DNA from: a virus
Length of the DNA: 64,000 nt
Reading direction: 5' to 3' (one strand)
IMG/VR virus record: IMGVR_UViG_3300032236_000679
Span: 59,006-123,005 of that record
Of this stretch, positions 1-64,000 are shown in pieces. Position numbers and translations under genes: made by a program. Below the pieces are notes generated by a model. The model saw only the letters and a list, made by a program, of their open reading frames with translations. It searched no databases and was not told the DNA's origin. How positions within the stretch are numbered: the stretch's first letter is position 1; every line of letters begins with the position of its first letter.

Positions 1-1577
1 AAATCATTTGCTGATTGCAAATATGGGCTATCTTTAGTAAATGTAGCGCCCCTTGCCTTTATTGACGCATCAGTTGCAGCATTTTGAGATTCAAGTTTAG
101 CTTGATTTTGTAGATTTGCAAGAATAGCAGCAAATTTTTCAGTAGATTCTTCATCGCCTTGATCAATTAACTTATTTGCTTGTTGAATTGCTTGCATCAA
201 TAACGGATCAGTTGCAATGGCGGCATTCATCACAGGGCCGCCCAATCTAACTTGATTTAAAGCTTCCTTCATATCGTTTGCTTTATCACCAAAAACATCC
301 ATTGTAGATGAAATTTTAGTGTAAGCATCTATTTTATTTTCGTCGCCGCCAAGAGTTTGTGCTACTGCGCCTTTTTGAGATTCAAGTCTTGCTTTTTGTA
401 ATGATTTTTCTGCATCTTTGCCTACTACTGCCTGCAGAACTTTTAAATCTTTAGAATATTTTACAGTTATTTCAGCCAAATCTTTTTGAGTTTCACTATA
501 TTTGTGACCAGTAATACGAGCCTGATCAATAGCACCAGCCATTGCCGATACTCTATCTTTTACATCAACTAATCCTAATGCATATAACTCCTGTGCTGCT
601 TGCCCAGTAACTAATGCACCGTTTGTTTTTCCAACTAGTTTAGCGGCTTGATCAAAACTCAATCCAACTTTATGAAATGAGTCCATTCCTTGCGAAATAC
701 CATCTACTAGATCACTCATTCTCATATGAGCAGCGCCAGCAGTGTTTCTAAGTTCGTCTAATCCCTGCCCAAATAATGCACCTGCACTGCTTGCTTTGGA
801 AAAATTATTTTCCCAGTTTTGCATAACTGGACCAATAGTATCCAGTGCTGATGTAAAGACACCTGCAACCTTACTAGCACCCTGAAGACCAGTACCAACG
901 ACTTGGCCAGCTATACCAATGCCTCTAGCCCATTTATTTTGACTTTGTAATAGTCCGCTAGTAGATTCTTTTAATAGCGATCCGCCACCACTGAGACTCT
1001 TAGATAATGCTTCAGTTTCTGCTTTGAGCATGCCTTGAGCAGCAGCAAGTGGTTTAGAATTTTGACTTGCATTGAATATATCTTTTACTAATGTGCCTGC
1101 ACCATTAGCAAATGAAGACATATTACCATATACTTTTGTTACCGATTCCGAAAATAACTTTTGATTTGCAATTGACTTATTAGTTGCATCAACATTTTGA
1201 ATTGTTGCAGAAACTTGTTTCTTTACTGCTTCTCTTAATGCAGGAGAATCAACTGATTTTTCAATTGAATCTGTTAATTCATCCAATGCTTTTTGCTGTT
1301 CTTTAAAAGATCCACCAGACTTTCTAACTTCTTCAATTGTTTTTCTAATTTCTGCTTGATATCTTTTTTCTTGAAATGCTCGTTCTTTAGTATCATTACC
1401 AGCAGCATTGATACCAGCACGATAATTGTCTAAATCTTTTCTAACTCTTTCAACAGTATCCGAAGCCGCAGCGACTCCTTTATTGAAAACTCTAAGCTCT
1501 TTATCCGGAAAAGCGGCTTTGAATTTAATAAGAAGTTCTTCTAATTGTTTTTGCAGTTCTTCAGGTGAGTCAGCCAT
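1..1577 (-). CDS. Tape measure protein, 5' part (runs off the window start)
   Basis: Starts ATG GCT GAC TCA (MADSPEELQKQLEELLIKFK...) at 1577. The frame is open at both ends where I read it, and the ORF track reports no stop-terminated ORF in it. Ala/Gln/Lys-rich helical composition, perfect TATAAATA upstream, adjacent to a tail chaperone. Confidence 0.75.
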   Translation of the reverse strand, partial: MADSPEELQKQLEELLIKFKAAFPDKELRVFNKGVAAASDTVERVRKDLDNYRAGINAAGNDTKERAFQEKRYQAEIRKTIEEVRKSGGSFKEQQKALDELTDSIEKSVDSPALREAVKKQVSATIQNVDATNKSIANQKLFSESVTKVYGNMSSFANGAGTLVKDIFNASQNSKPLAAAQGMLKAETEALSKSLSGGGSLLKESTSGLLQSQNKWARGIGIAGQVVGTGLQGASKVAGVFTSALDTIGPVMQNWENNFSKASSAGALFGQGLDELRNTAGAAHMRMSDLVDGISQGMDSFHKVGLSFDQAAKLVGKTNGALVTGQAAQELYALGLVDVKDRVSAMAGAIDQARITGHKYSETQKDLAEITVKYSKDLKVLQAVVGKDAEKSLQKARLESQKGAVAQTLGGDENKIDAYTKISSTMDVFGDKANDMKEALNQVRLGGPVMNAAIATDPLLMQAIQQANKLIDQGDEESTEKFAAILANLQNQAKLESQNAATDASIKARGATFTKDSPYLQSAND

Positions 1578-1607
1578 ATTAAAATTTTTACCTCATTTTT
1601 GTCCCAC

Positions 1608-1613
1608 TAAATA
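1608..1613 (+). promoter_or_regulatory. T4-type late promoter core TAAATA (for the chaperone gene)
   Basis: TAAATA 30 nt before the ATG at 1644; a gp55-like sigma factor is encoded in the window. Confidence 0.55.
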
Positions 1614-1625
1614 CATGGCACTAGT

Positions 1626-1633
1626 TATTTATA
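1626..1633 (-). promoter_or_regulatory. T4-type late promoter TATAAATA (for the tape measure gene)
   Basis: Plus strand TATTTATA reads TATAAATA on the minus strand, 48 nt upstream of the tape measure ATG. Confidence 0.7.
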
Positions 1634-1643
1634 GGATCAAAAA

Positions 1644-2498
1644 ATGACAGCAATATCAATGAACCCATTAACCAAGCATTTTCGACAGCCTTCAATTTAC
1701 CTAACACTACCAAGTGGCGGTAAGTTTTGGCCTGATGGATCAATTGATTTACCTCTTAACGGACAAATTCCAGTTTACCCAATGACTACCAGAGACGAAA
1801 TTACCATTCGTACACCTGATGCATTGCTTAATGGTGAAGGAATTGTTAACGTAATTAGAAGTTGCTGCCCACTAATTAAAGATCCTTGGAAGATGCCCAG
1901 CATTGATGTTGATGCAGTGCTAATTGCTATCAGAATTGCTAGTTATGGTCAAAGCATGGACATTGATACTATATGCCCTAGTTCAGCATGTAAGCATCAA
2001 AATAGTCATGCACTAGATCTTACTTTCCTATTAGATGGAATTAAAGCCCCTAATTACGACACCCCAATCGAAATTCAAGGTCTTAAGATTAAGATTAGAC
2101 CACAGAGTTATTTCGAAGGGTATAAGACAAACAACGCAAATTTTGAAGAGCAGAGACTATTACAAGTAGTAAACAGCCAAGAAATGAGCGAAGAAGAAAA
2201 GTTAGAGAAGTATACTATTCACATGCAAAAGCTAGTTGAAATTAGTATGAAGGTAATTGCTACAGGCACAGAATACATCGAAACCGAAGATGGCACAAGG
2301 GTACACGACTTTGATTTCATCAAAGAATTTTATGACAACGCCGACAATAGAATCGTAAAGGCAGTTCGTAATCAGTTTGATAAGATCAATGAAAGTATGG
2401 CTCTTCCCAGACCACGTGTTCAATGCAGCGAATGTGAATTTGAATATCCTGTAGAAGTAGAGTTTGATTATACTCGTTTTTTCAACAACGCCTCTTAA
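1644..2498 (+). CDS. T4 gp26-like baseplate hub/tail assembly chaperone (gpG-equivalent)
   Basis: LTLPSGG...PMTTRDEI...DVDAVLIAIRIASYG motif with Cys pairs (CPSSAC, CSEC); lies next to the tape measure gene. Confidence 0.7.
   Translation: MTAISMNPLTKHFRQPSIYLTLPSGGKFWPDGSIDLPLNGQIPVYPMTTRDEITIRTPDALLNGEGIVNVIRSCCPLIKDPWKMPSIDVDAVLIAIRIASYGQSMDIDTICPSSACKHQNSHALDLTFLLDGIKAPNYDTPIEIQGLKIKIRPQSYFEGYKTNNANFEEQRLLQVVNSQEMSEEEKLEKYTIHMQKLVEISMKVIATGTEYIETEDGTRVHDFDFIKEFYDNADNRIVKAVRNQFDKINESMALPRPRVQCSECEFEYPVEVEFDYTRFFNNAS
2477..2483 (+). promoter_or_regulatory. Putative -1 ribosomal frameshift slippery site T TTT TTC
   Basis: X XXY YYZ heptamer in the correct phase (CGT TTT TTC), four codons before the zero-frame stop. 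Confidence 0.7.
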
Positions 2499-2713
2499 CA
2501 TTAGATCGTGACGGGATTATTAAGTTAATCGAAGACTATGAACGTCAAGTTAAGGGGCTAAAGGAAGAAGCACTTCGTATGTGTTGGTACATGCGTGGCG
2601 GTCTCACTTATGACGAAGCAGTTGACTTAAGTTTTCAAGAACGAGAAATTATTAACAGTATCATTAAACAAAACATGGAAATTACACAGAAGACAGGAAC
2701 TCCATTCTTCTAA
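2477..2713 (+). CDS. -1 frame extension of the chaperone (gpT/gp51-like), expressed as a frameshift fusion
   Basis: The -1 frame opens after TGA at 2465-2467 and reads FFQQRLLTLDRDGIIKLIEDYERQVKGLKEEALRMCWYMRGGLTYDEAVDLSFQEREIINSIIKQNMEITQKTGTPFF to TAA at 2711-2713. No ATG until 2579. Slippery heptamer T TTT TTC at 2477-2483. Confidence 0.7.
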   Translation, partial: FFQQRLLTLDRDGIIKLIEDYERQVKGLKEEALRMCWYMRGGLTYDEAVDLSFQEREIINSIIKQNMEITQKTGTPFF

Positions 2714-2729
2714 TTGTATTCATATGCAT

Positions 2730-3080
2730 TGTGTGGTTGCTTTGCAGCAACCAGTTAACTCACTTACGTTCGTTAACATTTTCTCTTGATACTTTTTGTT
2801 AGATTAGATGTCATACTGATCCCTTTACGGGATCAGTGACAAAGAAACTTTTGTTGAGTTCTCCGTCATACTGTAGAAAAAGGAAACTTTATTACAAGAA
2901 GGGCGGTTGGCCGGTACCCTATTATTCCAGCTGAATTCCAACGGTACAGTAGTAATGCCTTAACCAGCAAACATTATTACTGCTGTGGTTGCTTTTTCTC
3001 AGAGCCACAATCATTTAGCCTATCGCAAGCCGTGCGTTGTCCGCTTTCACGATTATCGGGGCGTGAGACCTTCTATTTTT
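2730..3080. ncRNA. Structured non-coding element (candidate ncRNA or replication origin)
   Basis: At least five stem-loops, GNRA-type loops on the minus strand, a long-range AGAAGG/CCTTCT helix and a possible pseudoknot; no ORF. Confidence 0.45.
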
Positions 3081-3147
3081 AACAGATAAGGGACTATATA
3101 GCCTGAGGTGCCTACGATGCCAAGTAGTTCAATTATATATCTTTTTG

Positions 3148-4275
3148 TTATTTCACTTTGTAGAATTTACTAAAACAGCCAATTAAGCCTTTTTCGAAAG
3201 TATTTTGATTACACCACGAGGGTGCAATCTGTGATTTTAAATCGTCTAAGCCCATCTTCCAATTTTTATAAGCCAATATGTTTTCGTTTCTGAACCAGTA
3301 TTCATTCTCCTGGTATAATGGATTATAAGGCTTTTTTACCTTAAACACAATATCTTTACAGTAATCCTGATATACTAGAGGGTTGATTATAGAATAATAT
3401 TCTTCTGGTACTAGGCCTTTGCCTGAACGAAAATCTAATAGATTTCTTAGATGTGGATTCATATCAAACCATGCACTGATAACTTGTGCTTGCTTTGATA
3501 ACAGTTCTGGCAAGTCAGGTGACCAATAGAATAATTCATCGTTTTCCCAGTATAGATCGTTGACTTGATTAAAATCTCCTACACTGATGCTAAGTTGCAC
3601 ATCAAGAAAATACATGTAATAACTACCATCTTGAAATGTAACTCGAGGTTTATCAATGCCATGTATGAATCCTACACGACGTCCTTTATCATACTGCATC
3701 AAATAATTTCTTGTAGAATTATGAATTAATATGTTTTTAGGCATTGATGCATTGTATCTAACACCAGGATTGAAATCTAAGATCCAATTCTTGTTGTCAT
3801 AATACTTGAGCAAATCATCTGTATAATCATAAAAAGTAACTTTAGTATTAAAGTTTACATCTAATTTCTTCAGTATTGGTATTGCTTGCAGTTCGATTTC
3901 GCTACGTAGATTCCATGCTTCGTCGCTAGAGTTTGCTGTTGATTCCGTGCCTTTGAAAGGACCAAAGATTAAAATTTCATCTAAGAAAATATTGTTGTCG
4001 ATAAACGATCTTAGAATCGTATAACTGTCTATGCCGCCACTATAGCAGAGTACAAGATAATCATATTTTTCTCTAAGTTGTTTTGCTCTTAGTGCATACA
4101 AACTTTTTAATGTCATCTCAACTGGGCTTTGCCAATCAAATGTTTCAAATATATCGTCGTTGAAGTTCCAATGTACCCCAGTATTTGTTTTTTGATCCTC
4201 AACAATTGCATCTACTTTTCGATAGAATTTTTGATTACCAACTTGATAAAATCCTCTTTTGTCAATTTCGTTCAA
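3148..4275 (-). CDS. PP-loop (adenine nucleotide alpha-hydrolase superfamily) protein
   Basis: LVLCYSGGIDS PP-loop motif; TTG start with AAGGA upstream. Confidence 0.7.
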   Translation of the reverse strand: MNEIDKRGFYQVGNQKFYRKVDAIVEDQKTNTGVHWNFNDDIFETFDWQSPVEMTLKSLYALRAKQLREKYDYLVLCYSGGIDSYTILRSFIDNNIFLDEILIFGPFKGTESTANSSDEAWNLRSEIELQAIPILKKLDVNFNTKVTFYDYTDDLLKYYDNKNWILDFNPGVRYNASMPKNILIHNSTRNYLMQYDKGRRVGFIHGIDKPRVTFQDGSYYMYFLDVQLSISVGDFNQVNDLYWENDELFYWSPDLPELLSKQAQVISAWFDMNPHLRNLLDFRSGKGLVPEEYYSIINPLVYQDYCKDIVFKVKKPYNPLYQENEYWFRNENILAYKNWKMGLDDLKSQIAPSWCNQNTFEKGLIGCFSKFYKVK

Positions 4276-5152
4276 AATTTACATCCTTTGCAATTTGTCG
4301 AAACTGCTGTTGTTGATTTACAAGAAAATTATCTATACTTAAAGATGTTGGTAATATGCCTAATGATTTCAAATCTAACGACATTAGTTTTGTCTGTACT
4401 TCATTTAGAATTGCAGGATCTGCTGTTGAATTGGCAACCAATGCAAACCATCTCTCATAATTGTAATCATTAATTCCATATTCTTTAACTGTACTAACAG
4501 CAGGATAGTCTGCTAATCTAGTTGAATTTAAAACTGCCAAGGGTTTAAGTAGATTTGATCTAATGTAAGGATCAACTAACATATTAGATTCAACTACGAA
4601 CTGTATATGATTACCCAATAAGTCTGCCAATGCTTCGCTGCCGCCTTTGTAAGGAACGTGTACAAAGTTATTGAACTTGGCAGTAATCAATGCAGCCAAA
4701 ATATGCTGCCCACTTCCAACTCCGCTAGAACCATAATAAACAGGATTTGATTTTGCCTGTTCAACTAGTTCTAATAATGTGTTTGCAGTTACTTTATTTG
4801 ATACAACTAATAAATTTGGGATAATTCCTAAATGTTTAACAAGTATAAAATCTTTACCTAAATCGTAAGTTTCTTTTTTATCAATGATAGGACCATCAGT
4901 TAACCCATTACTAGCAAGTGCAATTACTGTTTCATTTGTTTTTAATTTTGCAATATAATTGAAAGCAATAGCACCGCCTGCGCCTGTTTTATATTCAATT
5001 ACTGTTGGTATATTTTGACTGTTTAGGTTTGACTGTACTGCACGTGATATTAAATCTGCAGGACCTCCTGGTGCATAAGGCACAATCAAACGCAATTCAG
5101 TAGATTGAGCAGCAATTGGAAATATTAAAAACAGTAAGAATAATAGTCTCAT
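4262..5152 (-). CDS. tctC: Tripartite tricarboxylate transporter substrate-binding protein (Bug/TctC family)
   Basis: Signal peptide; LIVPYAPGGPAD, KTGAGGAI, YGSSGVGS.QH, VHVPYKGGSEALADLLG family motifs. Confidence 0.88.
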   Translation of the reverse strand: MRLLFLLFLIFPIAAQSTELRLIVPYAPGGPADLISRAVQSNLNSQNIPTVIEYKTGAGGAIAFNYIAKLKTNETVIALASNGLTDGPIIDKKETYDLGKDFILVKHLGIIPNLLVVSNKVTANTLLELVEQAKSNPVYYGSSGVGSGQHILAALITAKFNNFVHVPYKGGSEALADLLGNHIQFVVESNMLVDPYIRSNLLKPLAVLNSTRLADYPAVSTVKEYGINDYNYERWFALVANSTADPAILNEVQTKLMSLDLKSLGILPTSLSIDNFLVNQQQQFRQIAKDVNFERN

Positions 5153-5184
5153 TTAACAATAGTAACAGAAAGTTAACAATATGT

Positions 5185-5628
5185 CTATATTTTCATTGCC
5201 ACTTCATCTAAGTGTTCGGCAGGAGGATAGAACTTAACTGCTGAAATATTACCATTATAATACTTGCGTAAACCATTAGGTAATCTAGATCTAAGCACAT
5301 CTTCCATAATTTGAATTTCAACTTCTCGATAGTGCAAACTACCTTTAGTTTTATGTAAACTTACAATTTGAAATTTGTAATTGTCTTTACCATATAACTC
5401 GATTGATTTGTTAAGTTCAACACTGGAACTGGTATACTTGCGCCAATTGGATTCTTTTTTGAAATGCTTACGGTTCTTTCTTCCCTTAACTGCTTTAGTT
5501 AAGTTACTGTAAAACTGTTTCTTTCCAATATATTCTCTGCCAGTATTAAGTTCGATGATTCGATATATAAAACCAAACCATTCTTCAACATTAAATTCGT
5601 GCGGAAATTCCCAGTGTCCTAGATCCAT
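5185..5628 (-). CDS. GIY-YIG endonuclease (T4 endonuclease II-like)
   Basis: GFIYRI...REYIGKK motif, conserved R/E residues and C-terminal YYNGNI; standalone, about 147 aa. Confidence 0.8.
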   Translation of the reverse strand: MDLGHWEFPHEFNVEEWFGFIYRIIELNTGREYIGKKQFYSNLTKAVKGRKNRKHFKKESNWRKYTSSSVELNKSIELYGKDNYKFQIVSLHKTKGSLHYREVEIQIMEDVLRSRLPNGLRKYYNGNISAVKFYPPAEHLDEVAMKI

Positions 5629-5655
5629 TGCAGTGCATATTTACCGCACTGCAAT
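5627..5655 (-). promoter_or_regulatory. Start-codon-sequestering hairpin with a late promoter in its loop
   Basis: Perfect 10-bp stem ATTGCAGTGC/GCACTGCAAT; loop GGTAAATAT contains TAAATA (5638-5643); the 3' arm includes the AT of the nuclease ATG. Confidence 0.65.
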
Positions 5656-5660
5656 ATAGG

Positions 5661-7430
5661 TCACGCATCATCTGAAAAGTTCTCATATGATGTAAAGCCA
5701 TTTTCTTTGATGACCTTCATCACGTTATTAACACGACCTGACAGTTCATCTTTATGGCTTACAAGGAAAATACTCTTATTACGTTCACGTGACATCTTCT
5801 TTAAGATAGCCAGCGCATTTTCAACACCACTTGAATCCATGCCGCTGTCAATCATCTCATCAATGAACAGTAAGTTGATGGGCATGTATAGACTTTCCCA
5901 AACATCTCTAAACGAAAAACTTAACGAAAGTATAAGACGATTGCGTTCACCACGACTGAGATTATCAAAGTCAAGTTCTCGACCCAACTCTGTAATTTCT
6001 ACAGTTAGATCATTTAAGAACTTAACTTGATGAGGTAGTCCAATTGCATGTAGATATGCACCCAGTCTAGTGTTAAGATAAGCAAGATTCTGATCAATGA
6101 TGCGCTTACGCACAAATGAGTCTTTGTTAGTCAGCAACTTGAGTAGAAATTCTTGATGCTCTTTAACTTGAGTAAGTGCATTGATCTTATCCCATGTAAT
6201 CTCTTCAATTGCTGATGTTTCCATATCAACAATTTGTTCTGCATAAGGGTCCTGCTCGTCACGCTTGCGATCTAACTGCTCAACTAATTTTTCAAGTGTG
6301 CTACGATGACTTAATGCCTTTTCAAGCGAATCATAAATTACCTTGGGTGAAGAACCAATTGCGCCCAGTGCATCTAACTGATCTTGGTATTCATTTGCTT
6401 TTTCTTGTAGTGTAAGCATATGATTTTGGCAATCAGTATATTGCTTTGATTTAGTTTCAAGTATCATACCCATGTTTGCATCATGCAGTGTTGAACCACA
6501 TGCATAGCAAGTGTGATTATTAAGATCTGCTATCTCACCTTCGAGTTTCTGATATAGTTTTTCTTCTTTTGCATAATCAGCACGTAGACTACGAATCCAT
6601 TTGTCGCATTCTGTTTTCTTTTTAACACGTTCGTGATAATCAGATAACTCTTTATGCGATTGAATTTCTGCTTCGATATCTACGTTAGCAAGATCCATAA
6701 GCCCACGTTCAAGAGTTATTACATCTTCTTCATGTTTACTAACCCATAACTTTTGTCTACGCTTGAGATTTTCGATCTGTTCAGCAATACGCTTGTTGGC
6801 ATCTTGCACTGCTTTAATACGAATCTCTTCCTCAGTAATTGCTTCCTTAGTTGTTTTAATTTGATTCTTAAGTGCTTCTGCTTTTTCACTAAGGATTGTA
6901 ATGCCCAGCAACTGTTCAATAATAGTACGCTGATCATTTGCTCGCATACTAAGAAAAGGTTCGGTATATGTGTTCAATGCTAATACATGCTTGAACATAT
7001 CATGAGTCATACCCAGCAGGCGTTCGATATCCTGCTGTGTTTCTCTACTGTCACCCTGACTGTCGTCTTCGTATTGTTCTTCTTCGCCGTTTACATATAA
7101 TTTTAGAACATTGGGCTTACGTCCTCGTTCAATCTTGTAGTCTTGATTGTTAACATTGAAATCAACCGTAACCAACATGTTTTTTGCGTTAGTCTTATTA
7201 ATTAGATTATCGCGTTTGATGTTGGTTAGGGCTTGACCGTAGAGCGCATAACTCAAGGCGTTTATAATAGTGGTTTTACCCGTACCGTTACGAGCACCAG
7301 AATCATCACCTCCTAAATCTAAGTTTTCGCCTAATACGAGTGTAAGGTCTCTACGGTCAAATTCTACAGCCTGGGTTGCATTGCCCACGCTCATGAAATT
7401 CTTTACAGTTAAGTTCTTAATCTTAAACAT
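5661..7430 (-). CDS. gp46: Recombination endonuclease ATPase subunit (T4 gp46 / SbcC-Rad50)
   Basis: Walker A GARNGTGKTT, coiled coil with CYAC zinc hook, LSRGE signature, LLFIDE Walker B, H-loop VSH. Confidence 0.93.
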   Translation of the reverse strand: MFKIKNLTVKNFMSVGNATQAVEFDRRDLTLVLGENLDLGGDDSGARNGTGKTTIINALSYALYGQALTNIKRDNLINKTNAKNMLVTVDFNVNNQDYKIERGRKPNVLKLYVNGEEEQYEDDSQGDSRETQQDIERLLGMTHDMFKHVLALNTYTEPFLSMRANDQRTIIEQLLGITILSEKAEALKNQIKTTKEAITEEEIRIKAVQDANKRIAEQIENLKRRQKLWVSKHEEDVITLERGLMDLANVDIEAEIQSHKELSDYHERVKKKTECDKWIRSLRADYAKEEKLYQKLEGEIADLNNHTCYACGSTLHDANMGMILETKSKQYTDCQNHMLTLQEKANEYQDQLDALGAIGSSPKVIYDSLEKALSHRSTLEKLVEQLDRKRDEQDPYAEQIVDMETSAIEEITWDKINALTQVKEHQEFLLKLLTNKDSFVRKRIIDQNLAYLNTRLGAYLHAIGLPHQVKFLNDLTVEITELGRELDFDNLSRGERNRLILSLSFSFRDVWESLYMPINLLFIDEMIDSGMDSSGVENALAILKKMSRERNKSIFLVSHKDELSGRVNNVMKVIKENGFTSYENFSDDA

Positions 7431-7468
7431 TGATATTACTTTACATTAAGTTATTGGATAAATCTATA

Positions 7469-8482
7469 TTAAAGTCCAGTGTAAATCTGCATTAACAGTT
7501 GTCTGTCATAATGAGATGTATCAATTGCTTCAATTTGATTAATGACAATCTGATCAACTGATTCAAATGCAGTATCAATTGGAGTACCTGTTAGATCAAG
7601 TTCTAACTTGTGTGGGATAAGTGTCAGTTCTCTTGCACCATACTGACCCAGCATAGTTTCTTTGATGAAGTTTGCTTCTTCGTAACTGATGGAAATATCT
7701 AAATTAACACGAGCATATGTTCGATCATTGAGATATGTTTCTGGATTATCGATCAGTTGTGCAAGACTCATAACACGATATTCGGGTCCTTGAGTCCAAT
7801 TAACAAATTCTGGTTCCTGTCCCCAATCTAAAATAACAGCGCCGCGATCATTGTCCCATGCGTCAGCAAAGTTATGTGGAAATGCATTTCCAATATAATG
7901 AATATTATTTTGTGTTTGTCGTTTGTGAAAATGTCCTGTGAATACTTTATCAACATAACCAAAATCTTCACGGCGTAGTTCACCATGATCGGGCATTTCT
8001 ACCATTGCGTTCATAAGGAATCGTGGCAGTTCAAAATGTCCCATGACATATTTGTCTTTGATCTTACGCATGTTTTTATGTTCTTCGCCAATTAGCCAAG
8101 GCACAAAGCAAACGTCACCCTCACTGTACTGTTCATTAATTAATTGAATATTCTTGAACTTACTGATGTACTTGATTGAAGTGAGGGTGCGTTTGTCTTT
8201 ATGGTAGAGATCATGATTACCAGGAATAAACATACACCTGAGACCACTTGCATCAATCTTATCTAAACATCTAAGACTATAGTCCATTGTGCTGATATTG
8301 ATACTGTTTCTATTATGGTGAAAATCTCCTAGAAATAGTATGATATCGCATTCTCTACTTTTTGCAAGATCAAGGAACCAATCTACATAGCGTTCGCAGT
8401 CTTGATTATGTTGAGCACTATTGCTCTTCATTCCAAGATGTAGATCGGTAAAGATAGCAGCACGTTTGAATAAGTTTGACAT
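7469..8482 (-). CDS. gp47: Recombination endonuclease nuclease subunit (T4 gp47 / SbcD-Mre11)
   Basis: Metallophosphoesterase motifs DLHLG, GDFHH, GNHD, GHFH. Confidence 0.92.
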   Translation of the reverse strand: MSNLFKRAAIFTDLHLGMKSNSAQHNQDCERYVDWFLDLAKSRECDIILFLGDFHHNRNSINISTMDYSLRCLDKIDASGLRCMFIPGNHDLYHKDKRTLTSIKYISKFKNIQLINEQYSEGDVCFVPWLIGEEHKNMRKIKDKYVMGHFELPRFLMNAMVEMPDHGELRREDFGYVDKVFTGHFHKRQTQNNIHYIGNAFPHNFADAWDNDRGAVILDWGQEPEFVNWTQGPEYRVMSLAQLIDNPETYLNDRTYARVNLDISISYEEANFIKETMLGQYGARELTLIPHKLELDLTGTPIDTAFESVDQIVINQIEAIDTSHYDRQLLMQIYTGL

Positions 8483-8488
8483 ACTGCT

Positions 8489-8517
8489 ATTATATTACAT
8501 TAGTTTGGCAATATCAA
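8489..8517 (-). promoter_or_regulatory. Sigma70-type promoter for gp47-gp46
   Basis: TTGATA-17 nt-TATAAT, with the ATG 6 nt after the -10 box. Confidence 0.6.
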
Positions 8518-8519
8518 TA

Positions 8520-9374
8520 TTAAGTTTTGCCTACCAAACTTGTGGGATCAATATCAGCATGAACAATTTCCTTTGCCTTAATTGCATTTTCAGTCTGTCG
8601 AGTATAACTGGGATTCAAATTATTCATTTCTAAGATGTCATCACGAAGATGTTGATTACGCTTTTCTACATTTAAAACACGGGTAAAACTATTAGCCATC
8701 GTTGCAGTATAGTAAGCAAATGGATTATTTGATTTTGATTCATCAAACTGTAGTCCAACTTGACTTAACTGTAACAATGCTTGGCTACGCATTTCATCAT
8801 TATATGTGTATCCACGCCAGTTACCTTTACTTCCAAAACGCTCGCAAAGTTTCATAAACATCCTGGCAAGACTGTTAGTCATTGCTCCGTGATCTTTATT
8901 AAATGCACCATTGCTTAAACCACCTTCCCAGTGACTTTTTCCAACACAAATAAGTTCGTCATCATCGTTATAACGAAAATGTTGGAAAGGAGGGAAATTA
9001 ATTTTAGCGTGATGATCGCTTGCAGTTTTTGGAGTCTTCTTGCGACCCGGGGCCAAAGGAATATGGTCCCATGTCATAATACGAAATACAACTTCAGTTT
9101 TTTTAATCTTATGCCAATCTATCATATGATCATCAAGTTTTGTCTTAACACCCTGCAACTGAGATGCTTCCCATGCTTGCTTGGCTAAGAAAGTAGCACG
9201 AGCACGTTTTGCTTCTGCTACTGTTCGTTGATTAATTTTACTTAAACTTGGTAAAATAAGATCATAGTGATTGTCTTCAGGAGTTAAAAAACTACAGTAA
9301 GTATTCTTGCTCTTATGAATCTCTCTTAGTAGATCTTTGTTAGTAAGATAAGGAGTACGTTTTGTTACTGTCAT
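8520..9374 (-). CDS. gp55: Late-transcription sigma factor (T4 gp55-like)
   Basis: YLTNKDLL N-terminus and NWRGYTYNDEM...FDESKSNNPFAYYT...F.RVLNVEK C-terminal region; located beside gp47/gp46 as in T4-like phages. Confidence 0.8.
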   Translation of the reverse strand: MTVTKRTPYLTNKDLLREIHKSKNTYCSFLTPEDNHYDLILPSLSKINQRTVAEAKRARATFLAKQAWEASQLQGVKTKLDDHMIDWHKIKKTEVVFRIMTWDHIPLAPGRKKTPKTASDHHAKINFPPFQHFRYNDDDELICVGKSHWEGGLSNGAFNKDHGAMTNSLARMFMKLCERFGSKGNWRGYTYNDEMRSQALLQLSQVGLQFDESKSNNPFAYYTATMANSFTRVLNVEKRNQHLRDDILEMNNLNPSYTRQTENAIKAKEIVHADIDPTSLVGKT

Positions 9375-9405
9375 TGTATTATTATATAGCCATATTATAA
9401 TTTGG

Positions 9406-9415
9406 TAAATATTTA
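9406..9415. promoter_or_regulatory. Palindromic TAAATATTTA: late promoter core on both strands
   Basis: Lies between divergent gp55 and the baseplate operon, and overlaps the TTTACC -35 of a sigma70-like gp55 promoter (-10 TATAAT at 9381-9386). Confidence 0.55.
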
Positions 9416-9436
9416 TTATTCAAAAGAAGTAGAAAA

Positions 9437-10783
9437 ATGCCTACATTTAAACCACAAAAACCTAATTTTTATACTAGATCTTCGGCAAACTCAGGTGCTT
9501 CTGGATTATCTAGTACTAACTTAGAATTTTATGCCACTGGTTTATCTAACCCAGGCGGATTGGCAGCGGGCACATCATTAAACGCTGTTGGCGTAGGTGC
9601 TATCGGCACAACTCCCGACTCATTGACTCCAACTGGACAGTCTGGCATATTAGGTACTACAGGCGCTGCTGGTGCTGCTGGTACCGGCGCAGGCGCAGCA
9701 GCAGGTGGTGCAGGTACAGGCGTTGGCACTGGTGCAGTAGCGGGTGGCGCAGCAGGAACATCTGGTAGAACTGGGCCTAGTTCTTCAGCAATTTCTTTTG
9801 GTCCTACAATGGGATATAGATCAGGTGTCACTCAACTTGATCCTGGAGCAGCCACTCAAACTAAATTTACTGCTAAGTCTCCTGTAACAAATCCGTCAAC
9901 TGGCGGCCCAGCATCTGAGATTGCAAACGCAGTTAAGAGAGCAACTACTAAACCAGATGCTGCTTCAAATTACCAAAACTCTAATCCAGGATCAACTAGA
10001 ACAGCACTAACACATCCAGGATCAACATATAAAGGTCCTGTTGGTGGTAGTGCAACTGATCCTGCCAGTGCAAATTTTATTCCTAAGGGTGGTGTGTTTG
10101 ATCCTGGATTAAGCACCTTTGTGCCTAGTACTAGTCAATCGAATATTTCAAGTCCAGATGATGGAGTAGATGATAGAGTTATAATTGTAGATCAAACAGG
10201 GCTTTTTGTTAATGCAAGCACAGTATTTGATCAATTAAAACCAAATTCAGGAGTATTATTTCCGTATCCTCCAACAATATCAGTTGGACATAAAGCAAAT
10301 TATGATATGGAAAATCTACTGCATAGTAACTACACAACTCCTTACTATACACACAGTAGCGTAGACAGTATTAATATTCAAGGAAGATTTACAGCACAGA
10401 CCGAAGACGATGCAAAATATATCCTGTCAATGATTCATTTTTTTAGAACTGTGACTAAGATGTTTTATGCAGGAAAAGATAATAGAGGAACACCTCCGCC
10501 TGTACTGTATCTGGATGCTTATGGACAATATATGTTTGATCATATTCCAATTGTTGTTAAAGATTTTAACTATACGCTACCAAACGATGTTAACTATATG
10601 ACAGTTACTTTTATGGATAAGGTATGTAAAGTACCTGTTGATCTTAATATCACATTAGATACTATGCCGGTTTACAGTAGAAACAAAATTAGTAATAATT
10701 TTGATTTACAATCATTTGCCAAAGGTAGTTTGTTAACTGCTGGCACTACATCAAGTGGACCTAAGACAGGAGGATGGATCTAA
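9437..10783 (+). CDS. Baseplate tail-tube initiator/cap-like protein (gp48/gp54-like) with Gly/Ala/Thr-rich N-terminus
   Basis: C-terminal tube-fold motifs (GVLFPYPPTISV...GTPPPVLYLDAYG...IPIVVKDFNYTLP); first gene of the baseplate operon. Confidence 0.6.
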   Translation: MPTFKPQKPNFYTRSSANSGASGLSSTNLEFYATGLSNPGGLAAGTSLNAVGVGAIGTTPDSLTPTGQSGILGTTGAAGAAGTGAGAAAGGAGTGVGTGAVAGGAAGTSGRTGPSSSAISFGPTMGYRSGVTQLDPGAATQTKFTAKSPVTNPSTGGPASEIANAVKRATTKPDAASNYQNSNPGSTRTALTHPGSTYKGPVGGSATDPASANFIPKGGVFDPGLSTFVPSTSQSNISSPDDGVDDRVIIVDQTGLFVNASTVFDQLKPNSGVLFPYPPTISVGHKANYDMENLLHSNYTTPYYTHSSVDSINIQGRFTAQTEDDAKYILSMIHFFRTVTKMFYAGKDNRGTPPPVLYLDAYGQYMFDHIPIVVKDFNYTLPNDVNYMTVTFMDKVCKVPVDLNITLDTMPVYSRNKISNNFDLQSFAKGSLLTAGTTSSGPKTGGWI

Positions 10784-11094
10784 TGGCAATTAATACCAAG
10801 TATAATACCAATAGTCCCTACAGAGAAACTCCTTTCATTGAAGGTAAGTTTTTAGATATTTTAACTCCGCGAGAATTTCCTGCACAAGCAGATGATCTTT
10901 ATAAACAAATTGGTTCTCAATTTCAGTATAGACCTGATCTATTAAGTTGGTGGGTTTATGACACCACTGACTATTGGTGGGTTTTCATGATGAGAAATAG
11001 AGATGTTATAGTTGATCCAATTTGGGATTTCACTGCTGACAAATATATCTACATTCCTAAAAAAGATACGTTGACTAGAATATTGGCACTGTAA
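10783..11094 (+). CDS. Baseplate wedge protein, gp53/LysM-like
   Basis: YRPDLLS..VY...YWWVF..RN...DPIWDF pattern; start at the TAATG overlap (the track uses 10774). Confidence 0.7.
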   Translation: MAINTKYNTNSPYRETPFIEGKFLDILTPREFPAQADDLYKQIGSQFQYRPDLLSWWVYDTTDYWWVFMMRNRDVIVDPIWDFTADKYIYIPKKDTLTRILAL

Positions 11095-12975
11095 ATGGCA
11101 ACACCTACTGCAAAAGCAAGAACTAATGTATTACATGATTATGCAAATTACACTTACAATTTGCAATTGTGGTCAATTGGCAAAGATGACTTTAACAAAA
11201 TTGCGCAGGGAAGCATTGGTCCTGATTCTGCTGGAAGTATTATAAAAAACGGAAAATTATTAATATCTAACGGCGGGTTTAATGATGTTGACAAAAATAG
11301 TAGAAGTAGTGCATTTGGCAATGACATGGCCATTGACAATCTTGAAATTGAAACAGTAGTAGGAAATAAAGGTCCTCAGGCTCGCGGTACTGATGCTGTA
11401 AAATTTAAATTTGAAATAATTGAACCTTATAGCGTCACATTATTAGATAGATTATATGAACTTGCAAAAAGTCAAGCATTGGGTGCAGATTTTAAACAAC
11501 TTATCTATGTACTTAAAATACAATTTTTTGGATATGATGATTTAGGAAATCCCAAAGTTATAGATGCAACAAAATACTTTCCATTTACATTAACTAGTAT
11601 TCATTTTAGCGTAACACATAAAGGTGCGTTATATTCTTGTGAGGCAATACCTGTACAAAATCTTGCTTTGACGATCTTAGATAATCAAATTCCTATGCAT
11701 CTAGAATTGGTAGGTGAGAAGGTCAAAGATCTTTTTAATGCTAAAGAAATTGAACCAACAAAAGCATCAGGTAATGCCAGATCAGACACAACCCCTCAAC
11801 CTTCTAATCAAAATAATACAGTTGTCACTAAAGGACTTGCACAAGCATTAGCAGATAATGAAAAATTAAAAGTGGATAATGGTTCTCAAAAAATTGCAAA
11901 TGAATATTTGTTTGAATTTACAAAAGATCTTGCCAATGCAAGTATTCTTAATACAAAGACACCCAATGATCTAGCAAAAACTTACCCCAGTTCCAAAGGT
12001 GCTGAAGGTCAAAAAAATCTACAAGCAGGACAACAAGGAACACTTCAACAAGACACACAATATGGAACACTTAAGATTCAAGCAGGAACTAAGATCACTG
12101 ATTTGATAGGTCGTGTATTGACTCAAACTGATTTCATGCAGAATCAAGTTCAAAAAAATGCTCCTAAAGATAAACCTGTTATCATGTGGAAAATTATACC
12201 TAAAGTTGAAATATTAGGTTACGATGATTTGACAGCAACCACTGCACGTAGAACAACTTATACAGTTGTCTCTTATGAGCATTATGGTGAAGATCACCCT
12301 AACATGGGCCAAGCACCAATGAGCAATGCAACAGTTGTTAAAAATTATGAATACATTTATACTGGTAATAACAGGGATGTTATTAAAGCAGCAATTGATT
12401 TTAAGGCATCATTTTATGAACCTAGAAATGCAGTAAAAAGTACATATGTTGGGGAAAATCCCAATGATGTTCAAATAGAAGATAATAATAAGGATCTAAG
12501 AATAATTAAACCTGGCATCTTATTAACTAACGGTCTTGCAAATCAACAGAATAGCGGTGATTCTACTTCAACAGAACAAAGAACAGTTGTTGGTGAAATG
12601 ATGTCTAAGATGTTTGACAGTGTTGGAGATATGGTTACTTTAGATATTGAAATTGTAGGCGATCCTGATTGGTTACAACAAGATAATATATTATATTCTA
12701 CCAATGTTGATTCATCAACTAAAACATTAACTGATGGTACTATTAATTTTCAAAATAGTACAACTGCATTTTTGTTTAAATTTAAAACTCCTTATGCAAC
12801 AGACTATGATCCAGTAACTGGCATCTTTGGTTTAGGAAATGCAACAACATCAGTATTCAGTGGGTACTATCTTGTAACAAGAGTTGTAAGTAGTTTTAGA
12901 AAAGGACGGTTTACTCAAAAATTAGACAACTATAGAATTAGAATTCAAAACAGTTCCGAAACAGAGAATCAATAA
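11095..12975 (+). CDS. Baseplate hub protein (gp27 / phage late control D-like)
   Basis: Position between the gp53-like and gp5-like genes; C-terminal LDIEIVGDP...SGYYLVTRVVSSFRKGRFTQKL hub signature. Confidence 0.65.
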   Translation: MATPTAKARTNVLHDYANYTYNLQLWSIGKDDFNKIAQGSIGPDSAGSIIKNGKLLISNGGFNDVDKNSRSSAFGNDMAIDNLEIETVVGNKGPQARGTDAVKFKFEIIEPYSVTLLDRLYELAKSQALGADFKQLIYVLKIQFFGYDDLGNPKVIDATKYFPFTLTSIHFSVTHKGALYSCEAIPVQNLALTILDNQIPMHLELVGEKVKDLFNAKEIEPTKASGNARSDTTPQPSNQNNTVVTKGLAQALADNEKLKVDNGSQKIANEYLFEFTKDLANASILNTKTPNDLAKTYPSSKGAEGQKNLQAGQQGTLQQDTQYGTLKIQAGTKITDLIGRVLTQTDFMQNQVQKNAPKDKPVIMWKIIPKVEILGYDDLTATTARRTTYTVVSYEHYGEDHPNMGQAPMSNATVVKNYEYIYTGNNRDVIKAAIDFKASFYEPRNAVKSTYVGENPNDVQIEDNNKDLRIIKPGILLTNGLANQQNSGDSTSTEQRTVVGEMMSKMFDSVGDMVTLDIEIVGDPDWLQQDNILYSTNVDSSTKTLTDGTINFQNSTTAFLFKFKTPYATDYDPVTGIFGLGNATTSVFSGYYLVTRVVSSFRKGRFTQKLDNYRIRIQNSSETENQ

Positions 12976-13004
12976 GAATAATACCTGAAAGTTTGGAAAA
13001 TTAA

Positions 13005-14819
13005 ATGGAAATTAGTAATACACAAGGCAGCAAAGCACCGAAACATAGCAGACACGAAGATGCGGCTGGTATTAGAATTAATCCAGGTCCTTTCGTTGGT
13101 GTTGTAAAAAATAACATTGATAGTATGCGTTCAGGCAGATTGCAAGTTTACATTCCTGAATTAGGAGGAGATCCATTAAATGAATCCAGTTGGAGAACAG
13201 TGCATTACTGTACTCCATTCTATGGCCAAACAGATCCTGCACAGCGCGGAACAGGACAAGATTTTGGCAGCAGTCCACATTCATATGGCATGTGGTTTGT
13301 TCCACCTGATCTAGGTGTAAAAGTTTTATGCACATTCGTTAACGGTGACCCATTTAGAGGCTATTGGTTTGGATGTATTCCAGATTGGCCAAATTTACAC
13401 ATGGTTCCAGGTATTAGTAGTGGCATGTTTCATGGTGGTCCCCCAGATCCCTTAGTTGAATTCAATGATAATGATCCTGCAACTCATGATAATGAAGGCG
13501 AATTCTTTAAACGTGCTACAACGTCTCATGACTATCAGAAAAAAGTATATGAGAGACAAGGTATATTACAAGACCCTGTTAGAGGTCCTGGTATCAGTAG
13601 TGCATTCCGCGAAACTCCCAGCAGAGTATTTGGTATCAGTACACCTGGTCCTGACTTAGTATTGCCTGGTGGTGCCAACGATGAAGGATATGTGAACACA
13701 AGTCCTCCTGCTAGACAAGGCGGTCATCAGTTTATTATGGATGATGGCGATGTTAATGGCAACAGTCAGTTAATTAAACTACGCACTAGTAACGGCAACA
13801 TGCTGTTATTAAATGACAGTGCTGGCATTGTTTATTTGATTAACGCAGCAGGATCTGCGTGGTTTGAAATGGACGGCGCAGGCAATGTTAGAGTTTATAG
13901 TCAGGCAAAAGTTGAAATGCACGCCACTGCTGGTTTCGTATTTGAAACACCTGGCCCTATAAATTTAAATGGTTCAACTATTGATATTGCTGCCAGTGGT
14001 CCATTGAAACTCAAAGGTGCAACTGTTGATATTATGGGACTTGGTGGTGTAAAAGTTGGCGGCATGGGTGACATACATTTGTCAGGCAAGTCGGCATTTT
14101 TAAGTGGCTTGATGTGCGTAAGCATATCTGGTGGTCAGCATATTGATCAAAAAGCAGGTTGTATAACCTTAAACAGTAAAAAAGTTAAAAATGCAAGTCC
14201 TCCAGGTATGGCAATGGGGCAACCAGGGCCAACACATGAACCATATGGCGGTCATCAAAATGTAAAGACTAATAGTCCTGCAAGTAGCCCTAGTCAAGCA
14301 GCAGCAAATGGTTTACCTAGCGGTGCAGGCGCATCTGGTAGTTATGGTGCAGCAAGTAGTTTTGGCACAACAAAAGATGTTCCTTCTTATTATGGTGTAT
14401 TAACTAATGCAAGTGGCCCAATTAAGTTTAATCCTGGATTACAAGGCAGTTATGCAGGGCAGGGTGCAAACTTAGGCGATGCTGGAACATTAAATGTTTA
14501 TGATGAAAACGCTGCACTTTATACTAATGTTAACTTGCCTTTACCTGTGTCTAACTCAGGCTTTGCTGTTAATATTAGTGATCCAACTGCAACAACTAAC
14601 AAGAACCTAAAGCCAGGTGAAGCACTTAATAATCCTGGTGATCTCACTGATTTAAAAACTGATCCGTTTGCAATTGGTCAAGTTAATGGATTAAATTCTT
14701 ACAAAACACCCGAAGACGGCATTGCTGCATTAAGCACTTTACTTGATATAATTCAAAGTGATGGTGCAAGCACATTGTCAGACTTTATTAAAGAATATAT
14801 TGCAAGAAAAGGAGGATAA
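13005..14819 (+). CDS. Baseplate central spike (gp5/VgrG-like OB-fold plus beta-helix), ending in half of a lysozyme-like domain
   Basis: GVVKNNIDSMRSGRLQVYIPE...GMWFVPPDLG..V...F.NGD OB-fold; beta-repeat region; terminal NNPGD...TPEDGIAAL segment. Confidence 0.75.
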   Translation: MEISNTQGSKAPKHSRHEDAAGIRINPGPFVGVVKNNIDSMRSGRLQVYIPELGGDPLNESSWRTVHYCTPFYGQTDPAQRGTGQDFGSSPHSYGMWFVPPDLGVKVLCTFVNGDPFRGYWFGCIPDWPNLHMVPGISSGMFHGGPPDPLVEFNDNDPATHDNEGEFFKRATTSHDYQKKVYERQGILQDPVRGPGISSAFRETPSRVFGISTPGPDLVLPGGANDEGYVNTSPPARQGGHQFIMDDGDVNGNSQLIKLRTSNGNMLLLNDSAGIVYLINAAGSAWFEMDGAGNVRVYSQAKVEMHATAGFVFETPGPINLNGSTIDIAASGPLKLKGATVDIMGLGGVKVGGMGDIHLSGKSAFLSGLMCVSISGGQHIDQKAGCITLNSKKVKNASPPGMAMGQPGPTHEPYGGHQNVKTNSPASSPSQAAANGLPSGAGASGSYGAASSFGTTKDVPSYYGVLTNASGPIKFNPGLQGSYAGQGANLGDAGTLNVYDENAALYTNVNLPLPVSNSGFAVNISDPTATTNKNLKPGEALNNPGDLTDLKTDPFAIGQVNGLNSYKTPEDGIAALSTLLDIIQSDGASTLSDFIKEYIARKGG

Positions 14820-14821
14820 AA

Positions 14822-16597
14822 ATGGCTATTCCTTTAGATCCGCGAGCCCAAGCGTTCCTTACTAAAATGCAATCAGATTGGGGCATGGACCCTGGTCAAA
14901 CAATAGACATGAATGATCCAATGACTAAGTTAGTCATGACTATGGTAATTGCAAGTATTGAGCAAGGGCGAGATCTTTATAGTTACGATCAATATATTAA
15001 AGGCTGTGCAATGAGCGCAGGCATTGATCCTGATACATTTGATTCTGAAGTTAATCCAACTAGTTTAGCAATACAAAATAATACAACGGGAATATCAAAT
15101 TTCGTAAGTCCTTCATCATACACTATTAAACTAGGAGGTAGCAGTTTACCAACTATGCAACTTAGTCAGTATATACAATTGGGAATTCAAGGTTCCTTTA
15201 ACTATCTAAATTACAGTGGTGTAACACCTGGTACCAGTGTTTATGGTCCTGGAGGCGTTACTGGCGTTGTAGGTTCAACTACTCCCACCAGTCCCATCTA
15301 TGCAAATACTGATGGTAATTACAGTCCAATTTTGAATACCATTAAAACAGTTGAATCTGGTGGAGATTATTCTGCACAAAATCCTACATCGTCTGCATCA
15401 GGTGCTTACCAATTCATTGATAGTACTTGGCGTTCAGCAGCAAAAGAAGCAGGAGTTGACGTAAATCAATATCCTCGTGCATATATGGCTCCGCCAGAAG
15501 TACAGGATACAGTTGCAGCCAATCAAGTTCAAAAGATACTTGCGGCAAATGGTAATGATGTGACAAAAGTTCCTGTTGTTTGGTATACTGGTAATGCTCG
15601 CGGCGAGAATCCAAATGTAACTCCTGCGCAACTGGCAGCATATACTGGTAAATGGGGTAATGTTTATCAAACAAAAGCAGGCGATAGCCCAGTTACAACA
15701 ACTAATCCAGATGGGCTTCCAGCAGGTGATTATAAAGTAAGTCCAACTATTGTTGATGAAAACGGCTATGATTACAGAGTTCTAAAAGCAGCAGATGGCA
15801 CGGAATATAGAAAATATAATGACGGTTCAGTTTATGATTCTAGCGGAGACAAGTTAATTAAGCCACCTAATGGCATTGACCCTAGTTTTACACAAGTAGA
15901 AGTTACACAGGATGCAAACGGTAAGGATGTGTTTACTTACAGTAAAGAAGGTAGTAATCTAACTTATAAACAAACTGAAGATGGTAATGTTGTTAGAAGT
16001 GACGGCCAACCAGTAACAACAGCAGGTAGTACTGTTGCAGTTGCAGGTACTAGACCAGCATCAGTACAAGCACAAATTGAAGCAAATGCTGCTCAACTTG
16101 AACAAGCAAAGCAAACTCTTAATGATGCCAATGCAAATCTTAATACAACACTAGACAACTATGAAGGCATTATTAAACCTGCTGATATACCAGATGGTTG
16201 GGAACGAACCGTTGAAAAACAAGATGGCGTAACTTATGCTACTTGGCATGATCCTCAAAATCCAGATGCTGCTTATAAATCTGTTGCATTGGATGGGCCT
16301 GATAAAGGAACAATTTATGCTCCTAATCCAACAGGTGGCGATGATGTTGTTACAGGTAAACTTACTGCGGGTGATGGCAGTTTAATGACAGTAACACAAA
16401 ATGATCTTAATCAAGCACTTAGTGAAACTGGTAATGCTGCAAAACTTCAAATTTCAGCAGACGAGCAAGCAACAAAATTAGATAATAATGGATTGGGAGC
16501 ACCAGTTGAAGTTGGCGCTGCTGGAGGCGGTGGTGGCGGTGCAGGAGCAGCACCAGCAGCAGCATCAACTGCTGCCAGCATGTTAGGCGGATGTTAA
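14822..16597 (+). CDS. Virion peptidoglycan hydrolase (lytic transglycosylase/Rpf-like domain)
   Basis: TIKTVESGGDYSAQNPTSSASGAYQFIDSTW...APPEVQD motif; GGAGG RBS; its N-terminus completes the lysozyme-like domain begun in the previous ORF. Confidence 0.7.
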   Translation: MAIPLDPRAQAFLTKMQSDWGMDPGQTIDMNDPMTKLVMTMVIASIEQGRDLYSYDQYIKGCAMSAGIDPDTFDSEVNPTSLAIQNNTTGISNFVSPSSYTIKLGGSSLPTMQLSQYIQLGIQGSFNYLNYSGVTPGTSVYGPGGVTGVVGSTTPTSPIYANTDGNYSPILNTIKTVESGGDYSAQNPTSSASGAYQFIDSTWRSAAKEAGVDVNQYPRAYMAPPEVQDTVAANQVQKILAANGNDVTKVPVVWYTGNARGENPNVTPAQLAAYTGKWGNVYQTKAGDSPVTTTNPDGLPAGDYKVSPTIVDENGYDYRVLKAADGTEYRKYNDGSVYDSSGDKLIKPPNGIDPSFTQVEVTQDANGKDVFTYSKEGSNLTYKQTEDGNVVRSDGQPVTTAGSTVAVAGTRPASVQAQIEANAAQLEQAKQTLNDANANLNTTLDNYEGIIKPADIPDGWERTVEKQDGVTYATWHDPQNPDAAYKSVALDGPDKGTIYAPNPTGGDDVVTGKLTAGDGSLMTVTQNDLNQALSETGNAAKLQISADEQATKLDNNGLGAPVEVGAAGGGGGGAGAAPAAASTAASMLGGC

Positions 16598-16600
16598 ATA
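16595..16600 (+). promoter_or_regulatory. Late promoter core TAAATA
   Basis: 4 nt before the gp25 ATG. Confidence 0.5.
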
Positions 16601-16604
16601 TAGT

Positions 16605-17042
16605 ATGACGTTATACAAGGGTTTCAGCACCAAACAATTTTTAAATCAAGACCCCAATACAATCGTTGGACTGGGTGAAAATTTCTTTGGACCTTATTCA
16701 GTTACTGATAAAAATTTGATAATAACAGATCTGCTGAATCATTTTCACATTAGAAAAGGTGAAAAATTAATGAACCCCGACTTTGGATGTTTAGTTTGGG
16801 ACAAGTTATTCGATCCACTGACTACAACATTAAAAAACGAAATTGTCAATAATGTAAGTGAAATTATTGCACAGGATCCTCGCATCTCATTGATAGACTC
16901 AATTACTGTTACCGAATCTCCCAAAGGGCAGGGACTTTATCTAAGTATACAAATTGTTCTTAAATCAACTAATGAATTAGTAAGTTTAAATTTAGGTTTC
17001 GACGGCACAACTGGTCAATTGAATAGCACAGTCTCTTATTAA
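16605..17042 (+). CDS. gp25: Baseplate wedge subunit (gp25-like)
   Basis: DLLNHFHIRKGEKLMNPDFGC...LFDPL...IIAQDPRI GPW/gp25 motif. Confidence 0.85.
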   Translation: MTLYKGFSTKQFLNQDPNTIVGLGENFFGPYSVTDKNLIITDLLNHFHIRKGEKLMNPDFGCLVWDKLFDPLTTTLKNEIVNNVSEIIAQDPRISLIDSITVTESPKGQGLYLSIQIVLKSTNELVSLNLGFDGTTGQLNSTVSY

Positions 17043-17062
17043 AATACGCATATTATAATGCA

Positions 17063-17070
17063 TATAAATA
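17063..17070 (+). promoter_or_regulatory. Late promoter TATAAATA
   Basis: Perfect T4 late consensus 21 nt before the gp6 ATG. Confidence 0.75.
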
Positions 17071-17091
17071 ATGTTAGAGGTTTAGATTACA

Positions 17092-20000
17092 ATGGCCACA
17101 CCGTCAAATAACAAACAGACAAATCTATTTGCTGTTGAAGATTGGAAGAAATTATACACTGCATTCAGTGAAGCAGACTTCCAATCATATGATTTCGAAA
17201 CTATTCGTAAAGTTATGGTTGACTATCTTCGCACTTATTATGCAGAAGATTTTAACGATTTTATTGAATCAAGTGAGTTTATTGCACTACTAGATCTTAT
17301 TGCTTTCCAAGCACAAAGCCTTGCATTTCGTACTGATCTTAATGCTCGTGAGAATTTCCTTGCTACTGCTGAACGTAAAGACAGTGTACTAAAACTTGTC
17401 AAGCAGTTAAATTATAACCCCAATCGTAACAAAGCAGCTAGTGGGTTAATTAAAATAAAAAGCATTACCACAACTGAAAATGTATTAGATTACAGCAGTA
17501 GAAATTTAAGTAAAGTTACTATCAACTGGAATGATCCATCAAACTCAGAGTGGCTTAGTCAGTTTAACTTGATTATTAATGCTGCGCTAACAAATGGGCA
17601 ACGAGTTGGCAAGCCATTTGCCAGTAAGAATATTAATGGTATTAAAACAGAACAATATAATGTTGCTGTTCCAACTACTATTCAACCAGTATTCCCTTTC
17701 AATGTCAACATAGCCGATACATTTACTCCTTTTGAAATTGTCAGTGCAAGTATTACTGACAGCGATGCAGTTGTAGAAAATGATCCGGGCTCATTTGGTA
17801 ACTTTGGTATAATCTATCAAAACGACAGCAGAGGTAATGCAAGTATCAACACTGGTTATTTTATGCACTTCAAACAGGGTGTATTAAACAACTTAGATCA
17901 AGCATTTCCTGATCGTGTGCCCAATCGCGTTTTGAGTATTAATTTAGAAAATATTAACAATGAAGACGTTTGGTTTTATGATTTAAACAACGGTACAATT
18001 GGTGATCAATGGACTAAGATTCCAAACATTGTTGGCAGCAATGCCGTTTACAATAGTGTTGCACGTGGCAACAGAAAGTTATTCAGTGTCAACAGCAGAG
18101 CAAATGATCAAATTGACTTGGTTTTTGGTGACGACACATTTGGTGATACTCCAATTGGAAATTATAGAACCTATTTTAGAGTCAGCAATGGTTTAACTTA
18201 TAGAATTAGCCCTGCTGATATGAATGGCGTTGGCATTACAATTCCTTATATTAGTAAAGCAGGTCGTCCAGAACGTCTAACTATTCAAGCAGCACTACAG
18301 TATACTGTTGCCAACAGCAGCAGAAGAGATCTTATACAGGAAATTAAAGATAAGGCTCCTCAAAATTTCTATACTCAAGGTCGTATGGTAAATGGTGAAG
18401 ATTATAATATTTTACCATACACTATGTACAGTGATATTATTAAGGTCAAGAGCGTTAACAGATATAGCAGCGGCATTAGTCGTTACTTGGACATCATTGA
18501 TCCAACTGGCAAGTATAGCAGCACTGATCTTTATGGCAGTGATGGATCATTTTACAAGAAAGAAATACAGGAAACAACTAATTTTAGTTTCACTAGTCGT
18601 AACGACGTAATTAGAACTGTTAACAATGTCATTCAGCCCATTGTTAAAAGTAAAGCAACTCAGCATTTCTTTTTTGAAAAGTATAATATTCAAACATTAC
18701 CTTCGTTAAATTGGATTAGACAAACTGATGATACAAATACATCAACAGGATTCTTTGCTTATTCATATAGTATTGGAACATATCAGCCAATTGGAAACAG
18801 TGCAGGTGTAACTAACAATCTGCGTTACTTGCTTATCAACAGTTTGATTAAATTTGTACCACCAACTGGATATTATTTTGACAGCAGTAATAGTTTAATA
18901 TTGGGAACACCAAGATTACCCAGTGATAAGACAGAGATTTATTGCTCAATAAAGAGTCAAATTGGTGATGGAAGCACACCTATTTATCTTGCAGGCCGCA
19001 CTATTGGTAGCGTTACCTTAAGTGAAAATATACCTACTGGTGCAATAGCAGCAGGCTGTTATGTGCCTTTTACAACTAAGTTATCTAACACACTTATTAA
19101 TACTATGGTAACGTACATTCTAAACAATGTAGAATTTGCCTTACGTTATGATTGGTCACAGACACCATATGGTGAGCCATGGAAGATCGTTGCAATTAAT
19201 AATGTTGACCAAAACGGAAAATTCAATCTTGCTACCAGCGGAACTAACTATGATGCAAGTTGGTTATTGTTGTTTACTAATGATGGCACAAAGTACACAA
19301 TTACTTACAGAGGATTAGATTACATTTATTCAAGCAATGCAATTCGCTTTTTGAATATCAATGTTGAATCGGTATATGATGTTAAGACAAATACTGTTGT
19401 TAAAGACAATATCAAAATTTTAGAAAGCAATACTAACAGCGCCAATACTGCAAAGATTCCAAGACAGGTTATTTTAGAGTTACTAGAAAACATTACAGAA
19501 ACTGATGGCTATGTTGACAGCACTAAAGTAAAGGTTACTTTTCCAACTGCTGCACATAGTGATTTACCTGCTGATCCAACTATATTCTCAACAGTTGTAG
19601 GATCAAATGATAACACTTATGTTTTCTATCAAAAATATATTGATTATGATAATCTAGTTAGATATCAATTGTTAGACAGTGGCACAATAAATTATGTTTA
19701 TGCAACTAGAACTGCAATTGAAAATGTAAGAAATAACTTTTCTAATGGCAAATTATTCTATGCTACTAGCGAGCAGAAATTTTACAAAATTGTATACAAT
19801 GGAACTGCAAATACTGTAGTTGATGTGAGTTCAGAATATATGTCTTACATCGGCAGACAGGGATTAATATTCCAGTATAAGCACAATGCAAGTGATCGTC
19901 GTCGTATTGATCCTGCTGCAACTAATTTGATTGACACCTTCATCTTAACACGCAGTTATGATGAAGCCTATAGAAATTATATTACTGACATGACAGGCAA

Positions 20001-20490
20001 AGTACAGATGCCTGACCCTGTTGATTCAGTGACAATGAGAACTTCATATTATGAATTACTTCAGTTAAAAATGATCAGTGATGAAATGATTTTAAATTCA
20101 GGGGTTTATAAGCCTTTATTTGGATCTAAAGCAGCGGGTCCTTTACAAGCAACAATTCAAGTTATTAAGAATCCAAATAGCAATATTAGTGCGAATGAAT
20201 TAAAAAGTAGAGTAATTGATAAAATTAATGCATACTTTGCAATTGAGAATTGGGACTTTGGTAAAACATTTTACTTCTCAGAACTCAGTGCTTACTTACA
20301 TAGTCAGTTGGGACAATATCTAAACAGTGTTGTACTAATACCAACTTACCCAGACAGTGTATTTGGTGATCTCTACGAAATTAGAAGTCAGCCAAATGAG
20401 ATATTAATAAGTGCAGCAACCGTTGACAATATTGAAGTTGTAACAGGCATCTATGTTGGGTTAACTCAAAACAGTTTAATAACAGGTTAA
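17092..20490 (+). CDS. gp6: Baseplate wedge protein (T4 gp6-like)
   Basis: DFQSYDFETIR...DFIESSEFIALLDLIA...ARENFLATAERKDSVL.L...LNYNP N-terminus; FGDD.FG..P; RMVNGEDY; WDFGKTFYFSEL C-terminus. Confidence 0.85.
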   Translation: MATPSNNKQTNLFAVEDWKKLYTAFSEADFQSYDFETIRKVMVDYLRTYYAEDFNDFIESSEFIALLDLIAFQAQSLAFRTDLNARENFLATAERKDSVLKLVKQLNYNPNRNKAASGLIKIKSITTTENVLDYSSRNLSKVTINWNDPSNSEWLSQFNLIINAALTNGQRVGKPFASKNINGIKTEQYNVAVPTTIQPVFPFNVNIADTFTPFEIVSASITDSDAVVENDPGSFGNFGIIYQNDSRGNASINTGYFMHFKQGVLNNLDQAFPDRVPNRVLSINLENINNEDVWFYDLNNGTIGDQWTKIPNIVGSNAVYNSVARGNRKLFSVNSRANDQIDLVFGDDTFGDTPIGNYRTYFRVSNGLTYRISPADMNGVGITIPYISKAGRPERLTIQAALQYTVANSSRRDLIQEIKDKAPQNFYTQGRMVNGEDYNILPYTMYSDIIKVKSVNRYSSGISRYLDIIDPTGKYSSTDLYGSDGSFYKKEIQETTNFSFTSRNDVIRTVNNVIQPIVKSKATQHFFFEKYNIQTLPSLNWIRQTDDTNTSTGFFAYSYSIGTYQPIGNSAGVTNNLRYLLINSLIKFVPPTGYYFDSSNSLILGTPRLPSDKTEIYCSIKSQIGDGSTPIYLAGRTIGSVTLSENIPTGAIAAGCYVPFTTKLSNTLINTMVTYILNNVEFALRYDWSQTPYGEPWKIVAINNVDQNGKFNLATSGTNYDASWLLLFTNDGTKYTITYRGLDYIYSSNAIRFLNINVESVYDVKTNTVVKDNIKILESNTNSANTAKIPRQVILELLENITETDGYVDSTKVKVTFPTAAHSDLPADPTIFSTVVGSNDNTYVFYQKYIDYDNLVRYQLLDSGTINYVYATRTAIENVRNNFSNGKLFYATSEQKFYKIVYNGTANTVVDVSSEYMSYIGRQGLIFQYKHNASDRRRIDPAATNLIDTFILTRSYDEAYRNYITDMTGKVQMPDPVDSVTMRTSYYELLQLKMISDEMILNSGVYKPLFGSKAAGPLQATIQVIKNPNSNISANELKSRVIDKINAYFAIENWDFGKTFYFSELSAYLHSQLGQYLNSVVLIPTYPDSVFGDLYEIRSQPNEILISAATVDNIEVVTGIYVGLTQNSLITG

Positions 20491-20502
20491 TAGGTATTAA
20501 AA

Positions 20503-23500
20503 ATGGTCAAAAAATCCTTAGATAATGTTCCTAAGATTAATCAGTCTACAAAGAATAAAAAGTTATCAAATGAATTTCTACCTACAGTATTCAGAACAAA
20601 TACAAATCGTAGATTTTTAAATGCAACTGTAGATCAATTAATTCAAGAACCACGTATGACTAGCATATATGGTTATATTGGCAGACAAGATATCAGTCCC
20701 AATTATAAACCTGAAGATGCCTATGTAAGAGAAACTGAAAGTTACAGTCAGTTTTATCAACTTGAACCTGGTCTTGTTATTAACCAACGTATTGCCGGGA
20801 CAAATAGATTTAAGAAAACTAATGCGTACAATTATGTTGATCTATTGAATGGTATCGCTTTACAGGGCGGCATCAATACAGATCATAGTCGTCTATTTTC
20901 CAACGAATATTACAATTATGAAGGCTTTGTTGATCTAGACAAGTTAATTAATTATAGCAAGTACTATTGGGTACCAACTGGTCCTAAGACATTAGAAGTT
21001 AATGGCTACAATGCAGATCAAAATAAGACTGAAGTTATCTTCCTTGAGAATTTAACTGTGCGTCGTCCCGTTGAACCAAACACAACAGGAAATGCAATTG
21101 CCAATAAGCCTGTTGGATTAATTGGTTATCAATTTGATCAAATATCAAACAAAGTAAATCCAACACTAAATCTTGTCAGAGGTAGAACTTATACATTTGA
21201 TGTTGATCAATTGGGTCATAGTTTTTGGATTCAAACAGAACCTGGGTTAGGCGAAGGTATTGGGTATCAAGAAAATATCTTCAAAAGAGAAGTTTATGGT
21301 GTTGATAACAATGGTGCTGAAATTGGAAAAGTTACATTCCGTGTTCCTTTCTCAGACGAACAATATGGCATAGAAACACTTAGTAAATTCACTGATGTTG
21401 ATTTAGTCACTGATATTGCTTACACTGACATCCAAGGTGTTTCTTACGAAGAATTTATTAAGACAAACACCATTGACGGCACACGTTCTCTTACAACTAA
21501 GAAGATAGTTATGATCAATAAAGATCCTGCTTCTTGGGGTGATGTAGTTGAAGATCAGCGTTATGGCATTTGGCAACTACAAAACAATAATGGCATATTA
21601 AATCTTGCATTTGTTTCGGCTTGGCCAACTGGCACTAAGATCTTTGTTAAGGAAGGTCGTCAGTATGGTAATGTGAATGTAGTTAAAAATAGCCAGGGTA
21701 TAATTTTTAAAGAACCTTATATCACTGCTAAACTCGATACTTTATATTATCAAGATGGTGTTGATGCATCAGTTTTTGGGGAAATTCGTCTTATTAATAT
21801 TGATCCAGAACAAGCAACAATCAACATCGAAACAAGAGTTCTAAATCAGTCAAGTTATACTAGTCCTAATAATGTTGAATTTACAAATGGATTGAAAGTT
21901 GTTTTCAGAGGATATGTTCAGCCTACAGAATACGCTGGCAAAGAATATGTTGTTGAAGGCGTAGGAACAGGCATTAAGTTAATTCCATGGGATAATTTAA
22001 TTACTCCTGATCCTAACAATCCTAATTTAGGCGACGGATATGATGCAGAAACTGAAGCATATGATACTATAAATTATGATCTTGCTCTTAATGCACCACT
22101 TAGAAAAGACTATGTTGTTATCAATCGTGCCAGCATTGATGGTAATGCATGGAGTCGTACTAATCGTTGGTTCCATGAAGACGTAATACGTTATGCTTCA
22201 ACTTTTAATAATCCAACTGCTGCTGTAGTATTAGACAATGCCTTTAGAGGTATCAGACCAATTATTGAGTTTGACGCCAACTTACAATTGTTCAATCATG
22301 GTAATAAATTTGCTGGCCAAGTTACAGCAATTGACACTACAGTTACTGATATTGCTAATCAAGTTGAGGGATATAGCCCTTACGTATTGATCGACAGCAA
22401 CGGCAATTATTTCAGTGATAATGTTGCTTTGGAAAACGGAACGTATGTTATTTTCACACAGGAAAGATATGAAAATACCAAAGGCAGAATTTATCAAGTT
22501 TCAAACATAATTCCTCATGTTCCTGCGCAGAGAACAAAACTAACTACTCAGTTTGCACCTAACAACACAACTTTACTACATCTCAATGATGTTTCATATC
22601 TCTACATCAATATGAAAGTTTCTGGTACAGGTATTTTGCCAAATACTGTAATTAAATCAATCGACAGTATAAACAGCATTGTGACATTAAGTCAACCTGT
22701 TGTTGATGTCACCCGCGGAACAACGATTACTTTTGATTCAAACAACAAACAAGTTCATTTGATTCCTGTACATGACATGGTTGAGGGTGAAACTGTTGTT
22801 GCTGTCAGTGGAGCAAAAAGACAGAATTATGTCTATTGGTGGCACAATGGTAATTGGCAATATGCACAGCAAAAGACTAGTTTAAATCAAGCACCCTTAT
22901 TTGATATTTTTACTTTAGACGGAATTAGTTTTGGCAATGGAGATTATTATCCTTCCACTACTTTTGCTGGTAGCAAACTATTTGGATATCGTGAAGGCAC
23001 AGGTACTAGAGATAGCGAACTTGGATTTCCTCTGTCTTTCAGATCAATTGGTAATATTGGTGATATTGTTTTTGAAAATTATTATGATACTGAACAGTTT
23101 CACTATAGTCTAAATCAAACTGATCAAATTGTTGATGTAAGCACAGGTTATGCACATGAAAACAATCCTGCTGATTTGACTTTTAAACTTAGAAACAACT
23201 GGATTAAGATTAAAGACTTCAGTAAGCAATATATTCAGAAGAAGTTTATTGCTTCGGATGCACATAAGAATAATTTCCTAATTGATGTAAAATTTAATCA
23301 AAACAGTCAAAATGAAAAAAGCCTGTTTGTTTATGTAAACGGCACTGAATTAACTTATTCTCAGGATTATACACTATTAGGTCAAAAGAATCATGTTTAT
23401 GTTTCATTGAACAGTGACTTAACAACGGGCGATGTACTAGTTGTTAGAATCTTTGGGACTCCAAATTCGTCAAAAGAAATTTATACACTACCTAAGAATT

Positions 23501-26500
23501 TAACTGATAACAGTTTAAATGAAACATTTACTTCATTGACATTAGGACAGATTAGAAATCACTTAGTAGAAATTGCAGACAATAGTTTGTTATTCAAAGG
23601 TGAAGCAGCAGGTGTCAACAACTTTAGAGATATTGATTATAAAAGAGTACCTGGTAGAATTCTACAGCATAGTGCAGGTGTGCATATTGCACAGTTGTTC
23701 TTCAATAATGAAACAACAAATATTGTAAAAGCAATTGAATATAGCAGAAAAGCATATAGAAACTTTAAGAATCAATTCTTTAGTTTATTGTCTTCGATGG
23801 AATTCGATAACTTTGATGACCCACGTGCTTGCTTAGATCAACTGTTTGATGAGATATCTTTCAATGCAACAATGGATCAGAGTTTCTATTATACTGATAT
23901 GTTGCCTGTTGGTTCTAATAGTTTTACATTCAATGAATATCTAATTGCAGACACAAACTATAAAAAGTTTAATGTCATAAACACATTTGACATTCAAAAT
24001 CCCAACTATAGATCTGTATTGGTCTATCAAAAAAAGTCAAACAGCAATTATGGAGTTCAGTTACTTAAGGATACAGATTATACTTTTGATGGTTATCAAA
24101 TTGATATATTAACAACATTGGATATTAATGATAACATCATAATTTATGAATATGAAAGCACCAAAGGTTGCATGGTTCCTGCAACACCTACAAAGTTAGG
24201 ACTTTATCCTAAGTTTACTCCTGGACTTTATTTAGATGACACGTACTTAGGTAGACAAGAACAGGATGGGACTTATACTAGATTCCCACGTCCAATGATT
24301 CAAGGTCATGATGGCAGTAAAATTGCAGCCTTCAATGATTTTAGAGATGCTATCATTGTAGAGTTTGAACAGCGTGTTTATAACAACTTAAATGTTGAGT
24401 ATATTAACGATCCTGCAATAAGTTTCAATGGTGTTGAGCCTGGTGCTTTTAGAAATACTGAATACAGTATGGATGAGTGGACTAGACTACTAAGTGGCTC
24501 TTTCTTAGAGTGGGCAGGTAGTAACAGTGTTGATGTGTTCAATAACTTGTTTACTAACAATGCTCGATCAAATGATCCATTTAGTTTCAATTACTCGCAG
24601 GGTGTTGATGCAATTTATAATGAAGGTGTACCTGGATACTGGAGAGGTATCTACAAGTACTTCTTTGACACAGACAGACCACATACTCATCCTTGGGAAA
24701 TGTTTGGATTCAGTCAGAAGCCTGCTTGGTGGGAAGCAAGATATGGTGCTGCTCCTTATACATCAGGTAATGAAATTTTATGGAAAGATGCTGAAGTTGG
24801 ATTGATATATCAACATGGCTATGATGCATATATCGATTCTAGATATGCAAGACCAGGTGCCACTAAGATTATTCCGGTTGACGAGCATGGTACACTATTA
24901 GCACCTATTTCATCTGTTGTTATTAATCTTAAAACTCAAACAGCATCATCCAGTTGGCGTTTTGGCGATCAAAGCCCACAAGAAACTGCTTGGCGTCGTA
25001 GTAGTGATTATCCCTATTCAATCATCGAAGCATGGGCTCTCGCCAAGCCTGCACAATTTTGTACTTGGTCATTGAACAGACACGATCTTATTAGAGTTGA
25101 TGCATTAGATCAAATTATTAATCCTACTACTGGTAAGAGAAATATAACTTTAGCAATTAGCGACGAAGACAAATATATTCCAGGATCTAACATTTGGTTA
25201 AGAGATCGTTTGGCAGGATTGAATATAGATGTTCAAACTAATTTTGTTGAGATTTTTGAAAATCTAGGAATTAATCTTGTTTATAAGATGAGCAGTTACA
25301 CAGATAAGAATTATATCGAAGTAATTGCAGAACAAGCAAGTCCAAATAGTACTAACAGTGGCATCATTGTTCCTAAAGAAAACTATGACATTGTATTAAC
25401 TAAAAGTGCTCCAGTTGGACTTTCGACCTACAGTGCAGTTATTATTAAGAAGTCAGGCGGTGTCTTTTCTGTTTATGGATCAGACAACAACAAACCATAT
25501 TTTACTATTATACCTAGAAAATTCAATGGTAACTTCTACAATATTAAAGTAAGTCAATCTACTGCAATTGTAAGAGTAGACGATGAAGAAACCATTGACA
25601 TTATTCCATATGGTCAGCAATTTACTTCTAAGCAACAAATTGTTGATTTCCTAATCAGTTATGGTGCTTACCTACAAAGTATTGGCTTTACATTTGGAAC
25701 TATTAATCCAAATGAAACAGAAATACAGTTCAGTAACAGTACTCGTGATTGGGCAAATTCTTCTAAACAATTCTTATACTGGACTGAACAGGGTTGGGAC
25801 GATAGCGTTGTTATCAGTTTAACTCCTGCAGGAACACAGATTAATTTCAATAGCGGCTTTGGCGTTGTTGATGATTTAACTAACAGTTACAGCGGAGTTA
25901 GATTATCTAATTCGGACGACAGAATCCTGCAGACTAAAGAATACTCAACATTTAGAGAAGGCACCAACTTTAATCTTGTTGTAAGAGATCAAACTAAAGG
26001 AATTCATCTAGTTGATCTTTATACAGTTGCTTATGAACATACTTTAGTATTTGATAACGTAACTGTTTTCAATGATATCATCTATCAGCCAAATCTTGGT
26101 AATAGACAGTATCGTATGAAAGTTAATGGATTTAAAACTAGAGACTGGGATGGCAGTTTATATGCTCCTGGATTCTTAGTAAATCATAGAGATGTTGAAC
26201 TATGGCAACCCATAACAGATTACTATAAAGGCGACATTGTAGAACATAAAAATGCATTCTTTACTGCAAAATATTTCATACCTGGTGCTCCAAAATTTAA
26301 AGAAATGGATTGGCTACCAGTCAACAGTGAATTACTGGGTAAGAAACTAATTCCAAATATGGCATTTAATGCTCAGCAATTTGAGAATTTTTATGATGTT
26401 GATACTTTTGACGTCAACAGTACCGCTGACATGCAAGCAAGAAATTCTACAGGCTTTGTGCCACGTAATTATTTAGATGATCTTGGATTAAACACAATCA

Positions 26501-29500
26501 GTCAACATAAATTCTATCTTGGCATGATTAGGGAAAAGGGTACCAATGCTGTTCTTAATGCATTCTTACGTGCTAAGTTACCTTATGTGGATAATAATGT
26601 TTCAGTAACTGAACAATATGCAGTTAGACTGGCATCATATGGCGGTATCAATGATGTCAGTGATGTTGAATTAAGTTTAGCAAATTCAACAAAATTAAAT
26701 GGATCAATTGTTGTTGAGTTTATTGACAATAACGAAACTAAGTCCACATTGTGGAATAGTTATAGACCCAAAGATCTTTTAATTAAGCCTGCAAATTATG
26801 ATAAAAACTTCTTCTCATTAACTGAGTCATATCCATTACAAGTTGGCACAGGCGGTCCTGTTCTACCTCAGGATGTTGACACTTCTGTTTTTGATATTCA
26901 GAAAATCTATAACTTAAGCATGGGTGGCTTAGGTTTTGATATGACTGAAGGCTATGGTGAAGGCAGCAGAATATGGGTTGCAAGTGATTTAGAAAACAAA
27001 TGGAATGTTTATAGACTTTGTGGCAATGAGAATATTGTAATAACAAGTGTTAGTGTTATCAACAATACAAATGAATTAGAATTTACAACCGATAGACCAC
27101 ATGGGTTAAAGTTTAACGATAATATCTTAATTAAAAAGGGAATTGCCACAGGAAAAATCTCAGTTAACATGAGTGGTTTTTATAGAATAAATTCTGTTGG
27201 CCCAACTGTATTTAGAACTCCGATTTATACTGGAGCAGTGACAACATCAGGCAAGATGAATGCCATGTTGTATAAACTCAAGTCAGTTAGATATCAAGAT
27301 AGAACAGCATTTTCTAGTGATTTACCTCCTGGTGGGTGGAAGACAGGTGATAAGGCTTGGATCAATGGTTCTGAAGGAAATTGGGAATTATTAAATCTAC
27401 AAACTAATTATTTCTTGAGTCAAACATTAACTCCTATCTTCTCAGGCGACAGTGATAATTTTGGTAACGGAATTTCAATGAAGTCAACTGAAGATGTCAT
27501 GGCAGTTGGCGCTCCTGGAAAAGATTCAGGTGCTGTTTACATATACAATAAAAATTATTATGGTGTGTGGTCAGTAAGTCAAAGTATTATTCCTGAGAAT
27601 ACTGTTGCCAATGATTTTGGATTCAGTGTAAACTGTAATGACAAAAATCTAGTAATTACTGGCGCTCCTGCTAGTAACAGTAATAAAGGATTGGCTTATG
27701 TACTAAAAGTCAACAATGTTGATTCTAATGTATTATTCCAAGTATTGAATCCAGCAGGTCTAAATTCGGGCGATCAATTTGGATATGATGTAACCAGCAG
27801 TCAAGATGGAACTTGGGTTGCAGTGTCTGCACCTAGCGACAATACTGTTTATATCTATAAATTCAATAAAATTTCAACACCTGCTTTGTATTCTTATGTT
27901 GCAGAAAGTGCAACTGAATTTGAATTGCCTAGCATATTACTGGGAACAGGTATTGCCGCAGATGCAGTTAAAGTTTATCTAAATGAAAGAATTTTAATTC
28001 CAAGTGTTGAATATTCAATCAGCGGTAACAATGTTGAACTTAGTATATCAACTAATAATAATGATGTTGTTAACATTGTTTATGAAGATTATTATAAACT
28101 GATCACCAGTTTCTCAAATACTGAAGCAGCAGGATCATTTGGATATAGTATTGATTTCAACAAAGACGGCACTGAGTTAGCAATTGGCGCACCATATCTT
28201 GTCAACCCTGCTAATTCAAACTCAACTAACTTTGGTGCAGTTTATCTTTTTGAGCGTACAATTGAAACATTTATAACTCCAAGTTACGATAAAACAACAT
28301 TAAGTTCTGCTGAATTTGCTAGTGTTTCTTCAGTTACCTTAGAAAACACTCCAGTGGAACCTGTAGTGTATGTAAATGGTGAATTAGATACTTCACATTC
28401 CATTAATGGAAAAGTTGTTACATTTACCAATGGCAATCTTACTAGATCAGTTGGATATGATTCTATTGTGACTGTTGAATCAAATACTTTTAGATTACTC
28501 GAGACAAAGAGATTTGGTACAGATCAAGCAAACTTATATTATGGTTCTAAGGTTAAGATCTGCCCAACCAGTTGTAGTTTATACGTTGGTGCAAAAGGCT
28601 ACAATGTAATACAAGAAAAATCACAGTTCTTGAATAATGGTGCAGTTGTTCGTTATGTTAACGAAGCAAGATCATATGGAACTATAACAACACAGAAAAA
28701 TATTCCCACAGTCACTGGCGGTCATAGTATTAGAATCAACGGAATGAAGATTACATTCACTGGTACTAATATGGGAGATGGCAGAACAATAATTAATTGG
28801 ACTGCAAATACATCTTATCTAACAACTAATTTTGTCAGATATAATTCTATCATTTATAAGCCAACTCAAAACTTTACCAGTGGGTCGAGTTTCAGCAGTA
28901 CATACCTAACACCTTATCGATTAACCATTGATGAAATTGTAGCAGATATTAATGCTGTAAAAATTCCAGGAATAACTGCAACTAAGGTTAAGAACATGAT
29001 AACCATTAGTTCAGATTCAATGTTGGCACATAATAAGATCATCATTAATACAACTGATCTTGGCACAGCATTAGATGATCTTGGTTTAACTGTATTCAAA
29101 TATTATCAATTTATCGGCGCACAATCAAATCAATCATATACAAACTTTGGTAATCAATTTACATTAGACGCCAGCGGCAATCGTTTGCTAATCAGTGCAA
29201 CTCAAACTGATAATATCAAAGTTACTACCTTTGATAAAGGTAACACTACTTTTGATGCTAAGAGCACACGAGTGTACACTGCTACATATAGAAGTGGCAG
29301 TGCATACTTGTATGAATATCAAGGGGACGAATACGAAACACCATCTACTCATGGTAATTTTGCTTATGCTCAGACATTTAACACAAGCAAAATGTCTACA
29401 AATGATTATTTTGGAACTGGAATTGCACTTACTAAAAATTGGGCAATTGTCACTGCACTAGGTGATGGCACTAAAGCAGGCACAGTATACACATATCAAA

Positions 29501-32500
29501 ATAAGACAGGCGCATACAACTGGAATGTTGAGCGTTCTAAATTAGATCCTGTTGATTCCAGAAAGATTGCACGAGCATATCTTTATAATGATAACACCAA
29601 AGAATTAATTGCAGACTTGCCTGTTATTGATCCAGAGCATGGTATTCCTGTACCAGAGGCTGCTGAACAATTGAAATATATTGTAAACTACGATCCTGCT
29701 GTTTACACTAATTCTCCTAATACATTTACTTTTGCTGTTGATGTGAGAAGCAGTTGGGCCGAAGAACATGTGGGACAACTATGGTGGGATACTAATCAGA
29801 TAAAGTATGCTGAATGGAATCAAGGTGATTTGATTACTAGATTTAGTAACTGGGGATTGAGTGTTCCTAATAGTTTTGCTAGTGTTTACGAATGGATTGA
29901 AAGCAGCATGACTCCTTCAGAATGGAATGTTGCAAATCCAACAACTCCCAGTCTGTATACCGCTGGTGAAGTTTACTCTATTAGAGTCGTAATTGATCCT
30001 GTTACATTGGCCCCAACAAACAAGTATTATTTCTGGGTTGCAAATAGCAATGCAAATTATGGCATGGAACGCAGAGATTCTGCAATCATGCTACAGGATC
30101 TAATTGCAAATCCAAGAAAGAATGACAACCAGCCATTTATTTCTGTAATTGGTACAAATGCAATTGCATTATTCAATTGTCAGGACTTGGTTGATAACGA
30201 TACACGCTTGCATATCACAATGCATAAGAATCAGTATGTCAATCCTGTTCACACTGAATGGACTATGTTTGATGATGGATCTGATTTGGGCATTGCATCT
30301 GAATTCTTAGATCGTCTAAATGATAGTCTAGCAGGAATTGATAATGCAGGAAAAATTGTTCCCGATCTAAGCCTAAGTGAGAAACAGCGTTATGGACTTG
30401 AGATACGTCCAAGACAAACAACTTTTGTTGATAATTTCAGTGCAAGAAATACATGGATAAGCAACGTAAATGCAGTGTTTGCTAGATACCCAATGGTATT
30501 ATTGCGTGAAACCAGCATACTTGAATCATATGATCTACCACCTGAAGTAGATGGAACATCTATTAAATTAGAAGTCAGTACTGAAATAGAATTAACTTAT
30601 CTAAATAAGTCATTTTATAATATCGGCGATAAAATTTTAATTGCCAATGATTCAACTGTTGGCGGATGGTCACTGAGAGAATTAGCACCTAGTTCATTTG
30701 ATAGTACAGTGCTAGAGTGGAAAATTGTAAAAGTTAAATCATATGATCTTAGAGATTACTGGACTTATTCAGATTGGTATAGTCCTAATATCAGTAGAAC
30801 TGTTGCAGTTGATAAAATTGTAGATTATGATTATGAAATTGCAGACATTAATCCACTAGTTGGACAAATAATTAAAGTTAAGAATGGCACAGGCGGCAAC
30901 TGGAAACTTGTTCTTGTTCGTGCTAATAGTTTAGAATTAGTTGCACAACAAAATTCAACTATTCAACTGACTAAATCACTTTACGATAATATTTCTGCTG
31001 GATTTGGCATTGACAATCAAAGTTTTGAAATCAAAGGCTTTGCAAAAGACAATGCACTAGAATTTAGAAAGATTTTTGATATAACAGTAAACAAATTATT
31101 GAACAAAGAACTACGTGCTGAGTTCAAATCAATAATGACTGCAATGTTTGACGACATCACAACTCAATTTAAACAAAATGATTGGTTGATGAAAACTAGT
31201 TTGGTTAATGTTAAGAATGAAGTAAGATCATTAAATCAAATTCCTGTTTATGTCAAAGAAAATGCAGACACAGTATTAAACTTCATTGAAGAAGTAAAGC
31301 CATTCCATACTAAAGTTAAGGAATATATTAATTCATATAATCAACTTGACTTAGCAGGGTTTGACACAACTGACTTTGATCTTCCTTCATACTTTAATAA
31401 GAATACTCAGAGATATAGACAACCTCAACTTAAAAAAGTTTATAATGAAGAACTTGGCAGATGGGTTGATACACCAAATGTTGTTGACACTGGTATATGG
31501 TACATAGATCCATTAGATCCAACTCAAACATTACAGAACACTAAAGCAGTGTATCAACCATGGATTGACAATCACAAGTATCAAATTCTTTATGTTGATC
31601 TTGATAATGCTGGAACAGGATATAAGCAAAACGATACTACTGTTGTAATCAGAGGTGATGGCAGAGGAGCAACTGCTGAAGCATTTGTTAAGAACGGCAG
31701 CATTTATGCAATTAACGTAACTAATACAGGTTACAATTATACCTATGCAACTATTGAAATTTTAGGTAGCGGCACAGGTGCAACTGCATATGCTAAACTT
31801 GGAAACGGCAAAGCAAGAACATTTAGTACCACAATAAAATTTGATAGATTTACATATCAAACATCTACAAAAGAGTGGGCACCAAATACTTCTTATTCGT
31901 TGACAGACCTAATCACTTATAATGGTAGTGTATACAGATTAGCAACTGACACTAATCTAATAGACTTACAGTCAACTGGTATCACAACTGGCGACAAGTT
32001 CTCATTTGATAATTTAATTGAACTTGTAGTTAAGGTATGGGAACCCCACAAGAAATATGCTAAGGATACAATCATTGTTTACAATCATGTTCCTTATGTT
32101 GCATTAACTGATTTTACAAGTGGTAGATATTTTGAATATAACACTGATGTCACTGTAACTAATAGCATTTCATGGCAACCTGCCACTTACTATGCTGTTA
32201 ATACTGTGGTTAGTTATAATGGTGTTGCATATAAAGTTATTAGTAATTTTACAAGCCCTAATTCATTTACACTTGATAATTTACTGACAGTTTACGATAT
32301 TGCCAAATATCCAGGCGGATACTTTGACGATGCTGCTTCAAGAGTATGGAGTTATTATAATCCAAAGAGTGGTATGCCAGGTAAAGATTTAGCACAGGTT
32401 ATGTCTGGGGTAGAATATCCTGGTGTCAATGTAATTGGTCCTACCTTTGATCAAAAATTAGGATTTGGATTTGAACTCTACGAAAGAATTGCTTATGATG

Positions 32501-35439
32501 ACAGAACATTTGATGAAAATGGTTTCTTGAACATCTTAGGCGATCAAGCAATTGATACTAATCTATACAGCACATTTAAAGACAATCAACTGGGTATTAG
32601 ACCAGAAGACATGATTACTGATGGTGCTAGTTATGTTGACACATACAACAGTTATGCACCTGAAGAATTTGTTCCAGGTTTGATGATGGATAGTTTGGAT
32701 ATCAGAGTTAAGACTCTAACAGATATTCAAAGTTTCAAATCACCAGACATTGTTGTTGTTTCAAAGTATGCAGATGATATTACTTCAACTTTTAGTTTTG
32801 ATCCTAAGATCACTGACACTAAATTACCAGTTGGTGGAATTGAAGAATTAACTGTTGTAAACGATATAGCAGGTCTACAAATTGAAGGTGTTGATTATAC
32901 CGTTGATTGGAAAAATCAATCAATTACATTCTTCCATGCTCCCGCTATTCCCAGTGCAGTTTTCATTGTTATAATTGGCGCAAGTGGTCAAAAAATAATT
33001 GCAGATGCAAAATTCATTGGCGATGGTGAAACTACAGAATTTGAAATCGTTGATTCTGTTCTTGAAAATGTTCAGCAGGCATATGTTAAGGTTGATGGTG
33101 AAAAAGTCACTAACTGGTCACTGGCATCTGCAAGTTACGGCAGTCAGGACTACTTGGCCTTAGGATTTGGAAACACTGGATTTGAAGATCAATACTGGGA
33201 TCAAAATAGATTCCCAGTTGCGTTAACTTGGCAACCATTACATGATTATTTCACTGATGAATTTGTCAGTTATGGTGCTGCAACTTTCAGAGTTGTGCGT
33301 CCATTTACAAGCAAATATGAATTTGACACAGATAATCTAATAAGTGCAAGTAGAACATTTATCAGATTCCTACGTCCACCCGCTAAAGATTCTGTAATTC
33401 AAATTCACTTGTTTGATTTAAATCTAGCCATTAAGGCATATAGTGAAATTGTAAATCAAGAAGTTGTATTGCCCAGTGATTTCCAACAGGGAACAGCAGG
33501 ATTTGAAATTAAACTTCAAGAGCCTGTTCAATATTTGCAACCATGGGAAGCAAGAATTGATGTTACAGTAAACGGTCTATACTTAGAACCTACTAATCAA
33601 GCATACTATTCTGGCAATGGTAAAACAAAGAATTACTCTTTACCTAAAACTAGAAACGTGGATGTTAATGTAATAACAAATTCTGATATTGTTGCAATTG
33701 TAGACGGAGTAGTTAAACTAAATCCATCTGAATACACTGTCTTTAGAAATGGCATTGATGTTCCTGTTGTACAGTTTAATACTGCTCCAGCAGAGGGATC
33801 AAAAATTATTATTAGCAATAAGAGCACTTCAAACTATTATGTGTATAACGAAGACTCTATCTTAATTAAACCATCTTACCCATTATTTCCCAATGATAAG
33901 ATAAAGATTAAGATTTATAGTAATCATGATCAGTATGACACAAGATCTCAAGTATTCAGTGCTGTTAATAATAATGAAACTTCGGTTCAAGTTCAAAATT
34001 TCTCAGGATGGGATTCAATTGCTTATGATTCAGTGAATTATGTCGAGCAAGGATTAGTAGATGGTACACCTACTATTAGTCCTTTTGCAGTACATCATCG
34101 TGATGTGATAACTGGAACAACATCAACTGCTGTAACTGATTATGGCTTTGCTGATGGCGCCACAGTTGGATTTGACACTTTAACTTGGGACACAAATCAA
34201 GTTACCTATGTAACTGATTATCACTTGGATCTTCCTCTACAAGGTACTGCTGAAGTTAAGATAAATGGAGTAATTAAATCCTTCTTAACAGATTATACTG
34301 TTCCAGATGTTGCAACTATTCACTTCTTATCAAAAGTATTAACAACTGACACTATTACAATTGTTGATCAGTATGATACATTGATTTCAGTAGTTTCTAA
34401 GTTTACAACAACAACTGCAATTGATATCAATGCTCTTAACATAATGGTTGATAACATTCAGTTGATTAGAAATGTTGATTATACACTAACATCTGCATAT
34501 CAAATTAACTTTAATACAGCAACAGTTCAAATCTTACCATCTGCTTACTTGCAAGTATTCTCACAAACTACTGTTGCTGATCCTGCTGCAAGTTTTGGAT
34601 GGGATGATGAATATACTATTACAATTGAACCTGCTGGTACTGTTGTAAGTCTAGGATTTGATCTCAATGGTTGGGACAAGAGTGTATGGGATAATGAAAG
34701 AACTAATACTATTGCGGCTCCAACTTACACCTTAAGTAGACCTGTTAATAATATTAACAATATCACAGTTGCACTAAACGGTGTAGATTTGAATGCATAT
34801 TATGATTATGTATTAACTACTCCAACACTGTTAAGATTGAATCCTGATTTGTCAATTACAGCAAATGATATAGTACTAGTTTCACATATCAGCGAAGATT
34901 CAAGAATACAAAATATTGAATTTAGAATCTTCAAAGGTATTGCTGACACTTACGAATACTTGGCAATTGGAGATACAACTACAACAACACTAAGCCAAGA
35001 TCTATATCAAACTGATGAGTGGATATATGTAACCGACATCAGTATATTCAGTAATCCAGATCCTGCACAGTCAAAGCCTGGTATTGTTTATATAAACGGT
35101 GAAAGAATTACTTTCTATATACTGGATATTATGAACAAGAGATTGGGTCAGTTGCGTCGTGGTACACAGGGAACAGGTACTCCAGTTGTTCATGATGCTG
35201 GCTTAAGAGTATACGATGGCGGATCACACACTGAAATTCCAGAATCGAGAGATCAATATACTGTTGCTGATCAAGATATTATCTTAATTAGTAAGAAAGG
35301 CAACGAGCATTTGGTACAAAATGGACAGATTTATCGTCGTGGTAAACTTTGGTTAGATCCTGGAAAAACTACGCCTGCTAATGGAACCGGTATATTGAAT
35401 TCAAATACAATACAAGCAAAATTCTTAAAGGCAATATAA
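20503..35439 (+). CDS. Giant (4,978 aa) baseplate wedge/receptor-binding virion protein
   Basis: Single ORF after gp6 containing FG-GAP-like beta-propeller blades, ChtBD3/CBM5-12-like W.P...Y...D.V.Y repeats and GDG.T..F repeats. Confidence 0.65.
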   Translation: MVKKSLDNVPKINQSTKNKKLSNEFLPTVFRTNTNRRFLNATVDQLIQEPRMTSIYGYIGRQDISPNYKPEDAYVRETESYSQFYQLEPGLVINQRIAGTNRFKKTNAYNYVDLLNGIALQGGINTDHSRLFSNEYYNYEGFVDLDKLINYSKYYWVPTGPKTLEVNGYNADQNKTEVIFLENLTVRRPVEPNTTGNAIANKPVGLIGYQFDQISNKVNPTLNLVRGRTYTFDVDQLGHSFWIQTEPGLGEGIGYQENIFKREVYGVDNNGAEIGKVTFRVPFSDEQYGIETLSKFTDVDLVTDIAYTDIQGVSYEEFIKTNTIDGTRSLTTKKIVMINKDPASWGDVVEDQRYGIWQLQNNNGILNLAFVSAWPTGTKIFVKEGRQYGNVNVVKNSQGIIFKEPYITAKLDTLYYQDGVDASVFGEIRLINIDPEQATINIETRVLNQSSYTSPNNVEFTNGLKVVFRGYVQPTEYAGKEYVVEGVGTGIKLIPWDNLITPDPNNPNLGDGYDAETEAYDTINYDLALNAPLRKDYVVINRASIDGNAWSRTNRWFHEDVIRYASTFNNPTAAVVLDNAFRGIRPIIEFDANLQLFNHGNKFAGQVTAIDTTVTDIANQVEGYSPYVLIDSNGNYFSDNVALENGTYVIFTQERYENTKGRIYQVSNIIPHVPAQRTKLTTQFAPNNTTLLHLNDVSYLYINMKVSGTGILPNTVIKSIDSINSIVTLSQPVVDVTRGTTITFDSNNKQVHLIPVHDMVEGETVVAVSGAKRQNYVYWWHNGNWQYAQQKTSLNQAPLFDIFTLDGISFGNGDYYPSTTFAGSKLFGYREGTGTRDSELGFPLSFRSIGNIGDIVFENYYDTEQFHYSLNQTDQIVDVSTGYAHENNPADLTFKLRNNWIKIKDFSKQYIQKKFIASDAHKNNFLIDVKFNQNSQNEKSLFVYVNGTELTYSQDYTLLGQKNHVYVSLNSDLTTGDVLVVRIFGTPNSSKEIYTLPKNLTDNSLNETFTSLTLGQIRNHLVEIADNSLLFKGEAAGVNNFRDIDYKRVPGRILQHSAGVHIAQLFFNNETTNIVKAIEYSRKAYRNFKNQFFSLLSSMEFDNFDDPRACLDQLFDEISFNATMDQSFYYTDMLPVGSNSFTFNEYLIADTNYKKFNVINTFDIQNPNYRSVLVYQKKSNSNYGVQLLKDTDYTFDGYQIDILTTLDINDNIIIYEYESTKGCMVPATPTKLGLYPKFTPGLYLDDTYLGRQEQDGTYTRFPRPMIQGHDGSKIAAFNDFRDAIIVEFEQRVYNNLNVEYINDPAISFNGVEPGAFRNTEYSMDEWTRLLSGSFLEWAGSNSVDVFNNLFTNNARSNDPFSFNYSQGVDAIYNEGVPGYWRGIYKYFFDTDRPHTHPWEMFGFSQKPAWWEARYGAAPYTSGNEILWKDAEVGLIYQHGYDAYIDSRYARPGATKIIPVDEHGTLLAPISSVVINLKTQTASSSWRFGDQSPQETAWRRSSDYPYSIIEAWALAKPAQFCTWSLNRHDLIRVDALDQIINPTTGKRNITLAISDEDKYIPGSNIWLRDRLAGLNIDVQTNFVEIFENLGINLVYKMSSYTDKNYIEVIAEQASPNSTNSGIIVPKENYDIVLTKSAPVGLSTYSAVIIKKSGGVFSVYGSDNNKPYFTIIPRKFNGNFYNIKVSQSTAIVRVDDEETIDIIPYGQQFTSKQQIVDFLISYGAYLQSIGFTFGTINPNETEIQFSNSTRDWANSSKQFLYWTEQGWDDSVVISLTPAGTQINFNSGFGVVDDLTNSYSGVRLSNSDDRILQTKEYSTFREGTNFNLVVRDQTKGIHLVDLYTVAYEHTLVFDNVTVFNDIIYQPNLGNRQYRMKVNGFKTRDWDGSLYAPGFLVNHRDVELWQPITDYYKGDIVEHKNAFFTAKYFIPGAPKFKEMDWLPVNSELLGKKLIPNMAFNAQQFENFYDVDTFDVNSTADMQARNSTGFVPRNYLDDLGLNTISQHKFYLGMIREKGTNAVLNAFLRAKLPYVDNNVSVTEQYAVRLASYGGINDVSDVELSLANSTKLNGSIVVEFIDNNETKSTLWNSYRPKDLLIKPANYDKNFFSLTESYPLQVGTGGPVLPQDVDTSVFDIQKIYNLSMGGLGFDMTEGYGEGSRIWVASDLENKWNVYRLCGNENIVITSVSVINNTNELEFTTDRPHGLKFNDNILIKKGIATGKISVNMSGFYRINSVGPTVFRTPIYTGAVTTSGKMNAMLYKLKSVRYQDRTAFSSDLPPGGWKTGDKAWINGSEGNWELLNLQTNYFLSQTLTPIFSGDSDNFGNGISMKSTEDVMAVGAPGKDSGAVYIYNKNYYGVWSVSQSIIPENTVANDFGFSVNCNDKNLVITGAPASNSNKGLAYVLKVNNVDSNVLFQVLNPAGLNSGDQFGYDVTSSQDGTWVAVSAPSDNTVYIYKFNKISTPALYSYVAESATEFELPSILLGTGIAADAVKVYLNERILIPSVEYSISGNNVELSISTNNNDVVNIVYEDYYKLITSFSNTEAAGSFGYSIDFNKDGTELAIGAPYLVNPANSNSTNFGAVYLFERTIETFITPSYDKTTLSSAEFASVSSVTLENTPVEPVVYVNGELDTSHSINGKVVTFTNGNLTRSVGYDSIVTVESNTFRLLETKRFGTDQANLYYGSKVKICPTSCSLYVGAKGYNVIQEKSQFLNNGAVVRYVNEARSYGTITTQKNIPTVTGGHSIRINGMKITFTGTNMGDGRTIINWTANTSYLTTNFVRYNSIIYKPTQNFTSGSSFSSTYLTPYRLTIDEIVADINAVKIPGITATKVKNMITISSDSMLAHNKIIINTTDLGTALDDLGLTVFKYYQFIGAQSNQSYTNFGNQFTLDASGNRLLISATQTDNIKVTTFDKGNTTFDAKSTRVYTATYRSGSAYLYEYQGDEYETPSTHGNFAYAQTFNTSKMSTNDYFGTGIALTKNWAIVTALGDGTKAGTVYTYQNKTGAYNWNVERSKLDPVDSRKIARAYLYNDNTKELIADLPVIDPEHGIPVPEAAEQLKYIVNYDPAVYTNSPNTFTFAVDVRSSWAEEHVGQLWWDTNQIKYAEWNQGDLITRFSNWGLSVPNSFASVYEWIESSMTPSEWNVANPTTPSLYTAGEVYSIRVVIDPVTLAPTNKYYFWVANSNANYGMERRDSAIMLQDLIANPRKNDNQPFISVIGTNAIALFNCQDLVDNDTRLHITMHKNQYVNPVHTEWTMFDDGSDLGIASEFLDRLNDSLAGIDNAGKIVPDLSLSEKQRYGLEIRPRQTTFVDNFSARNTWISNVNAVFARYPMVLLRETSILESYDLPPEVDGTSIKLEVSTEIELTYLNKSFYNIGDKILIANDSTVGGWSLRELAPSSFDSTVLEWKIVKVKSYDLRDYWTYSDWYSPNISRTVAVDKIVDYDYEIADINPLVGQIIKVKNGTGGNWKLVLVRANSLELVAQQNSTIQLTKSLYDNISAGFGIDNQSFEIKGFAKDNALEFRKIFDITVNKLLNKELRAEFKSIMTAMFDDITTQFKQNDWLMKTSLVNVKNEVRSLNQIPVYVKENADTVLNFIEEVKPFHTKVKEYINSYNQLDLAGFDTTDFDLPSYFNKNTQRYRQPQLKKVYNEELGRWVDTPNVVDTGIWYIDPLDPTQTLQNTKAVYQPWIDNHKYQILYVDLDNAGTGYKQNDTTVVIRGDGRGATAEAFVKNGSIYAINVTNTGYNYTYATIEILGSGTGATAYAKLGNGKARTFSTTIKFDRFTYQTSTKEWAPNTSYSLTDLITYNGSVYRLATDTNLIDLQSTGITTGDKFSFDNLIELVVKVWEPHKKYAKDTIIVYNHVPYVALTDFTSGRYFEYNTDVTVTNSISWQPATYYAVNTVVSYNGVAYKVISNFTSPNSFTLDNLLTVYDIAKYPGGYFDDAASRVWSYYNPKSGMPGKDLAQVMSGVEYPGVNVIGPTFDQKLGFGFELYERIAYDDRTFDENGFLNILGDQAIDTNLYSTFKDNQLGIRPEDMITDGASYVDTYNSYAPEEFVPGLMMDSLDIRVKTLTDIQSFKSPDIVVVSKYADDITSTFSFDPKITDTKLPVGGIEELTVVNDIAGLQIEGVDYTVDWKNQSITFFHAPAIPSAVFIVIIGASGQKIIADAKFIGDGETTEFEIVDSVLENVQQAYVKVDGEKVTNWSLASASYGSQDYLALGFGNTGFEDQYWDQNRFPVALTWQPLHDYFTDEFVSYGAATFRVVRPFTSKYEFDTDNLISASRTFIRFLRPPAKDSVIQIHLFDLNLAIKAYSEIVNQEVVLPSDFQQGTAGFEIKLQEPVQYLQPWEARIDVTVNGLYLEPTNQAYYSGNGKTKNYSLPKTRNVDVNVITNSDIVAIVDGVVKLNPSEYTVFRNGIDVPVVQFNTAPAEGSKIIISNKSTSNYYVYNEDSILIKPSYPLFPNDKIKIKIYSNHDQYDTRSQVFSAVNNNETSVQVQNFSGWDSIAYDSVNYVEQGLVDGTPTISPFAVHHRDVITGTTSTAVTDYGFADGATVGFDTLTWDTNQVTYVTDYHLDLPLQGTAEVKINGVIKSFLTDYTVPDVATIHFLSKVLTTDTITIVDQYDTLISVVSKFTTTTAIDINALNIMVDNIQLIRNVDYTLTSAYQINFNTATVQILPSAYLQVFSQTTVADPAASFGWDDEYTITIEPAGTVVSLGFDLNGWDKSVWDNERTNTIAAPTYTLSRPVNNINNITVALNGVDLNAYYDYVLTTPTLLRLNPDLSITANDIVLVSHISEDSRIQNIEFRIFKGIADTYEYLAIGDTTTTTLSQDLYQTDEWIYVTDISIFSNPDPAQSKPGIVYINGERITFYILDIMNKRLGQLRRGTQGTGTPVVHDAGLRVYDGGSHTEIPESRDQYTVADQDIILISKKGNEHLVQNGQIYRRGKLWLDPGKTTPANGTGILNSNTIQAKFLKAI

Positions 35440-36113
35440 TGGAAGACAAAAATCAGTCGAAATCTATTGTAATAAATAAAGAACAGCAAGAGAAAAAACC
35501 AATGACTAAACCTGATGAGAATACCGGAGTCAGAATTGAAGGACATATCAAAATATGGGATCCTGGTACTGGCGAGGAGTTTATTAATAAAAGAAATGCA
35601 ATTCATTACGAAAACTTCAGTGAAGCACTAGCAATGAGCATTGGAAATCAGGGAGAAGCCTGGATACACGAAATGGTTTTTGGTAATGGCGGTACAAGCG
35701 TTGACCCAACTGGTGTTATAACTTATTTGCCAACTAATACAACAGGCAGTAATTCAACTTTATACAATCAAACTTATAACAAAGTTATCGATTCAAATAG
35801 CACATACAATACAGATCCCACCAGAAATAAAATTGAAGTTCGTCATATTCCAGGAACAGTTTACACTGACGTTTTAGTTACTTGCTTATTAGATTACGGC
35901 GAGCCTGCTGATCAAGCAGCATTTGATAACAGTACAACTTACGGCGACAGTTATGTTTTTGATGAACTTGGGCTCAAGAGTTTTTCATTAAATGGTATTG
36001 ATATGGGTAAATTGCTAACTCACGTAATTTTTCACCCTGTACAAAAGTCACTTAATAGACTAATTCAAATTGATTATACTGTAAGAATACAAACATTAAC
36101 CACCCTAACCTAA
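35439..36113 (+). CDS. Virion structural protein (baseplate/tail collar-type)
   Basis: EGHIKIWD...NKRNAIH...FGNGG...FDELGL...HVIFHPVQKSLNRLIQIDYTVRI; TAATG coupling to the giant gene. Confidence 0.55.
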   Translation: MEDKNQSKSIVINKEQQEKKPMTKPDENTGVRIEGHIKIWDPGTGEEFINKRNAIHYENFSEALAMSIGNQGEAWIHEMVFGNGGTSVDPTGVITYLPTNTTGSNSTLYNQTYNKVIDSNSTYNTDPTRNKIEVRHIPGTVYTDVLVTCLLDYGEPADQAAFDNSTTYGDSYVFDELGLKSFSLNGIDMGKLLTHVIFHPVQKSLNRLIQIDYTVRIQTLTTLT

Positions 36114-36151
36114 CGCAATAAATATTTAAATGAAGGTTGAAAAGTAGAATT

Positions 36152-37057
36152 ATGCCATATTATATTAAACATACTGATGGAACCAATCTTGTTACTGTAG
36201 AAGACGGTACAGTAGATTCTACTTCAACTAGCATTACTTTAGTTGGTAAAAATTTCCCAACTTACGGTCAAACATTTAATCAAAATCTAGTTAGCATTCT
36301 AGAAAATTTTGCAAATTCAACTAATCCCGATCCTGCATTACTTGGTCAACTATGGTATGACAGCACTAACAAAACTATAAATTTTTATAGAGAAGGATCA
36401 ACAACTAACACTTGGCAGAAGATAGCCACAACAATTGAAAGCGCCACTGCACCTACTGATCCAAGAATGGGAGATTTGTGGTGGGATACTGTCAACAGCC
36501 AATTGAAAATATACGACACAAACTTTGCAGATTGGCAAACAATTGGACCTCAAACTACCAATAATGGTAGAATAAATGTATTGGGTACAAATAATTTTCA
36601 ACTTCAAGTAAATGGTAATACGTCATTTGAAATTGATCTTTATGGAGCAATTAAAAAAGCATATACCCCTTGTATGTTTGGATATGATAATACATCCAGT
36701 TCTAATTTATACAGTTTGTCATTGACTAGTTATAACACATGGGTTCCAATTGAATCAATTGATAGAACAAGCAATTTTAGTGCAGGCGTCTTTACTGCTA
36801 ATTCGTCAGGTATATATAGAGTTTCAGCAAGTGTAACTACATTAGGTGGTGCAGAAGTTAGATTATTGTGGCAAAAGAATCAAGTTGCTACACATATCAC
36901 CGCCAGAAACAATGTTACAGGAGTAAGTCAACTAACATGCAGTGGTTTTATAAGTGCAACCACTGGTGACACAATTCAATTGGTGTATGCTACAGATAAT
37001 ACAAACGTATATATTAGCAATGCTTATAGCACTTACCAAATAGAAATGGTAGGATAA
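36152..37057 (+). CDS. Baseplate/tail fibre protein
   Basis: ITLVGKNF..YG..FNQN...LENFA...P..GQLWYD motif shared with the next gene; C1q-like C-terminus (FSAGVFTANSSGIY). ATG at 36152 preferred over TTG at 36137. Confidence 0.6.
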   Translation: MPYYIKHTDGTNLVTVEDGTVDSTSTSITLVGKNFPTYGQTFNQNLVSILENFANSTNPDPALLGQLWYDSTNKTINFYREGSTTNTWQKIATTIESATAPTDPRMGDLWWDTVNSQLKIYDTNFADWQTIGPQTTNNGRINVLGTNNFQLQVNGNTSFEIDLYGAIKKAYTPCMFGYDNTSSSNLYSLSLTSYNTWVPIESIDRTSNFSAGVFTANSSGIYRVSASVTTLGGAEVRLLWQKNQVATHITARNNVTGVSQLTCSGFISATTGDTIQLVYATDNTNVYISNAYSTYQIEMVG

Positions 37058-37075
37058 AATATTATGAATCAATTA

Positions 37076-37083
37076 TATAAATA
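37076..37083 (+). promoter_or_regulatory. Late promoter TATAAATA
   Basis: Perfect consensus 21 nt before the fibre ATG at 37105. Confidence 0.75.
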
Positions 37084-37104
37084 CATTAAACGAGAGAATC
37101 AGCA

Positions 37105-39207
37105 ATGACTTATTCTATATATAACACGTCAAGTAGTGCAACATATACAATTACCGATGGAACAGTAAACATAGATACTGATCTTGGGCTTGTAGGTAAG
37201 GGTTACCTAGGATATGGTCCTACGATTAATCGAAATTTCCTTCAATTGCTTGAAAATTTTAGTGGTGCTACTGCTCCAGCAAAGCCCATTAAAGGACAAC
37301 TTTGGTACGATAGCCTTAACCAAGCAGTTAAGGTTTATAACGGTACTAGTTTTAGTGCAATTAGTGGTTCATCACTTACTGCTACAAACATCTCATTAAA
37401 TGGTGATTTAACAGTTAGTGGAAATGCTACATTCTACGGTGCGGTTACTTTACCTGCACTATCAGGTCTTACTGTTAATGGAACAGCAAATATCACTAAT
37501 GTACGCGGTGCTTTGGCTGGTCCGTTTAATGGCACAGTTGGCGCAATTACGCCAAACACTGGTGCTTTCACAACACTAACAGGTACAAGCGGCACATTTA
37601 CTACTCTTACTGCTACTACAGGATATCAGGGCGCAGCAAACGGACCACTAAATGGTACTGTTGGTGCTACTACTCCTAATACTGGCGCATTTACTACACT
37701 ATCAGCATCTACTAGCATTACAGCAGGTACTATTGGTATCTGGGCAGGTAATGCAACAATTACTGGCGTTACACTATCTGGCGTCTCAGCAGGTGCAACT
37801 GGTCCTCTCTTAGGTCCACATAACGGTACAGTTGGCGCAACTACTCCAAACACAGGCGCATTTACAACACTAACAGCAACTGGTACTTCCAATTTTGCAG
37901 GTACATTAAATGCTGCTACTGTAAACGCATTGAACATTGGTAATACTGGCGCAACATTTACTGGTACATTGAACGGCCCAGTCAACGGTCCATTTAACGG
38001 TACAGTTGGTGCAACTACTCCTAACACTGGTGCATTTACTACACTATCAGCAACAAATAGCATTGTAGTTGGTACATTGGGCATTTGGGCAGGTAACGCA
38101 ACAATTACTGGCGTTACACTATCTGGCGTATCTGCTGGTGCAACTGGCGTATTGAATGGTCCACATAATGGTACAGTTGGTGGTATTACACCTAATACTG
38201 GCGCATTTACTACACTTACTGCATCCACTAGTATCTCAGCAGGTACTATACAATTATGGGCTGGTAATAATACTATTACAGGTGCTACAATTTCTGGCCA
38301 GTCAAGCGGCGCAACAGGAACATTGCTAGGTCCACATAACGGTACAGTTGGTGCAACTACTCCAAACACAGGCGCATTTACAACACTGACAGCAACTAGC
38401 GGTTATCAGGGCGCAACAAGTGGCGATCATAATGGTACAGTTGGTGCAACTGTTGCTAACACAGGTTCATTTACTACGCTAGTAACTTCAGGAACTATTG
38501 CTTCAACTGGTAATATTGTTGCATTGGCAACTACATCATCAACTAGTGCAACAACTGGTTCATTGGTAGTTAGAGGTGGTGCAGGTATTGCAGGCGATAT
38601 CTACTGTGCAGGTACAATTTACGGTACTGTAAGTGGTAGTATCACAGTTAATAGAATTAATAACACTCCAATTGGTGACGTGACTCCTTCAACTGGTGGA
38701 TTTACTGTACTCACTGTTAATACAAATAGTGCTGCTGTAGCAATTGTTAATGGCGGAACTAACGGCATTGGTGATATTGGTACTAATGTTAAGTCATTTA
38801 ACACTATCTACGCTAAAGCATCAACTGCTGCATATGCTGACTTGGCAGAAATGTACGTGGCAGATGCTACTTATGAGCCTGGTACTGTTCTAGACTTTGG
38901 CGGTGCTGAAGAAGTAACAGTTAGTTCAAATGTTCGCAGCAAGAGAGTTGCAGGCGTTGTATCAACTCAGCCAGCATATTTGATGAATAGCCAAGCAAAA
39001 GGCGAGTTTGTAGTTGCTGTTGCGCTAACTGGTCGTGTACCTTGTAAGGTACGTGGTCCTGTTGCAAAGGGTGACTTACTTGTATCAGCAGGCGAAGGTT
39101 ATGCAATGGTAGATAACGATGCAGTTGCTGGTACTATTATTGGTAAAGCAGTACAAACTAACGCTGATGGCGACGGTGTCGTTGATGTTGTTGTAGGACG
39201 TTTTTAA
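37105..39207 (+). CDS. Tail fibre protein with GPxNGTVGATTPNTGAFTTL repeats
   Basis: N-terminal baseplate-anchor motif (LLENFS...GQLWYD), 7-8 repeats, C-terminal ADLAEMY...GRVPCKV domain. Confidence 0.7.
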   Translation: MTYSIYNTSSSATYTITDGTVNIDTDLGLVGKGYLGYGPTINRNFLQLLENFSGATAPAKPIKGQLWYDSLNQAVKVYNGTSFSAISGSSLTATNISLNGDLTVSGNATFYGAVTLPALSGLTVNGTANITNVRGALAGPFNGTVGAITPNTGAFTTLTGTSGTFTTLTATTGYQGAANGPLNGTVGATTPNTGAFTTLSASTSITAGTIGIWAGNATITGVTLSGVSAGATGPLLGPHNGTVGATTPNTGAFTTLTATGTSNFAGTLNAATVNALNIGNTGATFTGTLNGPVNGPFNGTVGATTPNTGAFTTLSATNSIVVGTLGIWAGNATITGVTLSGVSAGATGVLNGPHNGTVGGITPNTGAFTTLTASTSISAGTIQLWAGNNTITGATISGQSSGATGTLLGPHNGTVGATTPNTGAFTTLTATSGYQGATSGDHNGTVGATVANTGSFTTLVTSGTIASTGNIVALATTSSTSATTGSLVVRGGAGIAGDIYCAGTIYGTVSGSITVNRINNTPIGDVTPSTGGFTVLTVNTNSAAVAIVNGGTNGIGDIGTNVKSFNTIYAKASTAAYADLAEMYVADATYEPGTVLDFGGAEEVTVSSNVRSKRVAGVVSTQPAYLMNSQAKGEFVVAVALTGRVPCKVRGPVAKGDLLVSAGEGYAMVDNDAVAGTIIGKAVQTNADGDGVVDVVVGRF

Positions 39208-39245
39208 TTGATAAATACAACTAGATAAAGTGGGACGTAGAAGAA

Positions 39246-40151
39246 ATGACATATTCGTCAGGTGGATTAATTCAAGCAACGGATTACAATACAAGAGCAT
39301 CCAATATCAATGATATTTGGGGTGTTGGATCCGGCTCTAATGGATATGGACAGAGTACTACTTTATCAACTGTAGCAAGTGCAGGTACTGTTACTGCTAC
39401 ACAATGGGCCACACTCGTTAATCGTTTAGAATCTATTACACAACATCAAACTGGCGTAACTACCGGCATTAGTGCTCCAACTTCTGGATCAACTGTTACA
39501 TTTTTATCCACACTGGATACTAAGTTAGCAGCAATTGTTACTAATAAATTTTCTGCTGCAACTAGAGGGTCACTTGTAGGTGGATCTGGTTCGATTTCTT
39601 CATTTGCTTGGACTACCAGTTGTACTAGAGAATATTATTGGACTTTTTCAGATCTTAATACTGTTCGATATTTCTTTAATGCTGGTGGGTTACTTAACAT
39701 GTATATGAGAGTCCTTTCTGGTACAACTACAAAATCTACTGATTGGGACAGTTTTTTAACTAATCAAATTGGAACAATCTCATTAGGCAGTAACCTTTGC
39801 TCACGTACTGGAACTGGTGGCGATAATTTAACTCAAAATACCAGTACTGGCTACTATAATTTAACTTCTACTTATCAAACACTTTTCAATATTGGATCAA
39901 CAAGTGCTACTGCTGACTATGGAAACAACTATGCAGTAATTGAAGCAAAATTAGGCGGTGCATTGGGAGGCGCAGGTTCCAATGTTGTTTATATGAGATT
40001 TACATTATACGATATTGCTGCTGATATTATCAATGATACTGTTGACGGGACAACAGGTTCTTATAATTCTTATACTCCTCCAGAAACAACTTACTTAACA
40101 AATACTTGGGGCACTCCGACTGTTACTGCTGGAACATTGTCACAAAGTTAA
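39246..40151 (+). CDS. Virion structural/fibre-associated protein
   Basis: MTYSSGGLIQATDYN start, Thr/Gly/Ser-rich, RYFFNAGG motif; late core TAAATA at 39212-39217. Confidence 0.55.
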   Translation: MTYSSGGLIQATDYNTRASNINDIWGVGSGSNGYGQSTTLSTVASAGTVTATQWATLVNRLESITQHQTGVTTGISAPTSGSTVTFLSTLDTKLAAIVTNKFSAATRGSLVGGSGSISSFAWTTSCTREYYWTFSDLNTVRYFFNAGGLLNMYMRVLSGTTTKSTDWDSFLTNQIGTISLGSNLCSRTGTGGDNLTQNTSTGYYNLTSTYQTLFNIGSTSATADYGNNYAVIEAKLGGALGGAGSNVVYMRFTLYDIAADIINDTVDGTTGSYNSYTPPETTYLTNTWGTPTVTAGTLSQS

Positions 40152-40153
40152 TT

Positions 40154-40182
40154 TTGACATTATTACATCGTTCTGCTAACAT
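40154..40182 (+). promoter_or_regulatory. Sigma70-type promoter heading the GT/radical SAM operon
   Basis: TTGACA-17 nt-TAACAT with extended TGn; ATG 6 nt downstream. Confidence 0.65.
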
Positions 40183-40188
40183 AATAGT

Positions 40189-40509
40189 ATGGACATTGAC
40201 GAACTTAAAAATCAAGCACAACTAAGTTATGATCATGCTGTAGGTAAGAAAAACCTACAGCAACGAATGGAATCACGACTTAATGTTGCATACAATGGCG
40301 GCTTCTTTACAGTAACAAAAGAACAGATAAACTTTCTTGATCTACTTGGTTCTCAAGAAGTAGTATTACTTGATGATTATCAAACTCCCGTAAAAGTAAA
40401 TGCATTTGAATTACTGAAAATTATGTTTGCACGTTATCATGAAATTATGAATGAATGGCTTTTTGAATGGGAAGAACTAAAGAAAGTTAGGTCTGCAAAG
40501 AATGTCTAA
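40189..40509 (+). CDS. Hypothetical protein
   Basis: 106-aa ORF, first in a translationally coupled operon. Confidence 0.6.
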   Translation: MDIDELKNQAQLSYDHAVGKKNLQQRMESRLNVAYNGGFFTVTKEQINFLDLLGSQEVVLLDDYQTPVKVNAFELLKIMFARYHEIMNEWLFEWEELKKVRSAKNV

Positions 40510-41299
40510 TACAGGCGCTGTTATTATTGCTAATAATACAGATAACTTTGACTATATCAAACTAGCAGAAGTTGCAGCAACTAAAATTAAAATAAATCTA
40601 GGTATTCCAGTTGCTTTAATAACAGGTTCTGATATTGAATCTGATATATTTGATAAGATCATTCAACTTGATCCAAAAGAAACTAATAAAAGATACATTA
40701 GAGAATATGCAGGACATGTTTCATGGCTTAACATGGATAGAACTGCTGTTTATGATCTAACTCCTTGGGATAGAACACTGCTGATAGATGCAGATTTCTT
40801 TGTGCATACTGATGCATTGAAAAATCATCTGCTATCTACAGCAGACTTTGCCATTGCAAGAAAGTTATATGATCCAACAACTGGTAACGATTATGTTTTG
40901 AAACTGGGAAAAAGCCAAATTGATCAGCGGTGGGCTACTGTAATGATCTTTAATAAGTCTACAGTTGCTAAATCAATATTTGAAATGGCAAAGCATGTGT
41001 TTGATCATTGGTATTACTATCATAAACTTTATAACTTTAACTTTGCCCCATATAGAAATGATTATGCATTTACTATTGCTTGTCACTTGTTAGGCGGATA
41101 TGGTACTACAGATTTTGACATATCAAATTATACAATGCCTAATTGTGATTTCAACACACGAATAAATCAACTGAACATGGAAAATATTTTAATATCTTAC
41201 GATAAGATAGTGAACACACAGCCTAAAACTTTTGTTCAACGTATAAAGACAGATGTTCACGTACAAAATAAAGCAAGTTTGTTTGGATGTTTATCATGA
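40502..41299 (+). CDS. Glycosyltransferase-like protein (GT-A fold)
   Basis: TPWDRTLLIDADF DxD motif; WATVMIF; RNDYAF. Confidence 0.6.
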   Translation: MSNTGAVIIANNTDNFDYIKLAEVAATKIKINLGIPVALITGSDIESDIFDKIIQLDPKETNKRYIREYAGHVSWLNMDRTAVYDLTPWDRTLLIDADFFVHTDALKNHLLSTADFAIARKLYDPTTGNDYVLKLGKSQIDQRWATVMIFNKSTVAKSIFEMAKHVFDHWYYYHKLYNFNFAPYRNDYAFTIACHLLGGYGTTDFDISNYTMPNCDFNTRINQLNMENILISYDKIVNTQPKTFVQRIKTDVHVQNKASLFGCLS

Positions 41300-42111
41300 C
41301 ACAGGGATTCGTTACTATTGCTTGTAACACAGTAGATATTAACTATCTCGAACATGCATATCAACTTGCTGTTAGTATTAAAGATACACAGAAACAAGTC
41401 ACTGACATTTCAGTTATTGTCAATGACAGTGCAACTGCATTGATTGAAGATAGACATACAAAGATATTTGATAAGATCATTCCAGTCTTTACAGGCAAGT
41501 TAAATCTACGTAAGACCTACAGTCCTGAATATAAAGTTTGTTTCCTCACTCCATATGAACAGACTATCAAAATTGAATCTGACATGATACTGACTTCTAA
41601 TATTGATCATTGGTGGCCAATATTAGATGAGAAAGACATTGTATTAACTGATAAAGTAATGACTTACTGGGGTGAGGTTGTAACTGATAGAAGTCAGCGT
41701 AAGATATTTGACGACAATGATTTGCCAGATGTTTATAGCGGCTTATATTACGTTAGACCAAACGAAGAATCGCATAGATTTTTTGATATTGTCACAGCAA
41801 TCTTTAAGAACTGGCTATGGTTTAGAGATCATTATCTGAAGAATTGTAGATATGAGCAGCCTGTTACAGATGAAGTATTTGCTATTGCTGCAAAGATATA
41901 TGGTGTTGAACGGTGTACTTTAAATAAAGCAAGTATTCCTACATTTGTTCATATGAAGAATACACTACAAAAGATCCCAAAAGATGACAGTTGGTATCGT
42001 TATGTAGACTTTGAACAACGTAATAGCAATACATCTATTGGATATTTTAATCAACTATATCCATTGCATTATCATGATAAAACATTTTTGGATAAACTAA
42101 CAAATGACTGA
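41296..42111 (+). CDS. Glycosyltransferase-like protein, paralog of the preceding gene
   Basis: TPYEQTIKIESDM (degenerate DxD), YSGLYY, TDEVFA, FVHMK; ATGA overlap start at 41296. Confidence 0.55.
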   Translation: MTQGFVTIACNTVDINYLEHAYQLAVSIKDTQKQVTDISVIVNDSATALIEDRHTKIFDKIIPVFTGKLNLRKTYSPEYKVCFLTPYEQTIKIESDMILTSNIDHWWPILDEKDIVLTDKVMTYWGEVVTDRSQRKIFDDNDLPDVYSGLYYVRPNEESHRFFDIVTAIFKNWLWFRDHYLKNCRYEQPVTDEVFAIAAKIYGVERCTLNKASIPTFVHMKNTLQKIPKDDSWYRYVDFEQRNSNTSIGYFNQLYPLHYHDKTFLDKLTND

Positions 42112-42469
42112 AGAAGAATTTTTAAATGAAATTTTCAAACATGTTGTTCTATTAGAATCCAAACCTATAGAATACAGAATCTATTACAATAAAGATACTG
42201 GTAGCATTATATGCTATAGTCAAGAAGACTTAGCGGGTGATTATATTCTAGTTACTGAACAAGAATATATGAATTTTAATACAGAAATTTTTATTGTTGA
42301 AGACGGAAAATTAGTTAGAAAAGACATCTACATACAAAACAAACTACAGGTGCAGAAAGAAGAGTTTAAGAATTCAATTAGAACATTTGCATCTATTAAG
42401 AATGATAAACAATTTGCAGTAGATAGTGAATATACTAACCCAACTGATATTTGGAATTTAAATGAGTGA
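42104..42469 (+). CDS. Hypothetical protein
   Basis: 121-aa ORF coupled to both neighbours. Confidence 0.6.
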   Translation: MTEEEFLNEIFKHVVLLESKPIEYRIYYNKDTGSIICYSQEDLAGDYILVTEQEYMNFNTEIFIVEDGKLVRKDIYIQNKLQVQKEEFKNSIRTFASIKNDKQFAVDSEYTNPTDIWNLNE

Positions 42470-43406
42470 TACAATTGACATAAGTGAAATTGATTGTGTT
42501 TATCTAAGTTATGATGAACCACGTGCTGATGAGTTTTGGGCAAAGATACAGAGTCAAGTACCGTGGGCTAAACGTGTACACAATGTAAAAGGTAGCGATG
42601 CTGCTCATAAAGCCGCTGCCGCTGCCAGTGATACCGAACGCTTTATTCTTATCGACGGTGATAACTTACCAAATTGGGAATTCTTTAATCAACAGTTACG
42701 CATAACTGAAATAAACAAGGAAAGTGTATTCCGTTGGAGAGCCATTAACGAAATTAATGGTCTCACTTATGGTAATGGTGGCATTAGTTGTTGGACTCGT
42801 GACTTCATCAACACGATGCGTACACATGAATCAACTGATGGCAGCGATGACACAGTAGTTGAATTCTGTTTTGATAATCGTTACTGGGCAATGCATGATG
42901 TTTGGAGTTACACATATCCAAATCAAAGTCAGTATCATGCTTGGCGTGCAGGATTTAGAGAGGGTGTTAAAATGTGTTTGGATCAAGGACGCAGACCAAC
43001 ACCCGAAGAATTTGACACTGCGGTTTGGTATGGCAACAAGTTTAGTCTGGAAGTTTGGTGTACTCTAGGCAGAGATGTTGAGTATGGCGAATGGGCGATA
43101 TATGGTGCTAGATATGGTGCATATAAGTGTATGTTCGAGGACAGTTGGGATTATACTGAAGTAAGAGATTTTGACAAATTGAATGAAATATATCAAAATA
43201 TTTTACCTAGCGAAGCAGAAAAGAACAGCGAATACCACGCTAGTATCTTGACAAATCGTCTTGGTTTAAATATAGTAGAAGTAACAGCCGATCAAAGTTC
43301 GTGGATTAAAAAGCACAACCAGCCTTGGAAGAACATTGATATCATGCTGCCAGAAAGAGATTATGTCAGAGTCATCAACGAAACCGCTAGACAACTCTGG
43401 CGATAA
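42462..43406 (+). CDS. Glycosyltransferase-like protein (GT-A, DGD motif)
   Basis: VYLSYDEP...RVHNVKGSDAAHKAAA...FILIDGDN...AWRAGFREGVK. Confidence 0.6.
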   Translation: MSDTIDISEIDCVYLSYDEPRADEFWAKIQSQVPWAKRVHNVKGSDAAHKAAAAASDTERFILIDGDNLPNWEFFNQQLRITEINKESVFRWRAINEINGLTYGNGGISCWTRDFINTMRTHESTDGSDDTVVEFCFDNRYWAMHDVWSYTYPNQSQYHAWRAGFREGVKMCLDQGRRPTPEEFDTAVWYGNKFSLEVWCTLGRDVEYGEWAIYGARYGAYKCMFEDSWDYTEVRDFDKLNEIYQNILPSEAEKNSEYHASILTNRLGLNIVEVTADQSSWIKKHNQPWKNIDIMLPERDYVRVINETARQLWR

Positions 43407-44805
43407 GAATACAGTAAATTCAGACGGAACACTAAACAGCGGGTTTATGTCGTCCGCTGAACAGATGAAAGAAAAGTTAGGACCAGCACTGTGTCTTGCT
43501 AAGTGGCAGCAGACCAGTCTACATCTAACTACAGGTCATACCAACAGTTGTTATCATCCACCCTTACACAAGATAGAGGTAACTGAACTTGAGAATAACC
43601 CCAGTGCGCTCCATAACACCCCTTACAAGAAGACCCAAAGACACAGGATGTTACGGGGAGAGAAGCCAGAAGAATGTTCATATTGCTGGCGTGCTGAAGC
43701 CACTGGAAACTTATCAGATAGACATTACAGGTCAGGGGAGCCCTGGGCGGCTGAGAGATTTGATGAGATTTTGGTTCAAGATCCCTTAACATGGAATGTG
43801 AATCCTGCTTATGTTGAAGTCAATTTTAGTAATATTTGTAATCTTAGATGTAGTTATTGCAGTCCTCAATTTAGTAGCACATGGGCACAGGAAATCAATC
43901 GACTGGGAGCGTATCCTACCAGTAGTAGACACAATGACCCTCGTCACTTTGTGGGCGAACGCAGTGTTATTCCTAATCGTGACACTAATCCATATGTTGA
44001 TGCTTTTTGGCGTTGGTGGCCCGAACTATATCCTCAACTAAAACATTTCCGTATGACTGGCGGCGAGCCAACTATGGATAAGAATACCTACAGGGTATTT
44101 GATTATGTGTTGGCAAATCCAAAGCCTGATCTACATCTTAATACAACCAGTAACTTCAGTCAGCAGCCTGCTGTATTTGACAAGTACATGGACTATATAA
44201 AGCGACTATGCGAAGGTGAGAACATAGAACACTTTATGCAATTCGTCAGTTTGGATACATGGGGTAAGCAAGCAGAATATATTCGTGATGGGATGGACTT
44301 TGATCTTGTTATTGCGAACGTAGAAAGATTTTTAACAGAAGTACCTTATCGCAATAGTCTTACTTTTATTATTACAATGAGTAATTTAGCCATTCCCAAT
44401 GTGCATAAGTTATTGGAACATATTTTAGAACTTAGACAAAAGCATAGCACAACATATCAACGTATATGGTTTGATACTCCAATTCTTCGTGAACCATTAT
44501 GGCAGACTCCGCGTGGCATGCCTGCTGCATATCAATTTAAACTTCAGCAAACAGTCGATTGGATGAAGACTTCATTAGAAACTTCTGATACACGTTTTAA
44601 AGGTTTTAAAGATTATGAAGTACAACGTCTACAGCGTGTAGTAGATCAAATGAATCCGCAACAGCATCAATTTGCTGATTGGGTCAAAGCAGATTTCTAT
44701 AAATTTTTTAACGAACATGATAAGCGCCGTGGCACTAATTTCCTCAAGACATTTCCTGAAATGAGTGAGTGGTATGACGAGTGCAAATATTGGGCAGAAA
44801 AATGA
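43363..44805 (+). CDS. Radical SAM protein with N-terminal twitch/SPASM-like cysteine domain (1 of 5)
   Basis: CNLRCSYC, MTGGEP; N-terminal CLAKW...SCYHP...CSYCW. ATG at 43363 preferred. Confidence 0.85.
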   Translation: MSESSTKPLDNSGDKNTVNSDGTLNSGFMSSAEQMKEKLGPALCLAKWQQTSLHLTTGHTNSCYHPPLHKIEVTELENNPSALHNTPYKKTQRHRMLRGEKPEECSYCWRAEATGNLSDRHYRSGEPWAAERFDEILVQDPLTWNVNPAYVEVNFSNICNLRCSYCSPQFSSTWAQEINRLGAYPTSSRHNDPRHFVGERSVIPNRDTNPYVDAFWRWWPELYPQLKHFRMTGGEPTMDKNTYRVFDYVLANPKPDLHLNTTSNFSQQPAVFDKYMDYIKRLCEGENIEHFMQFVSLDTWGKQAEYIRDGMDFDLVIANVERFLTEVPYRNSLTFIITMSNLAIPNVHKLLEHILELRQKHSTTYQRIWFDTPILREPLWQTPRGMPAAYQFKLQQTVDWMKTSLETSDTRFKGFKDYEVQRLQRVVDQMNPQQHQFADWVKADFYKFFNEHDKRRGTNFLKTFPEMSEWYDECKYWAEK

Positions 44806-46157
44806 CAAAAAGTAAACTTAAGGACGAAACTTTTCTAGAATATAAAAGACGTGTACTTGATACTAAGAGTGCAAGTTTCTGCGGAGCAAAATGGTACAAT
44901 GCAACTATTTGGCTTGGTAGTGGCATGACTACAAGTTGTCACCATCCTCTACCTCATAAAGTCTCTGTAGAAGAAGTTGTTGCAAATCCTCGTGCATTAC
45001 ATAATACGCCTCAGAAGAAAATGGAACGTCTTATGATGCAGAAAGGGCAACGTCCCAGTGGATGTGAATACTGTTGGAAAATTGAAGACAGTAGTCCAGA
45101 AGCCATCAGCGACAGACCTTATAAGTCAATGATATATACAGAACATGAACTGTGGTTTGCCAATGCGATTCCCAGTGACACAGATATTAATTTAAGAACT
45201 TTAGAGATAGCATTTGATCGTACATGTAACTTTGCTTGTAGTTATTGCAACCCTGCTTTCTCAACAACTTGGGCAAAGGATATAAAACAGAATGGACCTT
45301 ACAACAATCTTACTAGCGATGGTCGTAACCATTTTACTCATGAGCATGGTAGTAGCCAGCTTTATCGCGTGGGCGAAGAAAATCCGTACGTGGAAGCCTT
45401 CTTCAAATGGTGGGAATCAGATCTTAAAGACACCCTCCAAGAGCTTCGGATAACTGGCGGCGAACCAACTATGAGCGCAGACTTTTGGCGCTTGATTGAT
45501 TGGTTCAAAGATAATAAAAGTAATGTGAAACTTGCAATCAATAGTAATCTTGGTGCAAAGCAAGATTTAATTGATCGTCTAATTGCAGCAAGTCATGACA
45601 TCCCACACGTAGAACTCTATACCAGCTGCGAAGCAACAGGATTATCTGCTGAATATATTCGTGACGGTATGGTGTGGCGAGACTGGATTGACAATGTCAA
45701 CAGGTTGGTCGAAGAAGGGAACTTTAAAGCCCTACATGTCATGGCTACGATTAACGGACTTTGTTTGCCAACAATAACAGACTTCTTAGATCTTATTATG
45801 TTAAGCAAAGAACAGTATGGTCGTAATTGGCCCACTGTGACATTAAACATTCTTCGCTTTCCCAGTTTTCAAAGTCCTCTTGTATTGCCAGTTGAATATA
45901 GACAAACAGTAATTACAAAATTGCGTAAGTGGTATATGAAGAATGGAGAAAGTCCTTTACTGCATGAGATGGAACGTGAACATATTCTACGACTGATAAC
46001 TTATCTTGAATCTGTTGAAAGTCCACATGCTGGTGCAAGTGCCATTGAGGATTTACAGAAAGATTTTAAACATTTCTATACACAGTACGATCAACGTCGC
46101 AATAAGAACTTTGAAAAGACATTTCCTGAATTAAAGGCATGGTATAATGGCATATAA
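44802..46157 (+). CDS. Radical SAM/twitch protein (2 of 5)
   Basis: CNFACSYC, ITGGEP; CGAKW...SCHHP...CEYCW; ATGA overlap start. Confidence 0.85.
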   Translation: MTKSKLKDETFLEYKRRVLDTKSASFCGAKWYNATIWLGSGMTTSCHHPLPHKVSVEEVVANPRALHNTPQKKMERLMMQKGQRPSGCEYCWKIEDSSPEAISDRPYKSMIYTEHELWFANAIPSDTDINLRTLEIAFDRTCNFACSYCNPAFSTTWAKDIKQNGPYNNLTSDGRNHFTHEHGSSQLYRVGEENPYVEAFFKWWESDLKDTLQELRITGGEPTMSADFWRLIDWFKDNKSNVKLAINSNLGAKQDLIDRLIAASHDIPHVELYTSCEATGLSAEYIRDGMVWRDWIDNVNRLVEEGNFKALHVMATINGLCLPTITDFLDLIMLSKEQYGRNWPTVTLNILRFPSFQSPLVLPVEYRQTVITKLRKWYMKNGESPLLHEMEREHILRLITYLESVESPHAGASAIEDLQKDFKHFYTQYDQRRNKNFEKTFPELKAWYNGI

Positions 46158-47454
46158 TTATAATGGTAAAGAGCCAATTAAAATAGCAGTTGATGATCTA
46201 AGTGACAAGCACAAGGATCTCATTTTTGAAAATAAAACATTCTGTATGCTGCCATGGATTCATCTGCATAGTTTTCCAACAGGGGAAGCATATCCCTGTT
46301 GTAATACAGAAATGAAATACAAAGTTGGTAACACCAATCAACAAAGCATTAAAGAAATTTGGGATGGAACTGAAATGCAAGACGTTAGAAAACGTATGCT
46401 TGCAGGCGAAAAAGTAGAAGGTTGTAGTCGTTGTTATGAGCAAGAAGATTCTGGGTTCTTCAGTATGAGACTCAGCAGTAACAAACACTTTGGACATCAT
46501 ATTGCATTAACAGATAATCCCACACCTGACATGAAACTTGTCTATTGGGATATTCGTTTTAGCAATTTGTGTAATTTACGTTGTCGTAGTTGTGGACATA
46601 TCTTCAGCAGTAATTGGTATGATGATCAAGCCAAATTAGTTGAAATGGAACATGGCAGTGGAGAGGGTTGGAAAAGTAGACATCAGCGTTTGTACTTTGC
46701 TGGGCGCAGTGAAGATGATATGTGGGATCAACTCAAAGATCAAATTGATAATCTTGAACAAGTTTATTTTGCAGGTGGCGAACCTCTTATTATGGAAGAG
46801 CATTATCGTCTTCTAAATGAATTAATTAAACGTGGTCGTACTGATGTTAGACTTATATACAACACTAACTTTACTGAACTTGCTTACAAGAAAACTAATG
46901 TGCTGAATTTATGGAAAGAATTCAAAAGTGTTAGTGTTGGTGCCAGTTTAGATGCTATGGGCATGAGAGCAGAATACATTCGTAAGAATTGTAATTGGAG
47001 CCAAATTGAACATAACAGAGAAGAAATGTTGCAGATATGTCCCAATGTAGATTTTTATATCAGTCCCACTGTCAGTATTATGAATGCATGGCATGTCAGT
47101 GATTTTCATCGTGCATGGGTTGATATGGGCTTACTAAAGCCGCAAGATTTAAACATTAACATATTGCAGGATCCTGCATATTTTAGAATTGATGTATTAT
47201 CTCAGAAGTTTAAAGAAGAGATAAAAGCAAAGTGGGAAGATCATCTCACATGGTTACGACCTTTAGATGGGTTGACACGTGCCACTACAGGATTTGAAAG
47301 TGCAATTAATTTTATGATGGCAGATGACAAGAGCCATTTACTTCCAAAATTTTGGGATCGCACTAATAAATTAGATAAGATACGTAATGAGTCGCTACTA
47401 GGCGCAATACCGGAGTTATATCATGAGCAAATTATGCATTCTACCATGGGTTAG
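46147..47454 (+). CDS. Radical SAM/twitch protein (3 of 5)
   Basis: CNLRCRSC, FAGGEP; CMLPW...PCC...CSRCY; ends TAG TGT TGA. Confidence 0.85.
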   Translation: MAYNYNGKEPIKIAVDDLSDKHKDLIFENKTFCMLPWIHLHSFPTGEAYPCCNTEMKYKVGNTNQQSIKEIWDGTEMQDVRKRMLAGEKVEGCSRCYEQEDSGFFSMRLSSNKHFGHHIALTDNPTPDMKLVYWDIRFSNLCNLRCRSCGHIFSSNWYDDQAKLVEMEHGSGEGWKSRHQRLYFAGRSEDDMWDQLKDQIDNLEQVYFAGGEPLIMEEHYRLLNELIKRGRTDVRLIYNTNFTELAYKKTNVLNLWKEFKSVSVGASLDAMGMRAEYIRKNCNWSQIEHNREEMLQICPNVDFYISPTVSIMNAWHVSDFHRAWVDMGLLKPQDLNINILQDPAYFRIDVLSQKFKEEIKAKWEDHLTWLRPLDGLTRATTGFESAINFMMADDKSHLLPKFWDRTNKLDKIRNESLLGAIPELYHEQIMHSTMG

Positions 47455-48601
47455 TGTTGAAACTAGTCCATTAGGAGAAATTAAACCCTGCTGTCTTGCT
47501 ATTGATCCAGTTGTTGATAACGATGGTAAAATTTTAAAACTTGCCAACAGTACATTAACTGAAGCATATAACAGTAATTATATGCGTGATCTCAGACAGA
47601 GTTTCTTAAACGGTGAAACTCCAGAGACCTGCAAGCGTTGCTGGGAAGAAGAAGATTCAGGCCGTACAAGCAAGCGTATGCACAGTTTAAATCGCCTTAA
47701 GAATCTTGTACAAGATGTTGATTTTACAGATGTCAACAGCAGTAATTTAATATTCCTTGATCTTAAACTTGGAAACATTTGCAATTTAAAATGTCGCATA
47801 TGCGGTAGTTACAGCAGCAGCAAATGGGCACAGGAAGAAATGGATATTCATCCAGGTAACGAAGTTGCACGTTCTAATCTTGTACAAGGCCGCTGGCCAC
47901 GCGAATCAAAAGAATTTTGGCAAGATCTAATAGATATGTTGCCAAATATTCGCTACATGGAATTCACAGGCGGCGAACCATTCTTAATTGATGAGCATTT
48001 TGATTTACTGGCTAAGGCAGTTGAATTGGGATATGCCAGCAACATTGAAATACATTATAATACTAATACAACTACAGTACCTAAACGCGGGTTAGAGTTA
48101 TGGCCACATTTTAAGATAGTTGAAATCGCATTCAGTATAGATGACATTGGTGAGCGATTTGAATACCAGCGTTATGGTGCAAAGTGGGACATTGCTCAAA
48201 AGAATTTGGAAATATTTAGACAACTAAGAAAAGAATCTCGAAATATCAAATTACAAATTTGTTTAACCATAAACATTCAAAATGTTTACTATCTAGATGA
48301 ATTAATCAATTGGGCTGTGATGCAGAAGTTTGATTATATCTATTTTAATATGCTACATGATATTTGGTACTTTAACATTAAGAATCTAACTCAACGTGCT
48401 AAAGATATGGTCACTGAAAAGTACGCTAACCTTAGTCTTCCTCATCAAGAAGAGTTTGATCGTTTAGTTACTTTTATGAATCAAGGTGAAGGTACTGATT
48501 GCGCCAAGTTAATTAAAATTTTAAAACAAAGTGATCAACAGCGTAATCAAAAATTCTCAGATCATCATCCTGAAATGGCATTGGCAATTGGTTATGAATG
48601 A
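47423..48601 (+). CDS. Radical SAM/twitch protein (4 of 5)
   Basis: CNLKCRIC, FTGGEP; CILPW...PCC...CKRCW. Confidence 0.85.
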   Translation: MSKLCILPWVSVETSPLGEIKPCCLAIDPVVDNDGKILKLANSTLTEAYNSNYMRDLRQSFLNGETPETCKRCWEEEDSGRTSKRMHSLNRLKNLVQDVDFTDVNSSNLIFLDLKLGNICNLKCRICGSYSSSKWAQEEMDIHPGNEVARSNLVQGRWPRESKEFWQDLIDMLPNIRYMEFTGGEPFLIDEHFDLLAKAVELGYASNIEIHYNTNTTTVPKRGLELWPHFKIVEIAFSIDDIGERFEYQRYGAKWDIAQKNLEIFRQLRKESRNIKLQICLTINIQNVYYLDELINWAVMQKFDYIYFNMLHDIWYFNIKNLTQRAKDMVTEKYANLSLPHQEEFDRLVTFMNQGEGTDCAKLIKILKQSDQQRNQKFSDHHPEMALAIGYE

Positions 48602-49895
48602 TTTCTGTCTTGCGCCGTGGACACATACTTACATAAGTCCTCAAGGTGAACGCAGACTTTGTTGCGCCAGTAGAGAACCTGCACAGAACTTTCGTCAGTA
48701 CATAGACACTGATGCAGGTACTGGTCAGTTTACACCACTGAGTCTTAAGTCATGGTGGAATAGTGAACATGTTAGAACAATACGCAGTAAGTGGCTTGCG
48801 GGTGAAATTCCCAGTGCTTGTGAAGTATGTGATAAGAAGTTGCTAAACACTGATGTCTACAAAGATTATTTTGGACACTTGTTTAAACATCTTAGACAAC
48901 AGGCAATAGATTCAACAGATTCTACTGGTTATACAACTATGGAACCTATCAGTTGGGACTATCGTTACAGTAACATTTGCAATTTCAAATGTCGTATGTG
49001 TGGAGACATGCTTAGTAGCAGTTGGGAAAGTGAAGTACTAAACAACCAAATGGTTGATTTGAACAATCCTAAAAATAATTGGTTACGACAAGATAATAGA
49101 CAACTTATAAAAGAATTTGTCAGTAATACAGTTGTTCCAGAGTTTATGGATGCTGTTGAAAATAAAAGCATTCGCGAAATATATTGGGTAGGTGGCGAAC
49201 CTTTATTATATCCGGAGCATTGGCGTGCAATGAATCGCATTGTTGAATTAAACTACGCAGACCAAGTGCGTGTGCGCTATAATACTAACTTAAGTCAAAT
49301 TAATTATAAAGGTAAGAATTTATATGATCTATTGGGAAAATTTAATAACTGGGAAATATGTGCTAGTCTCGATGGGACTGGAAGCGTTGGTGAATACATT
49401 CGCACTGGTCTTGTTTTTGACGACTGGTTGGCTAATTTTCAATTGGGCGTGGAATCGCAAAAACATCATCGTCAGATGCGTATTGACTTCACTCTCACTT
49501 TACCTGGCATGGTTGAATTGGTACGTATTGTATGTTTGGCTAATAGCCTTAGGGTTAACTTGCTTTCAAAGCTTATATTCTCTTTTTCAAACGATATACT
49601 TTTTAGTCCTCTAGCATTACCACGAGATATATTAATTCTATGGATTGAAAAGATACAGGAAGATATACGACCGCATATCACTGCACGTACTCAGTCAGCA
49701 TGGGATACATTAGAGCAACTTAAAACAAGAGCAACTTTTGAAGAAGAATATGGAATGGAATCTGCTGTTAGTGGCAGGAAAAAAGGTAAAGCCCATATAT
49801 TAAAGTTGGAATCTATTAGAAAAGATGCTAAATTAAACATGGAAGATATTCTAAGCGAGTATCAGCCAGCACTAGATTGGTGGAAAAGTATATGA
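48594..49895 (+). CDS. Radical SAM/twitch protein (5 of 5)
   Basis: CNFKCRMC, WVGGEP; CLAPW...LCC...CEVC; ATG at 48594 preferred. Confidence 0.85.
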   Translation: MNDFCLAPWTHTYISPQGERRLCCASREPAQNFRQYIDTDAGTGQFTPLSLKSWWNSEHVRTIRSKWLAGEIPSACEVCDKKLLNTDVYKDYFGHLFKHLRQQAIDSTDSTGYTTMEPISWDYRYSNICNFKCRMCGDMLSSSWESEVLNNQMVDLNNPKNNWLRQDNRQLIKEFVSNTVVPEFMDAVENKSIREIYWVGGEPLLYPEHWRAMNRIVELNYADQVRVRYNTNLSQINYKGKNLYDLLGKFNNWEICASLDGTGSVGEYIRTGLVFDDWLANFQLGVESQKHHRQMRIDFTLTLPGMVELVRIVCLANSLRVNLLSKLIFSFSNDILFSPLALPRDILILWIEKIQEDIRPHITARTQSAWDTLEQLKTRATFEEEYGMESAVSGRKKGKAHILKLESIRKDAKLNMEDILSEYQPALDWWKSI

Positions 49896-50983
49896 CTGTA
49901 ATTGTCACTGTTAGAAATCCTGTAACTAAATCAGATTATTTACAACTCTATATTGAGCCAAATAGTTCAGAATTGGCACAGGATTGGCAATTGGCTCTTG
50001 CAAGAGAATTACAGAAGAAAAGTCCAATTGAGAAAAATTATTGTTGGCATGGATGGCCCGATAGTCAGCGTAATTTAGAATTTTTATGTGCTGAACTTAA
50101 CAAACATATTAAAAGATTAAATGAAAATCTAAAAGGATATAAGACAATTGATCTTATTGATCCATCTACAATCATGCTGCCATTAACTGGCATTAATGAA
50201 GATGGTAAACGTGGCGGCAGTGTAAATCACGATGTTATGAATCTAGTTCATAATCATTTTGAAATTTTACAGGGAACTGTTGGCAATATGAGTCATTGGT
50301 ATAAGGAAGCCAATCCTAAGACAAAATATAGCATTAGACAACTTAACAATCTATGTCATGAAATTGAAACTCTCTGCTTGAGTATTCGTAAGAAGTTTTA
50401 TACACCTGAATGGATTAGACCCAGTAGCATTGTAACTTTTCTAAATGCACAGCGATTTAGATTGAATGATATTCATAGACAGGGGTTCCTAACTAACAGT
50501 TATGATAGACGTTTTGGTTATATCTACATGCACTGGGCACAGATTGGTAAAACTCTTTACGAAGTATTTCGTGATGAAAATGGTGCAGACATAGATCAGG
50601 CAGTATGTGATGCAATAACTCATCTTGAATACTACAGTGGTGAGTTTGACATTGAATGGGGCAAAGATGTCACATATAATAACGATCAGCCTTGGCATAC
50701 TAAAGAAATGAATGCATTCAATGAATGGTTAATTCGTAATAGATTTAATCCTAAGGATCCTAATCTAAGTCTTGGCTATTTAGAAATTGGGCACATTGAT
50801 TTAAAGCGTAGTTTTGGCACAACAGATATGTTTAAGATTTGGGAAATTATGAATAACAGGCTTGATATCTACAGTATTGAATGTATGGGTAATACTGCTT
50901 ATTATGATTACAGTTGGGCTGATGATGATCACGAAGAAAAGCAAATTGAATTTTTAATTCCTGGCTACAAATCGCATGTATGA
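49892..50983 (+). CDS. Hypothetical protein in the radical SAM operon
   Basis: About 363 aa, coupled by ATGA overlap; His/Glu motifs (HNHFE, LCHEIE) but no family recognised. Confidence 0.6.
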   Translation: MTVIVTVRNPVTKSDYLQLYIEPNSSELAQDWQLALARELQKKSPIEKNYCWHGWPDSQRNLEFLCAELNKHIKRLNENLKGYKTIDLIDPSTIMLPLTGINEDGKRGGSVNHDVMNLVHNHFEILQGTVGNMSHWYKEANPKTKYSIRQLNNLCHEIETLCLSIRKKFYTPEWIRPSSIVTFLNAQRFRLNDIHRQGFLTNSYDRRFGYIYMHWAQIGKTLYEVFRDENGADIDQAVCDAITHLEYYSGEFDIEWGKDVTYNNDQPWHTKEMNAFNEWLIRNRFNPKDPNLSLGYLEIGHIDLKRSFGTTDMFKIWEIMNNRLDIYSIECMGNTAYYDYSWADDDHEEKQIEFLIPGYKSHV

Positions 50984-53900
50984 TACTTTTTACTTTGATA
51001 AAGATTTAGATAGGGCTAAACAACAGGCCATTATGGAAAGTCAAACCGAATATGCTTGGGTATTATACAAAGGTGTAGACTACAGCAACTTTGACTTGCG
51101 ATTTGTTCCAAGTAAATTTAAGAAATCTTATGCACATACTTGGGGAAGTCATAATAATCAAAATAGTCATACAACTTGGCTATTACCCATAGAACAAATT
51201 AGAAAAAATCAATCAGTTGAAATTGAACAACACGATATTGTACTGCCAGCAAAAAATATTTTAGGATGGCAGTGGATCACTGATAAAAGAATAGATTATA
51301 CCAATTTCAATTTCAATTGGCTTCCTGATGAGTGGGATTGGGATAAGAACCATGCCTTTACTATGAAAGGCACAACAAAGTTATCTTATACATTCTTGCA
51401 AAAAGAAGGTGCAGTAGAAACAGTTTATCATCCTGCAGAATTAGAGTTTATGTCTGACATAGTTGATGATGAATGGGTATGGGAAACTGATAGTCGTATT
51501 GATTATACAAATTTTGACTTTACTTGGCTACCTGATGCATGGGACATAGACAAAGTACACTGTTTCTGTATGCAAGGGCTAGAACAATTAAATTATACAC
51601 GTTTATACAACAGCAAGCACAAGCAAACTGAATCAAAATTTCATGCTACTAATCTAAAATTTAAGCCTAATGCTGCCGCAGACGAATGGGTATGGGAAAC
51701 TGATAGTCGTATTGATTATACAAATTTTGACTTTATTTGGCTACCTGATGCATGGGACATAAACAAGGAACATTGTTTTGTCATGCAGGGTACAACTCAA
51801 CTAAGTTATACTCGTTTATACAATGCAAAAGCGACTATTGTTGAAACAAAATATCATAAGTCTTCATTGACATTTAAGCCTAATGCTGCCGCAGACGAAT
51901 GGGTATGGGAAACTGATAGTCGTATTGATTATACAAATTTTGACTTTACTTGGCTACCTGACGCATTTGATCTCGATAAAGATCATTATTTTTGTATGGA
52001 TGGCTGTGAACAGTTAAGTTATACACGACTTTATAATACAAAGCACGAACGAACTGAATCAAAATATCATAAATCTAATTTAAGATTCCTTCCAGGATCT
52101 GCTACTGACGAATGGGTATGGGAAACTGACAGTCGTATTGATTATTCAAACTTTGATTTTAATTGGTTACCTAACGAATGGGATAAGGATAAAGTTCATT
52201 ACTTCTGTATGCGTGGATGTAAACAGTTAAGTTATACACGTTTAATTAACTTAAAGCATAAAAGCAAGGGTAACAAATATCATTCTGCTGATCTTATGTT
52301 TAAACCCGGTGCTGCCGCAGACGAATGGGTATGGGAAACTGACAGTCGTATTGATTACACAAACTTTGATTTTACTTGGCTCCCAGATGAATGGGATATG
52401 AATAAAGATCATCTTTTTTGCATGAACGGATTAACGCAATTAAGTTATACTCGCTTGTATAATAAAAAGAAAGAACGTGTAAGTAAGAAGTTTCATAAAT
52501 CAACGCTCAAGTTTAAGCCTAAGGCCGCCGCAGAAGAATGGATATGGGAAACTGATAGTCGTATTGATTACACAAACTTTGATTTTACTTGGCTTCCAGA
52601 TGCATTTGACTGTGATAAAGTGCATGAATTTTGTATGCGGGGAAAGGAACAACTTAGTTACACACGATTGTATAATGCTAAGTGTAAACAAATTGAATCA
52701 AAGTTTCATTCTGCTGATTTAGATTTTATTCCGGGTGCAGCCAAAGACGAATGGGTGTGGGAAACTGATAGTCGTATTGATTACAGCAAGTTTGACTTTA
52801 CTTGGTTGCCTGACGCATGGGACAGAGATAAAGATCACTATTTCTGTATGCGTGGTCTAGAACAATTAAGTTATACTCGCTTATACAACTCTAAATTCAA
52901 ACAGACAACTGCAAAATTTCATATGTCAACCCTTGAATTTAACCCTGGTGCTGCTAATGACGAATGGGTGTGGGAAAAAGATGAACGTATTGATTATACA
53001 GGCTTTGACTTTACTTGGCTTCCTGATGCATGGGAAAAAGAATATGCACACTGCTTCTGTATACAAGGCAAGGAGCAGTTAAGTTACACTAAGTTAATTA
53101 ATATTAAACATAATGTGCAGGGTAAGAACAAGTTTTATGAATCTAATTTACAGTTCATCGATAAAACATCTAAGTTTACCCGCGAAGAAATTGAACATAT
53201 TAGAGACTTGCCCGAATGGATTTGGGAAATTGATCGACGGATTGATTATACTAATTTCAATTTTGACTGGTTACCTGATGCATGGGAAAAGGAATATTCT
53301 CATTGGTTCTGTATGCAGGATAAAGAACAGTTAAGTTATACACGCTTAATTAATACAAAGCATAATGAAAAAGATAAGAATAAGTTTTATGCTGCCGATT
53401 TAAAATTTACGCAGCCAACAACTATCATTGAATGGCCTAACTTTGCTGAAGCAATGCTTACTGGAGATGATTGGTTTGATTGTTTAGTTAATTGGGTAGT
53501 ACAGCAAAACATCCAACAAGAATGGGTGTGGGTTGTTGACAGTAGAATTGATTATACAAAGTTTGATTTTAACTGGTTACCTGATCGTGATGGATTACCT
53601 TACATACATTGTTTTAGTATGCAAGGGCATGAAAAATTAAGTTATACATGGCTAGTGAACACTAACAGTTTGCGAGATAGACAATACAAATTTATTAAAA
53701 GCAATCTTAAATTTCTCAAACCACATGCTGATACTGTTGTATTAGATATGGGCTTTAACAATAATAATTTCGTACATTATCAAAAGAAACTACGTTTTAC
53801 CGGCACAATGGAAGCAATGTTATCCAGTGCTGTTAAACGTGCAACTAATGAATGGTTGCACGTAATCAGTACATGTTGCGATTATATGATGTTTGACTTT

Positions 53901-55013
53901 ACATGGTTACCAGACTTAGATCAAGTTGAATATACACAATGCTGGCCCAGTAATGATCAAGAGAAGGGCGATACTTTTCTAATTCATATCCCAACTTATC
54001 TACGCACTGGTAAATTTGAATTTAATTTTGATCACGAAAGTGTACTTAGAGTACCATGGCCTCCTTTTGTATATAATGAAGATAGTTTAGCAGAAGCATT
54101 GAACAATCATCCGCGTATGTCAAGTTTGTATGTTGCCTACTATAAACAGAATTCAGTTATTAATAGATTCCCATCACCTTGCTTATGGGATAAACGACCT
54201 GTTGTTGGATTAAATCTATGCAACAGTGTAAGTCTTGTTCCGCGAGATTGTGTGGTAAAAGAAGAAATATACGAGTACCCTTATCTTAAACGACATGCAA
54301 ATATGGCTAGAAATAGTGAATTGGATGTTGTCTTTATTCATAATGGTGAAAAAGATTCAGGCGTAAATCTAACTAGATGCAATTTAACTATGCCCAGCAA
54401 TATGAATTTGAGAATAAGCAGTGGTGTAAATGGCAGACTTAAAGCATACCAAACTGCTGCTGAATTAAGCAGTACAGATTGGTTCCTTGCTGTATTTGCC
54501 AAGTGTCATATGACGGAATCATTTAGATCTTTCTCATGGCGTCCTGACTATTGGCAGAAACCCAAGCATTATATCTTCCATAATCATAATGTTGATCTTG
54601 ATCTAACGTACGGACACATGGCACCAATTGCATATAATAAAAAGTTAATGCTTGAGAATAAAGGCGGTCTTGACATGACACTGGCTCAGGAACATGCTGT
54701 TATACCAATTGTTCTAAGTGAGACACAACTTACTGATCCATGGGATACTTGGCGTACTGCTTTCCGCGAAACTGTTAAGTTGCTTTACTATTCAAAGACT
54801 GACGACAGCATTGAATTAAAATATAGATTACACAAGTGGCTTAATGCTGAAGAGCAATGGTCTAAACACAATCCATGGTATCAATATGGATCAAAAGATG
54901 CAAAGGATTTCTTTGATAGTGTTGATGGCGATTGGGGATGGATTATGGTTACAAACGAATGGGATTGGCTGCGTAAGCGATTTAATGCACTATATCCTAC
55001 ACAGCAAACTTAA
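50976..55013 (+). CDS. Large protein with 71-aa tandem repeats and a C-terminal GT-like domain
   Basis: About 11 copies of EWVWETDSRIDYTNFDFTWLPDAW...H.FCM.G..QLSYTRLYN; C-terminus (ELDVVFI...WRTAFRETVKL) parallels the 42462 protein. Confidence 0.7.
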   Translation: MYDTFYFDKDLDRAKQQAIMESQTEYAWVLYKGVDYSNFDLRFVPSKFKKSYAHTWGSHNNQNSHTTWLLPIEQIRKNQSVEIEQHDIVLPAKNILGWQWITDKRIDYTNFNFNWLPDEWDWDKNHAFTMKGTTKLSYTFLQKEGAVETVYHPAELEFMSDIVDDEWVWETDSRIDYTNFDFTWLPDAWDIDKVHCFCMQGLEQLNYTRLYNSKHKQTESKFHATNLKFKPNAAADEWVWETDSRIDYTNFDFIWLPDAWDINKEHCFVMQGTTQLSYTRLYNAKATIVETKYHKSSLTFKPNAAADEWVWETDSRIDYTNFDFTWLPDAFDLDKDHYFCMDGCEQLSYTRLYNTKHERTESKYHKSNLRFLPGSATDEWVWETDSRIDYSNFDFNWLPNEWDKDKVHYFCMRGCKQLSYTRLINLKHKSKGNKYHSADLMFKPGAAADEWVWETDSRIDYTNFDFTWLPDEWDMNKDHLFCMNGLTQLSYTRLYNKKKERVSKKFHKSTLKFKPKAAAEEWIWETDSRIDYTNFDFTWLPDAFDCDKVHEFCMRGKEQLSYTRLYNAKCKQIESKFHSADLDFIPGAAKDEWVWETDSRIDYSKFDFTWLPDAWDRDKDHYFCMRGLEQLSYTRLYNSKFKQTTAKFHMSTLEFNPGAANDEWVWEKDERIDYTGFDFTWLPDAWEKEYAHCFCIQGKEQLSYTKLINIKHNVQGKNKFYESNLQFIDKTSKFTREEIEHIRDLPEWIWEIDRRIDYTNFNFDWLPDAWEKEYSHWFCMQDKEQLSYTRLINTKHNEKDKNKFYAADLKFTQPTTIIEWPNFAEAMLTGDDWFDCLVNWVVQQNIQQEWVWVVDSRIDYTKFDFNWLPDRDGLPYIHCFSMQGHEKLSYTWLVNTNSLRDRQYKFIKSNLKFLKPHADTVVLDMGFNNNNFVHYQKKLRFTGTMEAMLSSAVKRATNEWLHVISTCCDYMMFDFTWLPDLDQVEYTQCWPSNDQEKGDTFLIHIPTYLRTGKFEFNFDHESVLRVPWPPFVYNEDSLAEALNNHPRMSSLYVAYYKQNSVINRFPSPCLWDKRPVVGLNLCNSVSLVPRDCVVKEEIYEYPYLKRHANMARNSELDVVFIHNGEKDSGVNLTRCNLTMPSNMNLRISSGVNGRLKAYQTAAELSSTDWFLAVFAKCHMTESFRSFSWRPDYWQKPKHYIFHNHNVDLDLTYGHMAPIAYNKKLMLENKGGLDMTLAQEHAVIPIVLSETQLTDPWDTWRTAFRETVKLLYYSKTDDSIELKYRLHKWLNAEEQWSKHNPWYQYGSKDAKDFFDSVDGDWGWIMVTNEWDWLRKRFNALYPTQQT
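51471..53174 (+). repeat. 213-nt tandem repeat array (8 copies in exact register)
   Basis: The GAATGG(G/A)T(A/G)TGGGAA anchor recurs at 51471, 51684, 51897, 52110, 52323, 52536, 52749 and 52962. Confidence 0.9.
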
Positions 55014-56079
55014 CTACTTCAACAACTTTCTCAACTTCTGCATCAGTCATATGCCAATGATTAGGCAAACTAATGCATCTACCTTTTAGATTAGATGCAT
55101 TTGGACAATAATCAACTTTTGTTTTATATGCAGTATAATGATGCAGAGGTTTATCGTAATGACTTGCAAATTCAATATTATGTAATGATAGGAAAGTTTT
55201 TAATACTTCAGGGTTGGTAGGAGCAATTTCAAAAACATAATTTGTATGAGTGCAGCAATAATTGCGATTTGGCATTTCAATTTTATCTTCAAGTTCTAAA
55301 CGATAGTACCAAGATATTTCACTTTTGCGACGCATATTATCATCAAAGTTTTGATATTTGACATTTAAAACTGCTGCTTGTACAGCGTCAATACGACAAT
55401 TAAGTCCTGGCTGTATAACATCTCCGTTGTGTTTACCTTGCACACAGAATGTTTTTAGTTGTTCAACTGTATAGTTTTTACTGACAATGGCACCTGCGTT
55501 ACCCATTGCCCCAAGATTCTTAAGAGGATTAAAACTAAGAGCAAGACTATCGCAGTAATCAATTTGATGAAAGTAATCATAAAACAATTCAAAACTCTGT
55601 GCCGCATCAACTATAAGTTTAACTTTATAATGATCGCACAATCTTTTAAATCTTGTTAGATCAACGCCTTGCCCATATAGATCAACTACAACTACTGCGC
55701 TGACATTTTTAAGTCTATCAAGATATTCTGCTAGCCGTGTAAAATCCATAAGCCAGCATTTATCGATATCGACAAAAGCAGGAATAAGTCCTGCGGCAAC
55801 AACCGCATTAGCAGTTGCTACATATGTCATTGCAGGAACAAGTACTGTACTACCTTTGGGTAAATTGGCAATTTGTAAAGCAGTAATAAGAGCATTAGTA
55901 CCTGAATTTGTAGCAACGCAACTGGCATTGTTATACAAACGACTGACTAAACTTTCAAATTCATCAACTGCTTCGTTAGCAAAATATTGTCCGCTTGTGG
56001 ACACAGTCATTATTGCATTTTGAATTTGATTGCGTTGATCTTCGTATTGCTCTTTTAAATTATAAAATTTAATAGACAT
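54997..56079 (-). CDS. DegT/DnrJ/EryC1/StrS family sugar aminotransferase
   Basis: ATNSGTNAL, VPAMTYVATANAV, IVDAAQS, LSFNPLKNLGAMGNAG (PLP lysine). Confidence 0.9.
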   Translation of the reverse strand: MSIKFYNLKEQYEDQRNQIQNAIMTVSTSGQYFANEAVDEFESLVSRLYNNASCVATNSGTNALITALQIANLPKGSTVLVPAMTYVATANAVVAAGLIPAFVDIDKCWLMDFTRLAEYLDRLKNVSAVVVVDLYGQGVDLTRFKRLCDHYKVKLIVDAAQSFELFYDYFHQIDYCDSLALSFNPLKNLGAMGNAGAIVSKNYTVEQLKTFCVQGKHNGDVIQPGLNCRIDAVQAAVLNVKYQNFDDNMRRKSEISWYYRLELEDKIEMPNRNYCCTHTNYVFEIAPTNPEVLKTFLSLHNIEFASHYDKPLHHYTAYKTKVDYCPNASNLKGRCISLPNHWHMTDAEVEKVVEVVKFAV

Positions 56080-57013
56080 GACTGTAATTACGCATCCAAT
56101 CTACATATTGCTTTACGCCGTTAGTAAAATCTATTTTTGGTCTATAGCCTAAATGTTCTTGAGCCTTTGAAATATCCAACGCACCTCTTTGTGGTTCGTC
56201 GGATGGCTTTTGTTCACTTATATGTACAAGTCCTAAACTTCCAATAGTTTTATGAACAAGATATGCTGCTTCTGCTAAACTACGTGCTTCACCTCTTGTT
56301 AAATTATATACTTCTCCAGCAACACCATGTTCTTCTGCTTGTCTAATACCTCGAGCAAGATCATTGACATGTGTAAAGTCCAATAGACTTGCAGGATTTA
56401 AAACAGCAATATCTTTATTGTTTAATAGTGCATTGATCCAAGTTCCCAGTACACGATTGATATTATCACCTGGACCATATACAGCACTGGGTCTAACAAT
56501 AACAGTATTATCGCAGGCTAATTTAGCAAGATCTTCGCCATGTGCCTTCAACATTCCATATAAGTTAATAGGTTTAAGTGGCTCATTCTCAGGCATTGGC
56601 ATACGAGTAAAATTACCATAGGCCATACTGCTGCTGACGTAAACCATTCGTGCGCCAATCTCTTCAGCAAATTCAGCAACGGTAAATGTGTTACTGTTCA
56701 TTTGACTTGTGGCAATAAATTTTTCTTCCATTACTGCTCGTTGATTAGGATGGCTGGCAAGATGAATTATGCTACGTGGTTTCAATCCGTCTAGTTTATC
56801 CCTAATAGAAAAAGTTAAACTACAGTTAGATTGAATAAATGATAATTTCTTATGATCGACATATTCCATTCGATATTTTGTAAGAGCAGGATGTTGATGA
56901 TGTTTGTTTAAATTATCAACAATAGTAACTTTGAACCCTTCATCTAAGTACTGACGTGTTAGTACATGGCCGATAAAGCCCATGCCGCCTGTAATTAGAA
57001 CATGTTTGCTCAT
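56069..57013 (-). CDS. NAD-dependent nucleotide-sugar epimerase/dehydratase
   Basis: ITGGMGFIG Rossmann motif, VSSSMAYG, YGMLK (YxxxK), VRPSAVYGPG. Confidence 0.9.
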   Translation of the reverse strand: MSKHVLITGGMGFIGHVLTRQYLDEGFKVTIVDNLNKHHQHPALTKYRMEYVDHKKLSFIQSNCSLTFSIRDKLDGLKPRSIIHLASHPNQRAVMEEKFIATSQMNSNTFTVAEFAEEIGARMVYVSSSMAYGNFTRMPMPENEPLKPINLYGMLKAHGEDLAKLACDNTVIVRPSAVYGPGDNINRVLGTWINALLNNKDIAVLNPASLLDFTHVNDLARGIRQAEEHGVAGEVYNLTRGEARSLAEAAYLVHKTIGSLGLVHISEQKPSDEPQRGALDISKAQEHLGYRPKIDFTNGVKQYVDWMRNYSHVY

Positions 57014-57876
57014 ACTGCCATCTCTGCTTTAATAGTTGGGTGTGACTGATAATTGACAAGATTGCAATCATCTACAGTGACAGAATACAAACTATTAACA
57101 TTACTAATATCAAGAGTTGGAAAGTCATATGGTTGCCTTGTTAATTGCGTTTCAACTGCATCGATATGATTCTTGTAGATATGAACATCTCCAAATGTAA
57201 GGATAAGTTCACCAACAGTAGCGCCGATCTCTTTAGCAATGAGATGTGTAAACAATGCGTATGATGCAATGTTAAATGGCACTCCTAAAAATACATCGGC
57301 GCTACGTTGATACATCTGACAACTTAGAACATTGTTTCTAAGGTAAAACTGCATGAAAGCATGGCATGGTGGAAGCGCCATTTTCTCAAGGTCCCCTGGG
57401 TTCCAGGCTGAAATGATGTGTCTTCTACTATTGGGATCTTTATTTAATCCTTCGATGAGATTTTTAAGTTGGTCTGTTTCGGTGTAACTGTATGTACCGT
57501 TGAAGATGGGACTACGCCAGTTACGCCATTGCACACCGTAGATTCTACCGAGGTCTCCGTCAAATCGTGCCTTGGGAAGCCAGTAATCTGCCTCTGCATT
57601 GGCAGTCCATATAGTCTTCTTAGACTTGTCTCGGGTTCCAAACTGAATTTCAGCAAGTCTTCTTTCATCACCTGATCCTTCTATAAACCAAATTAGTTCT
57701 GCTACAACTGATCTCCACGCTAATTTCTTTGTTGTGATAGCAGGGAAGCCTGCTGCCAAATCGAAACGCAGTTGCTCTCCAAAGAGACTTAGCGTTCCTA
57801 CCCCTGTGCGATCAGTTGTAGAGATACCTGTTTCTAATATACGTTCGCATAAATCTAAATAATTTAACTCTGTCAT
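57010..57876 (-). CDS. thyA: Thymidylate synthase
   Basis: DRTGVGT, SRRHIISAWNP, ALPPCH, YQRSADVFLGVPFNIASY, HIYKNH; start 57876 by ATGA overlap. Confidence 0.96.
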   Translation of the reverse strand: MTELNYLDLCERILETGISTTDRTGVGTLSLFGEQLRFDLAAGFPAITTKKLAWRSVVAELIWFIEGSGDERRLAEIQFGTRDKSKKTIWTANAEADYWLPKARFDGDLGRIYGVQWRNWRSPIFNGTYSYTETDQLKNLIEGLNKDPNSRRHIISAWNPGDLEKMALPPCHAFMQFYLRNNVLSCQMYQRSADVFLGVPFNIASYALFTHLIAKEIGATVGELILTFGDVHIYKNHIDAVETQLTRQPYDFPTLDISNVNSLYSVTVDDCNLVNYQSHPTIKAEMAV

Positions 57877-58364
57877 AATCTTACCCATGTAGAATATATT
57901 TTGTTGCGTCCAAACGCTTCTGTGTTCTTACCAAATCCTTCAAGGAATATTGCCATGTTTAGTTTAACATCACAATTATATTCTGTCATGAAAGTTGTAA
58001 GATTAATTTCTTTAATGTATGAACTACAACTCATTAGCAGTTTAGCACCGCCAATGATCCAAATAATTTTATCTGGATTGTGTTGTTCTAGCATTTCTAA
58101 ACTTTCTTTAAGCCAAGATCCTGCTATAACTTCATGTGCTTGACTGAACTGTTTTACATTTTGATTTGTAACAACAACGCAAGTTCTATTTGGTAAAGGT
58201 TTAGGCATCATTGGATCTAGCCAAGTATTAGATCCCATTACAACAATATGGCCTGATGTAATTTCTTTAAAATGCCGTAAATCTTCTTTATCGTGGGGCC
58301 AGGGCAGCGAGCCTTGATAGCCCATGCCGCCCTGGAGATCAGTGGCAAATATTGCCTTTATCAT
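57873..58364 (-). CDS. folA: Dihydrofolate reductase
   Basis: GMGYQGSLPWPH..EDL..FK, VVMG..TW, PLPNR, WIIGG. Confidence 0.92.
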   Translation of the reverse strand: MIKAIFATDLQGGMGYQGSLPWPHDKEDLRHFKEITSGHIVVMGSNTWLDPMMPKPLPNRTCVVVTNQNVKQFSQAHEVIAGSWLKESLEMLEQHNPDKIIWIIGGAKLLMSCSSYIKEINLTTFMTEYNCDVKLNMAIFLEGFGKNTEAFGRNKIYSTWVRL

Positions 58365-58669
58365 CCTAAAAGCCTTTTTGTTTTTTCGCCTACTTCTTCG
58401 GCTAATGCTTCGATGTTTAAATGAAAATCTAGTGTATCTATTTCTTCATCATTTTCTTCGACAAAATCTTCAAGTAAAGTTTCGACTTCTTTTGAGGACA
58501 AACCTTTTTTAATATACTCTTCTACTTCGAAAATTTTCTCACTTCCATCCATCATAGTAATTGTTATGGATTTTAGCAGATGTATTGGCACACTTTGTAT
58601 GTCTAACTCTGCTAAAATACTTTCCCAACGACTATGAAGGTCCGATCCAAGTGGAATTTCATCAGTCAC
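58361..58669 (-). CDS. Hypothetical acidic protein
   Basis: 102-aa ORF, GTG start, coupled to folA. Confidence 0.55.
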   Translation of the reverse strand: MTDEIPLGSDLHSRWESILAELDIQSVPIHLLKSITITMMDGSEKIFEVEEYIKKGLSSKEVETLLEDFVEENDEEIDTLDFHLNIEALAEEVGEKTKRLLG

Positions 58670-58682
58670 TTAAATCTCAAAC

Positions 58683-59336
58683 TTAAACAACTGTCTTATT
58701 CTTAGCAGCAGTTTTCTTGGCTGTCTTTTTCATGTCGATGATTTCCTTCTGCATTGCCTGCATCTGTTGCATCATCTGCATCATCATTGAAGTCATTTCA
58801 TTCTGAGATGTCTCAGCAGGAGTTGCAGCAACTACTGGTGCTCCGCCATCGTCATCACCATACTGGATTTCAACTTCTTCAGACAACTTAGCCTTATTAC
58901 GTGATGCAACACTCTTAGTTGGATCATCATTCAGCCCCAACTGTCGATCCATTTCTTCCAAACGCTTAACAGCCTGCTCGCCCCTGCCTGCTTCATTTAG
59001 CAACTTGTTAAGTTCATCTAGACGAATTGAACTCTTGCTATTTGGCTTGACAAGAACTGCATTCTGAGAAACACGCTTGATGAAGTTTTCACTACTTAAA
59101 GCCTGTAGCATATTATCGCCATTTGCCATCATACGACGCTGTAGAATATCTCTAAATTCGTATGCCTGCTGCCCTTCAGGTGATTCAAGAACCTGCATGA
59201 CATCATCGTGATATCTACTGGGCAAAATATCACTATAGAGAACAGCAGCCATATGTGCATCGTCTCCAGTTAGTTGACGCTGTACAATGATAACTTTCTT
59301 ACCATTTGCAACGCCTACATGTTTAAAAAATGTCAT
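58683..59336 (-). CDS. Hypothetical protein
   Basis: 217-aa ORF with low-complexity M/Q tail; TAATG overlap with the upstream gene. Confidence 0.6.
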   Translation of the reverse strand: MTFFKHVGVANGKKVIIVQRQLTGDDAHMAAVLYSDILPSRYHDDVMQVLESPEGQQAYEFRDILQRRMMANGDNMLQALSSENFIKRVSQNAVLVKPNSKSSIRLDELNKLLNEAGRGEQAVKRLEEMDRQLGLNDDPTKSVASRNKAKLSEEVEIQYGDDDGGAPVVAATPAETSQNEMTSMMMQMMQQMQAMQKEIIDMKKTAKKTAAKNKTVV

Positions 59337-59581
59337 TACTGTTCTCCGGTTGTAGTTTCAGTTGAAGTAGTTGTAGCAGCAGTTGGATCAGGAATTGCTC
59401 CATTTGCAATTAGAAAAGCCTTGAGTCTATCATAAACTTGCCCAACATTTGACATCTCATCTGCTCTAAATGCTCCACGCTGAGCACATGCTTCATAAAC
59501 TTGAAGCGAGAAAATCAAGTCTTGAATGCCAAAACCTGGTGTTTCAGTAGTATCAGTTGATGCGGTGTTTTCTTCAGTCAT
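59336..59581 (-). CDS. Hypothetical protein
   Basis: 81-aa ORF; late core TAAATA on the minus strand at 59604-59609. Confidence 0.6.
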   Translation of the reverse strand: MTEENTASTDTTETPGFGIQDLIFSLQVYEACAQRGAFRADEMSNVGQVYDRLKAFLIANGAIPDPTAATTTSTETTTGEQ

Positions 59582-59688
59582 ATTAAATTCCTTTTCGCGA
59601 AAATATTTACTGTAAATTAGAATAGCACAATTAATTTGTGGTTGTCAAAATTAATTATTAAGTAATGTAGAAAGAGTGGGAATATCTG

Positions 59689-60318
59689 ATGAGTTTTTTA
59701 GAAAATAAATTTGCTATTGTACGTGGTTATATTGATCCTCCCATAATGGATTTATTTTATCAGTATTGTAAATTACAAGTAAACAGTGCAGGATTTAAAA
59801 AAATGAATTCTGAATCTTATAATCCAGATTGGGATGGACGTTTTGGTGATTCACTTGTGGCAAATACATATGCTAGATATGCAGATCCCCTGTGGGAAAG
59901 TTTGTTATTATCCAGTGTTAAACCATTAGAACATTGCACAGGCTTATCAATTGTTCCTAACTTTAGTTACTGGAGATTTTATCAAGAAGGGGATGTTCTA
60001 ATTAAACATTCCGATAGACCTGGCTGTGAAATCTCTGTTACTTTGTGTATTGGGTATGAAGGAGAGAATTGGCCGCTGTTTATAGAAAGCGAAAACTATA
60101 CAGGTCCTATTTTGTTAGAACCTGGAGATATGTTAGTCTATAAAGGTCGTGAAGTACCTCATTGGCGTGAAGAATTTAAAGGAGTGAATCAAGCACAAGT
60201 TTTTCTGCAATATGATATAGCAGGCAATGAGGATAATAACTTTTTAGATAAAAAACCCATGCCTGCTATTCCAATTACATACTCATTAAATTTTGGATTA
60301 CCTTCGAATAAAAGTTAA
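59689..60318 (+). CDS. 2OG-Fe(II) oxygenase (prolyl hydroxylase-like)
   Basis: LIKHSDRPGCEISVTL (HxD)...GDMLVYKG...PHWRE (distal His). Confidence 0.8.
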   Translation: MSFLENKFAIVRGYIDPPIMDLFYQYCKLQVNSAGFKKMNSESYNPDWDGRFGDSLVANTYARYADPLWESLLLSSVKPLEHCTGLSIVPNFSYWRFYQEGDVLIKHSDRPGCEISVTLCIGYEGENWPLFIESENYTGPILLEPGDMLVYKGREVPHWREEFKGVNQAQVFLQYDIAGNEDNNFLDKKPMPAIPITYSLNFGLPSNKS

Positions 60319-60914
60319 TCCTCATATAGATCTTCCCATGTATCCATTGTCTTAGAGTCCACAACTGTTCCTTCAAAGTCAGGATTAAGAAAGACTTCTT
60401 TGCCATTTCTGCCGTCGCCGTACCATTGATAATAAGCATTGTCTTCAGATAATATTTCAAACTGATTGGAATAGACTAATGCAAGCACAGTAAGATCATC
60501 TTTGGCGATCTCAATGACATAACTATTTCTTCCACAACCGCCTGCATACTGCATACAAGGGCCATGTTTAATGTCATTGTGTTGCAGTAACCAAAGGAAC
60601 TCATTCTTGTAACGGAAATGAATTCTAATTGGTAATGCTGCTTTTAATCGTTCCTCATCTTCAGGTGTTAGAATGTCAATTGAGGCATTACCGTTTTCAA
60701 GTCGTAGTAATGCGTTCTTGAACTTTAATGCACCTTTTGTGCGGACATTGAGGGGAGTTTCTTTTGTGGTCCAAGGGATGTTTGCTTCGACGTGATCAAC
60801 GTAATACGTCTTGCCCTTAGCCATTATGATCCACATTGGGATGGAACTGTCTTCTAAATGCTTTTTATTAAAATGAAATACAATATCTTTACATGCAAGT
60901 TCAATCTAAGCCAT
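60315..60914 (-). CDS. Hypothetical protein with an in-frame TAG at codon 3 (amber-readthrough candidate)
   Basis: AAGGAG RBS, 8-nt spacer, ATG GCT TAG ATT GAA..., then an open frame (IELACKDIVFHFNKKHLEDSSIPMWII...) continuous with track ORF 60315..60836; 199 codons in total. Confidence 0.7.
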
Positions 60915-60933
60915 TTTGTTTTCTCCTTATTAT

Positions 60934-61587
60934 TTAATTTAGCATCAATTCATCTACAAAGTCTAATAATAATTTATGATGGTGCCCTGCATGCCAATGT
61001 GATTTAATATAAGCATAGGGCTTATCATACCAAAAATCCATGCTTTCTGGATGACAACCAATTAATCCAATATGATTCTGTATGATTGCCATGGGATCTT
61101 GATTGGCATAACGTGCTACAGTTTTAAATTTAGTTTCATCACCGACAAAAGCACAACCATCATAAAAGAACATATTTTCTTTTTGATTATTCCATATTAC
61201 TGGTGCAACTGTACCATATGAACGTCTTATATCTGCGTTGGGTTGTGTTATATATTGCACAGTATCAACGCTATCTAATATATCAAACCATCGACTACCT
61301 GCCCAATACGCACCCATACATATACCGAGATAGTGTCCGCCATTTGCAACATAATCTGCTATGGCATTCTCTGCTCGTCTTCTAAAGAAATTATCATATG
61401 TTGAATAGTCTCCAATACCTCCTGGAAACGCAACACAGTCATATGAACGGAATTTTTCATTCTTGATATCGTCAACTGACATAATATCAATAGAATATTT
61501 TGAAGATAATGCTTGTATCATGCCATCGCAACATTGCGTTGAGCATTCTGGGTGATGTTGAAATAGTGCTATTCTAGATTTGATCAC
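60934..61587 (-). CDS. BPL_N-like class I glutamine amidotransferase-fold protein
   Basis: VAFPGGIGD, GGHYLGICMGAY (nucleophile Cys), GLIGCHPE (His-x-Glu). Confidence 0.75.
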   Translation of the reverse strand: MIKSRIALFQHHPECSTQCCDGMIQALSSKYSIDIMSVDDIKNEKFRSYDCVAFPGGIGDYSTYDNFFRRRAENAIADYVANGGHYLGICMGAYWAGSRWFDILDSVDTVQYITQPNADIRRSYGTVAPVIWNNQKENMFFYDGCAFVGDETKFKTVARYANQDPMAIIQNHIGLIGCHPESMDFWYDKPYAYIKSHWHAGHHHKLLLDFVDELMLN

Positions 61588-61601
61588 CAGTTATTTAGTG
61601 T

Positions 61602-61673
61602 TGGCGCTTCCGGGGGGAATTGAACCCCCACTTGCAGTTTTAGAGTCTGCTAGCTCTCCACGAGCACGGAAGC
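61602..61673 (-). tRNA. tRNA with CUA anticodon (amber suppressor), tRNA-Pyl-type compact cloverleaf
   Basis: GCTTCCG T GCTC GTGGA GAGC T AGCAGA CTCTAAA ACTGCA AGT GGGGG TTCAATT CCCCC CGGAAGC G CCA; 72 nt; encoded CCA; anticodon at 61641-61643. Confidence 0.88.
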
Positions 61674-61681
61674 ATATTGTA

Positions 61682-62941
61682 TTAGTCGTTATCGTAATAA
61701 GCGAAACGACCAAATGCGGGTTCAATATTCTTATTATGACGATTGTTAATAATCCAAACAGTGTCACAATAATCTGGATCTCCCCAGTCACCCCAAATTT
61801 CACCATCAGTAAACATTAGCAGTAACTTAGGTTCGATACCTTCGCCCTTCATAAAGTTCCAGCAGACAGTGGGATCTGTTCCGCCAAAACCCTTAATCTC
61901 ATAATCCATAATGTCATCACTGCCATGAGCAGTAAATTCCTGAGGATTATGTACCTGCGTATCCCAGCACCACAAGTGAATACGATGATCTTCAAACGTA
62001 TCCATAATAGCCTTAACCTCACTGAAGAAGTCACGTGCCATTTCGTCAGTGATGGAACCTGAAGTGTCAAGACCAATACAAACATCAATTTGTGTCTGTT
62101 TTAGCATTGAAGGCAGTGAAAAACCAGTTTGGAAGTTCTTCTTGCTAGGTACAGCATATGTATAATCATTCTTAACAGTGCTTTGGATCTGCTGACGAAT
62201 GAATTCACGCCAGTCGATCTTAGGCTCAGTCAAATCTTTGATCATACGCTTCAGACCGCTGGGCAAGTTACCTGCACCCGATGCCTGAGCAGCACTGAGC
62301 AGTGCTTCTTTAAACTCGTCTTTAATCTGTTGACGTTCAGCATCGCTCAGTTTAGGACGACCATTGCCCTTACCATCCTTCTCTTCATCATCGCCATCAC
62401 CTTCGCCGTCAAGGTGATCGTCCAGCATCATCTCAGCAAGTTCGTCCAGCGAGATCTTCTGAACATTCTTCATGAGATCATCGTACACGGCTTCCCATGT
62501 CCAGCCCTCATACTTGCGATCATAGAGCACAGGCACAACGGTAATTTTCTTACCGAGGTTGTTATTGATACAGTCTGCGTTAACAACATAGTCCATTGCG
62601 ATGTTGGAAATGCGACGGTCACGGCTACCAGTACGGCTCATATGGTCATAAGCACAATGTAGAAGTTCGTGGCAGAACAGGAACATCATCTGTCCAGTGT
62701 CCAGCATATTGATGAACTTTGAATTGTAATAGAAGTGACGACCATCAGTAGCAGCAGTCTCGCACCAAGTGTCAGCATTGACAAGCTTGAGGCGCATGGC
62801 AAGATTACCAAAGAAACCATGTCGGAGGACCAGTGCTACACGAGCAGCCAAAATCTGCTGCTTGGCCTTTTCGTCCAAAATTGGATCCATTTTCTCAACA
62901 ATACGGGACTTTTTAGCGTTTTTGGGCATTGGCGTAGACAT
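61682..62941 (-). CDS. Putative metallopeptidase plus VWA domain protein (DUF2201-type)
   Basis: ETAATDG...HELLH (HExxH)...N.AMDYVVN; MIDAS DTSGS; GFGGTD; FTDG. Confidence 0.85.
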   Translation of the reverse strand: MSTPMPKNAKKSRIVEKMDPILDEKAKQQILAARVALVLRHGFFGNLAMRLKLVNADTWCETAATDGRHFYYNSKFINMLDTGQMMFLFCHELLHCAYDHMSRTGSRDRRISNIAMDYVVNADCINNNLGKKITVVPVLYDRKYEGWTWEAVYDDLMKNVQKISLDELAEMMLDDHLDGEGDGDDEEKDGKGNGRPKLSDAERQQIKDEFKEALLSAAQASGAGNLPSGLKRMIKDLTEPKIDWREFIRQQIQSTVKNDYTYAVPSKKNFQTGFSLPSMLKQTQIDVCIGLDTSGSITDEMARDFFSEVKAIMDTFEDHRIHLWCWDTQVHNPQEFTAHGSDDIMDYEIKGFGGTDPTVCWNFMKGEGIEPKLLLMFTDGEIWGDWGDPDYCDTVWIINNRHNKNIEPAFGRFAYYDND

Positions 62942-62965
62942 ATTTGGCTCCTTTGCTATGTTTAT

Positions 62966-62993
62966 ATAATAGCAGAACGTGAGATATTGTCAA
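62966..62993 (-). promoter_or_regulatory. Sigma70-type promoter driving VWA, tRNA-CUA, BPL_N and the amber gene
   Basis: TTGACA-16 nt-TATTAT with extended TGn; AAGGAG RBS before the ATG at 62941. Confidence 0.65.
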
Positions 62994-63018
62994 CCAGTTA
63001 TTTTGGGTAAATATTAGT

Positions 63019-63078
63019 ATGGCAATTGTAGTTGGATCTGGAATAACTATTGGCGGCGGGATTAAGATAGATACTTAA
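63019..63078 (+). CDS. 19-aa micro-ORF MAIVVGSGITIGGGIKIDT
   Basis: Own late core TAAATA at 63008-63013, 5 nt before the ATG; Gly/Ile periodic beta-strand pattern. Confidence 0.45.
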   Translation: MAIVVGSGITIGGGIKIDT

Positions 63079-63096
63079 TCAACGATAAATAACATT

Positions 63097-63360
63097 ATGT
63101 CTGCTAACGGTATCGCACATAGAGCAACTAAACAGTTAAAGCAAGTGGGTAGGTTAACCATAGCCGAAGCCAAACGACAAGGCAAAACTGTGGCTGCTGA
63201 TGGTACTATTTCTGGATCATACAATTCATCGAAACCATATTGGAGATATCTAAACACGTTAGATATCGATTTATTACCTTCCAAGTATGTTGACAATAAC
63301 GTGCAAGACAACCCAGCACCGTTACAAGACGGTAGACCCTGGAAAGAACCCCTATCATGA
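63097..63360 (+). CDS. Small hypothetical (probably virion) protein
   Basis: 87 aa; late core TAAATA at 63086-63091; ends GRPWKEPLS. Confidence 0.6.
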   Translation: MSANGIAHRATKQLKQVGRLTIAEAKRQGKTVAADGTISGSYNSSKPYWRYLNTLDIDLLPSKYVDNNVQDNPAPLQDGRPWKEPLS

Positions 63361-64000
63361 GCGGCTCAAACAAATTAGAATCAGCAGATTATCGTTTAAA
63401 GAATCTTACAAATGCACTGTATATTACAGGAACAGATGATGTTGCTATCAGAACAGGTATTCAAGGCAACATTAATGTTGCTGGTAATATTAATGTTCCT
63501 GGTAATGTTCAAGTTTATAGTAGTCCTGAAGATCCGGTTCATGTTCACGTTACTGAACTTGGAACATATGGCAATCTAAAATTATTCATGCCCGTTCAAG
63601 GTACGGTGCAAGTTAATAATTTTCCTGCAACACAAACAATAACTGGCAATGTTAACATTAGTACTATACCCAGCATTACTGTTAGCAGTGGCAATTTGGC
63701 AATCTATAGTATGCCTGCTGTTACTAATAATGGCGCATTTGCTGTTCAAGCAGCACAGAGTGGAGTTTGGTATGCTAATATCAATAACTTCCCAACAAGC
63801 ACAACTATAACAAGCGGTAATATTGGAATCTACAGTTTACCAGCAGTGGCACAGAGTGGCGTTTGGTATGCTAATATCAACAATTTCCCCACCAGCACAA
63901 CTATCACAAGTGGTAACTTGTCAATCTACAGTATGCCTGCTGTTACTAACAATGGAACATTTGCTGTTCAAGCAGCACAGGCAGGTGTTTGGTATGCTAA
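63357..64000 (+). CDS. Repeat-containing structural protein, 5' part (runs off the window end)
   Basis: ATGA overlap start; open to the end; repeats of AQSGVWYANINNFPTSTTITSGN..IYS.PAV. Confidence 0.6.
   Translation, partial: MSGSNKLESADYRLKNLTNALYITGTDDVAIRTGIQGNINVAGNINVPGNVQVYSSPEDPVHVHVTELGTYGNLKLFMPVQGTVQVNNFPATQTITGNVNISTIPSITVSSGNLAIYSMPAVTNNGAFAVQAAQSGVWYANINNFPTSTTITSGNIGIYSLPAVAQSGVWYANINNFPTSTTITSGNLSIYSMPAVTNNGTFAVQAAQAGVWYA

What the first reader, a model, noticed from the sequence alone, without database searches (positions are those of the whole stretch)
60315..60928. Amber-gated gene in the same operon as the amber tRNA
Seen: 700 nt downstream of the tRNA on the same strand, a strong RBS (AAGGAG, 8-nt spacer) precedes ATG GCT TAG ATT GAA CTT GCA TGT AAA GAT. 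After the TAG the frame stays open for 196 more codons and joins the tracked ORF, whose own ATG at 60836 lacks an RBS. Gene order under one sigma70-like promoter (62966-62993) is VWA, then tRNA-CUA after 8 nt, BPL_N after 14 nt, and the TAG gene after 19 nt. Long genes such as the 4,978-codon ORF contain no in-frame TAG, so this is not code-15 recoding. Inference: a local translational switch in which the protein is made only when the phage amber tRNA is expressed and charged, or a site where a special residue is inserted. TAG is one substitution from CAG (Gln) or AAG (Lys).
Basis: partly seen in the sequence, partly recalled or inferred. Interest (0 to 1): 0.9.

Follow-up and report, generated by a model that had tools for sequence, protein, structure and literature searches.

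The report
Phage gene locked by amber codon
A large freshwater phage that otherwise uses the normal genetic code keeps a UAG stop as the third codon of one conserved gene and carries its own UAG-reading tRNA in the same operon; dozens of diverged phages, including a cultured Rhizobium phage, keep the same pairing, so this looks like a natural one-codon translational lock and key.

Summary

- **Not an error or recent mutation.** Contigs of related strains differ at neighbouring bases but keep the TAG. 80 of 84 homologous loci have a TAG at the same place, usually as SD-ATG-NNN-TAG-purine.
- **The leader is translated.** The 25 codons after the TAG vary mainly at third positions.
- **The 'Q' in database homologues is an artefact.** Gene callers translated the TAG with code 15.
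- **The tRNA travels with the gene.** A tRNA(CUA) lies on the same strand upstream in 64 loci (median 285 nt, minimum 15 nt). No other neighbouring gene is conserved.
- **No general recoding.** This holds for this 123-kb contig (CheckV 35% complete), a 93%-complete 331-kb relative, and the complete cultured Rhizobium phage RHph_I1_18. Each has exactly one such gene.

Best reading: the protein is made only when the phage tRNA out-competes release factor 1. That gives a feed-forward gate, or a sensor of suppressor activity.

Still unknown are the amino acid inserted, the function of the protein (no family or fold match), and the tRNA's wider role, since TAG-less variants keep the tRNA.

This scan has already found the same module on at least seven other genomes. 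I found no paper that describes it.

The parts
62966..62993 (-). sigma-70-like promoter (TTGACA, 16 nt, TG-TATTAT) in front of the operon
   Evidence: Best consensus match in 59500-63400, 11 of 12 positions with an extended -10. This is a consensus match only; function was not tested.
61682..62941 (-). first gene of the operon: DUF2201_N metallopeptidase-like plus VWA-like (DUF2201) protein, 419 aa
   Evidence: Pfam PF13203 at 5.5e-40 and PF09967 at 6.8e-15. The same gene directly precedes the tRNA in L001 and L006. It is not a conserved neighbour across the wider family.
61602..61673 (-). tRNA with anticodon CUA (amber suppressor), 72 nt, encoded CCA, discriminator G, compact D arm
   Evidence: ARAGORN; Rfam RF00005 at 42.1 bits against a gathering score of 29. 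Compensatory changes in the acceptor, D and T stems against L001 and L006. Homologous CUA tRNAs occur in 64 or more loci.
60934..61587 (-). BPL_N / class-I glutamine-amidotransferase-like gene between the tRNA and the gated gene (GTG start, 217 aa)
   Evidence: Pfam PF09825 at 2.9e-14 and PF00117 at 5.9e-05. It is present only in the window's sub-clade (6 loci), so it is not part of the conserved module.
60923..60928 (-). Shine-Dalgarno AAGGAG, 8 nt before the ATG
   Evidence: Sequence. An AGGAG or AAGGA box at the same distance from the ATG occurs in essentially all homologous loci, whatever the number of codons before the TAG.
60906..60914 (-). leader ATG GCT TAG: start codon, codon 2, and the in-frame amber codon (60908-60906)
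   Evidence: Sequence. TAG is conserved at this place in 80 of 84 loci. The lead is 2 codons in 68 of those loci and 1-9 codons in the other 12. The next base is always a purine. There is no variant in reads or contigs.
60315..60914 (-). the amber-gated gene: 199 codons including the UAG, stop TAA at 60317-60315; N-terminal beta domain (conserved core FHFNKKHLED..PMW..YYV.HV..W.TKETP.N..TKG.IK.K) plus a C-terminal ferredoxin-like domain; function unknown
   Evidence: Translation. Homologues cover the full length. Codon-position variability after the TAG is 0.18 / 0.13 / 0.485. AlphaFold pLDDT is 84, or 91 for the N-domain, and residues 4-15 form the first strand. No Pfam, PHROG or PADLOC match.

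Best explanation
The gene at 60315-60914 (minus strand) is an intact gene whose third codon is UAG.

**Proposed mechanism**
1. Ribosomes start at the SD-led ATG.
2. After one more codon they meet UAG, where host release factor 1 and the phage tRNA(CUA) compete.
3. If the tRNA is absent or scarce, only a dipeptide is made.
4. If a host synthetase has charged the tRNA and it is abundant enough, the UAG is read as an amino acid and the full 199-residue protein is made.

The identity of that amino acid is unknown and probably unimportant, because the site is a variable N-terminal tail.

tRNA and gene form a two-part module that is conserved and moves together through many large standard-code phages. 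In this window both lie in one operon. The circuit is therefore a coherent feed-forward (AND) gate: output depends on the promoter twice, which suppresses leaky expression and delays the protein. It also makes the protein's level a read-out of suppressor activity relative to RF1.

**Shown:** the anatomy, the conservation, that the leader is translated, the co-occurrence with the tRNA, and the absence of general recoding.

**Inferred:** that this tRNA reads this UAG, that a host enzyme charges it, and the regulatory purpose.
For: 1. The TAG is conserved, not accidental. 80 of 84 homologous loci carry it at the same place. The pattern is SD, then ATG, then 1-9 codons (2 codons in 68 loci), then TAG, then a purine. 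This holds in proteins down to about 40% identity and in short N-domain-only forms.
2. The stretch between the TAG and the internal Met is translated. Mean pairwise differences at codon positions 1, 2 and 3 are 0.18, 0.13 and 0.485 over 80 distinct sequences. FHFNK is invariant in protein but varies freely at third positions. In the model this stretch forms the first beta strand.
3. Co-occurrence with the tRNA. A tRNA(CUA) lies on the same strand upstream in 64 loci, at a median of 285 nt and a minimum of 15 nt. At 80% protein identity there are 45 clusters: 36 have TAG plus tRNA; 3 have TAG with no tRNA within 6 kb; 1 has TAG but too little upstream sequence to judge; 4 lack the TAG but keep the tRNA; 1 lacks both. 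Whole-record searches then found the tRNA about 8 kb away in two of the three 'missing' cases.
4. No other neighbouring gene family is shared by more than 14 of 63 loci.
5. There is no general recoding. ORF coverage under code 11 against TAG-as-sense is 94.4% v 95.3% in this contig, 94.1% v 93.5% in a 93%-complete 331-kb relative, and 91.7% v 92.3% in the complete cultured phage RHph_I1_18. Each has exactly one gated gene of this kind.
6. It is not an assembly error.
7. The purine after UAG and the very early position are contexts known to favour suppression over termination in E. coli (my own knowledge: Bossi 1983; Miller and Albertini 1983; work on minigenes).
8. An engineered circuit of the same design, with suppressor tRNA and amber-carrying gene under one promoter, is reported to remove leaky expression (PMC7969014, abstract seen).
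Against: - There is no direct evidence of readthrough, of tRNA expression or charging, or of the protein. No RNA run was available.
- The tRNA family resembles no standard isotype, so charging by a host enzyme is assumed rather than shown.
- Several TAG-less variants of the gene keep the tRNA (L039, L051, L068, L076, L086, L067). The tRNA must therefore have some other role, and the gate may be secondary to it.
- A gate whose key is encoded in cis gives no independent input. Its advantage is an argument, not an observation.
- In some relatives a terminator-like hairpin or several kb separate the tRNA from the gene, so co-transcription is not general.
- The internal Met (PMW) is nearly invariant, so a shorter product cannot be excluded as a by-product.
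- This contig is only about 35% of the genome.
Confidence: 0.75

Rival explanations
1. Leader minigene plus internal start. ATG-GCT-TAG is a genuine two-codon upstream ORF that ends at UAG. The functional protein starts at the conserved internal Met (60836), by reinitiation or independent initiation. The nearby tRNA(CUA) serves other purposes.
For: The internal Met of the PMW motif is nearly invariant. SD-AUG-NNN-stop is the anatomy of lambda bar-type minigenes (my own knowledge). Gene callers using code 11 do call the gene from that Met: about 25 of 147 cluster representatives start there. TAG-less variants keep the tRNA, so the tRNA is not there only for this gene.
Against: The 23 codons between the TAG and that Met are under clear protein-level selection. 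They form the first strand and helix of a confidently modelled domain. No SD precedes the internal ATG. TAG-less homologues start with Met exactly where the TAG sits and include this stretch. The stop is always TAG, never TAA or TGA, which a plain leader ORF would not require. The tight linkage with a CUA tRNA would be a coincidence.
Confidence: 0.07
2. General or block-wise stop-codon recoding (code 15, TAG = Gln), as in crAss-like, Lak and other gut phages. This gene would be just one of many recoded genes, with the rest lying in the unseen 65% of the genome.
For: A phage-encoded Sup-tRNA(CUA) is the hallmark of such phages, and low GC with rare TAG stops matches the proposed route to recoding (bioRxiv 10.1101/2021.08.26.457843). 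Here TAG ends 7 of 102 ORFs. The contig is only 35% complete.
Against: Reading TAG as sense gives no gain in coding coverage in this contig, in 63 related 9-12.6-kb loci (0.854 v 0.870, against 0.862 for the TGA control), in a 93%-complete relative, or in the complete cultured relative, where 27 genes end in TAG. No long ORF is split by a TAG. Only one gene per genome shows the gate.
Confidence: 0.03
3. The UAG encodes a non-standard amino acid (pyrrolysine-like), inserted by a dedicated tRNA with a Pyl-like compact cloverleaf.
For: ARAGORN labels the tRNA 'Pyl', by anticodon only.
Against: No PylS was found in this contig, in the 93%-complete relative or in the complete RHph_I1_18 genome. The tRNA keeps GG in the D loop and TTC in the T loop, and most family members have ordinary D arms. 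The UAG sits in a variable tail 1-9 codons from the start, and TAG-less homologues lack the residue altogether. The hosts include Rhizobium.
Confidence: 0.03
4. Nonsense mutation, pseudogene or assembly error in this one genome.
For: TAG is one substitution from CAG or AAG, and code-11 gene callers truncate the gene.
Against: The same TAG occurs in 80 of 84 loci from many samples and studies. The source run shows depth 44 with no variant, and relatives' contigs keep the TAG while differing at the neighbouring bases. The downstream frame is intact and under selection.
Confidence: 0.01
5. The CUA tRNA is an initiator-type tRNA that starts translation at the UAG itself, as engineered amber initiators do in E. 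coli.
For: In TAG-less homologues the start ATG occupies exactly the position of the TAG.
Against: All 64 distinct CUA tRNAs have a G1-C72 pair, not the C1xA72 mismatch of bacterial initiators. They also lack three G-C pairs at the base of the anticodon stem (initiator features from my own knowledge). The SD keeps the right distance to the ATG, not to the TAG, which can lie up to 9 codons further on.
Confidence: 0.02

Closest known systems
Stop-codon-recoded phages with phage-encoded suppressor tRNAs (TAG read as Gln, 'code 15': crAss-like, Lak and other gut phages; Ivanova 2014; Borges et al., bioRxiv 10.1101/2021.08.26.457843)
   Same: The phage carries a tRNA(CUA), infects standard-code hosts, and has a gene with an in-frame TAG that can be translated only after suppression. 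TAG is rare as a stop, and the proposed use is regulatory.
   Different: Here only one gene per genome carries the TAG, always within the first 2-10 codons, in genomes that otherwise use TAG as a stop: 27 genes in RHph_I1_18. The tRNA is linked to that gene. The phages are freshwater and soil phages, some of them T4-like (Gp23), not gut phages. Nothing shows that Gln is inserted. No phage release factor or synthetase was found.
Engineered suppressor-tRNA coherent feed-forward loop ('leak dampener', PMC7969014)
   Same: The wiring is the same: a suppressor tRNA and an amber-interrupted gene driven together, so that output needs both the mRNA and enough tRNA.
   Different: That circuit is synthetic and was built in E. 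coli. The present module is natural, conserved and of unknown output. Whether it behaves as a leak dampener is untested.
bldA tRNA-Leu(UAA) and TTA-containing genes in Streptomyces
   Same: Translation of a few genes is gated by the availability of one dedicated tRNA.
   Different: bldA reads a rare sense codon, acts on many scattered regulatory genes, and is chromosomal. Here a stop codon is read in competition with RF1, there is one client gene, and that gene usually lies next to the tRNA.
prfB (RF2) autoregulation by an early in-frame stop codon
   Same: An in-frame stop early in a gene makes its expression a read-out of termination efficiency at that stop codon.
   Different: prfB uses UGA with a +1 frameshift and senses its own product. 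Here the frame continues unshifted, the stop is UAG, and the sensed quantities would be the phage tRNA and host RF1.
Pyrrolysine system (pylT tRNA-CUA, PylS, in-frame UAG in methylamine methyltransferases)
   Same: A dedicated tRNA(CUA) is genetically linked to genes that carry an in-frame UAG. This sub-clade's tRNA has a compact D arm.
   Different: There is no PylS or pylBCD. The UAG is not at a functional site. The T loop and the GG of the D loop are ordinary. Most family tRNAs are canonical.

Membership tests
tRNA (Rfam RF00005) | Cloverleaf that scores above the curated threshold, with stems kept by compensatory changes | tested here: met
   42.1 bits against a gathering score of 29. Acceptor, D and T stems covary against L001 and L006. 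All 64 distinct homologues have an anticodon loop YU-CUA-AA or close to it, and an encoded CCA.
Code-15 (TAG = Gln) recoded phages | Phage-encoded suppressor tRNA with anticodon CUA | tested here: met
Code-15 (TAG = Gln) recoded phages | Many genes carry in-frame TAG, so reading TAG as sense clearly raises coding density or merges ORFs | tested here: not met
   Coverage under code 11 against TAG-as-sense: 94.4 v 95.3%, 94.1 v 93.5% in a 93%-complete relative, 91.7 v 92.3% in the complete RHph_I1_18. There is one gated gene per genome.
Code-15 (TAG = Gln) recoded phages | TAG aligns with Gln in standard-code homologues | tested here: inconclusive
   Every 'Q' I checked at this position in database homologues is itself a TAG translated by code 15. 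TAG-less homologues have the start Met or no residue there. The tRNA is not Gln-like.
Pyrrolysine system | Pyrrolysyl-tRNA synthetase (PylS) present | tested here: not met
   No TIGR02367 match in G000, G001 (93% complete), G005, G006 or the complete RHph_I1_18. The control genome Methanosarcina scores above the cut-off.
Pyrrolysine system | tRNA-Pyl architecture (one base between acceptor and D stems, small D loop without GG, 3-nt variable loop, atypical T loop) | tested here: inconclusive
   The window's tRNA has one base after the acceptor stem and a 5-nt D loop, but it keeps GG and a TTCAATT T loop. Most homologues have ordinary D arms.
lambda bar-type minigene | SD followed by a two-codon ORF and a stop, standing alone | tested here: not met
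   SD-ATG-GCT-TAG is present. But the frame continues into conserved, selected coding sequence, and the stop is always TAG.
prfB-like programmed frameshift sensor | The in-frame stop is bypassed by a +1 frameshift at a slippery site with an internal SD | tested here: not met
   The conserved protein continues in the same frame directly after the TAG.
Any known protein family for the gated protein | Significant sequence or fold match | tested here: inconclusive
   No Pfam, PHROG or PADLOC match. PDB profile search: best E-value 0.056, to a WW domain. Foldseek against PDB: nothing at E 0.001 or better. VIA-align: C-terminal domain like ACT/RRM ferredoxin folds at Z 6.7 or less; N-domain OB-like at Z 3.7 or less. 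All of these are within noise.

The most novel reading that the evidence does not exclude
The module may be an autoregulatory sensor rather than a simple lock. On this reading the phage keeps the amber-suppressor tRNA for a separate purpose, for example reading through UAG stops of host or competitor genes. The gated protein's synthesis rate directly reports the ratio of suppressor to RF1. That protein would be a nucleic-acid-binding partner or regulator of the tRNA or of termination, closing a feedback loop that sets the level of amber suppression in the infected cell.

Three things fit this reading:
- TAG-less variants retain the tRNA.
- The gene follows the tRNA through otherwise unrelated neighbourhoods.
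- The two domains show weak OB-like and RRM/ACT-like fold resemblances.

None of this has been tested.
Probability: 0.2. Interest if true: 0.9.

Novelty: new variant of a known kind. Interest (0 to 1): 0.8.

Why it matters
Phage suppressor tRNAs are currently explained as tools for genome-wide code change. Here the same tool appears in its smallest form: one tRNA, one stop codon and one gene, in phages that otherwise obey the standard code.

- **A simple test system.** It offers a direct way to ask how a phage tRNA competes with RF1 during infection, and which host synthetase charges such tRNAs.
- **A route to recoding.** It may be a stable end state, or the first step on the proposed evolutionary path to recoding.
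- **A natural circuit.** It is a natural counterpart of a circuit that synthetic biologists built to silence leaky genes.
- **An annotation problem.** Code-11 callers truncate the gene or miss it altogether; it is unannotated in RHph_I1_18. Code-15 callers insert a false Gln. ARAGORN labels the tRNA 'Pyl' or misses it.
- **Experiments are possible now.** A cultured phage-host pair, RHph_I1_18 on Rhizobium phaseoli, carries the module.

Tried and rejected
- **Other early TAGs in the contig.** 13 further ORFs have a TAG upstream in frame. None has an SD before the extended start, and in several the TAG lies inside the real gene's own SD region. These are chance.
- **Back-up stops as a sign of adaptation to suppression.** All 5 long TAG-ended genes in this contig have TAA or TGA within 0-4 codons, against a background of 35%. 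In the 93%-complete relative only 3 of 15 do. The pattern is not general, so I dropped it as evidence.
- **tRNA isotype by similarity.** I compared 64 CUA tRNAs with 191 other phage tRNAs, with the anticodon masked. The best identities are about 0.6-0.7, scattered over Gly, Thr, Met and Glu, and Gln is among the lowest. The contig's own tRNA-Gln(CUG) is unrelated. No assignment is possible.
- **ARAGORN alone misses tRNAs.** It missed the tRNA in L001 and L006; Infernal found it.
- **Function of the protein.** Pfam, PHROGs, PADLOC, a PDB sequence profile, Foldseek against PDB and BFVD, and VIA-align on the whole model and on the N-domain gave nothing specific. ESM Atlas gave scores of 0.85 or less, to unnamed clusters.
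- **Conserved neighbours.** There are none beyond the tRNA.
- **Other gated genes in related loci.** TAG hits outside the family number 14, which matches the TGA and TAA controls (17 each). Only two look alike: L049:4470 and L062:5355.
- **Phage-encoded PylS, GluRS/GlnRS or release factor.** None found.
- **Known ribozyme or RNA family for the element after the tRNA in relatives.** No Rfam match.
- **Expression data.** No RNA holder was listed for this stretch, and only contigs could be laid on it.
- **Literature.** Three full-text searches found no description of a single-gene amber gate with a linked phage tRNA, and nothing on RHph_I1_18's 'tRNA-Pyl'.
Full report
**1. The observation**

On the minus strand the sequence reads AAGGAG (60928-60923), eight bases, ATG (60914-60912), GCT, TAG (60908-60906). 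After that come 196 sense codons to TAA at 60317-60315. The first in-frame ATG after the TAG, at 60836, has no Shine-Dalgarno sequence.

- a promoter-like site at 62993-62966, the best in the region;
- a DUF2201_N / VWA-like gene at 61682-62941;
- 8 nt, then a 72-nt tRNA with anticodon CUA and an encoded CCA at 61602-61673;
- 14 nt, then a BPL_N / amidotransferase-like gene at 60934-61587;
- 19 nt, then the ATG.

The 4,978-codon ORF is open under code 11.

One such SD-ATG-TAG-open-frame hit per contig is what chance gives; the TGA and TAA controls also gave one each. So the window alone proves little.

**2. Not an error and not a recent mutation**

The probable source run covers the site at depth 44 without a variant. 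Contigs of related strains from three other freshwater runs differ at 60909, 60918 and 60920 but keep the TAG.

The protein has many homologues of about 200 residues that cover its full length. At first they seemed to show Gln at position 3. The DNA shows that this 'Q' is the same TAG, translated with code 15 by the gene callers. Other database entries are cut at the internal Met.

I examined 80 IMG/VR loci, six assembly loci and 20 more from a second scan. 80 of 84 loci with the motif carry a TAG at the same place.
- The usual form is SD-ATG-NNN-TAG-ATT-GAA.
- The lead before the TAG is two codons in 68 loci and 1-9 codons in the other 12.
- The SD keeps its distance to the ATG.
- The base after the TAG is always a purine.

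Among 80 distinct sequences, the 25 codons after the TAG differ at codon positions 1, 2 and 3 by 0.18, 0.13 and 0.485. FHFNK never changes in protein but varies freely at third positions. This stretch is therefore translated. In the AlphaFold model it forms the first strand of a confident N-terminal domain.

**3. The tRNA goes with the gene**

ARAGORN missed the tRNA in the closest relatives, but Infernal found it directly after the VWA-like gene, with compensatory changes in three stems.

A covariance model plus ARAGORN found a CUA tRNA on the same strand upstream of the gene in 64 loci, at a median of 285 nt and a minimum of 15 nt.

Clustering the gated protein at 80% identity gives 45 clusters:

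| State | Clusters |
|---|---|
| TAG and tRNA | 36 |
| TAG, no tRNA within 6 kb | 3 |
| TAG, too little upstream sequence to judge | 1 |
| No TAG, tRNA kept | 4 |
| Neither | 1 |

Whole-record searches found the tRNA about 8 kb away in two of the three 'missing' cases. They also found it 6.6 kb upstream in the one record that seemed to have neither.

No other neighbouring gene family is shared by more than 14 of 63 loci. Only the tRNA and the gene travel together.

All 64 distinct tRNAs encode CCA and have G1-C72. 58 have C2-G71. The discriminator is A in 50 and G in 13. The anticodon loop is CUCUAAA in 47 and UUCUAAA in 11.

**4. No general recoding**

ORF coverage under code 11 against TAG read as sense:

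| Sequence | Code 11 | TAG as sense |
|---|---|---|
| This contig | 94.4% | 95.3% |
| 63 related loci (TGA control 86.2%) | 85.4% | 87.0% |
| 331,570-bp relative, CheckV 93% complete | 94.1% | 93.5% |
| Rhizobium phage RHph_I1_18, complete, 170,978 bp | 91.7% | 92.3% |

In RHph_I1_18, 27 ORFs end in TAG. Each of the three genomes has exactly one convincing gate.

This contig is only about 35% of its genome. The statement for this phage therefore rests partly on its relatives.

No PylS, GluRS/GlnRS or release factor is encoded.

**5. A cultured example**

In RHph_I1_18 (MN988519.1) an unannotated short form of the gene reads M-S-E-F-M-TAG-N-E-S-C..FHFNKAHL. It ends 20 nt before a tRNA annotated 'tRNA-Pyl(cta)'.

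In Agrobacterium phage Atu_ph07 the domain is fused behind another domain and has no TAG.

A profile search of 1.84 billion cluster representatives finds 147 clusters with three architectures:
- N-domain plus C-domain;
- N-domain alone;
- the domain at the C-terminus of a 170-200-residue protein.

The gate belongs to the forms in which the domain comes first.

**6. How it most likely works**

Ribosomes start at the ATG and reach UAG after one codon, where RF1 and the phage tRNA compete. Without the tRNA only a dipeptide is made. With it, the full protein is made.

The early position keeps the abortive product cheap. From my own knowledge of E. coli work, an early position and a following purine both favour suppression over termination.

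In this window tRNA and gene share an operon, so the wiring is a coherent feed-forward gate. This is the design of an engineered 'leak dampener' (PMC7969014).

TAG-less variants keep the tRNA, so the tRNA has some further role. The gate can therefore also be read as a sensor of suppressor activity.

These purposes are inferences. Only the anatomy and the conservation are shown.

**7. What remains unknown**

- **The amino acid.** The tRNA family resembles no isotype and is unlike the phage's own tRNA-Gln. Lys or Gln would be my guess from the behaviour of CUA tRNAs in E. coli, but that is my own knowledge, not a test.
- **The protein's function.** No family or fold match rises above noise.

**8. 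Comparison and novelty**

The closest known kind is stop-codon recoding in phages with suppressor tRNAs. This module shares the tRNA but fails that kind's defining feature, many recoded genes.

It works like bldA gating, and like the prfB stop-codon sensor in logic, but it is a member of neither. I found no paper that describes it.

Earlier notes of this scan report the same module on at least seven other genomes, with the same reading. Those are AI notes. I reached the points above independently, including the Rhizobium phage (before).

I class it as a new variant of a known kind.

Noticed in passing
L018:1345-1420; also L029:5704-5780, L047:5711-5787, L041:3639-3716, L023:2937-3013, L084:5884-5960: A roughly 65-nt GC-rich element lies within a few bases of the CCA of the tRNA(CUA) and is almost identical in six lineages. 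It has a hairpin with a compensatory C/G swap, and a loop CC[CT]GU that covaries with a downstream AC[GA]GG, which suggests a pseudoknot. No Rfam family matches. A terminator-like hairpin and a roughly 58-residue ORF with a lipobox follow it. It could be a tRNA 3'-end processing or regulatory RNA (compare theta ribozymes, PMC10879173). It is absent from the window.
   Followed up: partly
L001:1585-1710 and L006:3095-3225: In the window's closest relatives a different conserved GC-rich stretch of about 130 nt follows the tRNA and ends in a terminator-like hairpin. The window lacks it: the BPL_N-like gene starts 14 nt after the tRNA. No Rfam match.
   Followed up: partly
L049:4470-5130 and L062:5355-5730: Two other genes start with the same leader, ATG GCA TAG ATT. 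One is an ORF with a NUMOD3 (homing-endonuclease) motif just upstream of the gated gene. The other is a 125-codon ORF next to a TAG-less copy of the family gene in a locus where no CUA tRNA was found within 6 kb.
   Followed up: partly
L023:2714-2794 (-) and L020:2306-2386 (-): The Rfam motif freshwater-2 RNA (RF02980) scores 78 bits against a gathering score of 49.9. It lies in front of a divergently transcribed gene, about 60 nt from the tRNA(CUA).
   Followed up: no
genome contig positions 428-1033, 4682-5506, 64190-64633, 105152-106459, 114002-115084 (the last three are window 5185-5628, 46147-47454, 54997-56079): All five long genes of this contig that end in TAG have a second stop (TAA or TGA) within 0-4 codons, against a background of about 35%. 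The 93%-complete relative does not show this (3 of 15), so it may be chance or lineage-specific.
   Followed up: yes
genome contig 1076-7956 (outside the window): Ten further tRNA genes are clustered there (Val, Thr x2, Met, Asn, Gly, Leu, Ser, Pro, Gln-CUG). The CUA tRNA lies apart from them in this linear contig. In the 331-kb relative it sits at the contig end that would adjoin the tRNA cluster if the genome is circular.
   Followed up: partly
window 59689-60318 (+): A 209-residue gene converges on the gated gene, and their stop codons overlap by 4 nt. It matches PHROG 2954, annotated 'ferrochelatase' (7.7e-38). Relatives L001 and L006 have other genes there (SNase, DHFR, ThyA further on).
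   Followed up: no
window 60934-61587 (-) and L006:3239-3892: The BPL_N-like gene seems to start at a GTG without an SD. It has a conserved Cys/His-rich N-terminus (..FQHHPECSTQCCDG..) that the gene call in L006 leaves out.
   Followed up: no
MN988519.1 10911-11248 (locus L090:2477-2814): In the cultured Rhizobium phage RHph_I1_18 the gated short gene is not annotated at all, and the suppressor tRNA is annotated as tRNA-Pyl. In public protein sets the family appears either truncated at the internal Met or with a false Gln.
   Followed up: yes

What the first reader, a model, noticed from the sequence alone, without database searches (positions are those of the whole stretch)
61602..61673. Phage-encoded amber (CUA) tRNA with the tRNA-Pyl cloverleaf
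Seen in sequence: a 72-nt minus-strand tRNA with a 7-bp acceptor stem, only ONE nucleotide before the D-stem, a 4-bp D-stem, a 5-nt D-loop, one nucleotide, a 6-position anticodon stem (4 Watson-Crick pairs flanked by A.A mismatches), loop CUCUAAA, a 3-nt variable loop, G discriminator and encoded CCA. Established: this 7/1/4-5-4/1/6-7-6/3/5-7-5 layout, the 72-nt length, the CUCUAAA loop, G1-C72 and G73 are the hallmarks of pyrrolysine tRNA. Ordinary amber suppressors derived from Gln/Tyr/Trp tRNAs have a 2-nt connector, a longer D-loop and a 5-bp anticodon stem. Unlike Methanosarcina tRNA-Pyl, this one keeps GG in the D-loop and a canonical UUCAAUU T-loop, so it looks like a hybrid. Inference: the phage carries its own amber decoder of an unusual structural class, and the charging enzyme is unknown. 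No PylRS or pylBCD genes are in the window, and the TctC gene hints at a proteobacterial host, not a typical Pyl user.
Basis: partly seen in the sequence, partly recalled or inferred. Interest (0 to 1): 0.92.

Follow-up and report, generated by a model that had tools for sequence, protein, structure and literature searches.

The report
Compact amber tRNA keyed to one gene
A freshwater jumbo phage carries a real UAG-reading tRNA with the same shrunken cloverleaf layout as pyrrolysine tRNA, but it looks like a private key for one neighbouring gene whose third codon is UAG, not a pyrrolysine system.

Summary
The 72-nt minus-strand tRNA at 61602-61673 is real. ARAGORN finds it and Rfam tRNA scores 42.1 bits (cut-off 29).

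I found 20 distinct 72-nt variants in related freshwater phage contigs. All carry CUA, and 14 of 22 stem pairs show compensatory changes.

The pyrrolysine reading fails on four counts:
- No PylRS-like gene in five related fragments or five 93-100% complete genomes of the wider group.
- The discriminator is G in 10 variants and A in 10.
- GG and the UUCAAUU T-loop are kept.
- The outer "pairs" of the 6-position anticodon stem are mismatched in 18-19 of 20 variants.

The phage uses the standard code. Its one detectable in-frame UAG is codon 3 of the gene at 60315-60914, 690 nt downstream on the same strand. Of 79 homologues, 71 keep this early TAG and 72 have a CUA tRNA (72-77 nt) within 3 kb. 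A cultured Rhizobium phage has the same pairing.

Best reading: a dedicated suppressor that gates one gene, charged by a host synthetase; the compact shape is convergent with tRNAPyl.

This scan had already noted the tRNA-gene pairing on other DNA. I found no publication describing it.

The parts
61602..61673 (-). 72-nt tRNA, anticodon CUA, compact core, G73, encoded CCA
   Evidence: ARAGORN. Rfam tRNA 42.1 bits. Cloverleaf MFE fold, z -3.1. Covariation in 20 variants.
60315..60914 (-). Amber-gated gene: ATG GCT TAG ATT..., then 196 codons after the TAG. The protein has no known family.
   Evidence: Sequence and translation. Early TAG kept in 71 of 79 homologues. The peptide between the TAG and the first later ATG holds invariant residues.
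60906..60908 (-). The in-frame UAG (codon 3), followed by A at +4
   Evidence: In 55 distinct start contexts the next codon is ATT 44, ATC 6, GTA 4, AAA 1, so the next base is always a purine.
60923..60928 (-). Shine-Dalgarno AAGGAG, 8 nt before the ATG at 60912-60914
   Evidence: An SD at about 6-9 nt before the ATG appears in the homologous starts I read.
60934..61587 (-). BPL_N / class-I glutamine-amidotransferase-like gene between the tRNA and the gated gene
   Evidence: Pfam PF09825 2.9e-14 and PF00117 5.9e-5. Its homologues sit inside tRNA arrays in related jumbo phages.
61682..62941 (-). DUF2201 metallopeptidase/VWA-like gene ending 9 nt before the tRNA
   Evidence: Pfam PF13203 5.5e-40 and PF09967 6.8e-15. 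Syntenic in L012, L013, L039 and L162.
62966..62993 (-). Sigma-70-like promoter match (TTGACA-16-TATTAT, 11 of 12, TG) ahead of the gene string
   Evidence: This is a consensus match only. Promoter-like sites in the region were not more frequent than in shuffles.

Best explanation
The element is a functional phage amber-suppressor tRNA. Its job is to read one particular UAG: codon 3 of the conserved gene at 60315-60914, in the same minus-strand gene string (DUF2201 gene, tRNA, GATase-like gene, gated gene).

Without the tRNA, host RF1 would stop translation after Met-Ala. With the charged tRNA, the 198-residue protein is made. The tRNA and the codon therefore form a one-codon translational lock and key in a phage that otherwise uses the standard code.

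The tRNA is most probably charged by a host synthetase. Which residue it carries matters little, because homologues without the TAG have Met, Thr or Ala at that position. From E. coli precedent with CUA anticodons, Lys or Gln is the likeliest. It is not pyrrolysine.

The compact core (1-nt connector, 5-nt D-loop, short variable region, 4 Watson-Crick pairs in the anticodon stem) is a variant within a broad family of phage CUA tRNAs of 72-78 nt that all accompany this gene family. It resembles tRNAPyl and mt-tRNASer(UCN) by convergence.

Shown: the tRNA is real and conserved; it co-occurs with the early TAG; the standard code holds elsewhere; no PylRS is present in phage genomes. Inferred: suppression actually occurs, charging is by the host, and the module serves as a gate or timer.
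For: 1. tRNA quality and covariation.
2. All 20 distinct 72-nt variants carry CUA and an encoded CCA. The search pattern left the anticodon free.
3. The gene start is SD, ATG, GCT, TAG. There is no ATG, GTG or TTG for the next 23 codons, although invariant family residues (C5, F10-H11-F12-N13-K14, H16, D19, P23) lie there.
4. Every locus I checked with the 72-nt tRNA and enough flanking DNA also holds this gene. The gene starts with the early TAG in all but L166.
5. Of 79 IMG/VR homologues, 71 have the early TAG. Of those, 65 have a CUA tRNA within 3 kb, and so do 7 of the 8 without the TAG. In 834 kb of related phage DNA fetched for other reasons, only two CUA tRNAs lie away from the gene.
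6. A scan for SD + ATG + up to 6 codons + stop + at least 80 open codons finds TAG exactly once in each of G000-G004 and once in the complete 360,683-bp genome G007. Each hit is this gene. The counts for TAA are 0,0,0,0,0,1 and for TGA 1,1,0,0,0,2.
7. Standard code elsewhere. Code-11 ORFs cover 90-94% of the DNA. TAG ends 4-11% of genes. No TAG-specific read-through shows in cross-genome tblastn. Baseplate and virion genes in the window read normally.
8. No PylS_Cterm or PheRS-like hit (TIGR02367, PF01409) in G000-G004. No TIGR02367 or GluRS/GlnRS (PF00749) hit in five 93-100% complete genomes that carry the module.
9. TAG-less homologues have M, T or A at the TAG position.
10. Cultured Rhizobium phage RHph_I1_18 has an unannotated ORF with TAG at codon 6, followed 24 nt later by an annotated 78-nt tRNA(cta).
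11. The base after the TAG is always a purine. From established knowledge of context effects, this favours suppression.
Against: - Nothing is experimental. There is no evidence that the tRNA is made, processed or charged, or that the protein is produced.
- The window's contig is only about 35% of a roughly 350-kb genome. The complete genomes I could search belong to the wider group and carry 75-76-nt tRNAs. The two near-complete close relatives (ENA scaffolds behind L162 and L164) could not be searched.
- Seven TAG-less homologues still keep a CUA tRNA nearby, so the tRNA may have a further role.
- A tRNA that reads UAG would also read through the phage's and the host's own TAG stops. The five TAG-terminated genes of at least 100 aa on this contig have a second stop within 0-4 codons, but n = 5, against 42-47% for TAA- and TGA-terminated genes.
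- The quick protein tree does not settle whether the compact form is derived or ancestral.
Confidence: 0.72

Rival explanations
1. It is a genuine tRNAPyl or another orthogonal tRNA. A PylRS-like enzyme, encoded by the host or in unseen phage DNA, charges it with pyrrolysine or another special residue that is inserted at the UAG.
For: The segment lengths equal those listed for tRNAPyl: 1-nt connector, 5-nt D-loop, 6-position anticodon stem, 3-nt variable loop (PMC1851642). G1:C72, G73, G10:C25 and G51:C63 are present in the window's copy. L164 forms all six anticodon-stem pairs. The contig is incomplete.
Against: - No PylS_Cterm or class IIc hit in ten phage genomes or fragments.
- G73 appears in 10 variants and A73 in 10. 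G73A costs about 100-fold with D. hafniense PylRS (PMC1851642).
- The outer stem positions are unpaired in 19 of 20 and 18 of 20 variants.
- GG in the D-loop and the UUCAAUU T-loop are kept.
- Homologues of the target have M, T or A at that position.
- The same gate is served by canonical 74-78-nt tRNAs, including in a phage of Rhizobium. That Rhizobium lacks a Pyl system is my own knowledge, not tested here.
Confidence: 0.04
2. It is a general suppressor. Its main role is genome-wide or host-wide UAG read-through, either for host takeover or as a step towards TAG recoding as in code-15 phages. The early TAG in the neighbouring gene is then only one consequence or a sensor.
For: Suppressor tRNAs in standard-code relatives are proposed as a step towards recoding (bioRxiv 10.1101/2021.08.26.457843). 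Seven TAG-less homologues keep a CUA tRNA nearby. TAG is the rarest stop, and TAG-ended genes here have close back-up stops. Beta-type tmRNA genes lie beside the gated gene in L210, L221 and L241, which could help cope with read-through products.
Against: No other conserved in-frame TAG appears in 381 kb of close relatives or in a complete 361-kb genome. In G007 the CUA tRNA stands apart from the 42-gene tRNA array and about 1 kb from the gated gene. The linkage to this one gene family holds across proteins only 41-88% identical.
Confidence: 0.13
3. The ATG-NNN-TAG is a two-codon mini-ORF. The main ORF is started by re-initiation at the next codon (mostly AUU), and the nearby tRNA has nothing to do with it.
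For: AUU or AUC follows the TAG in 50 of 55 distinct contexts. AUU is a known weak bacterial start codon (established knowledge, e.g. infC).
Against: GTA (4 contexts) and AAA (1 context) also follow the TAG. A CUA tRNA lies within 3 kb in 65 of the 71 TAG-bearing loci, and such tRNAs are rare elsewhere. Ile/Val at that position is also explained as a conserved residue of the domain.
Confidence: 0.05
4. It is a tRNA-like element that does not decode, for example a decoy, a processing signal or an attachment site.
For: Its tRNA score is low compared with the other phage tRNAs (42 against 56-72 bits). The anticodon stem carries mismatches.
Against: The loop [C/U]UCUAAA is invariant, with U33 and A37. 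CCA is encoded, GG and the T-loop are intact, and all four stems covary. A matching codon lies next door.
Confidence: 0.03

Closest known systems
tRNAPyl (pylT) of Methanosarcinaceae and Desulfitobacterium
   Same: CUA anticodon with loop CUCUAAA, 72 nt, one nucleotide between the acceptor and D stems, 5-nt D-loop, the same count of positions in the anticodon arm and variable loop, G1:C72, and G73 in the window's copy.
   Different: No PylRS or pylBCD nearby or in related complete phage genomes. The outer anticodon-stem positions are mostly mismatched. G18G19 and T-psi-C-type loops are retained. The discriminator switches between G and A. The decoded position tolerates M, T or A in homologues.
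Mammalian mitochondrial tRNASer(UCN)
   Same: The same compact layout, and G18G19 and T-psi-C are retained (PMC7609411, PMC1851642). This is the closest structural analogue.
   Different: Sense anticodon, organellar translation system, no sequence relationship. The likeness is convergent.
Suppressor (Sup-CTA) tRNAs of TAG-recoded 'code 15' phages (crAss-like, Lak and others; bioRxiv 10.1101/2021.08.26.457843)
   Same: A phage-encoded CUA tRNA in a phage whose host presumably uses the standard code. Stop-codon reading is proposed there as a way to regulate expression.
   Different: Those phages have many in-frame TAGs, mainly in structural and lysis genes. Here one codon in one gene is affected, and the structural genes use the standard code.
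Amber-gated gene with its own suppressor tRNA
   Same: The same protein family and the same TAG at codons 3-6 next to a CUA tRNA, in phages that otherwise use the standard code.
   Different: This window's lineage uses the 72-nt compact form of the tRNA. I saw nothing about tRNA shape in the earlier notes returned to me.
prfB (RF2) autoregulation through an early in-frame UGA
   Same: An early in-frame stop codon makes the yield of a protein depend on the balance between termination and an alternative decoding event.
   Different: prfB uses a +1 frameshift and senses RF2 itself. Here a dedicated tRNA competes with RF1, and the gated protein's function is unknown.

Membership tests
tRNAPyl | CUA anticodon | tested here: met
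   All 20 variants carry CUA.
tRNAPyl | [quoted passage not shown] | tested here: met
   U8 only; D-loop GUGGA. Constant in length in 20 variants.
tRNAPyl | [quoted passage not shown] | tested here: inconclusive
   The nucleotide counts fit. However, pair 23:41 is unpaired in 19 of 20 variants and pair 28:36 in 18 of 20. Only L164 pairs all six, and L162 pairs the lower one.
tRNAPyl | Absence of G18G19 and of T54-psi55-C56 (PMC1851642) | tested here: not met
   The D-loop holds GG and the T-loop is UUCAAUU, UUCAACU or UUCGAUC in all 20 variants.
tRNAPyl | Identity elements G1:C72 and discriminator G73 (PMC1851642, PMC7609411) | tested here: inconclusive
   G1:C72 is invariant. G73 is present in the window's copy, but across the variants it is G in 10 and A in 10.
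tRNAPyl | A cognate PylRS (pylS) in the same genome | tested here: not met
   TIGR02367 and PF01409 find nothing in G000-G004. TIGR02367 finds nothing in five 93-100% complete genomes of the wider group. The host genome is unknown and not testable here.
tRNAPyl | The UAG encodes a residue needed for function | tested here: not met
   The TAG precedes the conserved domain. TAG-less homologues have M, T or A at that position.
Suppressor tRNAs of TAG-recoded (code 15) phages | Many in-frame TAG codons in phage genes, chiefly late genes | tested here: not met
   Code-11 ORFs cover 90-94% of the DNA. There is one early TAG per genome. Baseplate and virion genes read normally.
Amber-gated gene plus own suppressor tRNA module | A TAG within the first few codons behind SD + ATG, followed by a long conserved frame with no other start | tested here: met
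Amber-gated gene plus own suppressor tRNA module | A CUA tRNA close to the gated gene, in a genome that otherwise uses the standard code | tested here: met
   The tRNA lies 690 nt upstream on the same strand. 72 of 79 homologous loci have a CUA tRNA within 3 kb.
Amber-gated gene plus own suppressor tRNA module | The protein is made only when the tRNA is present | not testable with these tools
   Needs expression and proteomic tests. No RNA run was listed.

The most novel reading that the evidence does not exclude
The compact 72-nt tRNA is a naturally orthogonal tRNA. Its shrunken core hides it from host synthetases, and an unrecognised phage factor charges it, possibly with a non-standard residue. 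That factor could be the fold-orphan gated protein itself, which would close a positive-feedback loop, or the GATase-like neighbour that sits in tRNA arrays in related phages. The locus would then be a self-contained, PylRS-independent code-expansion module from phages of Proteobacteria.
Probability: 0.06. Interest if true: 0.92.

Novelty: new variant of a known kind. Interest (0 to 1): 0.7.

Why it matters
- **Purpose of phage suppressor tRNAs.** Suppressor tRNAs have been noted in phages that use the standard code, with no known purpose (e.g. PMC8386662). Here the tRNA has a concrete and testable target: a single conserved UAG at the start of one gene.
- **tRNA structure.** tRNAPyl was long treated as structurally unusual. 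This phage lineage is a further natural case of the compact core, after tRNAPyl and mt-tRNASer(UCN). It arose in a bacterial translation setting and keeps the normal D-loop/T-loop contacts.
- **Recurrent D-arm shrinkage.** Related 73-nt forms sit inside clades of 74-76-nt forms, which suggests the D-arm has shrunk more than once.
- **Possible practical use.** If the tRNA is active, this family offers natural compact amber suppressors from phages of Proteobacteria. Its anticodon-stem mismatches may help tune suppression. That makes it of interest for genetic-code-expansion work.
- **Testable now.** The gate can be tested in the cultured Rhizobium phage RHph_I1_18.

Tried and rejected
- **Exact-match search.** A 38-nt piece of the tRNA gave no hit in IMG/VR. 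Degenerate patterns were needed.
- **Isotype of origin.** Global alignment of seven CUA tRNAs against the other ARAGORN-predicted tRNAs of these loci gave only generic identity of about 0.70-0.74, spread over many isotypes.
- **Function of the gated protein.**
  - Pfam, NCBIfam, PHROGs and PADLOC gave no hit.
  - The AlphaFold models are confident (pLDDT 84 for the whole protein, 92 for residues 1-85).
  - The N-domain has no PDB match above Z 3.6.
  - The C-domain (residues 91-167) gives only generic ferredoxin-like, ACT or RRM-like matches at Z 5-6.
  - BFVD returned only uncharacterised phage proteins.
  - A WW-like motif gave a weak NEDD4L hit, E 5.6e-4. I treat it as a lead only.
  - The ESM Atlas gave no score above 0.85.
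- **Whole-record search of the ENA scaffolds** behind L162-L164 (255-353 kb) was not possible.
- **Sequencing runs.** No RNA holder was listed, and only DNA contigs were on offer. I laid no reads.
- **Cellular genomes.** Six relatives of the N-domain were found, all on MAG contigs assigned to unrelated phyla, which I take to be mis-binned phage DNA. They gave no host clue.
- **Ancestral or derived.** The protein tree is the quick IQ-TREE version with a midpoint root. The 72-nt label clusters (3 changes against 17.2 in shuffles), but the direction of change is unresolved.
- **tRNAPyl covariance model.** I did not build one. tRNAscan-SE is not installed.
- **Release factors.** The RF-1 domain family was found in only one of the five complete genomes, as a 189-aa ORF in G008. 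There is no general release-factor module.

Full report
**1. Observation**

The minus strand of window 61602-61673 encodes a 72-nt tRNA. ARAGORN finds it as the only tRNA of the window, with anticodon CUA at position 31. The Rfam tRNA model scores 42.1 bits against a gathering score of 29 (E 1.5e-5), and it is the only Rfam hit in 64 kb. The minimum-free-energy fold is the cloverleaf, at -30.6 kcal/mol and z -3.1, with 0 of 200 shuffles as stable.

- a 7-bp acceptor stem, then U alone;
- a 4-bp D-stem and the 5-nt D-loop GUGGA, then U;
- six anticodon-arm positions, of which the middle four are Watson-Crick and the outer two are A.A;
- the loop CUCUAAA and three variable nucleotides;
- a 5-7-5 T-arm with loop UUCAAUU, G73, and an encoded CCA.

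ARAGORN's name 'tRNA-Pyl' is simply its label for any CTA anticodon.

**2. Setting**

The window is bases 59006-123005 of a 123,005-bp IMG/VR virus record that CheckV rates 35% complete, which suggests a jumbo phage of about 350 kb. Ten ordinary tRNAs with encoded CCA lie at the far end of the contig and score 56-72 bits.

The window holds baseplate hub, baseplate wedge and virion structural genes, thymidylate synthase and DHFR. All of them read normally in table 11.

The tRNA lies 9 nt after a DUF2201 metallopeptidase/VWA gene. It is followed on the same strand by a BPL_N/GATase-like gene and then by a 173-aa ORF without family. The only strong promoter-like site stands ahead of the DUF2201 gene.

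**3. A conserved family, always CUA**

Neighbour-gene searches and two degenerate DNA patterns, which left the anticodon free, recovered syntenic and non-syntenic copies. Later protein-based look-ups added more. Altogether there are 20 distinct 72-nt sequences. All are 72 nt long, all carry CUA, and all have an encoded CCA.

On the cloverleaf, 91.4% of cells pair. Fourteen of 22 pairs change on both sides, and no shuffle out of 500 reaches this.

The two outer positions of the six-position anticodon stem are unpaired in 19 and 18 of the 20 variants. L162 pairs the lower one. The distant L164 pairs all six, with two G.U, and has a 3-nt variable loop.

**4. Is it tRNAPyl?**

The published hallmarks are a 6-bp anticodon stem, a 3-base variable loop, one base between the acceptor and D stems, a 5-base D-loop, loss of G18G19 and T-psi-C, and the identity elements G1:C72 and G73 (PMC1851642, PMC7609411). 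The phage tRNA matches the counts and G1:C72. It fails or wavers on the rest:
- GG and a normal T-loop are retained.
- The discriminator is G in 10 variants and A in 10. G73A costs about 100-fold with D. hafniense PylRS (PMC1851642).
- The sixth and first stem pairs are usually mismatches.
- PylS_Cterm (TIGR02367) and the tRNA-synt_2d family (PF01409) find nothing in the own contig or four related contigs.
- TIGR02367 also finds nothing in five 93-100% complete genomes of the wider phage group that carry the same module. The control genomes ring.

The same reviews point out that mammalian mt-tRNASer(UCN) has this compact layout while keeping G18G19 and T-psi-C. That is exactly the combination seen here, so the layout is not diagnostic of pyrrolysine.

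**5. What the tRNA reads**

I checked it.
- An AAGGAG sits 8 nt before ATG GCT TAG ATT GAA....
- After the TAG, the frame runs 196 codons.
- The first 23 of these hold no ATG, GTG or TTG. They do contain residues invariant across the family: C5, F10-H11-F12-N13-K14, H16, D19 and P23.
- Synonymous changes among homologues show that this stretch is translated.

Every locus I checked that carries the 72-nt tRNA and has enough flanking DNA also carries this gene. The gene starts with SD-ATG-NNN-TAG in all but L166, where it starts ATG GAA and the tRNA lies 7.6 kb upstream. In one group (L128, L134, L136, L138, L139, L142) the tRNA lies only 25-40 nt upstream of the gene's ribosome-binding site.

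Database proteins that begin 'MAQIELACK' are TAG read as Q by the gene caller.

**6. Breadth**

IMG/VR holds 332 relatives of the protein, and I fetched 80 loci. The start region is visible in 79 of them:
- 71 have ATG, one to five codons, then TAG, directly before the conserved I/V-E-x-A-C motif.
- 65 of those 71 have a CUA tRNA within 3 kb.
- 7 of the 8 TAG-less versions also have a CUA tRNA within 3 kb.

These tRNAs are 72, 73, 74, 75, 76 or 77 nt long, and I counted 66 distinct sequences before the Rfam additions. Many share a C.A or A.C mismatch at 31:39.

The 73-nt forms (L185, L208) have a 1-nt connector and a 5-nt D-loop. On the protein tree they sit among lineages whose tRNAs are 74-76 nt. 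D-arm shrinkage therefore seems to recur within this tRNA family.

The 72-nt label is clustered on the protein tree, with 3 changes against 17.2 in shuffles. The quick, midpoint-rooted tree does not show whether the compact form is ancestral or derived.

In 834 kb of related phage DNA fetched for other reasons, only two CUA tRNAs lie away from this gene.

The pairing also occurs in a cultured phage. Rhizobium phage RHph_I1_18 has an unannotated ORF reading ATG AGT GAG TTC ATG TAG AAC GAA... It encodes the N-domain only and ends 24 nt before an annotated 78-nt tRNA(cta).

**7. One codon, not a recoded genome**

- Greedy table-11 ORFs cover 94% of the own contig and 90-94% of four relatives. Treating TAG as sense does not lengthen genes.
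- Cross-genome tblastn shows no TAG-specific read-through.
- A scan for SD + ATG + up to 6 codons + stop + at least 80 open codons finds TAG exactly once per genome, and each hit is this gene. That holds in G000-G004 and in the complete, terminally repeated 360,683-bp genome G007. The TAA and TGA controls give 0-2 chance hits.
- In G007 the CUA tRNA stands alone about 1 kb from the gated gene, 14 kb away from an array of 42 tRNAs.
- The five TAG-terminated genes of at least 100 aa on the own contig have a second stop within 0-4 codons, against 42-47% of TAA- and TGA-terminated genes. This fits tolerance of suppression, but n = 5.

**8. Which residue, and why**

Homologues without the TAG have Met, Thr or Ala at that position, or start one residue later. 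So no special side chain is required. That argues for a gate rather than for special chemistry.

No GluRS/GlnRS family gene is present in the five complete genomes, so charging by a host enzyme is the economical assumption. From classical E. coli work on synthetic amber suppressors, which I recall rather than tested here, CUA anticodons tend to attract LysRS or GlnRS.

The base after the UAG is always a purine. From the same literature, that context favours suppression. A paper on 4-bp anticodon stems reports that unpairing the top anticodon-stem pair raised read-through by CUA-bearing tRNAs in E. coli (PMC13092985). The mismatches here may therefore be functional.

**9. The gated protein**

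It has no Pfam, NCBIfam, PHROG or PADLOC match.
- The N-domain (residues 1-85, pLDDT 92) is all-beta. Its best PDB match is only Z 3.6. It carries a WW-like motif, P-M-W...G-x-T-Y-Y-V-x-H...W.
- The C-domain is ferredoxin-like.
- In Atu_ph07 and Phosso, the N-domain forms the C-terminal part of a 173-176-aa protein without a TAG. In Phosso this protein lies two genes from one annotated as peptidyl-tRNA hydrolase.
- Three relatives have a beta-type permuted tmRNA beside the gated gene.

These hints point to translation, but the function is unknown.

**10. Verdict**

It most likely works as the key of a one-codon translational lock on the neighbouring gene. The literature I could search describes suppressor tRNAs in recoded phages and in some standard-code phages, but not this pairing and not a compact Pyl-like phage tRNA.

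Other sessions of this scan have already reported the tRNA-gene pairing on other phage DNA. What is specific here is the compact tRNA class and the evidence that it is not Pyl. Nothing is experimental.

Noticed in passing
window 60934-61587 (-); L067, L086, L104, L119 at about 4001-4645: The BPL_N / class-I GATase-like gene next to the tRNA has more than 590 relatives in IMG/VR. In several related jumbo phages it sits inside large tRNA arrays, flanked within 100 nt by tRNA genes. This suggests a tRNA-related role.
   Followed up: partly
L165:6489-6564; L166:2760-2834: Relatives whose gated-gene homologue lacks the TAG carry an odd tRNA with a mismatched 1:72 pair. In L165 its anticodon is UUA (ochre-reading). 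In L166 a sister copy has an 8-nt anticodon loop that ARAGORN reads as the four-base anticodon UGUA.
   Followed up: no
L210:3791-4259; L221:1712-2101; L241:3519-3936: Betaproteobacterial-type permuted tmRNA genes (120-153 bits) lie within about 1 kb of the gated gene in three phage contigs. In L221 and L241 no CUA tRNA was found within 3 kb.
   Followed up: no
L185:2481-2561; L208:2479-2559: The Rfam 'freshwater-2' RNA motif (70-78 bits) lies on the opposite strand just upstream of the 73-nt CUA tRNA.
   Followed up: no
L269 (MN988519.1, Rhizobium phage RHph_I1_18) about 2477-2814: An unannotated ORF encoding the N-domain only has TAG at codon 6 and ends 24 nt before the annotated tRNA-Pyl(cta). 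The record's gene list misses it.
   Followed up: partly
window 5185-5628 (-), 46147-47454 (+), 54997-56079 (-), and two genes upstream of the window: All five TAG-terminated genes of at least 100 aa on the contig have a second in-frame stop within 0-4 codons, against 42-47% of TAA- and TGA-terminated genes. The sample is small.
   Followed up: partly
window 20503-35439 (+): A single 4978-aa ORF lies among the baseplate and virion genes.
   Followed up: no
L268 (G008:C1:231273-231590): One of the five complete genomes of the wider group encodes a 189-aa ORF with an RF-1 domain (70.9 bits), the size of an ArfB/peptidyl-tRNA-hydrolase-type protein rather than a full release factor.
   Followed up: no
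L270:2207-2728 (Atu_ph07); L271:2195-2725 (Phosso): In two cultured jumbo phages of Rhizobiaceae, the N-domain of the gated protein forms the C-terminal part of a 173-176-aa protein without a TAG. In Phosso this protein lies two genes after one annotated as peptidyl-tRNA hydrolase.
   Followed up: no
L072:2844-2917; L088:1399-1473: Canonical 74-75-nt CUA tRNAs with A73 sit inside full tRNA arrays of related jumbo phages. No gated-gene homologue lies within about 4 kb.
   Followed up: partly
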